Below, piece after piece: positions 1-64,000 of a DNA stretch of 64,000 nucleotides. Origin of the DNA: Spizellomyces punctatus DAOM BR117 (taxonomy: Eukaryota); NCBI GenBank assembly GCA_000182565.2, contig KQ257457.1; one strand, 5' to 3'. The notes beneath the pieces are model-generated. The model was not told the DNA's origin. It saw nothing but the letters and a program-made list of their open reading frames with translations, and made no database searches. The position numbers and the translations under genes were made by a program. Every line of letters begins with the position of its first letter. Position 1 is the first letter of the stretch.

Positions 1-497
1 GGGACTCGCATATAAAACGCTCGTTTCCCATTTTGAAGCACTGTTGGAACTTGGTTTCTGCAGAAAGAGAGGTCCCAGCATTGAAATATCAATTGTGCTC
101 ACTCGTTTTTCTAATGCATGTACACTCCAACCATCAATGAGTGCTATTGCAAAGGCAGCTAAATCCTACACTGTTTATCGCCGGGCACCTTTTATGGCAC
201 ACTGCAACACTAACTTGCAACCATGCAGTTAGTGTAGGAGTGGTACATGGTTGCATGGCGTTTATGTCTGGAGGATTGGGCAATGACCTTTGTTGTCATC
301 ATTTCTGTACAAGTATTCACTTTATCAATATATCAAGGACTTGGCAGCTAAAATAGGAAATCCAACACTTTTCGAGTTCATATCACTTGCAAGGGCGGGT
401 AATATCACACATTTCATTTGAAAGCTTCAACCGCTAATCACCTATATTCAAACATGGAGTTCTCTATAATTGATTTCATCCAATCTTACGATCATCA

Positions 498-586
498 TCT
501 ATGCTGTTTCAATAGTGCGGAGCCGATGGGTATTGGCACTAGCACCCGCACCAGGGATTGAACCGGCGACAACCAGTTCGGAAAAG
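498..586 (-). ncRNA. Fanzor omegaRNA: ~74-nt scaffold (586-513) plus a guide read from flanking DNA (from 512 downward, TTGAAACAGCATAGA...)
   Basis: Lies just 3' of the Fanzor stop and overlaps the right TIR. Minus strand reads CTTTTCCGAACTGGTTGTCGCCGGTTCAATCCCTGGTGCGGGTGCTAGTGCCAATACCCATCGGCTCCGCACTA. Visible stems are GAACUGG/CCGGUUC, GGGU/ACCC and GUGCGG/CCGCAC. It resembles the published SpuFz1 scaffold as I recall it. Ends are approximate. Confidence 0.85.
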
Positions 587-1270
587 GTAATCTAACTAAT
601 CTACGCTACGGCTGGAACACCCCTGCTGAACACTTTTGGTCTACCGTGTCCATCTAACATTGATTGCACGATCATCAGCATGTTGCAGGTGCTCAGCGTG
701 TCCCTGTTCCAGTAGCGCATCGTCCAGGCTTGCTGACAGTTAGGGTTGGTACAACCCAGCAATCCATGGACTTTTTCAATCTTGCCTTCGCGACGGCGCC
801 AAGGTCTTGAATGAGGTCGTGTTTTGAAGCCTTTTTCAAGGAAGTCAGCAGATGAGGCCAAACAGTGAGGGCAGACAGATGAGGTCTTGTACTCGTCGAG
901 AAGGAAGCAGTTGATCCTGTTGCGCTTAAAGAGGGTGCGCCAACCTTTCGTCTTTGATGAGGTCTGAAATCTTGCAGTTCGACCGGCATCACTCCAATCA
1001 CCCATCACAATGGTGAAGTTCCCAAACTTGTTGCGCATGTTGGATATGAGGTTTGATTCACTCTTCTGACGGTTTATAAATGCATGCCACTTCCACTGCG
1101 TGTGGGCAGGGTGGGAGTAGAATTCCTTTCGATGATCTGAATCTGTGCGGCAAACAAGAAGGTAGCAAGTGAAGTCCATGAGGTTCATCGTCTTGTGGCT
1201 TGGGATATGTGATTCTATGAGGTCCATTCCCGCTTCCTTCTTCATCTGCTGCCGTTCCTTTGCAAATCGC

Positions 1271-1322
1271 TGTGACAGTGCATATTTTTATGATTGCAAT
1301 CATAAAAATATGCACTGTCACA
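1271..1322. mobile_element. 52-bp perfect palindromic insertion (TG...CA) with a 5-bp target-site duplication; mini-MITE-like
   Basis: TGTGACAGTGCATATTTTTATGATTG|CAATCATAAAAATATGCACTGTCACA, flanked by ATCGC at 1266-1270 and 1323-1327. Removing it and one ATCGC restores the Fanzor frame. Confidence 0.85.
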
Positions 1323-2301
1323 ATCGCCGGCTACCAGTCTCCTTGCAGCATTGATTGGCGGTATAGCGAAACATTGTTGCACCATTGCTGTCTTGGCAGT
1401 AGAGAAGGTCGTGCTTGTTTGGGTCGATAATGACAATGTTCTCTGCTGCTTGACAAGCAGGCAAGTTGTTTTCCACATAAAGCGCTTTAACCTCTGCCTC
1501 CATCTTGTTTGCTGACTTTTTCCCTCTGCCGCTGTGCTTTCCATACTTGTCAGCTTCAGGATGTTTCAAGTAAACTGACACCGAGGTACTGTCTGTCATG
1601 ATTGAGCCTTCAAACTGCATACCACAGCGAGACTGAAAAGCTTTGGTACATAGATTACAGATGCGCAACCATAAATCGACCTTTTCGACAGTTTCCGCTT
1701 CTCGTCGCGTGATGCAAAGAAGGTGAGAGTAGAGGATGATGGTGTCGATTTGCACGTGACTTTGAATGAGCGAGCGATGAAGAGGTATGGTGCTAAACCG
1801 TCGAAATCCGTGATGCTCATAGAGTCAGGAGAGTTTGCAGTATGCAGGAAAGAAGGCGAGAGGGTCTACAGCAACCGAATATGTGAGTGGCTGGTCGTCA
1901 GAAAGGGGAATGCTAAGGGACCAAATCTCTTCTAGAAGTTCACTCTCTTCAGCAGTCAAGTCATCAAGCGACTCAGGCACAATATCAAAAAGGAAAATTG
2001 ACTTCAAGTAGTGAAGACGAGCAAAGAAAGCGTTTTGCGCATCGCTTTTCAGTGGCAGTCGCTGCTTCTGTCTCTTCACATCAAGCCACAGATTAATGTA
2101 CCGGAGCAGCATCATCATGAAGTGTTCCTGGACATTGACCTTCAGATTCGTCATCATACTCGCTGTCAGATAATTGACTGATTGCTGCTCTTTTTGTACA
2201 TTTGGATGAACGAAGCCGACGATGTTGCAGTACCATTGGATGTATGGCAACAAGGATTCGCATAACGCCTTCTTTGCACCAGTTTTTGGTTGCCATGATT
2301 C

Positions 2302-2873
2302 TGTAACGGATTTTTTGTTGGTAGACTATGGTAAAGACAACTTGGGTCTCCTAGCAGGTTGTGTGGGTGTCCGTACTAGGAATCGTAGTCTCCAAATCCT
2401 TTCTTTGGGCGTCGGTAGCGACTTGAGGGCGAGAGGCAAGGAGAGTCGGTTAGTTGTGAACCGAGCAGGATTTAGAGGCTTCAGTGCAGGTGATCAGGCC
2501 GTTGAAGCGCTCTGTTAGGTTCCTGTTAACCTAGGATTGGGGTTGAGAAGCTAGTTGTGGGGATTTTTTGTCGCTACGGCTTCTGGCCGCCGACTTATTT
2601 TATTGAATTCCTCTTTTTATACAAGAATATGCTACGGTAACGTCTACACTAGTTTCCGTAGCCTTCATTAGGGTGGCGGCGTCCGATCTTCCCATCTCGG
2701 ACCATCGCCATGATCGATCATGGCTGCGTAATGTATCCTTCATGCTGCGCTGGTGTAGCCCAGAACCGAGCTTGATCTTAGGGGTTTCGAAGCTTAGGTT
2801 ACAATTGTGGAAACCTCAATCATGGTCACCTGATGCCTTTGAGTGAACCGGTTTATCAGAGTCGTTCGCTACA
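2302..2873 (-). repeat. 3' LTR
   Basis: Direct repeat of 10555-11126 with about 9 substitutions by manual comparison. The PPT is adjacent. Confidence 0.97.
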
Positions 2874-2884
2874 TCCCCCCTTCG
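2874..2884 (-). other. Polypurine tract
   Basis: Minus strand reads GAAGGGGGGA immediately before the 3' LTR. Confidence 0.85.
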
Positions 2885-2930
2885 AAAAAGAAGGTTCGGC
2901 GACTCATCTGTGAGTGCCCGAACCTCGCTT

Positions 2931-5900
2931 CTACCATGACGCAACTGGATAGTCGTCGTCAGCTTCAAGGCTGTCTTCATTGATCATCCAGATTATGGTA
3001 GCGCGCCCCATGACGTTCGTGCAGAACCAAATTTGGTCAGTGGCTTCCGGAGCCGGGGTTCCAGGTGTCCTGGAACCGTTGGCTCGGGTTACGTAGAGGG
3101 CTGTGAACGTCTCTGCGGCCCTTTTCAAGTTAACCGCTCGAAAGTGGTAATAGGCGTGCTCCCGATGTTTGGGACGGAGCTGCTCTTCTGTGGTTTCAGC
3201 TGCGTTGGCTAGCTTTAACAACACTGCTCTCGCGGCTTCGATGGCTATGTCCGCGAAATCGTGGGCCTCGCGATCGGGCCAGAGGGTGAAGTGGGCCGTT
3301 TTGGGGTTTCCGGCCGCATGTTGAGGGACCCCAGCGTCAAGCCAGGCGGCGCAGGGTACGTCCCGTAATCTCTTCCCGATCTTTTTTGCGTCAGCGACGA
3401 TACCGACAGCTGCTTGACCACCGTCGGAAGCCCTACTGTAGGGCTCCGCGATATGCATCGTGAGGGGCTGGCTCGTGGCGTACGGCTTTGAAGCCCCGTC
3501 AACCACCCAATCTTCACCACGATAGTGTTCGAGGGGTTTGTTTGGGTCTTCGAACAGCTCACGAATCCAAACTTCAACCCAGGTGGCCATAGCTGCTCCG
3601 AGCTGCTCGATAGAGTTCTCGGCAGCGAAGGCGTCGCTTACTTCTGACCAGGGATAGCCTTCCTCAAGGGTAGAGAGGATGCTGACTCCTTGTTGTCCTC
3701 GGATATCGGTGGTCATGGTGTTGGAAACGAAAGCTTTTGTCTCGGTGTTGATAGACAAGGTTTGCGAAGCAGAGTAGGTCTGTAAGGGAGATAGGTCGTA
3801 GGTAGTTGAAGAAGAAAAAAGAGGGGGAGCGTGCAGGGGCGTCCTTTTAAGGTCGTTGCCGGCTGATTTTGACAGCTCGGACGCGCGTAAGCGTGATCGG
3901 GAGGCTTGGTGTGGCGTTCTTGACTGGTGAGGTAAGCCGCGCGAAACTGGTTTTCTTTCTGGTGAGAGGGCGTGATTATCACGTGAGCTATTGTCCGGAT
4001 AAATCGTGAAGCATTGGTGGTCGGAAGCATAAGCCAGGGCGTCACCTGCAAAGCTGACTACCAAGGAGTCCTCTACTAGTGCGCTAGTGGGAGCTCTGGA
4101 TCTCCAGTACTCTTCTAAGGCTTCGGAAGCCTCTGTTAGGGCTTCCTCTGGTTCCCAGGTATCCTCATGGGGTGGGTATCCAGCCCAACGTATTCGAAAT
4201 TGACGCTTTCCGCGCCTGGTTTGATGGTCTACTATTGCTTCCACTTCGAACTCGCCTTTTGAAGCGTCGGAATCCTCCATTTGTGCTTCCGCGATCCTTT
4301 CCTCAGTTTTGGCGTCGACAGGCTTCTGGTACGGACGTAATTTCGATATGTGAAACCATGGGTGAAGTCGTCTCATCTTGTCTGGCAGTTTTAGCTCATA
4401 GTTGTCGCGGAGAGGGTTGCAGTCGGTCACCGTGACTGGTCCCAGCCATTTCGGAGCGATCTTGGACTCATACCCTGCTAGGTTTTTTGTGCTCAGAAGC
4501 ACCTTATCTCCTCTCCGGAACTCCAGATGTCGTCGCAATAAATCGTAATATCTTTTCTGCGAGTCCTGGGCCTCGATCATCAGATCCTGGATAAGGATGT
4601 TTAGGTCTCCAAGATGTTTACAGAGCTCTTCCGCGTCTGCATTTCTGGTTTCTGACGGCCTTTCAACGATGTCCGCCAGTGGATTGTGGGGCTCATAGCC
4701 TAGGTCCATCTTGAACCACGTCATTTTTGTCGCCTCGTGTACCGTATCGTTGATAATGAATTCTGCAACCGGAAGAAAGGTGTCCCAGTCGTCTAATCGG
4801 GTGTTGACCATTGTGGTAAGGACCTGCAAGACCGTTGCGTTGTCTCTCTCTGATTGTCCATCACCTTGAGGGTGGTAGGCTGTGGTGAGCTCTTGATTAA
4901 TCTTTAGGTTTTTGCAGACCTCCTGCCAAAATCGACTTGTAAATTTGGGGTCGCGGTCTGAGATGATAGTTTCCGGGATGCCGTGCAATGGGACGTAGTG
5001 TTCTATAAATAGTTCCGCGACCTGAGTAGCTGTCGCAGTGCTCTTGAAGGGCCATACGTGGATCCTCTTTGAGCATTTACAAGCTATTAGCCAAAAGGCA
5101 TCGTACCCTCTGGAAGTAAGTGGGAGCTTGGTTACGAAGTCAGTTGTGATGACTGTCCAGCGTCCCGGAGCTGGTGGTATGGGTTTCAACAACCCCGGAA
5201 TCAGTTGCAGTACCCTTTTTGAGCGTTGGCAGGTTTCACATCCTGCGCAATGTTTTCTGAAATCTTGTGCCATTTTCGGCCACCAGACTTGTGCTGCAGC
5301 TCTAGCGTAGGTTCTTTCGAATCCGAAGTGTCCTCCCCCCTCGTGAAAAAGCTTGCGCACCTCGGGGGTGCAAGCAGGGGGCACGTAGAGGCGCCAAAGG
5401 TCTTCGGAGACTGAAAAACGGTGCCACAGCAGGTTATCTGCACGTTGCCAGTCCTGAAGAAAGCGCGCGTCGGCTGTAGTGTAGGTGTCGGGGCTGGTCT
5501 CCCATAGGAGCGTGCGGGCCTGTTGGGCTATGGGGTGGAGCTGGCTGGTGAGGCCAGCGCGGATGGCGGCAATGAGTGCAGGCTGTAAGGCCAGACGAAA
5601 GACGGCATCTGCCAGTGTTGAGGAAGGTGCGAGAGCAGCTGGTGTGGTGCGCAGCCGTCGTCTTCCGCGTTTCGACACCCATATTTGGGTCGCGGTGGAG
5701 CAGAGTAGGGTTTCCGCTCCTAGTAGCCGTGAAAGTGTATCAGCGACAATGTGAAAACGTCCTGGTTTGTGAACGATTGTCATCCATTCGGACCAGTAAC
5801 TAAGATCGAGGGCCCAGCGGAGAAGCTTACGGTTCTCGCCTTTGTATTTAGCGAGCCACAAAAGAGCTCGGTGATCAGTAATGACCGTGAAAGGCAGGCC

Positions 5901-8900
5901 TTCGAGGTATGGGCGGAGTTTTCCGAGGCCCCAAATGAGGCATCCGGCCTCGAGTTCGACGGGGGGGGCCTTCTTTTCCGAGGTGGTGGTGCCTCGGGAA
6001 TGGTAGCACAGCGGGTGTTTAGAAGCATCCGGCTGTAACTGTTCGAGCGTGACATTAAATGCTGTGTAGGAAGCGTCACTGTGAAGGGTGTAGGGGAACC
6101 CTTTTCTGGGTGCCGCGAGCACTGGAGCTGTTGTCAGAGCCTGCTTGGCGGCTGCGAAGGCAGAGTTTCGGGAATCGGTCCATGAAACTTCACGCTTCGC
6201 AATAAATCTGCGCAGACCTTGGTCGGGGCGCTTGCGAGCAAGGCGTCCGACACAAAAGGGGTCAATGGGTAAGTCCGCCAGCGATGATTGGCGTAGATTG
6301 ACCACCGGTAGGTCTGAGGAGCTAGATTTCGGATGTTGCGAAACCTCAAATCGGGCTCCGGTGGCTGTGATTGTAGGGGCCACCGCCGTGTCGAGCATGG
6401 ATGGTGAATTGAGCTTTTCAGCGCCTTTCTTCGGGTCAGCGCGACCCTTTTTAAGGTCTCGGTATTTGCGAACGCCCTCTTGGATAGCGTCTTGCAGGGG
6501 TCGGACGAGTTCCGCGTAGCGAGAAATGAATTGGGCGTAGAACCCTAGGAGACCCACAAATGACCATAGGTCACCTATGAATTTGGGTTGTGGCCAATCG
6601 ACTATGGTTGCGACCTTGTCTGGATCGGTAGCGAGACCCTGAGAGGAGGCAACGAAACCGAGGGCCGTGAGCTGGTGAAAGAGCCATTGACACTTGTCAA
6701 GTCTTAGGGTGAGTTTGGCTCTGGAAAAGCAGTCGAGCCAGTCCGCGATGGCGTCTAGGGCTTCCGCGGCTGTCTCCGCTCGTGTGTGGATATCGTCGAC
6801 GAAGTTGTTGATATTTCGCCATTTGGAGGGACCCAAGGTGTCGTCCATCACCCGACAGAAGTGCGAGGGGGCAGTCTTGGGTCCGAAGGGCATAAAGAGT
6901 GGTTCATAGATGCCGTCATGGAGTCTGAGCGCGAGCCATTTGCGTACCGACGCATCGGTGATGGCGATTTGGTAGAATCCTTTGTTTGCGTCACCTCCCG
7001 ATATGTATCGGAATGGGACTGCGATGATCCAGTTCAGGATGTCGAGCATGATGGGAAAGGGATATGGATCCCAGGCCATGCAGTCGTTGGCTCGGCGATA
7101 GTCGAAGGCTACGCGCGGGGGTTTGTCTGCATAGCGAATGATAACAGGATCGCTGGCGAAGGTTACTTCGGTGGTTCGTTTCCACCTCTGAAGCCCCATC
7201 ATGGTGTCTCGCTCCGTCTCGAGGGCTGTGCGCTCCAACGGAGAGTACGACCGTGGCCTCGAAAGGGGTGGCGGAGCCGAGATAAATCGAGGCGCATAAG
7301 GAATCTTGGTGTAGTTCCCTATGAGATGACCCTCATAGCTGAAGGCTTGATGGAAGTGTCGTAGAATGTTGATTAGGGCCCAGACCACAGGTTTGGGTCG
7401 CTTGAGATCGACGTGGAAATGTTCCGCGTCTTTTAATTGGGCTTCGAAGGCCCCTGGAGCCCTCTCCGTAGAGTCGAGGTTCCATTTGTTCCAAAGTGTC
7501 TGCCATTCTTCTTTGGAAATGTTCTCTTCGGGGTCCGCAACCGAATTATGGGTCGCGGTGGACAGTTTGAGGCCTAACGGGACTGTTGAGCTAGCAGCGG
7601 TGGCCTCAAGAGGGTTTTCGATGAGAAAAGTTTGGGCTGCCACGCACGTCTGTCCCGTGATTAACATGGTTAATCTAGACTTCTGAGCTTTGGCTTTGGT
7701 CAGCCGTGGCATTGACACATCCTTCATGAATTCACCCTGCTTGGTTTTGTATGGCGTGCCGCGCATGTGATCGGTGTCCAGCTCATCCGTTATGGAGCAA
7801 GGGATAAGGATGTCCGGATTCTTGAGCGTCACCGCGAAACTGGGTAACGGGGGTTCCTGAACCAAGGTTTGGAGTTTCAAATGTCCCAGAACATCGTTGG
7901 CTAGGATGATGAGAGGTTTCCCATATGCAATGACTCGGAAATAGGCGCGGAAAGTCAGGTATTCTCCTCCGCGGCCTCTGAGGGAAGTTTCGAGGCATAC
8001 TGTCTTGGTAGATGAGATACGTCCACCAATGCCTTTGAAAGCCATCGTTTCCGCATCCTGCAAATCGGTTTCGGAGAACAGAAGGCCCTGGTACGTGTCG
8101 GAAACCAGAGACTCGCAGGCTCCTGTGTCTAGTACCACAGGTGCCCAGAGCTGAGCGATGACGGCTAGCGTCCAGCAAGGCTGCGTTTGGGTCTTGGTCT
8201 GGCTTTTGAGTACATCGCCTAAATCTACCGAGTAGAAGGCGTTGATGGAAGGCACCACGACCTCGAAATGGGGCACGATGTCATTAATTGTTGCTTCCGT
8301 AGCCTTGATCGCACTCTCAAAGTGCTCTCTAGATTTGTCGTTTTGTGGTTTTGTTGTTTTATTCTGGCGAGCAACTTGTTCGATAGCCAGCATGACTATA
8401 TGCGTCCGTTCGCTCTCTTCGTGTCTTTGGAGATGTGGATGGTCTTTAACGTGCAGAAATTTGGGGTTTCCGCGACGATAATAATAGTCTGAGCGAACGA
8501 TATTGCCTGTCAGGAGAAATGCCACCAGTTGCAGGTTGGCGTAAGAATCAAAGATAACAGGATCTTCGGAGCTCCACATCAAGAATTTCTCACGCTCGTC
8601 GAGCCTTATCCAGGCAAGGAGGATCAAACGAGGGGTACCATCTTCTCGGACTTTTCGCAGGATTCGATCCTTGTCAGCTTTGGCTGCGGCAGCGATGTAG
8701 AGGTGGTGGGAACTCCACGCAACTGCGTAGGGGTCGTTCCCGAGGTGCCCGGCGCCTCGCTTCGGTTCTTTGGCGAAGAAGCTGAGCGCGCGGGGGTTGT
8801 TGCCCATCATCAGAGCCACTTGCGGGGTGCCCCAGATGATGGCTATGTTGTCCCAGACTTGGTCCCAGCCCTGCGTGGGCGTGCGGGGGTCCTCTTCCTT

Positions 8901-10400
8901 GGTCACCGTGACCTTGGAAAGAGGTGCGGTCATCAAAATTGTTGATTCCGAGTGCTCGGGTGAATGAAAGAATCCGATGGTGTGGAATCCTTGATTAGCG
9001 GTGGCTGTCCTTTCCAGTTCCGAAGCCGAAAAAAGAGTCTCGGTGGTAGCGGACGTCGAGTCCAGCTCCACTATGTACGACTTCTTGGACTCCTGTTTGG
9101 GTTTCCAACCTGCGGGCATGGGTGCTCCGTATGGTCCCTTCTTTCCATCTTCAGGATCTTTTCGGTTCAGGTTCTGCCAGCAGAAAACATTCCAATGCTT
9201 TTTCTGACAGAATTTGCAGGGTGCCGGTGGTTCCGTGTTGGGGTCCGGAACCATCTTCTGAGGGCCGTCGTGACCCTTTTCGGGGTTTCCGGTTTTATGT
9301 TGAGCCGTCTGCTTAGGGCCTTTGTCGATTCCGGTCTTTTGTGACTTCTTCTGAGCTTCAGCAGCACCGCTGTAGCAAGGGTCTCGTTTTCTGGTGTCAT
9401 CAGAGCCGAAATAAAGGCGCAGGAAGTCTTTTAATTTGGTCAGGTTCATGACGTTACAGGATTTGACCATGATTTGGATGTCGCTGGGCAATTGTTCGAC
9501 TATTAGGTCGAAATGCTGGTCAGCGGGACATTCTATGTTTGCCCGGTCGCCGTATGCGAGGCGCCGGAGATGAGTTTTGTGGTCAATGAATGCGAGAAAG
9601 CTGCGAAATTCTTTGGGGTTCGCGTGGCAGCGCACATATTCGGTTTTGCGCTTGGACTCGGTTAGGGGATCTCGGAACTCTCGAAGCAGTTCTTCTTTCC
9701 ACCTTTTCCAGGTCCACGAGCGAGTTTCCTGGGCTTCCAGAGTGTAAAACCAAGCGTCGGCAGGGGTTTTCTCGGCTATCATGGCTGGTAGGAGCTGTAC
9801 CATCCTGGCATCCAATGTTGCGCTAACGTTTTGAAGAAGTTGGACTTTGTTGAGCCATTCTTCAACGTCTTGGTTTCTTTTGCCCGTAAACTCGGGTACG
9901 TCCTTTGCTTTCAAGGAATCGACCTTGGTGTCGCTGGCCCACGGGGCTGCTGGCACTTGGATTGGAGGCACCGGACCTGAAAAACTTGGTTCGGTACGCT
10001 CCCTTGGTGTGTCCGACGTTTCCCACGGGGTTGCGGACCGTTCTCTTGTAGCTCGTGCTATGAGAGGTTGTTCAGGCAGCGGGCGATGCACTAGGGCTTC
10101 TAAGGCTCGTGCGAGGCGCTCATCCACCGCTGTCTGACGTTCGGAAAGCCTATGAAGCTGTTCCGTAAGGTTTTGAGTTGCCAACTGCGTTGCAGCAGTC
10201 GAGCGGGCAATGTCTTCTTTTAACGCTGCCACTTCAGAGGCCATCGTGGCCAAGTTAGGGGCTTCCGGTTCGACGGAAGTGGTCCCTGAACGCCTTGGGC
10301 GTGTTGCGGGAGGGACTTCGACGTCCTCCGCAGGACCCTGACTACGAGTCTGGATCACAGGTGAGCGGCCTCGCGTTGGAGAGCGTTCGACCGGCATCAT
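2931..10400 (-). CDS. Gag-Pol polyprotein (Gag, Zn knuckle, protease, RT, RNase H, integrase, chromodomain, plus unassigned regions)
   Basis: Uninterrupted ORF (open from 10478; first ATG 10400). Motifs: CKFCQKKHWNVFC knuckle; VLDTGA protease; DANKGFYQ / MPFGPKTAP / FVDD RT; SDAS RNase H; HHCC, TDF, SDRDPKF and YHPQGDGQSE integrase; FEVEAIVDHQ...FRIRWAGY...DTWEPEEAL chromodomain. Confidence 0.96.
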   Translation of the reverse strand: MMPVERSPTRGRSPVIQTRSQGPAEDVEVPPATRPRRSGTTSVEPEAPNLATMASEVAALKEDIARSTAATQLATQNLTEQLHRLSERQTAVDERLARALEALVHRPLPEQPLIARATRERSATPWETSDTPRERTEPSFSGPVPPIQVPAAPWASDTKVDSLKAKDVPEFTGKRNQDVEEWLNKVQLLQNVSATLDARMVQLLPAMIAEKTPADAWFYTLEAQETRSWTWKRWKEELLREFRDPLTESKRKTEYVRCHANPKEFRSFLAFIDHKTHLRRLAYGDRANIECPADQHFDLIVEQLPSDIQIMVKSCNVMNLTKLKDFLRLYFGSDDTRKRDPCYSGAAEAQKKSQKTGIDKGPKQTAQHKTGNPEKGHDGPQKMVPDPNTEPPAPCKFCQKKHWNVFCWQNLNRKDPEDGKKGPYGAPMPAGWKPKQESKKSYIVELDSTSATTETLFSASELERTATANQGFHTIGFFHSPEHSESTILMTAPLSKVTVTKEEDPRTPTQGWDQVWDNIAIIWGTPQVALMMGNNPRALSFFAKEPKRGAGHLGNDPYAVAWSSHHLYIAAAAKADKDRILRKVREDGTPRLILLAWIRLDEREKFLMWSSEDPVIFDSYANLQLVAFLLTGNIVRSDYYYRRGNPKFLHVKDHPHLQRHEESERTHIVMLAIEQVARQNKTTKPQNDKSREHFESAIKATEATINDIVPHFEVVVPSINAFYSVDLGDVLKSQTKTQTQPCWTLAVIAQLWAPVVLDTGACESLVSDTYQGLLFSETDLQDAETMAFKGIGGRISSTKTVCLETSLRGRGGEYLTFRAYFRVIAYGKPLIILANDVLGHLKLQTLVQEPPLPSFAVTLKNPDILIPCSITDELDTDHMRGTPYKTKQGEFMKDVSMPRLTKAKAQKSRLTMLITGQTCVAAQTFLIENPLEATAASSTVPLGLKLSTATHNSVADPEENISKEEWQTLWNKWNLDSTERAPGAFEAQLKDAEHFHVDLKRPKPVVWALINILRHFHQAFSYEGHLIGNYTKIPYAPRFISAPPPLSRPRSYSPLERTALETERDTMMGLQRWKRTTEVTFASDPVIIRYADKPPRVAFDYRRANDCMAWDPYPFPIMLDILNWIIAVPFRYISGGDANKGFYQIAITDASVRKWLALRLHDGIYEPLFMPFGPKTAPSHFCRVMDDTLGPSKWRNINNFVDDIHTRAETAAEALDAIADWLDCFSRAKLTLRLDKCQWLFHQLTALGFVASSQGLATDPDKVATIVDWPQPKFIGDLWSFVGLLGFYAQFISRYAELVRPLQDAIQEGVRKYRDLKKGRADPKKGAEKLNSPSMLDTAVAPTITATGARFEVSQHPKSSSSDLPVVNLRQSSLADLPIDPFCVGRLARKRPDQGLRRFIAKREVSWTDSRNSAFAAAKQALTTAPVLAAPRKGFPYTLHSDASYTAFNVTLEQLQPDASKHPLCYHSRGTTTSEKKAPPVELEAGCLIWGLGKLRPYLEGLPFTVITDHRALLWLAKYKGENRKLLRWALDLSYWSEWMTIVHKPGRFHIVADTLSRLLGAETLLCSTATQIWVSKRGRRRLRTTPAALAPSSTLADAVFRLALQPALIAAIRAGLTSQLHPIAQQARTLLWETSPDTYTTADARFLQDWQRADNLLWHRFSVSEDLWRLYVPPACTPEVRKLFHEGGGHFGFERTYARAAAQVWWPKMAQDFRKHCAGCETCQRSKRVLQLIPGLLKPIPPAPGRWTVITTDFVTKLPLTSRGYDAFWLIACKCSKRIHVWPFKSTATATQVAELFIEHYVPLHGIPETIISDRDPKFTSRFWQEVCKNLKINQELTTAYHPQGDGQSERDNATVLQVLTTMVNTRLDDWDTFLPVAEFIINDTVHEATKMTWFKMDLGYEPHNPLADIVERPSETRNADAEELCKHLGDLNILIQDLMIEAQDSQKRYYDLLRRHLEFRRGDKVLLSTKNLAGYESKIAPKWLGPVTVTDCNPLRDNYELKLPDKMRRLHPWFHISKLRPYQKPVDAKTEERIAEAQMEDSDASKGEFEVEAIVDHQTRRGKRQFRIRWAGYPPHEDTWEPEEALTEASEALEEYWRSRAPTSALVEDSLVVSFAGDALAYASDHQCFTIYPDNSSRDNHALSPERKPVSRGLPHQSRTPHQASRSRLRASELSKSAGNDLKRTPLHAPPLFSSSTTYDLSPLQTYSASQTLSINTETKAFVSNTMTTDIRGQQGVSILSTLEEGYPWSEVSDAFAAENSIEQLGAAMATWVEVWIRELFEDPNKPLEHYRGEDWVVDGASKPYATSQPLTMHIAEPYSRASDGGQAAVGIVADAKKIGKRLRDVPCAAWLDAGVPQHAAGNPKTAHFTLWPDREAHDFADIAIEAARAVLLKLANAAETTEEQLRPKHREHAYYHFRAVNLKRAAETFTALYVTRANGSRTPGTPAPEATDQIWFCTNVMGRATIIWMINEDSLEADDDYPVASW

Positions 10401-10543
10401 TCTCGGTTTCGTGAAGTCTGTTTCCGAAACGAGAGAAAAGGTTTCCGAGTAGCTACCTGAGCGGATCTCGGTTTGCACAAGAGTTTCGGTACAACTGAAT
10501 AAGGTTTTCAGCTGAATTTGAGAGGGGAAGGCAGTTCGTCGCG

Positions 10544-10554
10544 CTTCTCCACCA
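10544..10554 (-). other. Primer-binding site, probably tRNA-Ala
   Basis: TGGTGGAGAAG follows the 5' LTR directly. It is complementary to a ...CUUCUCCACCA tRNA 3' end, typical of tRNA-Ala. Confidence 0.7.
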
Positions 10555-11126
10555 TGTAACGGATTTTTTGTTGGTAGACTACGGTAAAGACAACTTGGGT
10601 CTCCTAGCAGGTTGTGTGGGTGTCCGTACTAGGAATCGTAGTCTCCAAATCCTTTCTTTGGGCGTCGGTAGCGACTTGAGGGCGAGAGGCAAGGAGAGTC
10701 GGTTAGTTGTGAACCGAGCAGGATTTAGAGGCTTCAGTGCGGGTGATCAGGCCATTGAAGTGCTCTGTTAGGTTCCTGTTAACCTAGGATTGGGGTTGAG
10801 AAGCTAGTTGTGGGGATTTTTTGTCGCTACGGCTTCTGGCCGCTGACTTATTTTATTGAATTCCTCTTTTTATACAAGAATATGCTACGGTAACGTCTAC
10901 ACTAGTTTCCGTAGCCTTCATTAGGGTGGCGGCGTCTGATCTTCCCATCTCGGACCATCGCCATGATCGATCATGGCTGCGTAACGTATCCTTCATGCTG
11001 CGCTGGTGTAGCCCAGAACCGAGCTTGATCTTAGGGGTTTCGAAGCTTAGGTTACAATTGTGGAAACCTCAATCGTGGTCACCTGATGCCTTTGAGCGAA
11101 CCGGTTTATCAGAGTCGTTCGCTACA
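10555..11126 (-). repeat. 5' LTR
   Basis: TGTAAC...GCTACA, a copy of 2302-2873. The PBS is adjacent. Confidence 0.97.
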
Positions 11127-11548
11127 ATTCACCTTTGTTGAGAAGATAGAGGATGGCTTCAATTGTCTCTTGATTTACTGTGGGAAAAACTGGCACTGAT
11201 GATGAAAGGAGATAGAATTTCAGCGCGTGGGAAGCGTGGTCGGCGAGTTGATGGATGATGGCGATGTAATCTAGAAGCCGTTGGCGATAGTTTGGCAGGA
11301 AAGCTTTTGCAAAGGAAGTCTTGTTGCAGGTATGTAAGGTGGGTTTGTCGAGTTTTTCAAGCTTTTGCTTCTTTTTTGGTGGCATTGATGATATCTGTGG
11401 GAAAAGATGAAAGCCTGGGAAAATGGGCGACGACAACTTATATAGGATTTTTTGGATCAAACCATAGTTCATGAGTCTAAATCGAGTAAAATTATGATTA
11501 AATTGGTTGGAATCTATGTACTAGTGCCAATACCAATCGGCTCCGCAC

Positions 11549-11552
11549 TATG
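11549..11552 (-). other. Target-adjacent motif (TAM) 5'-CATA at the Fanzor left end
   Basis: Plus-strand TATG abuts the left TIR. CATA is the reported SpuFz1 TAM, and its TA is the duplicated dinucleotide. Confidence 0.85.
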
Positions 11553-12233
11553 TAATTGCTTTCAACATTCTAAACAAAATTTGCAACCATCTCTTGATAT
11601 TCAACTGTAGTGGTAAAAGACAACAACACATGGCGGAAGGGTTCAGAGGACCCAAAAGCAATCCATACTTTTGGTACAGATTAAACATGGAACGCTGATA
11701 ACAAAGGACAAGCAATTCTCCTTAGGCTTTTACTCAACCCAACGGGATGGTGAAAGAACAGGATGCATGGCTTATATTCGAGCTGGCTGGACAGTAAACA
11801 AACTGAATATCTTGCATGCAGCACATTGGTACTGTCCGTGACAGTATATGTGAATCCTGATACTGAATAAATTCTGACCATCATTTGTTTAGGCCAGCAG
11901 TTCATCAAAAGAAAACGCTGTCCCTCGCCAAGTCTTCGTTTGCGCAGCCCTTGAAACTCTGCACAGACGATCGCGCGGAGGGGGCTTTTGCAATGTTTCA
12001 TCTTGTGAGTTGTGTCCATAGCATCGCGGCTGGGAGCGGCCATTTCTGGTGGACACTCTCGCTTTACAAGGACCATTGTTCAACATCACCGTTAACGGTC
12101 GTTTTTCCTGCTGTCACCGTGTGAGGAAGCAGTGCATTTCAAGCCAGAGGGTAGTATTTTGCCTCGGCGAGAAGTAGACATTGTGAGCTCGTCTAGTTTC
12201 CATTGTTGAGTTAGCTGGACTCGTTGGAGCGAC

Positions 12234-15200
12234 ATGTCGTCAGACAATAGTCCGACAGATCTTGCAGGAGTCGTAACTGCTGCCGGTTTGCAGACGGCGA
12301 TCTCAATCGGTAGGAACAGGACGGTACATTTGAGGCTCCGTCGCCCGGTAATGCTTATAGCTTCTTTGTTTATGTTCAAGGGCTTTTTATCGGCTTTTCT
12401 TTATTACGGCCGCGAAATAAAATTGTATACGAACCTCGATCAAAGTTTGCTCCGGAGCAGTATGTGATTGTCGCAAAGGATCTTAGTATAAAAGTGATCT
12501 TAACTGCCTTATTGACCAACAGGAAACGACCACAGCCGCTCAGCGGTATTCCGACAGCATGGCTGCGCCCGACGCTCTTTACCAATGAAAACCAACTTGT
12601 CGACAAGATCGGCCTAGATGCCGTCATGTTCCTCCGCTTCATTCGTCTTTGCTTTCAATTCTTCCTAGGTCTCACATGCATTGGAATCCCACTTTGTATC
12701 TTCCACTTTTATGCGCCGAGATTCACCGGAGGATCGAACCGCGACAGCGTAAACAGTCCTGATAAACAAACCGATCAAAAGTCGCCCCAACTGGCCGCGT
12801 TAACTATCAACAATGTATATCATGAGTCTTCGTGGTTTTGGATGCATGCTGTATTGGTCTGGGTGTTTAGCATGTATGCATACTGTAAGTTTCCGATTAT
12901 GGTGATAATCTGCAATATTACGAGTGCTGCGACTCAGCCGTTTACCATATTGCAGATCTAATGTACAGACTCTGGATGGATTGGATACGATTTCGTAGAG
13001 AGTTCTTTTTCAGCTCAGAATTTCAAAGTGCATTTCATAATCGCACGCTAATTCTGACAAACCTCCCGGACTCGATGCGCTCACCTCAAGACGTAACCGA
13101 GTTCATGACATCATTGAACTTGAAGGACTCGATTCGCCAGGCCGTAATCGGACGGGAAGTTGGAGATTTACCAAAGCTCATTGAAGAGCACCAAAAAGTC
13201 ACTGCAAAATTGGAGGATGTATTGGCAATCTGTAAGTTCTTGGATGACGATTTAATGTCTTGTCTAGATACTGATAAATTTCATGGTTCAGACTTGAAAG
13301 ACCCGTACCGAGTTCCGACCAAGCGTCCTACCCATAAAATCAACAAGAAATTGCTGATATTTGGAGGACAGAAGGTTGACAGTATTGAATACTGTAGCGG
13401 GAGACTACATGCGCTGGAGCGCGAAATCTACGAACTGCGCTCGAAAGGCGATCATCACTTCAAGCCAAACGCCAATGCATTTGTTTCTTTTCGCAGTGTC
13501 CAGGCTGCTCACTCTGCTGCGATTAAATTGAATGGTGTAGCTGCTGTGGCTCTTCGAAGCCGATCACTTTCACCGCCATCTGTGAAGCTCAGTCCAGATT
13601 TCGACGATATTATTTGGCAGAATGTTGGGATTAGCGCTGCCATTCGGCATACTCGCAGACTGATGGCACTTGGAATTGTCATTGCGGTTACGTTATCTTG
13701 GTCTTTTTTGATCATCTTCATCACCGGGCTGGTGAGTTTGGGCACCATTGAAAAGTACGTCCCAAAGCTAGCGGAATGGATTGAAGAGCGGAAAGCTGCA
13801 ACAGTCATCCTGACATCCATCATTGCGCCGGTTTTGTTCTCGGTATTGCAAATCCTTCCACCGATCGGATTCCGGTTCTTGGCGCGCTTCCAAGGCGTGT
13901 TGTCCAGCAGTGGCGTAGAGAAGAGCGTAATGCACAAAGTCTTTGCATTCCAAGTCTATCAGTACGCCGCTATCCTTCTAATCAATCTGAGTGCAACAAC
14001 GATCGGCTCGATTCTGAACTTTTCGAACGGGGATGTCGGAGCGTCGACACGATCTATTTTCAACAGTATCGCCGTCGCATTCATTGACGTGAGTTATGTG
14101 CGAAATCGTGAAATATTCAGGTCACATATGTAACCTTAATTTTCGCTCTCTTGCCAGAAATCTTCCTTCTTCATTGCGATGATTGTGACTGGAATGACGA
14201 GCATCGCGATTGAACTGATTCAAGGCGTTCCCTTGGTATTGGGTTTCATTAAGCGACATCTGTTCGCGAACACGCCCCGTAAAGAGTTTGACTACAACCA
14301 AGCCCCCGCATTACCGTATGGGCCGATCTACGCGCTCATTCTCATCAAATTCCTCTTGGGCGTGTGCTACTCTGTTGCCGCCCCATTGATACTGCCATTC
14401 ACGTCTGCATTCTTCTTTGCGGCGTATCTGGTGTACAAGTATCAGCTTATCTACGTCTACGAGACGCCTTTGGAAACGGGGGGAACGTGGTGGCCAAAAG
14501 TGTTCACACTATTATGCATATGTATCGGCTCGTTCCAGCTCATGACCCTCGGAGCAATATTGTTAATTGCTACTGGGGTGAGCGCTGAAGGGAATGGGAA
14601 ACGACAAGCCATCATGCTTGTGGTCCTCATGTGCCTGAATGTGGTATATTGGTGGGCGTGTCGGAGATGGTTGGCGCCTCAAGGCTTCATGTCCAAATCG
14701 GATTTGGAACTCGTGGAATCAGCAGGCAAATGGAATGACAACGAAGAGTTGGAAGATCGTGTATACAACCCTGCGTTGGTGAAACCGTTGTGGAGAGTAT
14801 GGGTATGGAAGCAGGCTCGAGAGGTGCAGGACAAATATTATACGCCAGAGTATCAGGATATTGAAGATTTCATTCGGAAAACACGTCCAGTATCAGTTGG
14901 TGGACGTGGAGAGGTTGGAAGCACGGACGATTTCACAGAAGTAGCAGGCACAATCCGTCGTAACGCAAAACGGGTACTATCGTTTTATCACCGCCATCCG
15001 CTACATAGCACGAGCCCCAATGCTGAGGCACCGCCAGAATTGGAGCACGTTGCACAGGAGGCAGGAGAAAGTCTCCCTATTGTTGTCGCTGTCCCGGATG
15101 ACGAGCAAGATCCAAACATCACGGCAGGAAGCGGTCTTCCAACGTACTCTTCTTCTGCCACGCTACATTCGCTAGAACGCCCTTATGAACTTCAAGACTA

Positions 15201-15297
15201 TGCATCTCAACGTGAAATTCCAGTGGATGTAAGGTCATTTTCCTCAACGGAAAATCTGAATAGCAGTCAGAGGACGGGGAGTTATAAATACCGTTAG
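12234..15297 (+). CDS. OSCA/TMEM63 (CSC1/RSN1 family) calcium-permeable stress-gated channel, multi-exon
   Basis: Spliced pieces give LRPRNKIVYEPR, GLDAVMFLRF, SPDFDDIIWQN, APLILPF...YKYQLIYVY and ETGGTWWP. There are about 5 short GT-AG introns (e.g. 12886-12956, 13232-13291, 14089-14157; approximate). Confidence 0.9.
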
Positions 15298-15893
15298 AGA
15301 TTATGAACTTTTATTTTAATAGATAGCAAGAATAGGAAACGAATTAAGTAATATTTATGTGGGTTTGTGATTATGCATTTCTAACTAATTGCATGCATCA
15401 GAAGCTTTGTTATCAGCAATTGTCGGATGAGATTCTCGTTGCAGGGGGCACCGTATTTACAAAACTATGTCATGTCTTCCCTGCAGCTCCATGTTTCTTC
15501 CAGCGCGGTTGAATGCCGACGAGCTAATGGCACCCAAGCTGGCTATTTCATGTAAAAAAGTGTTGAAGACAATGATGCCAGAAAGTTTGTCAAACCAACA
15601 GCCATTGATTGATCTGCTCGGTCTCAATGATAATCCTTGAAGGATTGGATATCATTATCTGTATCGTCCAAATGCATGAACCCAAAGTACTGAAGGCTCC
15701 ATAACGCGATTCGTTACAAACAAAGCGGCAAAAATGCTCCAACACTTCTGCAACGCGTTATTTGAAACGGCACTCGATAGTATCACGGGGGGCTGATGGG
15801 AGGATTTTAAACTTGTTGCTCTTCTTTTTTTTTTTTTGTTTCGACAGACCTTCTGCTGCAAAGGTTCCGTTCGGACTTTCATTGTCGCTCGTT

Positions 15894-16888
15894 ATGACTT
15901 TACAAAGACCTTCGCAAGACAGCGGGTCGGCGCCCTCTGATGACGTGCCCTTGCAAAGGAAAATGTCCTTTCGGGACCGTCTACCGACGGTACGGATGCC
16001 TTCACTTGGCATACGAAAACCATTCCAAAATTCGCCAAATGGAAAGGGAGCACCCACCAGTGCCGGAAGAGGAACATCTGTACAGAGTCGTATGAAGCTG
16101 AACATGGATACGAGAAGGATGAATTGGATCGTATTGGGTTTGATATTGCTGGATTTTTTGACGGCGCGTACGTATTGGGATGTGTTGGGCACATTTTTGC
16201 ACATTGTTAACGAAGGACTTTTGAACCCAATAGAGGCAGCAGTCTACGAATCCGTCTTTGACACAGCAGATCCACCGGCCATGAACAAAGAACTCTACAT
16301 TGCAAGTACCCTAAAGACCAACATACCCCACTTCACCACCGCGCGAACTTTCCTCTTTGCCTTCTCCCTCGGCCTTCGCATATTGTTTGTCTTTGAAATC
16401 CTACTTCGTGTCATCTCGTCAGGCCCCCTCAATTACATCCGCTCCCCGTGCAGCATCCTTGACGCCGCCATCGTCATTGCGTCCATTGTCGTGCACACCG
16501 CCCTCCCCGCCCGAGAATCCCTACTAGCAAACAACATCATTTTTCTCCGTTTCGGGCGAGTCTATGCATTGATGGAAGCTGTAAAGTGGGATATCGTTAC
16601 GCGGACAAAGAAAGATGTAGAGATAATGAGACGAGAGTGGGATGAGGAGATGGGAGTGCAGAGGCAAAGGACGCGGACATTGAAGCGACAATTGTCGGAG
16701 CACAAAACCAAGTTGAAAGTTTTGACGGGAGATATGGGGGTAATGGACGCTGAAAACGAGCGGCAAGTAGCAAGGAGTAAGTTATTCGTCTTCTGTCTTT
16801 CCAGATTTAGGATTTCATGATTGATCTTCAATGTACAGGCACATCGACAAAGTCAAAGCGAGCGAATTATGACTTTTTGAACGAGTAA
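15894..16888 (+). CDS. Voltage-sensor-domain protein with C-terminal coiled coil (Hv1 proton-channel-like)
   Basis: Four hydrophobic segments: S1 LILLDF, S2 LFVFEILLR, S3 ILDAAIVIAS and S4 FLRFGRV, followed by a coiled coil. A short last intron is likely (~16776-16838), so the 3' end is inferred. Confidence 0.65.
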
Positions 16889-17114
16889 ATGGGTGCTCAA
16901 TATCAGTTTAATCCACCAAGTTAGAATCCTTCAAACGTTCCAGTGACTGTAGTAAAGCGAGATAGATAGTGTAGTTGAACTATAGAAATAGAAATGCCAA
17001 CCCGCAATAGATTCCAGCCATAAATCGGTTCCATCGCATTCCAATGGAGGGCATAGGAGCAAAAGTTGCCGATTTGCACCGCAACCCTACAGAGTCACCT
17101 ACTATCCTCCTCCA

Positions 17115-18692
17115 ATGTCATCAGAGGCCTCACCGACCGAATTACTCAGGGAACTACACGTTCAGTTCATTGTGGGACTAGACAAGGTACAGCCACCTAC
17201 AAGGCGCCAAAACCTCCAACCCACGTAGGATGGAGATGAACGTAAACTTTAGAGTGCAGTGTCTGATAGCGGTACACTTAAAAGCGGAAAGATGAGTTCG
17301 AATATTGGGCGAGCGAACATTTACGGCTGAATGGTATTATTTGTGTACAGTAGTTCCCATTGAGCTGGAAACCCGTCTGAAAAATCTTTTATCCGGTTTA
17401 GGTGTTTACTGGGGCCTCACGGCTCTCGATTTGATGAATCGAAAGGATGAATTGGCCAAAGAAGACGTTATTGATTTTGTTCTTTCATGTCAGCAGGATA
17501 ATGGTATGTACTGCCCAATGAGTATCTCCGATGCTCCTTCTGATCAAACCCTTGCTACAGGAGGTTTTGGTGGAATGACCGATCACGACGCGCACCTTCT
17601 CTATACCCTGAGCGCTATCCAAATTTTGGCTACACTAGATGCAATCGATCGATTGGATGTAGAAAAAGTGGTCGAATGTATTTAATTGTGATTTTGCATT
17701 GTTGTTCCACACCATAGTTATTCAGGAGCAATTCTTCCCTACTAGTCGTCAAATCATTATCGCGACCCGACGGGTCCTTCGCGGGTGACGAGTGGGGCGA
17801 GGTCGATACGCGATTTACATATTGCGCGCTATCCTGTCTATCATTATTAAATCGACTTGATGCGGTCGATGTGAAGAAAACGGTTGAATATATTGATTCT
17901 TGTCGCAACTTTGATGGTGGTTATGGGAGCGTACCCGGGGCTGAGTCCCATGCGGGGCAAAGTAAGTGTACAGTCTTTGAGCTCGTGCCTACTACATCAT
18001 GATAATGTTTGACCTTTCAGTATTCTGCTGTGTTGGAGCGCTTGCGATTGTAAATTCTTTGCATCTGGTGGATGCTGATCAACTGGGGTGGTGGCTCGCT
18101 GAGCGACAACTCAAAAACGGAGGACTGAACGGTAGACCCGAGAAGCTTGAAGATGTGAGTGGTCCATCAGGAAAATTCATATGCAATGTACAGGGAACGG
18201 AATTCCCAATGATGCTACACCCTGTGTCGCTGATCGGCCATACGGCTGCATGTGAAGAAAAATCTTTTTGTTGATACTGAGGGAATTCCGTTTTCTCGTG
18301 GCGATTCGGAAGTGATTCAAGATTCCCGAGTCACACTTTGAGCCTGGTAAGACTAACGCTTATTCATTCAGGTCTGTTATTCATGGTGGGTTATTTCAGC
18401 CCTTGCCATCCTCGATCGAACCCACTGGATCAATAAGCAAAAGCTGACTGAATTCATTTTGAGCTCACAAGTAAGAATTGTAGGATTGTAGCAGTCCCGT
18501 AGCTTGTCGATGACCAATCATATTTAGGACACGGAAACGGGTGGTATAGCAGATCGACCAGGCGACTACCCCGATGTTTTTCACACATTGTTTGGGGTGG
18601 CTGGGCTATCACTGTTGGGGTATGAAGGGTTAAAGGCTGTGGATCCCAGATATTGCATGCCTCGTTATGTTATTGAGCGCATTATTGGGTAG
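17115..18692 (+). CDS. BET2: Rab geranylgeranyltransferase (type II) beta subunit, multi-exon
   Basis: Motifs [68 protein letters not shown] and [15 protein letters not shown] across GT-AG introns. Stop TAG at 18690-18692. Confidence 0.95.
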
Positions 18693-19074
18693 GTATAATA
18701 ATGCGTATTAGCCACATAGTAGTACATTCCAACCACCCTACATGATCGGTTGATTACAAAAGCAATTGAGCCGGCTTACAGCATCACATGAAACCTTTGC
18801 GGTGTTTGACAAAGCTCCAATTCGCCGCTGTCGTTGCAGTGTTAGAAATAAATTAAACCGAACTGGCACTTGCGTATGGATTTTTACCCTCTGCCCGACG
18901 TTGTCGCCCTCTCCGTTCATCGGGCAGTTAGTCCGCCTTGTACAGGGGATTGGGATTATTCCCTGCATTTTTGCACTCTGCCTTCGCTGCCAGTGTGGTA
19001 ACAATCAACATTTTAGTGTTTTTAAGCGGTCTGGCTGCATCCGAAACACCGCAGCACGATCGCAAGCCCACGTC

Positions 19075-22000
19075 ATGGCTCCGGAGTATCCGATAAATAG
19101 CAATGACCTGACCGAGGATCAGATCCTTGACGTGAAAGCATCCTGGCTGGACCCTGATACAGATATCGAGGGAGGAGAACACAACATGGCGGGGGTCTTT
19201 GAGAGACTATCACGATTGTCCTTATTCTCGGTTTCAGATTACACCCTTGATCTGTCCACCGATTTTGATGATGATTTCGACGAATTCAACGGTGCTGGGG
19301 AGGTAGCGGACATGTCGGTGAAAGACTTGATTGTAAAGTACCATTGGATTGGCGATGTTGGAATTGTCGAGAACCTATTTGAAATTCCTTCGGATCTGGA
19401 TACGGCGGCACAAAAAATCCTCGTAGAGGATAGGAAACGGATGGCTGAGATCATCCACAACGCACATACACCTCTTTCTACGTCCAAGATTAGTCAAACC
19501 GCCTCTACCAGGTCTCAAGAGTTACTCCAGCTGCATGCACGGCTGAGTTATGTGATTACAACGTACCATTGGGTGGGCGATGTGGGAATCCTGCAAAGAT
19601 TATTTGATGAGGGTGTTGTGGAAGGTGGAGAAAAGGTCTTGGTGGCAGATCGGCGAAGAATGTTGGGGCTGCTGGAGGTGTATCATCCCATTTTGACGGT
19701 GACCCATCTTGCTGAAGAGGAAGTCAACGATGATGATACTCTTGATTATCTCATTGAGGAGGAACGCACGAAGCATGGTGTGGATACTCAACAACTCGTC
19801 CATCTGAACCTTCTCATCACTGACATTATCGCATCATATCATTGGATCGGGGACATCACGGTTTTGAGTAAAATCTTTACCCTTGGAAAGGAAGAGGATG
19901 GACTGTTGGGTGACCGGTTAAGAATGCTGGATGTCCTAAGACCTTCTCATCCATACATAAACATCAACTCTGATCTCTACGATCCGGACACCCTCTTAAC
20001 CAATATGATCATCAAACATCACTGGGTGGGTGAAACAAAGGTTGCAGAGAAACTGTTTGACCTGTCAGTTGCGTATGCGTGGGACGCAAATGCAGAAAGC
20101 TATTCCTTGGTCCACGACCGAGAAAGGATGTTACAGGTTTTGAAATCATACCATCCGTTATTGGAGCTTGAAAACCCGTATGAAGCTTTACGGGACGCTA
20201 ATGCACGGTTAGTCGAATTGGTCGAAAAGTATCATTGGATCGGCGATACTACGGTACTCCATCAGATCTTCGACTTTCGCCACAATCAAGACACCGAGCA
20301 TATCCTTCTCTCCGATCGTAAAAGAATGCTGGAAGCCCTCACGGCGGTTCACCCTCTTGTTGCTGTCAATTCTCACTTGTACGATGTCGACGTCCTCCTT
20401 GTTAAAGTGATCGGTATGTATCATTGGATCGGGGACGTTGAACTTGTGGAGCAATTATTCGATTTAGAGTTTGTCGAGGACAGCGAAGGGGCGGATGTGG
20501 AGGTGGTTTTGGCGGATAGGAGGAGGATGGTGAGGATTTTGTTAGCCTACCATGACGGACTGAAATCCGCTACCTCGACCGATGCGATGAATATAGACTA
20601 TGAGACGCTTCCAAGTGTGTCAAATGACGAACAGCAGGTGATTGATGATCACCTCCGACTCTCCTACCATTATGAAGAGGCATTCCGGGCACAGCAGGTT
20701 ATCGATGACCATTTGCAACGGTCGTACGATTATGAAAAGGTGTTCCGAGCGCAGCAAGTGGTTGATGAACATCTCCAACTGTCGTACGATTATGAAAAGG
20801 TGTTCCGGGCACAGCAAGTGGTTGATGAACATCTCCAACTGTCGTATGATTATGAAAAAGCTTTCCGGGAACAGGAGACACAACAACAGCCAAGTGAACA
20901 GGAAGTGGTCGATGAACACCTTCGACTTTCCTACGAATATGAAAAGGCTTTCCGGGCTCAGCAGACACAACGACCGTTAAGTGATCAGCAAGTCGTTGAT
21001 GAACATCTCCGACTTTCCTACGAATATGAAAAGGCTTTTCGGGCACAGCAGGTTATCGATGACCATCTGCAACTGTCGTACGATTATGAAAAGGTGTTCC
21101 GAGCACAGCAAGTGGTTGATGAACATCTCCAACTGTCGTATGATTATGAAAAGGCTTTCCGGGAACAGGAGACACAACAACAGCCAAGTGACCAGCAAGT
21201 GGTTGATGAACACCTCCGACTTTCGTACGAATATGAAGCCACGTTCCGGGCACAAGAGGTGGTTGATGATCATCTCAAGCTCTCCTACGATTATGAAACA
21301 GCTTTTCGAGCACAAGAGGTGGTTGATGATCACCTCCAACTGTCATACGATTATGAAAAGGCATTCCGGGCACAACAGGTCGTTGATGATCACCTTGCCC
21401 TTTCATATGAATACGAAGCTGCTGCTCGAGTCCAGGAGGCAAAAGAGGAAGGCCAGAAGGATGTTGACGACCATTTACGCCTCTCATATGAATACGAGAA
21501 GGCGTTCCGGAAGCAAACTCAAGACGGTACAATTTATTCACGAGACCTAGCGAGGAGTGTCGCTGATACGCGACAGTCTTTATTCGATGATAAGCATGTA
21601 CAGGAGACATTGCGAGATTCAACCGATCAAAACACAATCGACGAACATCTGAAACTTTCGTATGTGTATGAGAAATCCTTTCTTGCAGCACTCGCCAAAA
21701 CCGAAGGGACCTCTCGCAGTATCCGGGTTTCTGAAAAGATTGCCTCGACGACGGAAGGGACACATGATCTAAAGTTTTTGGAGCACCTTGTTCAGCGAGT
21801 TGAGGGTGCAGCGGATCTGCTAGACAGTCAAGAGTCCCGCCAGACGTTGGTGAATAAACTGAAAGGGTTGGTCGAGAGATTGGAGAGTGTCGGTGTTCAA
21901 CCACGGGCTGCGGAAGAGAGGCGGACGGGTGATTCACAAGAGGTGGTCGACAATCATTTGGCGATGAGCTACCGGTTAGAAGCCGAGTGGTGGAAAAAGA

Positions 22001-23439
22001 TGGCCTCTGCTCAGCCTATGGCAGAGCAGAGGACAATCAGCGTCAGAGTCATTCCCCAGACAACAGACGATCGAAGTAGATCATATTGGGAATCGTACGC
22101 AACAAGCATCAAGAGCAACGTACCTGACGACAAAGAGGCATTGGTAGAGGATGTACACACCGACCCAGAACAGTGGGCAGCGGAACTTGACCGGCTCAAA
22201 ACTCTGGCCAGACATTTACGCTCGACCCCTTCTTCAGAACGAGTGAGGCTATTAAATACATATCTAGAAGGACAGGTTGGTGAAGCATCGGTTGATGTTT
22301 TACGAGGGGAGATCAAAGACGCTGTCAAGAGGATGGGGGATGTGGATGCTGACTGGTTGGACGGTTTAATAAGCACTTGGGAAGAAGGTGTAAGGGAATT
22401 TGAAGAGGAAGAGACCATTCCCGACACAGGCTTCTCCTCCCCTGTCACTGAGCGCGAAAGACTCCCAACACCGTCGATTGATTTTGAAACCCTCCAAACC
22501 CGAATCCAAACACTGGAAGCCACCCTTTCCAAAACACAATCTGCCCTTTCCCAAATTACCATCGACCACCAACTGCTACTATCCTACTCCAACGATCTGA
22601 CAGCCGCCGTCTTACCCCTCCGCCCATCATCACCCGAAAGCAACCACAGCCATCAAACCCAACTCCAACACTTCACCCACAACCTCACCCACCTGCTCTC
22701 GCTAGCGCACAGATACACATCCCTCCAACAAACACTTCATGACACCGAAGCACGTCTGCGCGCTCGCGACACATACCTCCGCACCACAGTCTTGGATTCC
22801 GCACGCCAGGTTCAGTCATTAGAACAAAGGGTCTCGGATCTTACCTCAGAGAATGAAGACCTAAAACAGGACTTGAAGCTCGAACAGCGGGGCAAAAGGT
22901 CATTGGAAAGGGAACTCTTGCAAATGGATGAAGGATTGAGAGACTGCGGGTGTGGCTTCCGACGATCAGGACGAACCAGTCGAACTGGCAGTTTTGCCAG
23001 CGTGTCAAGTACTAAAGACGATGGGCACGATGGAGTCGAACCGCGTCGTCGACCTAGCCGTACAGGAAGCTTTACCAGCTTATTGCACTCAAAACTCGAT
23101 GACCTTCAAGATTCCGATGTCATTATCCATGATGTACCAGACGACGCCATAGAGACAAGATCCAACATTGATTCACTCAAAGCAGAAACATTTGCACTCA
23201 AGTACGCCCTGAATCAGCTCAAGACGCAAAATCAATCGTTATCATCCCGACTCGAATCACTAGAACAGGACCGGGAACGGAGGGTGAAGGAGGAAATGCG
23301 ATTTGTTGGCGAAGAACGTAGCAAAGATGAGAAAAAGCTGGCAACAAAGCAATCTCCGATATCACCCGTTGGAAAGTCACCCAAAGTTCGAATGTCATTT
23401 CCGCAAACACGGAACCCATTCCATATAGACCAGGAATAA
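19075..23439 (+). CDS. Large uncharacterised protein with 6 YHWIGD...DRxRM modules, ~15 20-aa repeats and a C-terminal coiled coil
   Basis: Long single ORF (likely ATG 19075). Internal repeats are visible in the translation. Confidence 0.85.
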   Translation: MAPEYPINSNDLTEDQILDVKASWLDPDTDIEGGEHNMAGVFERLSRLSLFSVSDYTLDLSTDFDDDFDEFNGAGEVADMSVKDLIVKYHWIGDVGIVENLFEIPSDLDTAAQKILVEDRKRMAEIIHNAHTPLSTSKISQTASTRSQELLQLHARLSYVITTYHWVGDVGILQRLFDEGVVEGGEKVLVADRRRMLGLLEVYHPILTVTHLAEEEVNDDDTLDYLIEEERTKHGVDTQQLVHLNLLITDIIASYHWIGDITVLSKIFTLGKEEDGLLGDRLRMLDVLRPSHPYININSDLYDPDTLLTNMIIKHHWVGETKVAEKLFDLSVAYAWDANAESYSLVHDRERMLQVLKSYHPLLELENPYEALRDANARLVELVEKYHWIGDTTVLHQIFDFRHNQDTEHILLSDRKRMLEALTAVHPLVAVNSHLYDVDVLLVKVIGMYHWIGDVELVEQLFDLEFVEDSEGADVEVVLADRRRMVRILLAYHDGLKSATSTDAMNIDYETLPSVSNDEQQVIDDHLRLSYHYEEAFRAQQVIDDHLQRSYDYEKVFRAQQVVDEHLQLSYDYEKVFRAQQVVDEHLQLSYDYEKAFREQETQQQPSEQEVVDEHLRLSYEYEKAFRAQQTQRPLSDQQVVDEHLRLSYEYEKAFRAQQVIDDHLQLSYDYEKVFRAQQVVDEHLQLSYDYEKAFREQETQQQPSDQQVVDEHLRLSYEYEATFRAQEVVDDHLKLSYDYETAFRAQEVVDDHLQLSYDYEKAFRAQQVVDDHLALSYEYEAAARVQEAKEEGQKDVDDHLRLSYEYEKAFRKQTQDGTIYSRDLARSVADTRQSLFDDKHVQETLRDSTDQNTIDEHLKLSYVYEKSFLAALAKTEGTSRSIRVSEKIASTTEGTHDLKFLEHLVQRVEGAADLLDSQESRQTLVNKLKGLVERLESVGVQPRAAEERRTGDSQEVVDNHLAMSYRLEAEWWKKMASAQPMAEQRTISVRVIPQTTDDRSRSYWESYATSIKSNVPDDKEALVEDVHTDPEQWAAELDRLKTLARHLRSTPSSERVRLLNTYLEGQVGEASVDVLRGEIKDAVKRMGDVDADWLDGLISTWEEGVREFEEEETIPDTGFSSPVTERERLPTPSIDFETLQTRIQTLEATLSKTQSALSQITIDHQLLLSYSNDLTAAVLPLRPSSPESNHSHQTQLQHFTHNLTHLLSLAHRYTSLQQTLHDTEARLRARDTYLRTTVLDSARQVQSLEQRVSDLTSENEDLKQDLKLEQRGKRSLERELLQMDEGLRDCGCGFRRSGRTSRTGSFASVSSTKDDGHDGVEPRRRPSRTGSFTSLLHSKLDDLQDSDVIIHDVPDDAIETRSNIDSLKAETFALKYALNQLKTQNQSLSSRLESLEQDRERRVKEEMRFVGEERSKDEKKLATKQSPISPVGKSPKVRMSFPQTRNPFHIDQE
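20632..21513 (+). repeat. Coding tandem repeat, 60-bp unit (QQVVDEHLxLSYDYEKAFRA) x13, with occasional 7-9 aa spacers
   Basis: Adjacent 60-nt lines align (e.g. 20761 and 20821). Confidence 0.95.
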
Positions 23440-23633
23440 TAGTTTTGTAAATTTCGATTTAGGATGCGCTGTGCCTTGAAGTACATGATTTTACTATATT
23501 TTGTCAATATAATGCTTGTTCTGCTGAATATCTGGCGTTGTGCTGTGCTGCACCGGAAAGACATCTGGGATCACGCATCCTGATTCAGCGTGGAAAAACA
23601 TTACGAAAAAAAAAGGGTACCGAGCACTTGACA

Positions 23634-23706
23634 TGCGAGATGTGAGGATCGAACTCACGACCTTGAGATTATGAGACTCACGCTCTACCGACTGAGCCAA
23701 TCTCGC
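23634..23706 (-). tRNA. tRNA-Met(CAT), elongator type
   Basis: GCGAGATTGGCTCAGTCGGTAGAGCGTGAGTCTCATAATCTCAAGGTCGTGAGTTCGATCCTCACATCTCGCA. It has a G1-C72 pair and TTCGA T-loop, with a T-run downstream. Confidence 0.95.
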
Positions 23707-24695
23707 TTTGCTTTGGACAGGGGAGCTAGCAATTTAGGTTGGGTGAACTGCCACTCTCAACACCGAAGACCTAATGACTTAAAAAGGGGTACCATAACAA
23801 CATGAGCGGCCTACAATTTGTGTAAGATTCCAAGAGAGCAAAGAGATTTTCCTTCTGGTTTGGGCAGATATTGCTGGCCTCGCAGCATGCTGCTGTACAC
23901 CTTCTTGTTCTTCTTCCACCGTGCATAGGAAGTGGCCCAAGTTGCCTTGATGGAGAGAATTCACATGAAATACTTACACCTTTGGTGTTAGTGACAACGC
24001 TGCCTCTCCACCTTAGCCGGACATTGCTTTCTGAGCCCTACGTATTTACCAATTCAATGCTACCGAAATCGGGCTGTTGGGATATTCAGCATGGGCTGGG
24101 GGAGAAACTTGGGATATATGGAGAGCTAGTGATGATCGATTCCAGGACAAAATCTCCGGGTTCGATCATTCATCTGGAGATATGTGCTCTCTGTAACCAC
24201 AAATGTACGAAATTACACATTGGGACAGGTACTATGCTGTGGCTCACTTACTTGTATATGGGCGGCTCCTAGGCTACACGAGTGCCAAAGCTTCGAAAGG
24301 TGGGAGAGATTAAGTTGCACATGCCGAACCAGCTGGTTTGCTAGGGCGACTGTCATGAACAAGATGAGACATGGACAAAGGAGGTTTTCCACAGCGGAAA
24401 GTTCAATGGCTCTTTGAAAACCGTTGGAAAGTTGGAACATGAATGGTGGTGGCATTAATACAGCAGAACTGGAACGCAAAAACCTTGGATAGGTGTCATA
24501 GAGGAAGCAAACATTTATCCTGTAAAAAACAACAGTTTTCTTATCGGTTGCCCCTTATAGGAGGTATATTTTACAATACTTCACCCCATACACATTCGAT
24601 GAACATCTCCAATTGTCGTATGATTATGAAAAAGCTTTCCGGGAACAGGAGACACAACAACAGCCAAGTGAACAGGAAGTGGCCTAAATACATAT

Positions 24696-25386
24696 TTATA
24701 CAATTTTCATAGAACGCACTGCTTACAGGAGATGCACGGAGATAATGTTGTTTAACCCTCTTCGTCCGAGACCTCTGCCGTCCAATCCAGATATTTTCCA
24801 GTACTTCACCCCAGCAAATACATATTTCGTACATCTTGATCATCTGCGCTCCCCAACTTACACCGAGTTCTCTTCAACCGCTCTGCCAACACCCCACGCT
24901 TGAGTGTCTTCTATATGTCTGGTCGAGGGGGAATGGCTGGTCGAGAGGGTATGTGTGGTCGAGGGGGTTGAAGGGAATATTTCGAAGGCGACGAGAAGTT
25001 TCCTCTCTTTCACCGCCTACCGTCAAAATGTCCGAGCGTGTGAATTTACAGGAACATCAACAAAGGAGAAGCTGGATCCCGCTGCTCCTCCTGTCCAAAC
25101 TTCCGCGGCCAAGTCATCTTCCTCCTCCACGGCACCAGACTGTATAACGTTGGATACGCCATGCGGTCCGCAAGACATATCATGGTGGGCAGGAGAACAG
25201 CACCCTCGAGGCGAAGGAAATCTATCCGCTCATCAGCGATGCCGTCTTCGCAGAGTTGTGGTGAAGTACTGGAAAATATCTGGATTTGACGGCAGAGGTC
25301 TCGGAAGAAGAGGATGATGAGGAAGATTAAACAACATTATCTCCGTACATCTCCTGTAAGCAGTGCGTTCTATGAAAAATGTATAA
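24696..25386. repeat. ~115-125-bp inverted repeat pair (24696-24810 / 25260-25386) around a ~450-bp spacer
   Basis: CATAGAACGCACTGCTTACAGGAGATG...CCAGTACTTCACC versus its reverse complement. A few mismatches and one indel. Confidence 0.85.
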
Positions 25387-26274
25387 GAACGTCAAAGGCG
25401 GGGAGGCCAGTGGGAAAGAAGCTTGGGTCGAGAAGCCAGACGTCTAATGTTAAATATACGAGACTTTATGGCACAGTCATACTACCACCTCTCACGTCAT
25501 GCAAACACAGCTTGGTGGATTGAACCACTGAGTCTGGCGACAACCAGCCCGGAGAACCTAACTAGCTAACCAACTCCTTGCAAGTAACAAACTACGACTA
25601 ATTACACATGCAATACATGACGGTTGATAAATCGGGTAACTAAGCCGACCACCATGAGAGAAATCCTACTAGGCCTCTGATTCTTGAGTCAGAGGAGATA
25701 CTAGTAAAATCAGAATAATTAGAGAAAAGACAGTGCATACCTGCGATCGTAGCAGCATAGTAGTAGCAGCTTTTGCAAGGCGTAATGTTAATGTTGTCGG
25801 GAGGTCCTCAGCATCAGAGCGGCATTCTCATGATTGACTTGAGAGTTGCTTGAGCATTAGGTGGATACTTCGAGAGTTGAGGGTAAAGAACAAGATGGGG
25901 AAAGGGGGGTTTATATAGAAAACAAGAGTGGATACAATGCATGTTGGGTTACAGGAGAATGTTCCACTCATTCAGATGTCCACAATGGATAGTAATTGCA
26001 TCCATAGTAGAACGTTGGCAGTCTGGCCAAAATAGGCTATGCATTAAGTACACAGCCACTGTCAGTTTTGATTGCGTGAGCCATTTGGCAGATTTTTCCC
26101 ACCATCTCATCTAGTGCTTCACTTGCACACCTTTGTTTATTTTGGAAGCTACGCTAGTTTTGTCCGAAATCCCATTCGATACATGCGTTGCAGATTACAT
26201 TGTGAAAAGCATCTATAACATCGGACAAGGAAAGTAATCGGACAAGGAAGCTTAACCCTTTTCGTGTCGATGCT

Positions 26275-28431
26275 TTGTCTGTGATTGACAGGTTTACCAC
26301 TTTGGACAAAGTTCGGTGTCCCACTTGCAGCAAATCATTAAAAGCTCTCGACATCCTTCTCACTCCGACCAAAAAGGATACGGTTGACACCTTTCTAGCT
26401 CGTGCCGATTCGCTTTTGCAGGCAAAATGTAGCAAATGCAAAGGCAACGTTTGCTTGGTCTGCGAACAGGCAGTCGTCGAGGCTACGGGATCTTTATTTG
26501 GAGCACACTCGCACTGTGCCGGCGCTCGTCTCATCACTATCTATCAAGTCCTTCAATTCGTCTATTATCAAATGAAAATCCGCACCGACAAGAGCGAAAA
26601 ATTCCTAGAACGAGAAAAGTTGAAACGTAAAAGGGAAACCACACAGTTCCGCGAGTCCTACGAGCTCTACACATTACAAAAAGATACAGGAACCGGATAT
26701 GGAGGTCAATGTTATACCCGCGGCGGAAGGAATTTAACGGCAAAGATATCGAAAGAACGGGAACACATGGACGAACTCGCTTCTGCATGCGTTACTGCAT
26801 TGAAAAACTTTCTCCCGAACTCTAATCGTCAACCAGAACCTTACATGTTCGATTACCTTCCCGATCCAGACTTACGTAAAGTCCTCACGGAATCTTGCTT
26901 CCTTCCATGGATACTCGAGTACCTGCAAAATGATTCCTTGATGGATATTGCCAACAGAAGCTCGCTCTACTTTAATATCATTTCCCTACTCGATCTCCTG
27001 TCAACCCACGAATACCTGATTCCTATTCTTATTCAGCGATTTCCTGAACCGCAAATATCCGACTATCATGAACTTTGCGAAAACCGGAGAAAGAAGATGA
27101 AAACAACTGATATGAATGTCAAACCACAACAACATTCGGTTCCTCAACCAACTGCCGTGAAAGAATTGGACTATACCGTCCCATTGCTCGATGCGCTAAA
27201 AACTCTTGTTCAACAAACAAATGTGTTTTCTCAGAGCATGATGGTGACTCTTTCGGATAATATAGGAGTGCAAGAGGGAGAAGAAAATGGCGGTGCGCTG
27301 AATGCGGATCAAGAAGAGATGATGAAAGTCGTGACATTGGCGACGGATATCAATGATCTTTGGAAGAAGATAAATGATCGGATTTCTTCTTTTCGACTTC
27401 TTCACAAGGGCGCAAACGAGAAATTCGATGATCCATCAAAATTGGATAGACCGTCGAAATCGGAGGTGAAGATGAAGGATGAAACACCAAAAAAACCAAA
27501 GACATATGTCGAATTGATGAAACTTCGACTGTTGCAATATGCCGAAATATGGTCCGATAGAAATCCTGCGCCGAAAACCATCGATGGAACCCAAATCCTC
27601 AAGTCCAATCGCACCATCTATATCGCAAAAGAAATGGCAACTCTGTCTACATCGCTACCATGCAGCGATTCGAGTGCTGTGTTTGTACGGATCGACAACG
27701 ACAACATGAACATTATCAAGTGTGTTATAACCGGTCCAACTGAAACGCCGTATAGCTATGGATGCTTCGAGTTCAACATCACTTTCCCGAATATGTACCC
27801 AGATGTCCCTCCACAAGTCACACTGCTCACAACCGGTAACGGTTCCGTACGTTTCAATCCTAATCTGTACCAATGTGGAAAAGTGTGTCTTTCGCTACTG
27901 GGGACATGGAACGGATCAGCTAGCGAAAGGTGGCAAACGGGGAAGAATCAGTCGACGCTATTGCAAGTTGTAACGTCGATTCAATCGATGATTTTGATCG
28001 ACACTCCTTACTACAACGAACCAAGTCATGGAACACCGCAAAAAACGAGACTGCAGAATATTCAGTACAATAGAGTTATTAGGAGGAACTGTGTAAAGGA
28101 AGCGATGATTGGAATTTTAAGGAAACCTCCTGTGGGGTTCGAGGATGTAATACGAGATCATTTCTACTTGAAGGAGACGGAAATCATGAAGCAAGTGAAA
28201 GAATGGGCGGCGGAGGATGATCGCTGGGATGGAACCCATTATATCGATGCGATGGGCGCCACCCATCAAAGTTTCCGATCATACGGGATGATGAGTGGTG
28301 CGGTGAGCGGCATCCTTGGCCGAATTGCTCCTTCAAATTCTGGAAGCTGGGAAAAGTTGATAGCGTCCTTGGAAGCAGTTTATCCAGTATCTCCCTCTAG
28401 GTATGTAGAAGAGCAAATCCGGGAAAAATAA
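26275..28431 (+). CDS. Ubiquitin-conjugating enzyme, BIRC6/UBE2Z-type UBC domain, with a Cys-rich N-terminus; 5' exons uncertain
   Basis: ITGPTETPYSYGCFEF, RFNPNLYQCGKVCLSLLGTW (catalytic Cys) and STLLQV..SIQSMIL..PYYNEP. Probable acceptor at 26291 and upstream exon ~26115-26233. Confidence 0.88.
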   Translation: MSVIDRFTTLDKVRCPTCSKSLKALDILLTPTKKDTVDTFLARADSLLQAKCSKCKGNVCLVCEQAVVEATGSLFGAHSHCAGARLITIYQVLQFVYYQMKIRTDKSEKFLEREKLKRKRETTQFRESYELYTLQKDTGTGYGGQCYTRGGRNLTAKISKEREHMDELASACVTALKNFLPNSNRQPEPYMFDYLPDPDLRKVLTESCFLPWILEYLQNDSLMDIANRSSLYFNIISLLDLLSTHEYLIPILIQRFPEPQISDYHELCENRRKKMKTTDMNVKPQQHSVPQPTAVKELDYTVPLLDALKTLVQQTNVFSQSMMVTLSDNIGVQEGEENGGALNADQEEMMKVVTLATDINDLWKKINDRISSFRLLHKGANEKFDDPSKLDRPSKSEVKMKDETPKKPKTYVELMKLRLLQYAEIWSDRNPAPKTIDGTQILKSNRTIYIAKEMATLSTSLPCSDSSAVFVRIDNDNMNIIKCVITGPTETPYSYGCFEFNITFPNMYPDVPPQVTLLTTGNGSVRFNPNLYQCGKVCLSLLGTWNGSASERWQTGKNQSTLLQVVTSIQSMILIDTPYYNEPSHGTPQKTRLQNIQYNRVIRRNCVKEAMIGILRKPPVGFEDVIRDHFYLKETEIMKQVKEWAAEDDRWDGTHYIDAMGATHQSFRSYGMMSGAVSGILGRIAPSNSGSWEKLIASLEAVYPVSPSRYVEEQIREK

Positions 28432-29195
28432 TGTGTACAAGACAGAGGAAATGCGATGGGTGTCGTGTTGATATTTGATGTCTTATTGGTGTAATATGAT
28501 GCCGTTGATGCGATAGATTCGCTCCCCCTCGCGGACTCAATAAGCAATAGATTCTACATCACGATTTGTCGGCACCATCCGCATGCCACATACAATTCTT
28601 TACGACTAAACATAATAATGGGTATAATCAGTTGCGTGCAAAAGACCATATTGAACTGTCAAAGGATCTAGCAGTATCTGAAACCCGCGGTTAACTTGCT
28701 TTCACTGGTTAATCCGAATACCAACTCAAGTCAGAACTATTCACCAAACATAACTGCCTTCCCCACATGATCATAGTAAGAAGAATTATCTCATTAAAAG
28801 AAACCTTGTCGACGAAGTTCGCGGATCTTGGTGTAGGTGGCTCGAACGGGAGTAAACTTCAAGGTAGTTTATCCATCCTGCGGGGTCTTTGCTGAGGGAC
28901 AGATACAACTTTCCTAGGAAGCAATTCCACATCAGCCTCACTGCAAAAGACGATTACACCATGGATAAAGGTCCCGCTGCTGCGATATCTCTATGAAAGA
29001 GACGCCGAGCGAAAGATTGTTCTCCAGAATAGCAATACCTATCATATCGGAACCAGATACAATTTGCTAGAATGCGATAAAGTTGTCGGAATTGCAATGA
29101 CCTGTTGATAATGGGCCTACTTTAGCATTGGAATTGCGTGCAAGAGTGTTCCTATGATATGAACCGCAAAAGAATTTACCAAACTCCCGAGATTC

Positions 29196-29588
29196 TTCAT
29201 CCTCTACTTCAACAACTCATAAATCCTTGCAGGGGAAACTGTCCGTCATGGAAGGTTGCAATATACAACGTGCATCGCGCTGATGACGTGTGCAAAAGAA
29301 CGTCGCGTATCACCGAGCAGCATGGTCCTGGCGTCGACGTCCCTGACAGGGGAGATATGGAAAATCTTGATGACGCACAGACCCATCCAACAGAAGTCCT
29401 TCATCTTCTACTGCAACAACTCATAAATCTTTGCAGGGGGATAGAAGATTGCAAGGGCAACGTGCATCTCGCTGATGACGTGTGCAAAGAACGTCCGCGT
29501 ATCAACAAACAGCATGGTCCCGGCGTCACGTCCCTGACGGGGAAGACATGGAAGATCTTGATGACGCACAGACCTATCCAACAGAAGT
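29196..29588. repeat. Degenerate tandem duplication of ~195 bp
   Basis: CAACAACTCATAAATC...GATGACGCACAGACC.ATCCAACAGAAGT occurs twice in tandem. Confidence 0.85.
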
Positions 29589-32500
29589 TTCCAGCCAAGA
29601 ACCCCACAGCCCCAACGGGCCCCCCTCAAAAAGTTATAAAAAGGCACCCTCTCCCGCATCCCCCCACTCTCTCTTCACTCTCTTCACTCGCCTTGGGACG
29701 GCGTAAAACTCGAGCCCGCCCTGGGAACTTGGCGCTAAACTCAACTCGGTCGAAAAGTCATAACCGGATAACTTTAAAGGTCGTTGTCGGAATGCAACGT
29801 GATACCTCTTTGAGGTGGGCGCCTGGGACTGTTGATGTGCGCGCGCCAGAAATGGAAGGAGCACGGAGCTGCCTGAGCCTACGGGCGATGAGGGCATCCT
29901 CTTAGAGGAAGGGCCTGCGATAAAGGATGAAATAGGATGAAAAAAGGTTGACTGGACATGATCAGGTCGAGCAGCACAGAAACCATCAAGCTAAGTGCTG
30001 TTTCCGCCCAAGTTGTACGCTCCATTTAGCATAATAACTTTGACCGAGGAAACCCCATTGGAAGCCGTACTGTTGAAAACATTTTCCTCCAGTTTCCAAT
30101 TACAAAACTCCGACTTTATGCCCAACTCGATCATCTTTATCTCTACGGTGCATCGAGAGAAACGACCATTGGTACTCAGTGGTGGTGGGAAAGGAAGAAC
30201 CGGGAGGTGACCTTGATAGTTTGCGATGTAGATTTTCTATCGAAATTCGGCGTGTTCATTCAGCAAAACGATTTACTGTGTCGAATAGGAGGGCGTGGGG
30301 GGTTGTGATAAAGCCTTGGATGTGAGTCCGGGTAGAACAGCCTCTAATGCAGATCTTGGTGGTAGTAGCTGTGATAGATATAATCCGAAACATCCGTCCC
30401 GAAAGTATCGAAACAGAGGAACAAGAAAAGCTCATTGAAGAATACAACTAGTATCGACCTTTTCATCGAACAGATAACGGGAACACAGCAAAAACACTTG
30501 TCGGATGAAAAACTCGATACTCGTTGTATGTGTCTTGAACACTGTTCGGCAAGAACGTCGTTCATAGGGTCAACAATACCATTTGGCAGAAATTTCCCTC
30601 AAAATCCTTCATTTTGTCATTCGAATGCAAGGTAGCGGCGGAAAATCGTCCATTTTGGGAGACGATCTCAGATTTGAAGTAATCTCGCAGGACATGGAAG
30701 CTGCATGTTTCTCTGCATTGACTGGGGCATTGAGGAACGGAAGATAGATGTTGACAAATGCAATACCGATATATCTTTTACGAGGGAATGGCTAGACGTC
30801 GCATTTTATCGGAAAGATACGATATGTGTGATTTTAAGACAATCGTGAACAGCTCGCACTTTTCTTTTTTCTCCGGGGTTTACCTAAAGGTGTCTTGCCC
30901 CAGAAGAAAGCCTAGTGCATGTGCGCGTTTGTGCCAACCAGACGTCCGACAGCGTACCTGTATACACTGATCACTTCGGATATGATCAGATTTCAGACCT
31001 TATTAGGTTATAATCATGATAATGGAATGGCAGAAACCGGCAATCTTTGTTCTGACACCACCGGAACCTTGACGTAAAGCTGTTGAAAAATGGGGTCCTC
31101 TGTATGTTGCCAGTGGTGTCGAGGAACCTAGCACAGTACTACTCGATGTATTCATCGGACAAGCTGAGCACTGGTTCGATTTCAGCTATACTTCCATAGG
31201 ATATAAATAAAAATAAATTGCATCTTCTGTATTTTCAGGTCTCTTGTCAAGTGCAGTTGCATGCATGTTGTTCACACTAGCTATCATATATGGCCTCCGC
31301 CCATCCACCTGCACTTATATATCCATTCAAACCGCTTGTCTGGTGAATACTGTACAGTACATCGTTGCGACTTGTGTATACACAAAGGGCGCCCTTTGCT
31401 GCTTAGCGGTGCCCAAGAGATAGCACACATGCTCATCATTGTTTTGTTCATTTTCGAATCATTTTCATCCTTTTTTTTTTTTTTGAAAGACAAGGAAAGG
31501 ATGTCAGGAAAGTCCAAAGAACGAATGGGGAAAAAACAACATACATGTATATGTATATAAAGGTAAAGATGAATTGATAACAACCCTAAAAATGGGTAAA
31601 GATGAAAAGAGGTAAGCAGAGTCCAAGGACCAACCGGACGAAAAGTTACCACCCTGTCGCAACTATATCAAAGGTAAAAATGAAGGAATCAGGTTTCACA
31701 TCACCGTACAACTCCCCATCCTTTGTCTTTGGGATGAGATCAGTAGTATCCACAGCCGCACGTTTTCGAGTCAAGATCCGTCGGCTCCGGGGCAAAGATG
31801 TTCTGGTCGCCTTGACGTCTAATCCTTTTGTCCTCTGCAACTACGTTTGGAGCTACGGCAACCAAATGTCTCTGCCACAGATGTCAAACTAGACGGAATC
31901 TGTCCACCCAAAGTAGCACCGGATGGAGCGGCAGTAACAGCAGAGTGTTCCAGATACCGTCATCAAGGTGGAAACTTTCAGCAGTATTCCAGCTACTCTC
32001 GTTGCTCCTGAACTAGCTTTTGGCCGGAGCGTCATTCCCGCCACTCCTATTGTCAAGACGAAAGCAAAGAGAACACTGCAGTTAGAAAAATGAAATCGCT
32101 TTGTCTACCGCAGATAGAGCAGCGTATGAACATCCACTTTGACGCATCCCATCTCTGCTCTTCTCTTTAGTCTAAGGGCGTCTTGACGCTCCAGATAGAA
32201 CAATACCTGGATCATCTCCTCTGGCGCATTCCACCTACTTTGTCCTTTTCCAAAGGCATCGAGTTTTCAAGGACGAAACAGATAGAACAATGCTCACTCT
32301 GGCGCATCGATATCTTTTGAATGCACAGACTTTGATAATGTTAATTTTTACGCTGCATCAACAACGACGTCCTAGACCATGGAATCGCATCCATGTATTC
32401 ACTGAGCAAGTGGCTGGATTTGAAGTACATGTGAAAGTGGGTGGCATATGAAGGACTAGTCATATCTAAAGAATTCGAATGACAAGACTGCTGTGGTTGT

Positions 32501-33736
32501 CCGAAGTACATGCTTGTGATCTTACTCTAAAGCGTCCTGCTGTTATGAAGAAAAAGAAATGCTGCATCCAAAGGAGCAGCCGGGTATTGAAATCGGAACA
32601 CATCGATCGGTGCTCTGTCATTCTAAAGCACCCTGCGGTTACGAAGAAAAGAAATACATGCAGGAATGCGTCATAGGAGGAGCAACCAACAGTTGAAATC
32701 GGGACATATCGATACGTGCTCTATCACTCTGGAAAGAAGAATACACATCCAGACTGGAGCCACCGAGTCGGACAACAACCTCTACAGTACCCCGAGCCTT
32801 TACAGTAATTCCATGTGACCCTTTCCTCTGAATCAATCTGCGTGCCCAGCAATCGTCTATTGCAATGATGGCCTCTGCCCCACCCTTCCCGGCATTTGCT
32901 TCCAGGTTTGCTGTCCGTCGTCAAGATGTATTAACCTTTAACTGTTCTTCCAACACTGCATTATTTATCACTTCATAGCAATATGTCATTATATGGTTCT
33001 AACTTGAATGGTTGGGCAATTGGTGCCGACTACCAGGGGAGCTGCCAGCTTTACTGCCACTTTAAACGATAACTTTTTTATCTTACCTTTAGTTTATTCA
33101 AAGGCATGCAATATTTGCATAGAAAGGTGAAAAGTACCATTTGGGAACAATGCCATGAGGAGTTACAAAAGGATTAGAACGAATGCTGTTATCTGGGTGG
33201 CCGAGGTAGTAGGGCCCCATGATAATACTCGCGGAGGAACTCTTCCAGGCGTAAAGTCTTATCCTCGCAGCTCAAGGAAAAGCGTCCGATAGGCTGCACA
33301 GGATCCGACAAGATCGAATCTGCTGCCGTTATTGCCTTCTCAGACTTGTTTGCTCGTCATGTTGCAGCATTGGCCAACATCCACGGTACTCTTGGAGTCA
33401 TGGATGACAAGCAACTTGCGTCGATCCCATTGATGTCATTTGGGACAGTCTGCAGACGCCGTTTTATATGTCAGATTCGAGGCCCAATAGCTTTACTAGT
33501 GTAAAGTCCACGGACGCCCTTAACTCTAATCCCGAGCACCACACTTTTAGTACTATCTTTGCGAGTCGCTTTTGAAAGAGCGTGTTGTTGTGATACCTTT
33601 TCGGTCATTGTCTGAAGCGAGAGTTGTGCCAGTCGACAATTGTCAAGCAGATGAAAGGTTATCCACCAGAGCGGCCACATTGGGGAGAAATTAATGGCTT
33701 TTAGAGTTGACCTCGAGACCGATCGACCGCTAACCC

Positions 33737-34210
33737 CCAAGTGCATTCCAGAGAGGAGCGCACCGAGAGTTGCCTACCGACCAGCTATTCCCACTGAAAT
33801 TCAATCAACCGAAAAAAAGGAATCATTTTGCAATCATCGTTGCATACTATCTTTATAATCTGCTTTTATTAAGGAAAATTGACTTGAGTAATTCTGAGAT
33901 TGACACCGAGATCGGGATATCGAGCTGCTGTCGATGCTGAAAGTCAACCGCAAGAAAATACATGCTCAAGTGCATCCAGAGAGGAGCCCACAGAGAGTTA
34001 CACTCGGGACCTACCGACCAGCCAACTCCACTGAAATTCAATCAACCAAGAAAAAAGAATTTTTGAGTTGGAGAGGACTCACCGAGACTGGGATCTCGCG
34101 AGCTGCTGTCGATACTGAAAATCAACCAAAAGAAAAATACATGCCCAAGTGCATCCAGAGAGGAGCCGCCAAAGTTGTCGGACACTCTGACCAGCTATTC
34201 CAGTGAAATC
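33737..34210. repeat. Degenerate ~180-230-bp repeat x3, partly resembling tRNA-Cys
   Basis: CAAGTGCATCCAGAGAGGAGC...CCA(C/G)TGAAAT at ~33738, ~33967 and ~34146. Confidence 0.75.
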
Positions 34211-35856
34211 CAGGGTCCTCCTTCCGTAAATCTTTCAACATTCAGACATTCCTCAAGGATCATTATCGACCCGATCTTCATCTAATCGACCTTCTTAAGT
34301 GGACTGTGGCCTATGCTAAGGATCACAGGCATGTTTTGCTTTTACCAAACCCATCTACCTATTCCTCAGGGTGAACCATCCTAAGGTGCATTATATGCTT
34401 TACCGATGTATTGAGATCCTCCTTAAGGTAGATTGACCCCATGTGCCCGACTAGGTATTGCATGCATCAAACGCACAGAGAAAGAGGTGGGTATACCTTA
34501 TGTCAGATAATAGGCCACCTGGCACACCCTGATAACCACGTCAAATCTCCAGCCCTCTGGGGGAGATTGTATGGGATGATTCTGTGGCTCGCCGCGGGGT
34601 CACAGCACCGCTCCACCTCACACGGCCGGTCGATGCCCTGAGGTTCTTCAGTACCAAAGTACCGTGACCTCCGAGGGGATCAATAGACCGTGGAACACTT
34701 CCAGGGCTTGCCTTATAAATTAGTATTAGCATGGAATTATCTACTTTTAGGGTCACTACACTTTCACCAATGTCGGGTCTCGATGGCGCTTCGGGGCATA
34801 ACGCAGACAGGCGGCCACCTTTTATCCCATACTCTCCATTTCATACTCCTCACTCCCCATTGCGTGACCCGTGGCTCCCTTTACCCCGTACATGTACTTT
34901 ACCCGGCACAATATTTGTTATTCTAGTCGAAAGATATGGGTCACTGCATGTCTAATTGACGTGAGGAATCTGATGAAAGGAACTGATAAGAGAGTTAAAC
35001 AGCACGCGAAATTGCTAAAAGGGAAACCCTTGGGACCAGCATTGCTTGGAGGTAATCATCCGCACGAGCCTGAAAAGATTAGTGATGGATGGGCCTCCAT
35101 AACCAATGGCCACCCAGAACCTGAATAATTCCACATGAGCTCACAAGTTGACGATATCCGTAACGTATATTTTAAAAAGTAGAGTTGGTGTGGGGCTCTT
35201 ACCCGCATCCTTTCATCAATCCCAGAATTGAATCGGGGACCTCAAAGAAAAGAATATTTTTCGAGATTAGAAGTCGAGCCTCTCCCTGCACCCAGACAGA
35301 GCGTCCCCACTGGAACTCACTCAACTGAAGAAAAGAATAGTGAATAGAGGACTCTTTGAGATTTGAACTCGGGACCCGTGCGTTTCCACACACCAAGTGC
35401 ACTGCTGTGAATGCGTTGCCGATAATTGCAAAAATAAGAGGGATTTGCCTGTATTCACATAGGAACCATTGCGTTTCTACTTTCCACTCCACCACTATAG
35501 CTCAATGGGCACCCTGGTATGTCGGTTACAGTGCATTACCTCAATTAAGGGCGCACAGTCACTGCACACATTTTTCCAGTCACGCTAAACCCGTGGTTCC
35601 CTCTCAGTTGCAGTGAGCCAAAAATGGGTGACTATTGGTTAACGGTGGTCGAGTGGTAGGACCATACTCACAGCCGTAACCGCGTTACGGCAGTGGGACA
35701 TGGTCCTACGCGCGTTACCCAATGGCTTGTGGCTTACGATGAGTGCCTCGAAGGATCACCGAGATTTGAACTCGGGACCCGTGCATTTCTACCACCAAAT
35801 GCACTGCTGGTGAACGCCGATCGTTGAAAAAAAAAAATTAACCGAGAAGAATCTAG

Positions 35857-35928
35857 AGGACTCACCGAGATTTGAACTCGGGACCTATCGATCTGCAGTC
35901 GATTGCTCTACCACTGAGCTATAAGTCC
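35857..35928 (-). tRNA. tRNA-Cys(GCA)
   Basis: GGACTTATAGCTCAGTGGTAGAGCAATCGACTGCAGATCGATAGGTCCCGAGTTCAAATCTCGGTGAGTCCT. Full cloverleaf, U73 discriminator and a T-run downstream. Confidence 0.93.
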
Positions 35929-36120
35929 CCGTGTTATCACTTCCCATTTCACATTGCTCTACCACTGAGTTACAAGTCCATGCTTACCACTGAGCTATAA
36001 GTCCTCATGTTATCACTTCCCATTTCACATTGCTCTACCACTGAGCTACAAGTCCATGCTTACCACTGAGCTATAAGTCCCCGTGTTATCACTTCCCATT
36101 TCACATTGCTCTACCACTGA
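35903..36120. repeat. 76-bp tandem repeat built from tRNA-Cys 5' halves plus upstream flank
   Basis: TTGCTCTACCACTGA recurs at ~35903, 35954, 36030 and 36106, with extra TACCACTGAGCTATAAGTCC copies between. Confidence 0.9.
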
Positions 36121-36311
36121 TCACTATGACAGTGCACCGGGACCAATAGCCTATCGGTCCCGGTGCACTGTCATAATTTTCCACAGGACTTAAAGGTCCT
36201 GCGCATGCCATGATAACTTGCTCCATATTCAGACTATATATCAGGCCCGTTGCACTGTCATCATTCTCCATATACTAAAAGTCATGAGCATAGATGTGAT
36301 GATGATTAAAA

Positions 36312-36554
36312 CTCTGACAACCGCTCCAGTGCTTGCGGCGCCTAGAAAAGGGTTTCCTTAGGGTTGTTAAAACTGCTTGGAGGTATCGGGATGAATGGGT
36401 AAGCTCTTTTGTTTTCTTCATTTTTTTATGACAAAACTTTGAATGTGGGTATATGCGTGCTGGTTTTTATTAATGTTTTTTTGTGTTTTGGCTTTTTTGT
36501 AGGACTGGGCATTTATTGGTCTACACCCTTCCCAGCGACGCATCATACACAGCG
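36312..36554 (+). pseudogene. Split gypsy RT-RNase H fragment related to the chromovirus
   Basis: 36312-36360 encodes LTTAPVLAAPRKGFP and 36522-36554 encodes YTLPSDASYTA. This matches Pol LTTAPVLAAPRKGFPYTLHSDASYTA at ~6061-6140. About 160 bp intervene. Confidence 0.75.
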
Positions 36555-36851
36555 CATTTTACCTGTACAGATCACACTAGTATAGATCTACAAGCCATGA
36601 TTAAAACTGACCCATCGGTCCTGCGCGTGCCGTCGTAACTTGCACATATTCCGACTATAAAGTCCTAGTTCTTCGGGACGAGCACATCAATTGCTCGACC
36701 GCTGTCCGATCTCACTGCGGATCAATTTTGTACCAAAGGACGTAGCGCATGACATTACTCGCTTCAAGATTCGTACTTACTCCATATTCAGACTATAAAG
36801 TCCTAGTTCTTGGGGACGAGGGGCTCTACCGCTGTCCGATCTCACTGCGGA

Positions 36852-37154
36852 TCAATGTTGTAGCAACAGACGCAGCCCATAAGGTGCAAGCACAATTCGT
36901 GCCCCGCGACGGGCATACTCATAAGTAAGTTCTTCTCCAATCCCAGAGGAAGCGCCAGTGATGAGCAAGACCTTGTTTTCTAGTGGCCATGGGCGTGCCT
37001 TTAGCCGTCGTTGGACTTTGCAGGCGAGATTGAGCGCGAATAACACGGGTGCAACGGTGACGGTGATGAGATTGTAAATGTTTTCCATGATGCGGGTGAA
37101 AAACGAAGCAACGAGGGGAAAAGAGGAGATGGCCTTCAAATGGTGGTAGATCAT
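36852..37154 (-). pseudogene. Truncated short-chain dehydrogenase/reductase N-terminus
   Basis: KVLLITGASSGIGEELTYEYARRGARIVL Rossmann motif, which then runs into repeats. No YxxxK segment was found. Confidence 0.7.
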
Positions 37155-37699
37155 CTGCCGACAACATTGCTCGCTTCAAGATTCACTCGTAAGTCTGTTA
37201 ACCTCCCCGGATAGATTGACGCTTTGTATTGAAATTCCCGTAGAGATAAAGTGTACCGTTTTTCGCAATCATCTCACTTGCAGATCATTTGCTCTGCCAT
37301 GTAGCTCCTGGTGTACTGTCATATCTTTGGACTGTCATATCACGCCTATATGATGTATACCACTCCTACACCGTTCATCACCGGGCTACCCCAATATGTA
37401 CGTTCTAATGCATTCACTCAATGTTTAATGAGCGCAATCACTGCCCACATCCCACCAGAGCGTGGTGGAGAAGCTGCCGTGGTCGAGATCTCTTTGCCGC
37501 TTAAACATGGGCTGATCATTGAGGTTGAAGATACTTTCTCGATACTGGAAAGTTCTGAGACCTCGGAAAACCACTCCTTATCAAGTAGCGTCAGTTTTGA
37601 ACGTCACGCTGCCACTCCTGAGGTCATTTTAATGACATGGTTGCCATCTCAGTTGCAGTATGCCATAAAAGGGTGCCTGGCGCTTAACAGTGTAGGTGT

Positions 37700-38168
37700 G
37701 GTAGGCTACGTGGGCTAGAATGGTGGACACTGATTTGACACTGATTCTCGTGGTTGAGATAGGAGCAAAGGTTATGTGGGCTAGAATGGTCACAAGTTGG
37801 ACACTGATTCGACACACAGAGTCTCGCGGTTCACATTAGGATCGAAGGTTATGTAGGCTACAATGGTCGCAAGTACGACACTGATTCGACGCTCGAACAC
37901 TGATTCTTGTGGTTGAGATACGAGCGAAGGTTATGTGGGCTACAATGGTCACAAGTAGAACACTGACTCGACACACAGAGTCTTGTGGTTCACGTTAGGA
38001 ACGAAGGTTATGTGGGCTACAATGGTCACAAGTAGGACATTGATTCGACACACAGAGTCTTGGGGGTCTTGTGGTTCACGTTAGGAGCGAAGGTTATGTG
38101 GGCTACAATGATCGTAAGTAGAACACTGATTCGACACACAGAATCTCGTGGTTCAGATGGGAGCGAAA
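37700..38168. repeat. Minisatellite, ~76-86-bp unit, ~6 copies
   Basis: GGTTATGTGGGCTACAATGGTCACAAGTAGAACACTGATTCGACACACAGAGTC recurs at ~37770, 37848, 37930, 38006 and 38092. Confidence 0.9.
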
Positions 38169-38496
38169 GAGAAATAAATCCATACGATAGTTTTCTCGGT
38201 TGAAGCCTAACTAATTAAAATGCATCCTACTCCATAGCACCCCGCTTCCTATGTCGCGGGATCTATCCTTTGCTTACTTTCATACTTTTAAACATGACCA
38301 TTTATGATTTTTAGGTCGAAAATGCTCCACACTGAGCTATAGGTCCTGGTATACTGTCATAATTATCCATTCATTATCCATATAGTTTTATATTGATTCT
38401 TTCTTTTATTCTTTATTTCATTTCATTTCACCGAGGGAACCTCCTGTGTGCTTGCGTTGTAAGATTCACGTACCACCTCTAGCAAGCGCATGGAGC

Positions 38497-39030
38497 AATC
38501 AGATCAATCGTTCTGCCCACAGAGTGTTCATAGTCTAGCCGTTTTTCGGATTTGAATTATTCCATGTGCAGATCAATCCCTCTAACAACTGAGCGTTCAT
38601 GGATCCCACAATATTTCGAATTTGAATTAGCACACGGCAGCGTTAGTGACAAACAGATCAGTTTGCTTTACCACAGAGTGTTCATAGGAATAGCCGACCT
38701 GTTCCACTGCAGATCAACATTTTCGAATTTGAATTATCACACTGCAGATCGATTGCTCTGCCACTGAGTGTTAAGAGAATTAACAGTTTTCGAATATGAA
38801 CCAGCACACGGCAGCGTTCAGGGACAAGCAGATCAATCCCTCTAACCACTGAGCGTTCCTGTGGCGCAAACAAGGTTTCGAATTTGAATACTCACACTGC
38901 AAATCGATTGCTTTACCACTGAAGGTTCATAAGACTTGCTGAACTATTCCACTGCAGATCAATCGCTTTAGCTACTCAGCGTTACTGGGCACAAACAAGT
39001 TTTCGAATTTGAATTATCACTCGATTGCTC
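38497..39030 (-). repeat. Degenerate ~70-bp tRNA-Cys-like repeat array
   Basis: Unit TTTCGAATTTGAATTATCACACTGCAGATCGATTGCTCT.CCACTGAG.GTT, about 6-7 copies, with another near 39580-39650. Confidence 0.7.
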
Positions 39031-39181
39031 TTAACTCTACGCATTGCGCATTGGTAAGGAGGTCTTTTGTCAGTGAAATGTATCGTGGGTTACAACTTCA
39101 TGCGACAAACCGGTTCTCAGATTTGCATTACCACACTGCAAATTGCCACTTCCGGAATAATCTTGAGGATAGGTTGGTAGC

Positions 39182-39351
39182 TTTTTGTTTTGCGGAGCGT
39201 TGTTATCTACATCATGATTTCAGCTCCTACCTTTTGTTTGGCGGAACGTTGGTATTATCTACATCATTATTTCAGCTCGTACCGTTCGTTTTGCGGAACG
39301 TTGGTATTATCAACATCAGGATTTCAGCTCATACCTTTTGTTTGGCGGAAC
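39182..39351. repeat. ~52-bp tandem repeat x3-4
   Basis: TTTTGTTTGGCGGAACGTTGGTATTATC.ACATCA.GATTTCAGCTC is repeated. Confidence 0.85.
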
Positions 39352-39964
39352 ACGCGGCCACCCTCATGTGTCCCCCAAGACGATGCAACAACAGACGCAG
39401 AGAATATCTACCGGTTCCAAAGGCTTTTGGGTGAGCACTTGTCCATCTCTCCCTCGCACACTCGTCGATGAATCTCGCCGTCGACCGCCTTGGTTTGGGG
39501 ATGGTCAAATTTTAAAGAAACTCCCGACCGAGGTTATAAAGGATTTCAAGTTGGATGGAGGAGAAGGCATATCACACTGAACAGATCGATTGCTCTAACC
39601 CTCTTTCGGGACTAACAGTTTTTCGGATCTGAGCGTTCACACTGCAGATCAAATTGATGGACAACATACACTCACATTCCTCCACAAGTCTAATCGACGA
39701 AAACAAACGAAAACTACACAAACAACAATTTCAACAGTTCGTCCGTCCCATTTAAAGTGGCCGCTAAATTCAGTGAGTCTCTCTCATCCCGCTTGCGCAG
39801 CACACATCGTACAACTTCTGCCTCGCGTTGATGATTCTTATCCGCTGATTCAACTTTTAAAGAGAAGGCAAAGAATCGCAATTGATGAGAACCATAGGAA
39901 TATAGAAAAGGTAAGATGGTTAGAAGGAAACCTGAGATGCCTCATCGGGGTGAGGTAAGGCCTA

Positions 39965-40250
39965 TCAGTGCGTTGTTGTGCGCGCGAGATACAAACTGTC
40001 AATGCGAGGTGACAGATAGACATTAGTGCGTTGCTGTGCAAGCGAAATACGAGCTGTTAATGGAAAGGACATTAGTTGCGTTGTTGTGCATGCGAGATAC
40101 CAACTGTTAATGGAAAGGACATTAGTTGCGTTGTTGTGCATGCGAGATACCAACTGTTAATGCGAGATGACAGATACATCAGTGCGTTGTAGTGCAGCGT
40201 ACGAATTGTTAATGCAACGTGACATCGGTGCGCTGTTGTGCAAGCGAGGT
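39965..40250. repeat. ~50-57-bp tandem repeat x5-6
   Basis: TGCGTTGTTGTGCATGCGAGATACCAACTGTTAATG is repeated. Confidence 0.85.
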
Positions 40251-42519
40251 AGGAATTGACATAACATGGATGTGGTTTAAGAAACGTCGTTATGGACGTT
40301 ATGCCTGCGTCCATGGCTACAAAATGACTGCAGTTCGGGCCAAACCGCTTTTTTCGAAATCTAGTGTCAAAAGTCCCTCTGTATACTCAACTCGCTGTAC
40401 CATCGTGCGGCTTTGCATTTCACCGCAATAATTCACTACCAGAATGTATTTACCACCATTGAATTGAGCGGTTAACAATTTTTAAAACAACCTACCGGTG
40501 ATATATTCTACTGGAAAACTTTGCCTATGGAATTCTTTTACTATAATATAAACTAGTGAAACTTGTAGGGTACGCCTATCTCTATACGGTCGGTAATTTA
40601 GCTTGCAAAAGAAAACCCATTGGAGCAACTTTCATATCCACGGATGTGTGCATCAAGCAGATTGCTGAATCCGATACCATCTTGTCGATCCGCTACTCGT
40701 TTCTGCTTTTTGTCTGATAGCTAGAATCTGACGCAGAGCTTCAATATTGAGTAGCAGCTGGCGGACCTGCCAAGCATCTCCTCCACACGATTCACTGATG
40801 CTGCTGGGTAAGGGAGGGCACTGTGCCGAGCCAGAAACCGTAGAGAATGTCTTTTCTTTTTCTTTTAGATTTTTAACCTCACGATATACTTTTCCTCATC
40901 ATTGACTTTGCTCCAGGGGCACTTCCTATAGCATTTAATTTGACGGAAAAGATAACGCTGCCTCCGAACTAGCACGGCGTCAAGATTCAAGAAATGTACA
41001 TTTTTCGTTGTCATTGTGTGCATACTCTCCAGTGTAAACCCTCGACACAAACTCAAACTTTCAACATACTCTTCTAAACAACATGCTCTAATATCCCTGT
41101 GCTCACAGATCAACTCGCATTCCCATCGTGCGACTTTTGCATAGGTTTTAACCTCGGCGGTCCATGCCTGGTAAGTTGTGTTGCCCATCCTCACGGTTTT
41201 ACTCACCCTCCGCATACCACGCGATACAGTGACAGTCCCACACCCACACCTCAACTTGGGTCGTATTGTTATCGACCAAGCGCTGATGTACCTGCATTCA
41301 CACCCAACTCACTTGGCCGCGCAACTTTATCGGTTTCAACTTGTTCAAATTCTTACCTCGCTCTTCCGCAGAAAATGCGCTGATATACCTGCATTCACAC
41401 CTCATCTCATTTTGTGGCTAAAATTCTGGCCCTGCAACTTTATCAGTTTCAATTTTTCCATATTCTTACCTCCCTCCCGCACAGTATACTCTCATAACCA
41501 TGGCTTGGATCTTTCCACAAAGAGACTGTGGTGATGATCACGGTCGCCAGGTATTATACGCACTAACAAACAGGGTAATCACAGATGAAAGCATTGGATA
41601 GGGAAATCTCCTTTGTGTACATATCCATACGTAGGTGATGTATCTATCTTTGCGGTTGAACCTTTCAAGCAACATGATCTAATATCTCTACGCCCACACA
41701 TGAAAGGACTGGTTAGCAGCAATGACGGTTGAGTAATGCCAGAGGGAAAAACATGGGAATGCTACGCGCTGCTTGCAATGACCTTTGGAACACTCTCAAC
41801 TCGGTTGCAGTCGTTCGACTTCGCGCGTTCTGGGCGTCGTCTCTATAAATGTCGTCTTCCCTCTTCTAAATCCTTCACACAATATTCACTGATATCCCCA
41901 CACTCATCCCCGTTACAGTCGTGGCGCTTTCACTCGGAGGTTCATGCCATGGTTGCTACAAATATTCTCGTGGGTGAAGGAAATGCAGATCAACGAGTCG
42001 CGCAAGGTTTATGACATTTGGTTGATATCCTGATAACAACGCCCTCCGGCTAATTGTTACCAAAGATGACCGCTTGTGTGCTTGGAAGAAATATTCGAAG
42101 AGTGATTGCGTTCCAAAATGGGCAACATGCATGATGATGACGAATGAAAGGAGAAACTGCAGGTAAACTACTCAAAGACGTCATGAAAGTTTGCACAGCT
42201 TTACAAAACCGATCCTATGCGAATTCACCTTCAATTACGTGGTTCGCCTCCGCACTGAGGATACAACAGTCGAGAGAATTGTTATAATGTAAAGTGAAAT
42301 GATGAATAGTAATTGGACGGCAATGCTGATCCTCTTTACCCATCTACTTTTTCACTGTCTACTAGTACAACTCGACTCGAAGTGTCCATCGGACAAGTGT
42401 TCCTGCTGTGTTCCCGTTATCTGTCCGATGAAATACTTGATACTAGCTACACACGCCCCTGAAGCGTTTTGGCAAATATGTCATCTTGCTCAAACACATC
42501 GTTTTTGAGACAAATCCAA

Positions 42520-42592
42520 GCGAGATTGGCTCAGTCGGTAGAGCGTGAGTCTCATAATCTCAAGGTCGTGAGTTCGATCCTCACATCTCGCA
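42520..42592 (+). tRNA. tRNA-Met(CAT), elongator type
   Basis: Identical to the copy at 23634-23706. Confidence 0.95.
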
Positions 42593-44286
42593 CTTACATG
42601 TTTGCAGTTCACTTTTACTCCATCTTTGCTTGATGGTCAGTTCCGTCTGGTGCACTTGAGGTTCCTCTAGGAAAGAGAAGGAAACCAAATGACACACATT
42701 TTCATCGTAATACCTTTGAAACTTTAACATGCTGAAAACGACATGTAGAAGCAAAATCCATAAACCTAATGTGAGGACGTGACAGGCACCCTCCTCGTTC
42801 CCGTTGCAGGTTTGCATCTGACAGGAGTATTTGGACTGAATACAGTCATAACTTTGCGTTTTCAGAAAGGAAAAAGAAGGGTGGGTGGGGCATGTGAAGA
42901 GTGTGATACTAGTACACGGCTGATCAGCGTACACAAACCCCGAAAACGTACCAATTCCCATATTGGTTTAGCGATGGTACATTTCGTCATGAAAGCTTCC
43001 CTTACAAATGTTACAGTCCGAATCAAAAGATGTTTAATGGATCCGTCAAGACAACAGTAAGGTGGACAGTCGCCGAACTGCTAATTGTTGAAAGCGCGGA
43101 ACACAATATGATATAAACATAAACAAGATAAGACTTGCAACCTACTGGTGTTGACATCAACAAAGCGCTTTACACTTTGATAACATTTGGCCAGCAAAAT
43201 ATATAACCGTGGCTCATGTAAAAAAAGGGGTAGTTATTAAAGTCCTTCAGACGAATCGCTGCAGGAAAGTGCTACGGGGTTTTAGATCTGACTGCCGCCC
43301 CAATCTGCATCAAAATCCATCCCACTTGCGCTAGACGCCGAATTGAAGTACGGTCAGCTGCGGAGAAATCTATATAGTGCTACTGACTGAATAGCCTCGG
43401 CACACTACAGGATTGCGGGATCTGGGTGGGTGACAGAATAGCCCTCCCAGATATCTCTACAACAGGCCAGTAGAATTCCCCAACCTGTAGCAGGCGTTAA
43501 AGAGTGAGAGAACTCTCCACATCGAGCATTATCGAATTCATAAAGTTAACCCGATATTAAGGCTCAGTGGAAGGCAATGGTAAGGATTTGTATGCAGGGA
43601 AGGTACTCATGAATGCTCTATCACACATTGCGAATTTGATCCTTTTCCGAGCCAAACCACCAACTTGATTCCTCAAATGTGTGAAATGCGGCCTGATTGA
43701 GTCGTGATCTTGGACTCGCACTCTTGCTGTCAGATTATGTAGCCCCTGATGGCCGATTTAAACACGATCAATATGCAACCTGGTGGAAGGGTTTCTTGCC
43801 GTTGAACACACTCTGTCAGCACTCGTTAAAAAAGTCGTTTCTATTTGAAGCAATGTCTTTGTCGATCATTATCCCTTGGTAGTCCTCGAAACATTGGGAA
43901 GGAGATATGGACCGAACTCTCTGTGCGCTCAAACGCGTATCAATCAACATTATGCAATTCGTCAGGGTGGTTGACAACAGCAATGATCTCACAGCAATGT
44001 CAAACAAGTGAACTAGTATCGTTTATGCAAGGACCATTCAGGAGCCACCCATGCCCACACGACACAAAAATGTGTTGGAGGGACGATGCCTGATGGTACT
44101 ACACTGCAAAATAGAACGGAATGAACGTATTACAAAATAAAACTCCACAACGCCAGCCTCTGACTTGGCGGTCCATTCAAGATGGGGGTATCAAACTTTG
44201 GTCCATTCAGCGGACATGTCCAAGGATGCCAGACGGTAGGCCCTCAAGACTGCAGAACGGCAAAAAAACAATACCCGACCGCAAAT

Positions 44287-44359
44287 TGCGAGATGTGAGG
44301 ATCGAACTCACGACCTTGAGATTATGAGACTCACGCTCTACCGACTGAGCCAATCTCGC
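44287..44359 (-). tRNA. tRNA-Met(CAT), elongator type
   Basis: Identical to the other two copies, with a T-run downstream. Confidence 0.95.
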
Positions 44360-44707
44360 GTTGTGAACGTCGTCCATGCGCTGAAACTTATACGATTTGT
44401 CTCCCATTGAAACGCGGCAAGTGCTGCCTGGACCCTATAATTTACCCTCTGTTCGGATTTCATTGCCGCGGCAAAATTGCCGGTAAATTGTAACAGGGTG
44501 TATGGTTCCGAACGCTCACACCTCTCCCCGCGGAAGGTACAAATCCGTTGTTTTGGTTTTTTGCTCGTTTACCTTTTAGAGACCCTTGTACCAAAGTGCC
44601 ATATGCCTCGTCCAACTCCGAACGCCGTGTGTGTCGGGTGTTGTGCTCAGCGTGACAAAGTGAGCGGACCCAAGTTCCTGATGCAGCACGCACACGCACA
44701 GTCGTTT

Positions 44708-44752
44708 TGTGTGTGTGTATGTGTGCGTGTATGCGTGTGTGCGTGTGCGTGT
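44708..44752. repeat. Imperfect (GT)n microsatellite
   Basis: GTGTGTGTGTATGTGTGCGTGTATGCGTGTGTGCGTGTGCGTGT. Confidence 0.8.
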
Positions 44753-46195
44753 TGTGGTGCGTCTATGTGTTCTGTGTGCACGTATCTTGCCTTGTTGAAC
44801 GTATTGGAGGGTCCAAAATTCACGTTCATGTGGGGAATACACACGGCAATCTCCGGAGTCTCTCCGCGTCTATTCAGGGATCTTCCCCCTTGCGTATGTA
44901 GTAGCTGTAATAGTAGTTTAATGAAGACCCCTCCTACTTTTGGAGTCTTTGGGGACGGCCACCCGTCTTTGCCGCCGCCACCCTTCCGCAACCAGGTGGT
45001 CGCGAATTATTAGATTTGTTACACGCGTATTAAATATGTGTAGCGTAAAGGTTTTGATAAATAATTTTTTTTTGTTTCGTTGCACTGTGTCAGTTTCATT
45101 TGGCACAAAACACAGCCGTTGGCCGTTGACTGGTTTCCCAAAAAACGGCAGATCGGTGGGCTCCGTCTTGCAAGCGTTTGGCGTAGTTGGAATTTGGGGT
45201 CTTGTCAACTTACGGGTCGCTGCTTGTGTCAGAAATTGAAAAGGAGTTAGGGTAACCCCCTACTGGGAGACCCTTAACTGTCAACCCCCGTAAGATATCT
45301 CGATTGTGTTTGGAGGCGAGTTTCAATCCAAACGTCCAAAAAAAAAAATACATCCAGAGATTCTCCCGTAACTCCCGTAACAGAACAAGAGAACAGAAAA
45401 AAAAAAAAAACCACCGGAAAATGCGCTAGATCTTTCTTAATCCGCCTACTTGCCGGGGTTTTGCCTCAAGTAAACGAGGCTGTTCAAAAGGCTTTTCTGT
45501 TTTGAACTCCGGAGGGCCACGCGGCGATACTGGGTGACATATGAGTTAGCGTTCCATGAGCATTTCCCCCCCGTCCCAGCTGGACGCTGCCCGCCTCCAA
45601 AGACAAAAAAGAATTTTGAACGATTTTAAAAAAGCGACATCACTTTCGTATGTCTTTTTTTTGACTTTTTGACCTATTGCATTGTCTTTTCATTCCCAAT
45701 AGTCTTTTACTTTTCTTGTTGGCTTGAGCAAGAGCTGTCGCGTGGCTTTCTTTCGCAAACCCGCACGAACAACCGGCATCCATCGGCCGACCACCGTGCG
45801 CTAGGTTCGTCCGATCCCCCGTTTTTGTCTTCCAACCACGGAAGCCACCGCGACCGCCTCCAAGAGCGATCACGTAGTGCTGTCAAAAAGCATCTGTAGA
45901 AAAGAAAAAGATAAAAAAGAAAAATAAAAAACCTCGACGGACGACTTTTGGTTGGCAGGGAAAAAGAGCTGTTGTTAAAGACATAAGGGTCGTTGATCTC
46001 CGCTGTATCCCCCTCTCGTTTAAATCCTCGCCTTGCTCTCGGACGCGTCTCGCGGTTCGCCTCCTCCTCGTCGTCCATTAAAGACACGCTCGACTCACTC
46101 CAGACGCATACCGAGTTGGCTTTTTTTTTCCTTTTTTTTCTGGGATTGTGGCGGTCTTTGCAGTCTTTTAGATCCGAGTTTGGCATTTTCATTCA

Positions 46196-47869
46196 ATGTC
46201 GTCTTTACTTTTTACGCCGGGAGATCTGCTGATGAACCAGCAATTCCTCTCGTTCCCCGTCAACACATTTCCTAGTGCCCAGGCTCCCGACATGCAGCAG
46301 TTCTTTGATAGTCATCGAATGACCCCCATATACGAGTCGACCACGGGCGCGACAAATCCTGAACAGCCTGCTGCGCAGGCTTTGTCCCAGTCAGATCACG
46401 AGGAACAGCCAGTTGATGACCTAGACGACCACGATATGGAATCCGATGTTGAAGAGGTTGATGAGCCAAATCCTAAAGCTTTAGAAATGTCGTCCACATC
46501 AACAGAGATGACTACCACAGGTAAAACACCGCAGAAGCCACGTCGTCGGCCACGCGCGACTCCCGAACAGCTTGCCATCTTGGAGGAAACTTACAAAGTA
46601 AATACCTCGCCTCGAGGACGACTGCGCGCCGAATTGGCCAAGCGGTTGGGCATGACGGAGCGCTCTGTTCAAGTATGGTTCCAAAATCGGAGAGCCAAAG
46701 TCAAGTTGAACGAAAAGAGAGCGCGATTGAGGCAGTTGCGTGGTATGGCTTGTCTACAAGCTGCTGCCTCTGCCGTTATGAGACCCGGAACTGATGGAAA
46801 GAGGCCAATTGTGGCCAACCCACTCTCCGCGACTGCAGCTGCTGCGCTCATGCCTGGGTCAAACGCTATCCGCTCAATGTTACCGAGCGCCTTGAATGCA
46901 CTGTTGCAACAGCCTCAGATTCAACAACAGCAACAACTCTCGCAACAGCAACATGCTCAACAACAACAACAACAGCAGCAGCCGCCGCAACAACTCTCGC
47001 AACAGGAATTGCAACCACAGCAGTCAAACCAGCAAGCCGTGTGGCCGCAAATGGATCCCACACTCGCTTCTCGCGGGATTCCCTCAGTTGGGCCAGTTGC
47101 CATATCTCAACCACAACAGTCAGTCACTCTTGGATCCACTGTCGTCGCCTCAAATTCTCAACCCATAGCATCACCAACAAGCACACCCAGCATCCCGTCC
47201 CCGCTCCAAAACTCTCCAGTAGCATCTCCTCTCCCGAGCCCATTCAACACCAAATCTACCATTCCCATCCTCCTCCCAACGATTCCCCTCTCTGTCGACG
47301 CAGTCACGATCGGAACATGGCACCGCATGTCCTATTCGACAGAGATGACCGTCTTTACGGAATTCCACTTTGGGACCCAGTGTATCCGAACTACCATTAC
47401 GGATTTACCCGCTACTCATGTGAGGATTTCCATTCCCTTTGCGACTCTTATGGGGATCTCTCTCACACCTGCGGATGAATCCGTCTACGATGCGGATGTG
47501 GTTGTGGAATTGGTTCAACCACCGCTTTTTGAAATGTTTATGGGAGGTGTTTGGGCACCTTGCCATGATTTTACCGAACATCGTGCTGCATCAACGACAC
47601 TTACGCATGTGTTCCGCGGACTTGCCTCAGAGCTTCATGCGGAACTCGTGTCCGCTGCACAGCAATCACATCTTGTTCGACATGCCATCTTGCGCTCTGC
47701 TGGTCGGATGCGCAGGAGAAGGAGTTCGGCAACTTCCGTCTCGAGCGTTTTGAGTATGGCGGAATCGGTTGCAATGGCACCGGTTCCCTCTCGGAGTAGC
47801 TTTGATGCTAGCTGGGTTGGAGACTATCAAGATGGGCTTGATGGTCAAGCCAAATCGATTTTGGCATGA
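46196..47869 (+). CDS. Homeodomain transcription factor (PHO2/HOY1-like) with poly-Q and a C-terminal HOY1-type domain
   Basis: RPRATPEQLAILE...LGMTERSVQVWFQNRRAK. C-terminal VTIGTWHR...DFTE motif. The start may be 46196 or 46232. Confidence 0.9.
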   Translation: MSSLLFTPGDLLMNQQFLSFPVNTFPSAQAPDMQQFFDSHRMTPIYESTTGATNPEQPAAQALSQSDHEEQPVDDLDDHDMESDVEEVDEPNPKALEMSSTSTEMTTTGKTPQKPRRRPRATPEQLAILEETYKVNTSPRGRLRAELAKRLGMTERSVQVWFQNRRAKVKLNEKRARLRQLRGMACLQAAASAVMRPGTDGKRPIVANPLSATAAAALMPGSNAIRSMLPSALNALLQQPQIQQQQQLSQQQHAQQQQQQQQPPQQLSQQELQPQQSNQQAVWPQMDPTLASRGIPSVGPVAISQPQQSVTLGSTVVASNSQPIASPTSTPSIPSPLQNSPVASPLPSPFNTKSTIPILLPTIPLSVDAVTIGTWHRMSYSTEMTVFTEFHFGTQCIRTTITDLPATHVRISIPFATLMGISLTPADESVYDADVVVELVQPPLFEMFMGGVWAPCHDFTEHRAASTTLTHVFRGLASELHAELVSAAQQSHLVRHAILRSAGRMRRRRSSATSVSSVLSMAESVAMAPVPSRSSFDASWVGDYQDGLDGQAKSILA

Positions 47870-48598
47870 GAAGATCTGTAGTTGAATGTATCTAGTCTGT
47901 TTTTGATATCCATTTTGCCCCCCCAACATTCTTTGTAGTTATCTTTTTTGTTTTTCGCTTGGTTTTTATACCCCTTCTGTGAAGGCGAGTAGGATGGCTG
48001 GGGGCCGTTTTGTATAGTAGAAAGGAAGTCAGAATGCATTGTTTAGATTATAGTTGGAACTTTATTGGGACCGAATAGTCTCTCCTTTGTGTACAAGTTT
48101 TTTGATATGAAACACATCATTCCCGTATGAGTACTCGTTTGCATTCTTCCTTTGCATTCTTTCTAGACGTGAATCGTCATTTGAAATGTACTGTAGTCCG
48201 TTGATGCAATGCTTTTCGCGCCGACGAACAGCCTGAGTCTGGATTATTCACCAAAGTGAATACAAAATGGTATCATTTGACTGTGGCGATGCCCAACCTC
48301 CATCCCGCACCCTTAAAGTATTTAACTATTCAAACAATGATCGACCTTGATCGACCACGATCGACACCGGTGGAGAACGGGATCGCGGACTCCCTATTTT
48401 TAGACTGCAAATTGAAATGATGGCGAAGACGATTCAACTTTGAACGGATTGTAATTCCGAGGTTCCGCAACCGTTTGGGTGTGAACGTCGCCATCTTTTG
48501 CTCCACCATTTTTGTCTTTATAGGAATGGAAAGAGGTACTTAGGTTGCGCAGTGTTGCAGGAGCATCCAATCACACCAGACAGATTTCTAACGCAAAC

Positions 48599-49161
48599 AT
48601 GTCCTACTACTTTCCATCCGTAACGCTCACTGACATTCCTCGCTTTCCACTAACGAATGCCTACAAACGACCCAGCTGCACCACGCCGCCCCCCAAAACT
48701 TCTATCTCTCGTAATTCCGTTCGTCTGTGCCTAGAAAAGAACAAGACAGTATTGTACTCTAGAGAACAAGTCATTTCCCGGGTGACCATCCGCGGCAAAA
48801 ATCCGGGCAATGATGGAAATTTCTCTTACTATATACTCTCATTCAGCGACTTTCCCGGGAAAGAGAGTGGGGTTGCATCACTTGAGGAAGGTTTGGCGGT
48901 TGAGGATATGAGAGTTGTTGGAACCGAGGTTCGAGGACTTGTCACATTACGGGTTGCTGAGTGGGTGGCGAATGATGAGCAAACACCCACGTTGAACGTG
49001 GAGGCCTCCCTCAATCAATGGTCCACTCACATCAGCGTCACGGCAAGCAGAGTGGGAGCGGACCCGTCAAGAGATGTTGGGTGGGACTTGTACGAATTTG
49101 CATTTCCTTGCGGACAAGGTTGTCCGATTGGGGACACAGTGGAAGCAGCGATTGACAAGGC
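48599..49161 (+). CDS. Hypothetical protein, possibly CBM21-like; truncated by an assembly gap
   Basis: ORF from ATG 48599. The beta-rich segment (VRGLVTLRV...LNVEASLNQWST) weakly recalls CBM21. Confidence 0.35.
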
Positions 49162-49400
49162 NNNNNNNNNNNNNNNNNNNNNNNNNNNNNNNNNNNNNNN
49201 NNNNNNNNNNNNNNNNNNNNNNNNNNNNNNNNNNNNNNNNNNNNNNNNNNNNNNNNNNNNNNNNNNNNNNNNNNNNNNNNNNNNNNNNNNNNNNNNNNNN
49301 NNNNNNNNNNNNNNNNNNNNNNNNNNNNNNNNNNNNNNNNNNNNNNNNNNNNNNNNNNNNNNNNNNNNNNNNNNNNNNNNNNNNNNNNNNNNNNNNNNNN
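49162..49400. other. Assembly gap (N run)
   Basis: Run of n characters. Confidence 1.
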
Positions 49401-49696
49401 CCGCAGATCATCTTACACGCGCCCCCGTCACTTTTTCAATGATATCCCCGGTGCTATGTCATCTTTGCCCTATTACAGTCGGCCATCTTATGATCCTAGC
49501 TATTGACAGTTAAGAGTTAGTGGAGTTTGCGCAATTGTACAAGACCATTTTAGCCAACTAGTGATACATATTTGCAGAAATTGAACATGTTGCGCGACAA
49601 GAACATTTCTTTTTATTCTGATCTGTATACATACACAGAGCTAATGGTAATAATACACCACCAAGCCCCTCGACCCAGTGCCGCAAAAGTCCTACT

Positions 49697-50506
49697 TTAC
49701 AACTTGGCACCACGAGTGATCTTTTGAATGTGTTTATCGCCAAAGGCCTGGGATTCCTTATCATTGCCGAGATGAATCTGAATTGAGTCCTCCGAAGTCA
49801 AAACGCTCCTCAAATGCGATTCCAAGGAAGCGTTCAATTGCTGCTTGGTCAGTCTTAGCCCTTTGGGACTGGCCTCCAGCATTTGTTTCGCAAAACCGCG
49901 AGCTCTCTCATGCAATTTCGCACTATCTACAACGTCATTCACTAATCCATAACGCAGCGCACGCTCAGCATCAATGATTCCACCCGTTAAGAGGAGTTCA
50001 GAGGAAATGCCCGCGCCCACCAATCTCGGCAAGAACCACGAAATGCCCATATCACAACTCGTCAGCCCAAGTTTAATTGCCGCACTCGCCATCTTTGTAT
50101 TTGGCGTACAGATTCGCAAATCTGAGGCAAGAGCCATTGCAAATCCAAATCCCATGACATTCCCCTGCAAGGCCGCTATGATGGGTTGGGGAATTTGCCT
50201 CATCTTCCAAGTGAACGAAGAGAATAACTCTTGACTCTCTATATCACGAAAGTATTCTGGTTCCGCCAAAAGTGCACGCAAGTCCAGTCCAACCGAGAAA
50301 TTCTTGCCTTGCCCTGTGAGAATGACCGCTCGGACCGACTTGTCGACCATGAGCTTGTCAATGACACTGTGTAATTCATCTCGAATTTCCCTGTTGATCG
50401 CGTTATGCGCGGATGGACGGTTGAGGAAGAGCCATAGCAGGGCGCCGTTCTCCTCAAAAACGAGCTGCAGGTGCTTGTAGGTGGACGCAGACTCTTGCAA
50501 GCTCAT
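49697..50506 (-). CDS. Enoyl-CoA hydratase/isomerase (crotonase family), intronless, with C-terminal AKL (PTS1-like)
   Basis: LNRPSAHNAI, FSVGLDL, PQPIIAALQGNVMGFGFAMALASDLRI, and ELLLTGGIIDAERALRYGLVNDVV. Confidence 0.92.
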   Translation of the reverse strand: MSLQESASTYKHLQLVFEENGALLWLFLNRPSAHNAINREIRDELHSVIDKLMVDKSVRAVILTGQGKNFSVGLDLRALLAEPEYFRDIESQELFSSFTWKMRQIPQPIIAALQGNVMGFGFAMALASDLRICTPNTKMASAAIKLGLTSCDMGISWFLPRLVGAGISSELLLTGGIIDAERALRYGLVNDVVDSAKLHERARGFAKQMLEASPKGLRLTKQQLNASLESHLRSVLTSEDSIQIHLGNDKESQAFGDKHIQKITRGAKL

Positions 50507-51136
50507 TGTCTCTGCAAAAACTCAGTGACAATGATGTGACCATCTCCAGGAACCTGGCATGCCAGCCAGCGTTGTCATTGCGGTCGGTTAAACTTTCGGC
50601 CATTCGGAGCTGCTGCGCCAATCACACTTTGGATTTGTCCGGACGTTCGAACTATCACGAGGTGTCACTCGACTGTCCCAACGTCGCCAAAGGTTCCATG
50701 TTTCCTAGCATTACCAACATAAGTTGTGATTAACGAAATCTTCCTCATGTCGATGCTACGCTTGTGTGAGCGCAATGTTAACTAAGAAGATATAAACTTT
50801 ACTTGGACGTTGGTGAGCAATATGCATTTTGTAAGGTACCTGCCGTGATTCGGGAAGTGCAGGACCAAGTATAAAGACCAGGACACAAGTTTCCAAAGTT
50901 TGCGAACATTGTGGTAACAATTGATATACTAGTGACACATGAATTTACTATAACCTCCATTTCTTGCATAACTTGAAGGTGGGCTTATGATTCAGCAACA
51001 ATTCTCCAAGGCTACGGTATTCATAGACAGAATCACCTCCAGACACATAGATGACACTACGTAATCTAACTTTAATATGTCTAAAACAATTTCCTTACTT
51101 CAATCCAGCTCCAGCTGCATTGGAGACCCTAACTAA

Positions 51137-53220
51137 TCAAGCCTTCACCTTCCATGGCTTGAACGGATTGTCAACGGTGTCCATAGCAGGCTTCAAATCG
51201 GGGAAGTGCCTCGTAATGAGGCTCTTGAAGTTGCCCTGCTTCTCAATCCAGTCAAGACCTTCTTTACCGTAAATCTCAGGCTTGTAGTCGTCAGTAAGGA
51301 ACCGGTCCGTAGCCAGACGGCGGGAGGCCATGAGAATAAAGAGATGGAATGCCGTGTCACTAAAACCGTATCCATCCGGACGAGGCTCCTCAGCGAGAGT
51401 ACCGACAAGAAGGTCAATGTCCTCTGGCGAGCGGTAAATAGAGGCAAGAAGGTCTTGGACTTCCTTTTTGGGGTTCACATCCGCAAAGGTTTTGAACTCT
51501 GGAAGCCCGAAGGCACGACGGACTATAAAGAAACAATATGGGTTCAGTGACACGATTCACAGTCTGGTATAATATATATCTTACATTCAAAGTAGCGCGG
51601 GATACCCCTCTCACGGTCACGGTAGATGTCGGTAGTTGCCAAGTCAATGGTATAGGGTTCGCCGGGCTTTGTCAAGTTCATGAGCCAAGCAGGATAATTG
51701 TTCAAAGTCAATGCTCCGGGATGGCCAGTTCCAAAAGTGTAAACCAGATCGGCAAGGTCGTTCTCGGTCATGAATTTGCGGCTGCCGGCAAACGTAATGG
51801 TGGGGAGGTGGTAAACACGACCGGTGGATTTGCCGGTCTTGCGGTCAAGAACATCAATGTTGTCGGGGAGGAGAGAGTGGAAGCGGTAGACGGCTGTGAA
51901 CTCTTCGGTGAGAGAGAAAGGCTAATTTGACGGTTTTGTAAAAGAATAATTAGCAAAGGGTGCTCAATGCTTTAATGGATTGGCAAGGCACACGTACCAC
52001 GTTGTGAAGTTCCTTCTTTCCACCAACGATACCAGTCAGGATGGGGCCGCCCTGCCAGTCATCGAGAATGTCAGGCAAGATTCCATCCCAGTTGGTTTGC
52101 ATGCCCGTCTTCAAGATTTTGTTTTGNNNNNNNNNNNNNNNNNNNNNNNNNNNNNNNNNNNNNNNNNNNNNNNNNNNNNNNNNNNNNNNNNNNNNNNNNN
52201 NNNNNNNNNNNNNNNNNNNNNNNNNNACCAGGCGCGCCATATCGTGGAGCTTTTGGTCGTTCCAGTCTGGGTGTTTGGCCTTGTACATGTCGCAGATAGC
52301 ATTGTGTTCGCGTGTAAAAATATTGTGGAGCATAGAGAGACCAGACCACCAGTTGTCTTTAAACCCAGTGATTTCCAGGCCATCATCTCCGAATGGGAGA
52401 AGACCGTTCTCTGCGAGACGCAGCTTGCCATCAACGCCCGTGCGGATGCGTTGATTGGTTTGGGTATCGGTACCGTAGATTTGGGAGAGATCCCACCAGT
52501 GAGTGACCTTGTTTTTGAATGCGTTGGGACGAGAAGAGTTTTTCTGGGATGCATCAGGAACGCTACGCGGGAGGAACAGCTTTTGGCCGCTTGCCGCCAA
52601 GGGATCTCCTTGCGGGAGAGGAACATCGACGGGACTACCCCACGCACGTTCGTGGTCCTAATCGAATAAAATGTTGTGAGCAAAGAATACAGACTGCATG
52701 TTCATATGATAGAACGAATGCTCACCATCCAGTCATGAACTTGGAATTGAATCCAAGAAAGCACAAACATGTTGATAGTCGTGGCCGGCTTAAAGGTATC
52801 CCTCAACAACAGCTTTTGCCCGATAGCACGCGGGTTAGGCTCAAAGATTTTGCTTTCATCGGCAAAGGCCTTCTCAACAGGGATGTTACGTCCAAACCGG
52901 TATCCCAAGCTACCCATAGCAGGTTTCTCGAGATCATTGCACGTGCCGTCCAGCGTACGAGCAAAGCGATTCTCGGGTGTGCACGTTGCGACAGGATAGT
53001 CGACTGCCGTGTACGAGTCGTGAAGGTTGTTCTTCTCCGCGCGGTCTCGGAAGGTGGCCAGGTAGATTAAACCTGCAAGGAGTCCCTTCTCCCACCATTT
53101 CCTGTCGCGTTAATCACAATTAGTACACGCTAACAGAATATATAAACAAATCAACGTAATCTGATCATACCTGCCAAAAATATCCGCGGCTTGACGAACA
53201 AAGAGCGAAATAGCCGGCAT
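51137..53220 (-). CDS. Heme peroxidase of the peroxidase-cyclooxygenase superfamily, alpha-dioxygenase-like, multi-exon
   Basis: RTLDGTCNDLEKPAMGS..RFGRN, WIQFQVHDW, THWWDLSQIYG, PFSLTEEFTAVYRFHSLLPD, RDRERGIPRY and MASRRL..DRF. ATG 53220 is inferred via a short first exon. It contains a 100-N gap. Confidence 0.88.
52127..52226. other. Assembly gap (100 N)
   Basis: Run of n characters. Confidence 1.
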
Positions 53221-54970
53221 TATTGCGAGCAAATGATGCTAATGTACGTAGTAGCAATAGCTCTATGGATCACGAACAGATCTATATCTATGAACTTGAA
53301 GACTGGCTGTCTATTGAGAGGATTATCGACCTGCCGACGATGGAGGGGAAATGGTCTTCAACCCTCTCCTTTTAAGTTGCGCGGAGGGCGCCAAGTACTC
53401 CATCATGACCATGGCATCCTCTGCATGAAAACGTTCAACTTTCATCAGAGTGTAAACTCTACCTGCCCAAGGAAAAGAGGAGAGTCAACCCAACTTTGCA
53501 AAGAGGCCCTGCAGTTGGCTTCCTTTCCTACTTTGGATTATCGAATACCCTGCATGGTGTGTAAAAGTTGAGTTAGTCAGAGACTGCTTGAGAACCCTTG
53601 GCGGTTGCCGAGCCTAATTTGCAATGCCACCGCAGGGGGACTATTCGGAACAACATATGCACAAGAAAGCCAAGACTCTTGCGCTTGGCATCAGACGATG
53701 GGCATTACTATGAGGAACAATAGAAGTCCCCTTACGTACGGTGTAGATCGCAGTTTGCCCTCGCCACCAGGAAAGTATGAATTTGTTGTGCGGCGGAGTT
53801 ATGTTCACCGCACCGTTGGGAATTTAGAAACTTAAACCCGCCTTACAGCTTTTTTGGGTCAATTTACCAAGCATTCTTTGTGAGGACTTTTGGATGTCAG
53901 TGAGAGGTGCATGTGGATAGGGGTCCTGGCGCAATAGGCTCACCAAAAAGTTGCGCGAATGTCCTGCCAAGACTGGGGTGCACGATCTACAAAATCTGCT
54001 CTATGATGCTGGAACCCCAACCCACCTCTCACAAATCGCTACCGATCAAATCTCACCTATTGCATGGATCGGGTAGTGAATGGATTCCAAATGCCAAGAT
54101 GGAAGCTGTTGAATTAGGTTTTAAGAAACTTTTGGGATTCCAGGTCGTCGGTTGTTACCAGTCTTGTGGATTTCATTTGTGACATGTACCCAAAAACTCT
54201 AAATGTCTCCAGCAACAACAATTGCTACCAATTTACAAAAAAAGGCTAAATTTTGGAACACGACGAAGCAAATTTGGTGGGTATAAGAGTAGGTTTAGCA
54301 TTTCTGCATTGCCAAGACAATTTCCTAAATATTTTAAAGCATCCGCTTTTATCCCAACAACCTATGCAGCTCTTGGTCCTGTACTGACGGCCATTTTGAT
54401 ATCGCACACCAAGCCTCGTGGCCCGATGCAACAAAAACACAGCTTTGACGTTTTGTTACTTCTCCGCCCACTGCTTCACAAAGGATCGTAATGTAGACCT
54501 GCGCCCTTTAGACGCAGGAAATTCTTCTGCTGGGTGAAACGAAAAGAAAACGGAGGATGAAAACTGGTTAAACATCAACCCAGTTTGGATAAGATGCCCT
54601 ACCTATACCCCAATGCCAAGACTTTCTCGGCGAATGCGCTATTGCTGTAGTCAAAATGGACTGAACGATGTTGGTGCGTCGTACCGATGGGTTCACTCGG
54701 GGTTCATGTCTCAACATGGCGCAAAAAGTACACGTTTACGGTTGACTGATGGTGGAATGATCTACTTTTCTGCACTTTTTGGTTTTGTTCGATGACCTAC
54801 GATATTTTTAGCGGCCCGCATCTTGTCCGCACACTGTTCTTTACCTTGAATTCTTGGCACTCAGTGGACCAATTCTTAAACTCTGGCTGTTTCCAAGTCC
54901 ATTTTCTCAGTCTGGTCTGGACACTCTTTGAAGTTCCATCTGTATACCTCATCTGATATACAATCCCACA

Positions 54971-56238
54971 ATGCGCTTCTCGTCGATTGTTCCGCTGGCC
55001 TTTGGACTGCTAACTCTCCAAAACGGATTCGTCAATGCATTGCCCCAAGCTACTAGCACTACATTGGACCCTGCTCCCACAGTCCCAGCTCTTCCCGACA
55101 ACTATGAAACTCTCGCAGCCGTGGAGAAAAAAGATCTGATATGGGACAGGATTCAAGGTACATCTAATTCCTCGCAAAACTGGAATGGAATTGCGGAGAG
55201 TGCCTGGCTTTTGGCTACCCTACCTCCGAGACCTCCGTTCGATATGGCAAGTGACGTGATGGTTCCTGGACGGAAGAAGTTTATTCGAAAGTGAGTGTCA
55301 CTTTGGAGAAGTATCCTTTACTTCTACTTTAACACTTACATCCAGCCGCGGTGCGCACGCTCTCGTTAAACTTGTCCCAACCGAGGCTGCAAAACAATAC
55401 ACGGGCATCTGGGCTACTGGTGCACAAAACGGTCTTATCCGTCTGACGACGCTTGACGAACCCCCAAGCAACCCTAAGCCAGAGGACATAGTCATTGCCC
55501 CTGGTGGTTCCATCAAGTTCTGGCGAGATGGCATCCCTTCCACAAACTTATTTTTCATCTATAGTTTGGAAGGCCAGACCAGTTGGAATTACTTTGAGAA
55601 CCCGTGCAGCAACCATCTCGCGCCGCCCAAAGAGCTAAAGACCAAGGTTGGAAAGAAGGTATGTTACGCTGCCAGGTACAAATAGGTCAAAACAATGCAC
55701 TGATACGAGTTGTTGCTCTGGTAGTTTAACCAACGAGTTAGCCACTACTCAGAAATGACGGGAACCTCTGACTTGGCAAAGTTTACTGCCGATGGAAAAC
55801 CAGTTCCACAGCCCAAAGCACCATTCCAGATCTGGTTGGTGCCCGCAGCGGGGCTTAAAGCCAACCCTCCGCCGCTGGTAGGTTTCTCACTGTTCTGCGA
55901 GTCCTTTTTTTCTAAAATTACATCTCACACCATCTTGAAATTAGACACCCGAAACAGCTTCTGCCAATTTTGCATCCCACTTCAGCGCAATTCCCGAGGG
56001 GAGTACCATATACAGCATATGGGCTATCCCGGAGCCGCAGTCCCCGTATAAAGTGGACACCGTATACCACCCCGAAACCCTTCCCAACGCAACACACATT
56101 GCTGATGTGGTCAGCGAGTCCAAGTTCACTCCTAGTTATTACGGTGACGCGCATTTGCACTTTAAGCACACTTCCTTCGATTCCGATTTGGAATTGAGGC
56201 CTGAATGGCGCGAAATTGTTCGCAGTGTCCGTGATTAG
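54971..56238 (+). CDS. Secreted protein, possibly catalase-like heme-fold; about 4 exons
   Basis: Signal peptide MRFSSIVPLAFGLLTLQNGFVNA. Motifs FDMASDVMVPGRKKFI, YTGIWATGAQNGLIRL, IKFWRDGIPSTN, SLEGQTSWNYF and SYYGDAHLHFKH. Introns at ~55290-55345, 55659-55724 and 55878-55944. Confidence 0.65.
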
Positions 56239-56872
56239 TCTGTTTAGACATGCCAGAATTTTTTAGAGGCGCTGGACGCATTATTGTCAAGACATTTTCG
56301 TTCTTAGTAGTTAGTTTAGATTGTTAAGTGCTATAGATCTATGCCATATATAGATTCAAGAAAAGATGATTGCAGATTAAACACCACAAATCTAGTCTTG
56401 CCGCAATGTTTGAGTAAGATGGCCATGACCTGACGGGACTATATCATTAACCCAACCTTACCTTTATAAAGATTGTAGAATGTTTGCCCATGTGGGCTCA
56501 ATATTTACCTACTTCAAAGTTAGCTGAGTCGTTATATAAACCTTGGTTTTGGTGCCCAACCCACAGCAGTACTCGTAACCAACCCATGGCTCTCTTTACC
56601 GACATCTCGGCATGGTCGACGCCCTGAGAAGTTAACTATTGTTTAAGTTCCCACCCACTCGACTCATATTGGCCAGGCCCCCATCAAGGATGTCATTATG
56701 GTTGAACGTCGGAACATTGCTATTTCGCTATTTTTAGTTACTCGCCTACCCATCCAACGTGCTCCGGTTTGGCGCGACCACGGCACGGGATGGATTGGCT
56801 ACTGCAAGGGCCTCGCCATAGGCCTCTACGGCTCTCTTGTCAGACGGACCAGTTTAGACCTGTACGCAAATC

Positions 56873-58975
56873 ATGCCCTTCCCCTCGCTCCGCGCCTATG
56901 ACGAGCAAAACTGCAGCCTGCCCCGGCTTCCTCAACGGGGAGAGACAAATGTGTCTGGTCCACCCAAAGCCCAGCCTCCGCAGCCCAAATCCGGGGCACA
57001 AAGACGAGATAATGCCGGAACGTTTACAGGGGGTGCGGCGATGGATTTGTTGACGAAGGGGGTTGCGACAAAACCAAAATGGACAATGATCACCGGGGGG
57101 GCGAGTAGAACCAAAGCGGGTCAGAGTAAAGAGAATAAATTGTCGCCTGGCTTGTCAGATAGCCAGCAGCATCCTCAGCAGCAGAGTACAAAGGCGACGA
57201 AGCTGGATGCGGTGTCATTACTTTTGCGCCATACACAGCAAGAACATAATTCGTCTCACCGGGTACTTCCTGTTGATGCTAGCTCAGCATGGGATGCCCC
57301 CCAGGTGGATCATTATGATATTCCGCGGACGGACATGTGGCCTGCTACGCGTGTGCAGGACGTGGATGACATTTCGTCCAATTCCAATATATCTTTGAGC
57401 GATGGGCGATTTCCGAGTCCTGGGACATCGGCTGGGCGCTTGGACATCGGAAAGAAGAATGTGGACTCAAAGGAGAGTCCTCCTATTTCCAGTTCATCGA
57501 CTCCGTCGCCGCCGCAGCGGAGGCAGGTTCAATCGCGCAAGGAGGAGATTAACAATGATTTCGATAACCCGTCTCAGTTTTCCCTGGCTTCGGCCACTAC
57601 ATCGCCAGCGCCCCCGAAAACTGCCAAGAGTCCGACCAGTGCGGGCTCCGCGTCCCTTCGACGAGAGTCAAAAAGATCCGCAGCATTGAAACCGAAGCAG
57701 AAACGGGATGAGAATGAGCACATGCCGGCAGGACCGGCCAATCCGCTCAATGGAGTTATGACAGAGCCGCTAAAATCCGCCAAAACTCCTGTGCTTGAAA
57801 CCCGTTCATCCCGCGTTGAACGTGGTCTCAAAAAGCCGGAAGAAGCTAGGGAAAAATTAGAAGAAGGCATCACGATTGATGAAGCGGTTCGACTCCAAAC
57901 TGCTCGGCATTCTACAGGAATCAGTCGCCCCATCGAGCGTGCCGTGTCCGTCCACCAACGTGGACCATTTAAGTACGAATTGAATGATTTCGTACTGCAA
58001 AAAGGTCTGGGGCAGGGCGCATTCGCCAAAGTATACCTAGTCAAAAGACACATGGACGGACGACTATTTGCTCTGAAATCTATGAGAAAAGACCGTGTTG
58101 TCCACATGCGCCAAGTGCAGCACGTTCAAAACGAGCGGCATTTGATGGAAAAGATTCACAATCCCTTCTTGGTTGGGCTGGAAGCGACCTTTCAAGACTC
58201 GGGGCATATTTATATGATTATCGAGTATATGCCTGGCGGTGACTTGTTCAGTCAAATAAGGCGGTATGCATATTTTGAAGAACCTGTCGCGCGATTTTAC
58301 GCATCCGAGGTGGCCATGGCGCTGTCGTATCTTCACAGCGAGAACATTATTTACCGGGACCTGAAACCAGAGAATGTGTTACTAGATGCGGATGGACATA
58401 TAAAGTTGGGCGACTTTGGATTCGCAAAAGTCGTCGATGGAACAACGCGGACATTTTGCGGGACGCCGTCTTACATTTGTCCCGAGATTCTCATGCACAA
58501 GGAATATACCAGCGCTGTGGATTGGTGGTCGTTTGGTGTGCTATTATTTGAGATGCTTTCCGGGTGCTCACCATTCCAGGAAAGTACTGCACCAAAGACT
58601 TACGAACGCATTCTCCAAGGGCGGATTCAGTGGCCATCACATCGGTCAAAGTATTTTTCGCGGTCTGCAGAACACCTTATTACATCGTTGCTTGTGTTCT
58701 CACCCCATAAACGTCTTGGATGTGTGGACGAGAGCGAAATTCGAGACCATCCATTTTTTGCGACAGTGGACTGGAGGAAAGTCAAAAGTCGCAAACAGAG
58801 GCCGTTGATTGGTATTGGTAGTGTAAGAAGGTCATCTAGTTTTGGAGATGGCTTTTGTGCAGGTTCTGACGAAGATGGGGTTACCCAGTTTGAGATCAGT
58901 GCATGGCGTAGTGGTTCTTGGACTGCAGGAGGCGCGGCCACGCCGTTTTCTCCCGATTTGTTCAAAGATTTTTAG
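56873..58975 (+). CDS. AGC-family Ser/Thr kinase, PKA catalytic/PRKX-like, with a long disordered N-terminus
   Basis: GQGAFAKV, FALKSM, YRDLKPEN, DFGFAK, TFCGTPSYICPE, VDWWSFGV and C-terminal FKDF. Confidence 0.93.
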   Translation: MPFPSLRAYDEQNCSLPRLPQRGETNVSGPPKAQPPQPKSGAQRRDNAGTFTGGAAMDLLTKGVATKPKWTMITGGASRTKAGQSKENKLSPGLSDSQQHPQQQSTKATKLDAVSLLLRHTQQEHNSSHRVLPVDASSAWDAPQVDHYDIPRTDMWPATRVQDVDDISSNSNISLSDGRFPSPGTSAGRLDIGKKNVDSKESPPISSSSTPSPPQRRQVQSRKEEINNDFDNPSQFSLASATTSPAPPKTAKSPTSAGSASLRRESKRSAALKPKQKRDENEHMPAGPANPLNGVMTEPLKSAKTPVLETRSSRVERGLKKPEEAREKLEEGITIDEAVRLQTARHSTGISRPIERAVSVHQRGPFKYELNDFVLQKGLGQGAFAKVYLVKRHMDGRLFALKSMRKDRVVHMRQVQHVQNERHLMEKIHNPFLVGLEATFQDSGHIYMIIEYMPGGDLFSQIRRYAYFEEPVARFYASEVAMALSYLHSENIIYRDLKPENVLLDADGHIKLGDFGFAKVVDGTTRTFCGTPSYICPEILMHKEYTSAVDWWSFGVLLFEMLSGCSPFQESTAPKTYERILQGRIQWPSHRSKYFSRSAEHLITSLLVFSPHKRLGCVDESEIRDHPFFATVDWRKVKSRKQRPLIGIGSVRRSSSFGDGFCAGSDEDGVTQFEISAWRSGSWTAGGAATPFSPDLFKDF

Positions 58976-59246
58976 AAAGGTGTATGAGCCGGTCTTTTCA
59001 TAGAGGCAGCATTTGTAGCTAGGATCCCTATCTGTGATGGTTTTGCATAGTTGGATAGCTAGCATAGCCGTAAATCTATGTTCGACCGAATTATGACCAG
59101 CCAGCATTTTACCTCAACTTTCAATCCTGTGTGTTCAGCGCGAGACTAAGCTTGTCACGCTGTTGCCGTAGTGATAGGTTGGTTGTGTCACTGATCCTTC
59201 CCCCTCATGTCCGTTCGGACAGACGCCCTTCCTGCCCCGGTGGACG

Positions 59247-60373
59247 ATGTGGGGATATCTCGATCTCGCGATTCCGTCTCTTATCTCACTTGTCTCTTTC
59301 GCTGCATACACAGCAGTTAGTAACGAGCTGTCGTATCTTAGATCGGCAGTTCCGTATACAGGTTCGGAAGATGCACACCTTTTAAACAAGGAATACGTGT
59401 ATGTGGAAGGGACCGTTGGCCTCAGTGGGCAAGGCGGAATCCGCGTCGGTGATATCGAAGGAGTTTTATACGAGGTAAACATGATAACATATGAAATTAT
59501 TGGATATCATTCAACCAGTATCTTTTGCAGCATCGCCTGATTCGCCACTATTCAACATTCTCGGAAGTTTATGAGGACTGGCGACACCAGACTCAATCCG
59601 TTGGCACCATATTTAAGTCCGTCCCATTCTACATCCTCCGGAATAACAAGCGTGTTGCATTGGTTCCGAAATTGCATAGCCTACAACGGGGAGTAGATTT
59701 GACCGTGGCAACAACAGATTTCACCCCTCCGAATCTGAACCTTGGACAACAAGCTCTAGAGGTTTTAAGGGGCGAAAAGCACGTAGGGCTGGAAACTGGT
59801 GAGTCCCTGTTAATATTATGGCGAAAGGCGATAAATTTTGATCATGCCAACGGGAATTCCATAGTTGAGAAGATTCTTCCTGTTGGGGCACCTGTGACGA
59901 TCCTCGGACAACTGCGTCAAACAACACCGCCCTCTATTATTGTCCCCGAAAATCCCAGACTCCCCTACATTATTACCTGCTCATCCTTTTCAAGTTATCT
60001 ACGATCCCGTGCCACCTTTCAAAACATTTGCTGGGCATTTTCTTGCATCTCACTCTCCATCTGCTTTCTTGCGGCAGGGCGACGCATGTGGCTATGGTAC
60101 ATAAGACGGTGGCGTAAACGTGAGTACAAGCGGTTGAGGCAGATCAGAAAGCAGCGCGAAAGAGACGAGAGGAAGAGGCTGGAAGGTATTCCTGGAAGCT
60201 ATCCGCAGGCCCCAACGGAAAAAGATCAGTGCGTAATTTGTTGGGAGGAAAAGCGCGATACTGTTCTGTTACATTGTGGGCATTACATGTTATGCGGACG
60301 ATGTGCAGGAAGTTGCGTTCGATGTCCCATCTGTAGAGGGCCTATCATTGACAGGGTTCGAACCTATGACTGA
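59247..60373 (+). CDS. MUL1/MAPL-like E3 ubiquitin ligase (GIDE region, TM, C3HC4 RING), with introns
   Basis: YVYVEGTV, EKILPVGAPVTILGQL, a TM segment, and CVICWEEKRDTVLLHCGHYMLCGRCAGSCVRCPICR. Confidence 0.85.
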
Positions 60374-60563
60374 TTGCTGCATGTGACAATTGCAATCGGA
60401 TAATGTAATCGTGGCTTGTGATTGATCTGATGTAATATACCAGTGTGTGTCGGAGATGAGACTTTTGCCCGTCAACCATCGTTGCAAGCTCCCTATAAAT
60501 GTAACTTTCCAGATGACCTTTCCCGCTATACTTCTCCGGTGCAATAAGGCGTCCTTTTAAACC

Positions 60564-61840
60564 ATGCTTCGATCAAATAAAAATCAGTCTGCGCGATCAC
60601 CCGAACACTACGTCCTCATTTTCGTCCTCCTTGCTGTGGCTACCTTTACGGTGTACCTTGTTCTCACCCTTAATGCAACTTCAAAAGAACGTTATCTGGG
60701 TCATCGACCTTCCATAGTGCCATCAGAGGGATCGCGTCCATCGACTCTTCTCAACCCGTGCAACACGAGCAATAACAGGAATCCACATTTAAGAACTTTT
60801 GCAGAGAACCGAACGCCATTGTGCAACTGGAAAGTTTCGGAGGAGAAAAGGAGTTCCATTTTAATTGGCGTAATGACAATGGCGGGTAGAGTGTCCAAAC
60901 GGGCGGCAATTCGACAGACGTACGCCAGGGATTCCAATGGAAATGCTCGGGTCGTTTTTGTCCTTGGGAAAAATGGGAACCCGAAAGATGACAGACTACT
61001 GGAGGAGGAGGCCAACAGGCAAGTATGACAACAACAGCAAACAGGCATAGATTAGTGGCCGAACCATTCTTGAGCTTGAATTCGTGACGTTCATTGACAG
61101 TCGTTGTTTGAAGTCGGCCGTAACGGTGTTTACTCAACTGTATGGATTGGGTCTAAAAGCCTTTTTGACAGGTACGGTGACATCATGTTCCTCGACATTG
61201 AAGAAAACGGCGACGGGGGGAAAACATTCGAGTTCTTCAAAACCGCACATCAATTGTTTGGTCTCTGCCCGTTTACGTATGTAGCCAAGGCCGATGATGA
61301 TGTATGGTTCCATATCCCAAACCTACAAAAGCGGCTGGATAGTGTTGTTCAGTCCGCTAAGAAAGAAGGTGTCTATTACGGCATGTTGTTGACTTGGCAG
61401 AACGAAGAAAAGACGGATATTTTCCAGTACATGGCTGGTATGCTACATTTGGCCTCTTCAATCTCTTCAACCGTATTGACACTATTTCGCCGGCAGGTAT
61501 GATCACAGCCGTCTCCATGAATATTCTTGCCTGGATTATGACCGACCCCTTCCCATACGAAAACAGGTTCGGCCCAGAAGACTGGATGACAGGCATGTGG
61601 ATTCGGCATTTATGTGAGGAGCGCCGAAATAGCACGTCAAATTTCTTTGTTGCCGATGTATGTCCGTTCGCGGAGGGAATACCTCGCTACGTCTGCGAAC
61701 CTCCTGAAAATGCGCATGATTATTATTACCATAAGGAAGGGATTGTAGGATTTAATCATGGGCATGTGGTGGCAGTTCATCGATTGAAGGAGGATTGGCG
61801 CTTTTGTGAAGCGGATAAGATATTGCGAGCTGGTGGGTAG
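60564..61840 (+). CDS. Glycosyltransferase family 31 (beta-1,3-galactosyltransferase-like), type II membrane protein, 2 introns
   Basis: N-terminal TM. Motifs KRAAIRQTY, VVFVLG, YGDIMFLDIEENGDGGKT, YVAKADDD, YMAGM and PEDWMTGMW. Confidence 0.88.
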
Positions 61841-62076
61841 CTATGGTTGCATCTGCTGCTAGTTTGCGGTGAAGATATTGTCATAGGTGCTATTATTCTC
61901 GCTATATTGATACCTTTTATCGTAATATGGCCTATATGTAATATGTGCCTACTGTAATGATTCATGTATAATAATGGAAGCTATATACAACTCACGAGGG
62001 TGAATGATGCAGTGGATAATATATACAACCCGCAAACGTTATGGCAATGCATGCCTCCGCCAAAACTCGCCACCTC

Positions 62077-63900
62077 TCACTCTTCATTTCCAGAAGATCG
62101 TACGACAATGTCATCAGGGGGTGTGCCATGGTCATCCGGATTCGTCTGACTATGACCAGACCATAAATCAGGTAGATGTGCAGCTAGGTTGCGTTTTGGA
62201 GTTGCTATCGGTCGAGGCGTCCCCGGTGGAAGCCACGCTTGATCAAAGTCCAACGTATCGTCTGATGAAGAGGATTCACGTGTGCGGGCGGTACGGAAAC
62301 TCTCTGTTTGGGATGACAATGATTGAGACCTTTGCAGAAAACTGTGAGTTGGAGAGCGTGGAGCGGAGTGGAAATCCTCTGTGTCAATTGTCTGGGTTGA
62401 CGTTGAACTCCGTCTTTGCAGGACACTCTCGCTATCGCTAGGGAACTGCGGGACTGTGTGGAAACTTTCTGTTCCAATTGTCTTTGTTGATGTTGAGTTG
62501 GTTCTTTGGAGCGCCCTTTCGTCGTCACTTGTAGGGACGGGTCCGAAAGTTGTGTTGGACGTACGGGAGAGGGAGGATGTGGGTCGTATGGTGTCCGTTA
62601 TAGAAGCAAGCGAAAGAGTTCTAGCTAATTCTTGCTCATCGCAGGCGTGCTTCATGTTTCCCAATCTGCCGTCAAGTCCATCAATCTGATTCATCGCGGA
62701 ACGAGAAGCAAATGGGGCCACCGAGGCCATGGAAGCACGCATACTAGCACTGTCTTCAATATCTTCGACAAGGACCGAATGACGCTTCGTTTCACCCATT
62801 ACCAAAGAGGGAGTGGGCAGGGGATTTGCCTTGATGGGGGGCGGAGAAGAGATCGTTGACGATCGACCACTGTTGAGCATAGTACTCGTCATAATCCAGT
62901 CTAAGGAAGGATCTGTTTCTCTTCTAGTGCTTGGTGTAGAATCACCTTCTGCTATCGACGGTTGACCGCTGGGATGCATACTGGAGGCCCCTTCTTCTAC
63001 TGGCGATTTCGTTTTTCGCTTTTCACTCCTTCTTTTCAGCGTTATCAGCACGGCTAGAAGCCCACCGCAAATTACCAATCCAATAACGCTCAGGGCGACA
63101 ATAACGTGTTCTCCCAGTTTCGCAGAGTTGGCGGTACTCTCGGTGACAGCACCAGCAGATAGAGCTGATACAGATATTACCGCATCGCCAATAAAAATCT
63201 TTACTCCTTCACTGCCAGACAAAACGATGGGCGGCCTGAGATACGGTGACGACGGTGCTCCAACTTCTCCGTAGTTGAACCCCCACACCACATCCACGAC
63301 AGAATTGTTATTGACACTGTAAACCTTTACGCCACCCAAGCTTGAAACTAAGAATTGCGCTCCACCGGAAAACGTTACAACAGACTGATTTGAGCATCGT
63401 ATACCTCCTTCTTGGAGAAGCTTATCACTCAGCTTCCATCCTTCTACTCCCGTAGTGTTTGTGAGAGCAGTCAGTCGTCCATCATCGTACCCCGCATCAG
63501 TAAGACGCATGTTCACGCATGCGTATATCCACCCCATGGCAGCGTTTGCACCCACCAAAGCTTGTCCACCACCGAACGCAGGGACCTCCCATATCTGGCG
63601 CCAAGCCGACTCGGAGACATTGAACCCGCGAATCCATTCCCGAGCGACACCAAAAGCGATTCCACTCCATTCAGGTACAACGCGCAGAATCGGATCAGCG
63701 CCAAGCGTGGAAGGAGCGAACCCGGCTCCAATGGGTAATGTATTCCATGCAGCCGAGAATCCAAGTGAATTGCCCACCAAGTAGAAGCCTTCCGGCGTCG
63801 GTGCTAGAGAGAGTTGGAGGTGCGAAATGGGACTGAAGCCAATGGGTTTGCATTCTTGAATTGGAGGGTTTGATAAGAGGGTGTAGCGAAGGATGCACGG
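62077..63900 (-). CDS. Single-pass membrane protein (beta-rich, PQQ-propeller-like ectodomain; Ser/Thr-rich tail); 5' end outside the window
   Basis: Long ORF with TM VIVALSVIGLVICGGLLAVLITL followed by KRR. GRLTALTNTTGVEGW resembles a PQQ repeat. Confidence 0.7.
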   Translation of the reverse strand, partial: PCILRYTLLSNPPIQECKPIGFSPISHLQLSLAPTPEGFYLVGNSLGFSAAWNTLPIGAGFAPSTLGADPILRVVPEWSGIAFGVAREWIRGFNVSESAWRQIWEVPAFGGGQALVGANAAMGWIYACVNMRLTDAGYDDGRLTALTNTTGVEGWKLSDKLLQEGGIRCSNQSVVTFSGGAQFLVSSLGGVKVYSVNNNSVVDVVWGFNYGEVGAPSSPYLRPPIVLSGSEGVKIFIGDAVISVSALSAGAVTESTANSAKLGEHVIVALSVIGLVICGGLLAVLITLKRRSEKRKTKSPVEEGASSMHPSGQPSIAEGDSTPSTRRETDPSLDWIMTSTMLNSGRSSTISSPPPIKANPLPTPSLVMGETKRHSVLVEDIEDSASMRASMASVAPFASRSAMNQIDGLDGRLGNMKHACDEQELARTLSLASITDTIRPTSSLSRTSNTTFGPVPTSDDERALQRTNSTSTKTIGTESFHTVPQFPSDSESVLQRRSSTSTQTIDTEDFHSAPRSPTHSFLQRSQSLSSQTESFRTARTRESSSSDDTLDFDQAWLPPGTPRPIATPKRNLAAHLPDLWSGHSQTNPDDHGTPPDDIVVRSSGNEE

Positions 63901-64000
63901 CTGAAGATAGCCTGAACACACAAATGCAGCAAAATTGAGCAACTTGAAAAGACTTCAAGGCAAAAAAGAAACCCACCGTGCGTAACAGCCAGCGAAAACA

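What the first reader, a model, noticed from the sequence alone, without database searches (positions are those of the whole stretch)
498..11552. Complete eukaryotic RNA-guided nuclease locus (Fanzor + omegaRNA + TAM) hidden by nested insertions
The ORF track shows only scattered fragments up to 9 kb apart. Removing the LTR element and the 52-bp hairpin, each with one TSD copy, gives a ~2148-bp TIR element with one 633-codon frame. All three RuvC acidic residues and the Zn ribbon are retained (seen). The reconstructed empty site on the minus strand is ...TTA-CATA-TTGAAACAGCATAGATG. The TAM therefore sits directly 5' of the sequence that becomes the guide, the geometry by which TnpB/Fanzor recut the vacated allele (established for TnpB; inferred here). 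Fanzors are described (SpuFz1), so the novelty is this copy and its history rather than the family.
Basis: partly seen in the sequence, partly recalled or inferred. Interest (0 to 1): 0.92.

Follow-up and report, generated by a model that had tools for sequence, protein, structure and literature searches.

The report
Broken copy of known Fanzor transposon
This is a dead, insertion-riddled copy of the already well-studied Spu-1/SpuFz1 Fanzor element of the soil chytrid Spizellomyces punctatus, so the reconstruction is correct but the find is ordinary.

Summary
On the minus strand, 11552-497 holds one Spu-1-type Fanzor1 element. Its 632-codon frame is cut by three lesions: an 8,825-bp Ty3/Gypsy LTR retrotransposon (2302-11126, TSD GAAT), a 52-bp perfect palindrome (1271-1322, TSD GCGAT) and an in-frame TGA (1825-1827).

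The four coding pieces map collinearly onto SpuFz1 (PDB 8GKH) with one- or two-residue gaps at the breaks. Overall identity is 81.7% to the 638-aa paralogue and 89% to the nearest one. Contigs from paralogous copies skip exactly the 57 bp and run straight across the LTR site.

The catalytic D383/E541/D606, N385, the Zn-ribbon cysteines, the 30-nt inverted repeats, a two-stem omegaRNA scaffold and CA+TA (= CATA) at the left end are all present.

All of this is in print: Bao & Jurka 2013 for SPu-1, and Saito et al. 2023 for 42 Fz loci, 11 with Ty3 or other inserts, the CA motif and the CATA TAM.

New here is only detail. The copy carries a strong CpG-deamination signature: 14 conserved arginines are lost, including R387 and R407, which contact nucleic acid in the published structure, and the TGA derives from CGA. 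Reverting the TGA alone would therefore probably not restore activity. Interest is low.

The parts
11549..11552 (-). CA (11552-11551) plus TA (11550-11549) at the left end. Together they read CATA, the published SpuFz1 TAM.
   Evidence: Sequence read. The conserved CA upstream of the 5' IR and the CATA TAM are from PMC10432273.
11518..11550 (-). Left-end inverted repeat (TA + GTGCGGAGCC...).
11128..11385 (-). Fanzor coding piece 1: ATG at 11385-11383, 86 aa, begins MPPKKKQK.
   Evidence: Maps to 8GKH chain P 396-485, E 5e-42.
2302..11126 (-). Nested Ty3/Gypsy (chromodomain) LTR retrotransposon. LTRs at 10555-11126 and 2302-2873. Open gag-pol frame at 2934-10628. 4-bp TSD GAAT at 11127-11130 and 2298-2301.
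   Evidence: Paralogue contigs lack it (loose end behind 2301).
1828..2295 (-). Fanzor coding piece 2 (156 aa, REC region with TAM contacts).
   Evidence: Maps to 8GKH chain P 487-644, E 3e-69.
1825..1827 (-). In-frame TGA. Aligns to G251 of SpuFz1 and to R in the nearest paralogue. Paralogue contigs read CGA here.
   Evidence: (place 1827 A>G).
1324..1824 (-). Fanzor coding piece 3 (167 aa; WED/RuvC-I with D383 and N385).
   Evidence: Maps to 8GKH chain P 646-809, E 1e-84.
1271..1322 (.). 52-bp perfect palindrome insertion with TG..CA ends. 5-bp TSD GCGAT at 1323-1327 and 1266-1270. It brings an in-frame TGA at 1318-1320.
   Evidence: A paralogue contig skips exactly 57 bp.
604..1263 (-). Fanzor coding piece 4 (220 aa; RuvC-II E541, Zn ribbon, RuvC-III D606). 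Stop TAG at 601-603.
   Evidence: Maps to 8GKH chain P 812-1032, E 4e-126.
512..586 (-). omegaRNA scaffold, about 75 nt with ends good to 1-2 nt. Stem-loop 1 is followed by stem 2 with an 8-nt loop. It overlaps the right-end inverted repeat (513-545).
   Evidence: Fold. U5, C6, C7 and G20 of the published numbering fall on matching letters if nt 1 = 586 (PMC10432273). Paralogue contigs stop matching before 512.
497..511 (-). Flank that would be transcribed as the 14-15-nt guide (TGAAACAGCATAGAT, or one base longer starting at 512).
   Evidence: Guide length from PMC10432273. Unique in the window.

Best explanation
The region is one copy of the Spu-1 non-autonomous DNA transposon of Spizellomyces punctatus. 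[quoted passage not shown]

This copy is a pseudogene. A Ty3/Gypsy LTR retrotransposon landed in codon 87, a 52-bp foldback element landed in codon 412, and a CGA-to-TGA change made a stop at codon 244.

The copy also carries many CpG-to-TpG/CpA changes. These fit cytosine methylation of a silenced transposon followed by deamination (inferred).

The inverted repeats, the omegaRNA scaffold, the flank-derived guide and the CA+TA at the left end are still there. In the family as published, the omegaRNA guide is read from the right flank and the nuclease needs CATA 5' of the target. An uninterrupted site (CATA + right flank) would therefore be the cognate target. That this serves homing or retention, as shown for TnpB, is inference and is not shown for any Fanzor.
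For: Protein mapping: the four coding pieces map collinearly to PDB 8GKH chain P (MBP-SpuFz1) at 396-485, 487-644, 646-809 and 812-1032, with E-values from 5e-42 to 4e-126.

Relatives: 29 longer proteins were found, and those with names are mostly S. punctatus DAOM BR117 proteins. Identity of the read-through (X at each break) is 81.7% (510 of 624) to the 638-aa P0006 and 89.2% (437 of 490) to P0002.

Key residues: all 13 residues named in the paper match P0006 numbering. The window copy keeps D383, N385, E541, D606, Q129, Q130, N133, R291, Y345, R414 and W570, plus the Zn-ribbon C548, C551, C586 and C591.

Insert anatomy.

Paralogue contigs: one skips exactly 57 bp, two cross the LTR site without the insert, and three stop matching before place 512.

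omegaRNA: the fold gives two stems and an 8-nt loop in stem 2, as described for the canonical omegaRNA (PMC10432273, passages).

Published frame: SPu-1 is about 2,100 bp with 33-bp TIRs, putative TA TSDs and a 633-aa protein (PMC3627910). The genome holds 42 Fz loci, 11 of them with Gypsy/Ty3 or other genes inside the IRs, a conserved CA upstream of the 5' IR, a CATA TAM, and a 75-nt scaffold plus 14-15-nt guide (PMC10432273).

CpG signature: 9 of 9 LTR differences lie at CpG, and 19 of 23 private residue changes fit one CpG transition. 5mC is confined to transposons in Spizellomyces (PMC12695648, passage).
Against: No whole genome was held, so I could not align all copies' ends myself. Support for the right boundary rests on 3 contigs of 2 runs, among rows the tool chose to show; 380 loose-end rows were not shown.

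The local Pfam library gave no family for the pieces. It also gave none for two intact paralogues, so this result is uninformative.

Expression of this locus's own omegaRNA was not shown. The very deep RNA signal at 523-609 comes from reads that fit only about 549-594 and then run on unlike, so they come from related loci.

The organism name comes from the names of the homologous proteins and the PDB title, not from a record of the window.
Confidence: 0.93

Rival explanations
1. The nuclease gene is dead, but the locus still works as a guide donor. Its omegaRNA (scaffold 586-512 plus own guide) is transcribed and loaded in trans onto SpuFz1 protein from intact paralogues, as the protein-less 'ghost' Spu-1 loci are proposed to do.
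For: The scaffold folds as the canonical one. The only well-supported difference from paralogue contigs inside 512-600 is place 575, which turns a C:G pair of stem 1 into U.G. Ghost omegaRNAs from four loci supported editing with SpuFz1 in human cells (PMC10432273, passage).
Against: No read assignable to this locus's guide was shown. Depth in bin 436-522 is only 20.8 / 9.3 and includes inverted-repeat letters. The promoter of the omegaRNA is unknown. If it depends on read-through from the Fz gene, the 8.8-kb insert and likely methylation would interfere (inference).
Confidence: 0.3
2. The copy is a recently broken but otherwise sound nuclease. Taking out the two inserts and reverting the TGA would give an active CATA-dependent enzyme.
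For: The catalytic residues, Zn ribbon and 5 of 6 named TAM contacts are kept. The LTRs are only 1.6% apart.
Against: 23 residues differ where 7 paralogues are invariant. 14 of them are lost arginines, among them R387 (contacts omegaRNA C7) and R407 (contacts the target strand). R96 (contacts TAM C) is K, although P0005 also has K (contacts from PMC10432273). Other paralogues show 0-2 such arginine losses.
Confidence: 0.25
3. The nested structure is an assembly chimera and not a real locus.
For: No listed contig bridges 2301/2302 with 31 letters on both sides (table 8; 541 pieces not shown).
Against: Both inserts have clean target-site duplications, and their removal restores the frame exactly. 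A contig of run X1 covers 1293-1481, across the palindrome's edge, with 0 differences. Another covers 1-512 with 0 differences.
Confidence: 0.02

Closest known systems
Spu-1 / SpuFz1 (Fanzor1) of Spizellomyces punctatus DAOM BR117 (Bao & Jurka 2013, PMC3627910; Saito et al. 2023, PMC10432273; PDB 8GKH)
   Same: About 2.1-kb element with 30-33-nt inverted repeats, TA at both ends, CA upstream of the left end, and a single ~633-638-aa frame. [quoted passage not shown] Protein identity is 82-89%, and the catalytic and Zn residues are kept.
   Different: The frame is broken three times. 14 family-invariant arginines are lost. There is one wobble change in omegaRNA stem 1.
Fz loci with Gypsy/Ty3 inserted in the Fz gene (Saito et al. 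2023: 11 loci with further genes inside the IRs)
   Same: The same kind of locus: Ty3/Gypsy inside the Fz frame, between the IRs.
   Different: Whether this very locus is one of the 11 could not be checked, because Extended Data Fig. 3 and Supplementary Data 1-2 were not available to me.
Ghost Spu-1 elements (Saito et al. 2023)
   Same: An omegaRNA-bearing right end without a working nuclease gene.
   Different: Ghost loci hold a ~550-nt core, 7 differences in the IR, and a stem 2 with a 3-nt bulge. This copy has the canonical IR and the 8-nt loop.
ISDra2 TnpB / IS200-IS605 OMEGA system
   Same: RuvC + Zn-ribbon nuclease. The guide is read from the right flank, and the TAM sits next to the left end, so the uninterrupted site is the cognate target.
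   Different: Spu-1 has inverted repeats and a putative TA duplication, no TnpA and no known transposase. Its omegaRNA has no pseudoknot (PMC10432273, Discussion). The homing or retention role has not been shown for Fanzor.

Membership tests
Fanzor1, SpuFz1 subfamily | Full-length collinear homology to SpuFz1 | tested here: met
   The pieces map to 8GKH chain P at 396-485, 487-644, 646-809 and 812-1032. Identity to P0006 is 81.7%.
Fanzor1, SpuFz1 subfamily | RuvC catalytic D383, E541 and D606, plus N385 | tested here: met
   All four are present in the window copy (residue names from PMC10432273).
Fanzor1, SpuFz1 subfamily | Zn ribbon cysteines (CxxC ... CxxxxC) | tested here: met
   C548, C551, C586 and C591 are kept.
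Fanzor1, SpuFz1 subfamily | Uninterrupted reading frame / expressed protein | tested here: not met
   The LTR element, the palindrome with its in-frame TGA, and the TGA at 1825-1827 all break the frame.
Spu-1 transposon | 30-33-nt terminal inverted repeats with TA ends and CA upstream of the left end | tested here: met
   The family description comes from PMC3627910 and PMC10432273.
Spu-1 transposon | omegaRNA scaffold (~75 nt, two stems, 8-nt loop in stem 2) ending at the right end, followed by a 14-15-nt flank-derived guide | tested here: met
   Fold. Paralogue contigs match up to place 512. No Rfam family exists for it.
Spu-1 transposon | omegaRNA of this locus is transcribed and bound by the protein | tested here: inconclusive
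   RNA reads at 523-609 come from related loci. None could be assigned to this guide.
OMEGA/TnpB-type RNA-guided nuclease (works like) | TAM-dependent, guide-dependent DNA cleavage | not testable with these tools
   Shown for SpuFz1 by Saito et al. 2023, not for this copy.
Pfam family listed for the paralogues (PF26935.1, name not seen in any call) | Profile match | tested here: inconclusive
   The local Pfam copy returns nothing for the pieces and nothing for intact P0001 and P0006. The precomputed label is carried by 29 of 29 hits.

The most novel reading that the evidence does not exclude
Although its nuclease gene is destroyed, this locus may still make an omegaRNA with its own flank-derived guide. 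Intact SpuFz1 paralogues could then use that guide in trans to cut the matching uninterrupted site (CATA + TGAAACAGC...). A 'dead' copy would then remain protected or able to home, like the ghost loci. Separately, the copy and its Ty3 guest show an almost pure CpG-deamination mutation spectrum. That would make this a clean natural record of 5mC-driven transposon decay in a chytrid.
Probability: 0.25. Interest if true: 0.35.

Novelty: already known. Interest (0 to 1): 0.15.

Why it matters
It matters little for discovery. Spu-1/SpuFz1 is the founding and best-studied Fanzor, and interrupted copies in this genome are in print.

There are two modest uses:
- A fully worked example of a Fanzor locus with base-exact nested insertions. 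It shows that the guide/TAM geometry survives the death of the nuclease gene.
- The observation that the decay of this copy and of its Ty3 guest is almost wholly CpG transitions. This fits the reported restriction of 5mC to transposons in Spizellomyces, and it warns that 'revert the stop' repairs of such copies will not give a wild-type-like enzyme.

Tried and rejected
- **Own-genome search:** Copy-wide end alignments were therefore not possible.
- **Pfam:** nothing for the four pieces at E up to 0.1, apart from a chance-level PhoU_div hit. It also found nothing for two intact paralogues, so this says nothing about membership.
- **Rfam (1-2400, E up to 1):** only sub-threshold miRNA-precursor hits on the palindrome (27 bits against gathering scores of 49-117), which I take as a generic hairpin effect. 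There is no omegaRNA family.
- **Other copies in the window:** no other Spu-1 end, Fz fragment or copy of this LTR was found.
- **Other targets of the guide:** searching the 16-nt guide with up to 4 mismatches found only itself plus two 4-mismatch sites without CATA.
- **tRNA-like look of the scaffold:** I considered that GGTTCAATCC might mean a tRNA-derived element. ARAGORN finds no tRNA there, and the T-arm pairing fails by eye.
- **Empty allele in other strains:** not tested. Only 1-2600 was laid, to keep both LTR copies out of one stretch, so a joint from 512 to 11552 could not be seen.
- **RNA strand of the 523-609 peak:** it could not be settled. Its first mates lie on the minus strand, while those of the LTR and ORF reads lie on the plus strand.
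- **Not run:** no structure prediction, complex prediction or representative-library search was run. The solved structure of an 82%-identical paralogue made them unnecessary.
Full report
**What is there**

Everything below reads on the minus strand. The stop-to-stop ORF list shows four fragments of one frame (11122-11520, 1825-2325, 1318-1824, 601-1287), separated by a 2,565-aa open frame at 2931-10628.

Repeat finding gives three structures:
- A 34-nt inverted repeat at 512-545 and 11518-11551, 94% complementary.
- A 52-bp perfect palindrome at 1271-1322.
- Two 572-bp direct repeats at 2302-2873 and 10555-11126, with 9 mismatches.

The 28-nt core of the inverted repeat occurs only at these two places in the window, against 0 expected in 100 shuffles.

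**The insertions, base by base**

The LTR element starts TGTAGC at 11126 and ends GTTACA at 2302. It is flanked by GAAT at 11130-11127 and 2301-2298. Its frame carries RVT_1, RT_RNaseH, Integrase_H2C2, rve, an SH3 domain and a chromodomain. It is therefore a Ty3/Gypsy chromovirus-type retrotransposon with an open gag-pol.

The palindrome starts TG and ends CA. It is flanked by GCGAT at 1327-1323 and 1270-1266. The 57 added bases keep the frame length but bring an in-frame TGA at 1320-1318.

Taking out each insert with one duplication copy joins the fragments in frame:
- ...NKGE-(split codon)-WQPK... at the LTR site.
- ...GSRR-(split codon)-AKERQQ... at the palindrome.

The third lesion is TGA at 1827-1825.

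The result is 86 + 1 + 156 + 1 + 167 + 1 + 220 = 632 codons plus the stop TAG at 603-601. The distance from inverted repeat to inverted repeat is 2,148 bp.

**Independent check from other copies**

I laid four coded public runs on window 1-2600 at 80% likeness.
- One contig of X7 skips exactly 57 bases (1264->1322, with 6 letters fitting either side).
- Two contigs of X7 that match up to 2301 continue with 30 letters, of which 29 equal window 11131-11160. Uninterrupted relatives therefore read straight across the LTR site with a single GAAT.
- A contig of X1 matches 1293-1481 with 0 differences and another matches 1-512 with 0 differences. The palindrome and the right junction are therefore present in reads of what looks like the same strain.

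The tool guesses X7 to be DNA. Its depth profile (thousands at the omegaRNA, zero in the flank at 175-435) looks to me more like cDNA. Either way it shows the uninterrupted sequence. No listed piece bridges the LTR/Fanzor junction itself.

**What the protein is**

The four pieces hit PDB 8GKH chain P (MBP fused to S. punctatus Fanzor) at 396-485, 487-644, 646-809 and 812-1032. E-values are 5e-42, 3e-69, 1e-84 and 4e-126. The order is collinear, with gaps of one or two residues exactly at the three breaks. Parasitella PpFz1 (9CF0) is the only other structure hit.

A search for longer relatives returned 29 proteins. The named ones are mostly 'uncharacterized protein SPPG_…' of S. punctatus DAOM BR117.

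With X at each break, the read-through has these identities:
- 81.7% (510 of 624) to the 638-aa P0006.
- 89.2% (437 of 490) to P0002, the nearest.
- 71-85% to the other 13 proteins aligned.

I aligned 15 of the 29 hits: P0001-P0012, P0017, P0019 and P0025. I left out the more distant or non-Spizellomyces rows.

P0006 carries the right letter at all 13 positions that the Nature paper names, so its numbering can be used. The window copy keeps:
- D383, N385, E541 and D606.
- The Zn-ribbon C548, C551, C586 and C591.
- TAM contacts Q129, Q130, N133 and R291, and the unwinding Y345.
- omegaRNA contacts R414 and W570.

It has K for R96, as does P0005, and H for R387, as does P0017.

The local Pfam copy finds nothing in the pieces. 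It also finds nothing in the intact P0001 and P0006.

**Ends, omegaRNA and TAM**

The left end reads TTA-CA-TA-GTGCGGAGCC. The right end reads GGCTCCGCAC-TA-T-TGAAACAGCATAGAT.

The 89 bases between the stop and place 512 fold into a short stem-loop followed by a long stem with an 8-nt loop (z = -1.66, unremarkable on energy alone). This matches the published description of the canonical SpuFz1 omegaRNA: two stems and a linker, with an 8-nt hairpin loop in stem 2 where ghost loci have a 3-nt bulge.

If nt 1 is placed at 586, the published U5, C6, C7 and G20 fall on T, C, C and G. Nt 75 then falls at 512.

In one search, three contigs (two of X7, one of X13) stop matching just before 512. This also puts the conserved end at 512. 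The evidence is thin, because these are rows chosen by the tool and 380 loose-end rows were not shown.

The guide is therefore 511-497, or 512-498 if the TA is a true duplication and the T at 512 is flank. In both readings the RNA is collinear with the flank, and the uninterrupted site would carry CATA directly 5' of the guide match. The guide occurs nowhere else in the window.

**What is already in print**

Bao & Jurka 2013 (PMC3627910, passages read): SPu-1 is about 2,100 bp, with 33-bp TIRs, putative TA duplications, a 633-aa protein and 17 full-length copies.

Saito et al. 2023 (PMC10432273; I read the omegaRNA section, the Discussion and further passages):
- 42 loci with full-length (19) or partial Fz genes, and 134 ghost loci.
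- About 82% identity among the proteins.
- 30-nt IRs with a conserved CA upstream of the 5' IR.
- A 75-nt scaffold plus a 14-15-nt guide, and a 5'-CATA TAM in which every base is needed.
- No transposase found, and the biological role called unknown.

Yoon et al. (bioRxiv 10.1101/2023.08.09.552727, passages): in insect Fanzor1 elements the TIR and the fixed duplication are part of the scaffold.

The family, the host, the architecture, the TAM and even this class of interrupted locus are thus described. I could not see the extended-data figure or the supplementary tables that may list this very locus.

**What I can add: the decay pattern**

At 348 alignment columns where 7 S. punctatus paralogues are invariant, the window copy differs at 23.
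- 14 of these are Arg to Cys, Gln, His or Trp.
- From the codons, 19 of 23 fit a single CpG-to-TpG/CpA change.
- The same leave-one-out count for the seven paralogues gives 0-2 such arginine losses among 4-16 private changes.

The lost arginines include R387 and R407, which the structure paper lists as contacting omegaRNA C7 and the target strand.

Paralogue contigs read G where the window has A at place 1827, so the stop is CGA turned to TGA. They also read G at place 575, a CpG in omegaRNA stem 1 turned to TpG, which leaves a U.G wobble.

All 9 differences between the two LTRs are also at CpG. CpG observed/expected is 0.75 in the right Fz part, against 0.92 for the window and 0.96 for the young LTR element.

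A 2025 paper reports that 5mC is confined to transposons in Spizellomyces (PMC12695648, passage). Methylation followed by deamination is thus the likely history, but this is inferred.

In practice, reverting the TGA and removing the inserts would give a protein lacking 14 family-invariant arginines. It would not give a typical SpuFz1.

**RNA**

In run X22 (raw RNA reads), depth at 523-609 is 7,260 for first mates on the minus strand. However, 19,349 of 19,650 laid reads fit only partly, and 15,695 are 90-95% alike. They break off at 549 and at 585-594 into other letters.

They therefore come from related loci that share only the 5' half of the scaffold. These may be ghost loci, but that is my guess.

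Their first-mate strand is opposite to that of the LTR and ORF reads, which I cannot explain.

Nothing shows that this locus's own omegaRNA is made.

**Surroundings**

The element sits about 760 bp upstream of an OSCA/CSC1-type channel gene (RSN1_TM, PHM7_cyt, RSN1_7TM).

**Verdict**

This is a pseudogenised member of a published family in its type organism, already known as a kind, so interest is low.

Noticed in passing
window 1271-1322 and 36125-36175 (also 36239-36261, 37306-37323): The 52-bp palindrome inside the Fanzor gene shares its terminal letters (T-TGACAGTGCA) with a second ~51-bp near-perfect palindrome at 36125-36175, and with two solo ends nearby. The inner halves are unrelated. 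This may be a family of tiny foldback elements built from single transposon ends. The first has a 5-bp duplication; I saw none at the second.
   Followed up: partly
window 2302-2873 vs 10555-11126: All 9 of 9 differences between the two LTRs of the Ty3/Gypsy element are CpG versus TpG/CpA. The gag-pol frame of 2,565 aa is still open. This looks like a young, probably methylated retrotransposon.
   Followed up: partly
window 523-609: In RNA run X22 there is a very deep pile (about 7,260x, first mates on the minus strand) of reads that match only ~549-594 and then diverge. Their first-mate strand is opposite to that of reads on the LTR and the Fz frame. They probably come from related omegaRNA-like loci. 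The strand question is open.
   Followed up: partly
window 35300-38000: This is a repeat-rich stretch. It holds a tRNA-Cys gene at 35856-35928, three 76-bp tandem units with tRNA-like letters at 35909-36136, further 54-104-bp repeats at 37700-38000, and short matches to the inside of the Ty3 element at 36312-36354 and 36521-36553.
   Followed up: no
window 12314-14133 (+): An OSCA/CSC1-type membrane channel gene (RSN1_TM, PHM7_cyt, RSN1_7TM) lies in at least two exon-like frames just beyond the element's left end.
   Followed up: partly
window 23634, 42520, 44287; 49162-49400, 52127-52226: Three tRNA-Met(CAT) genes lie within 21 kb. There are two runs of N, of 239 and 100 bases.
   Followed up: no
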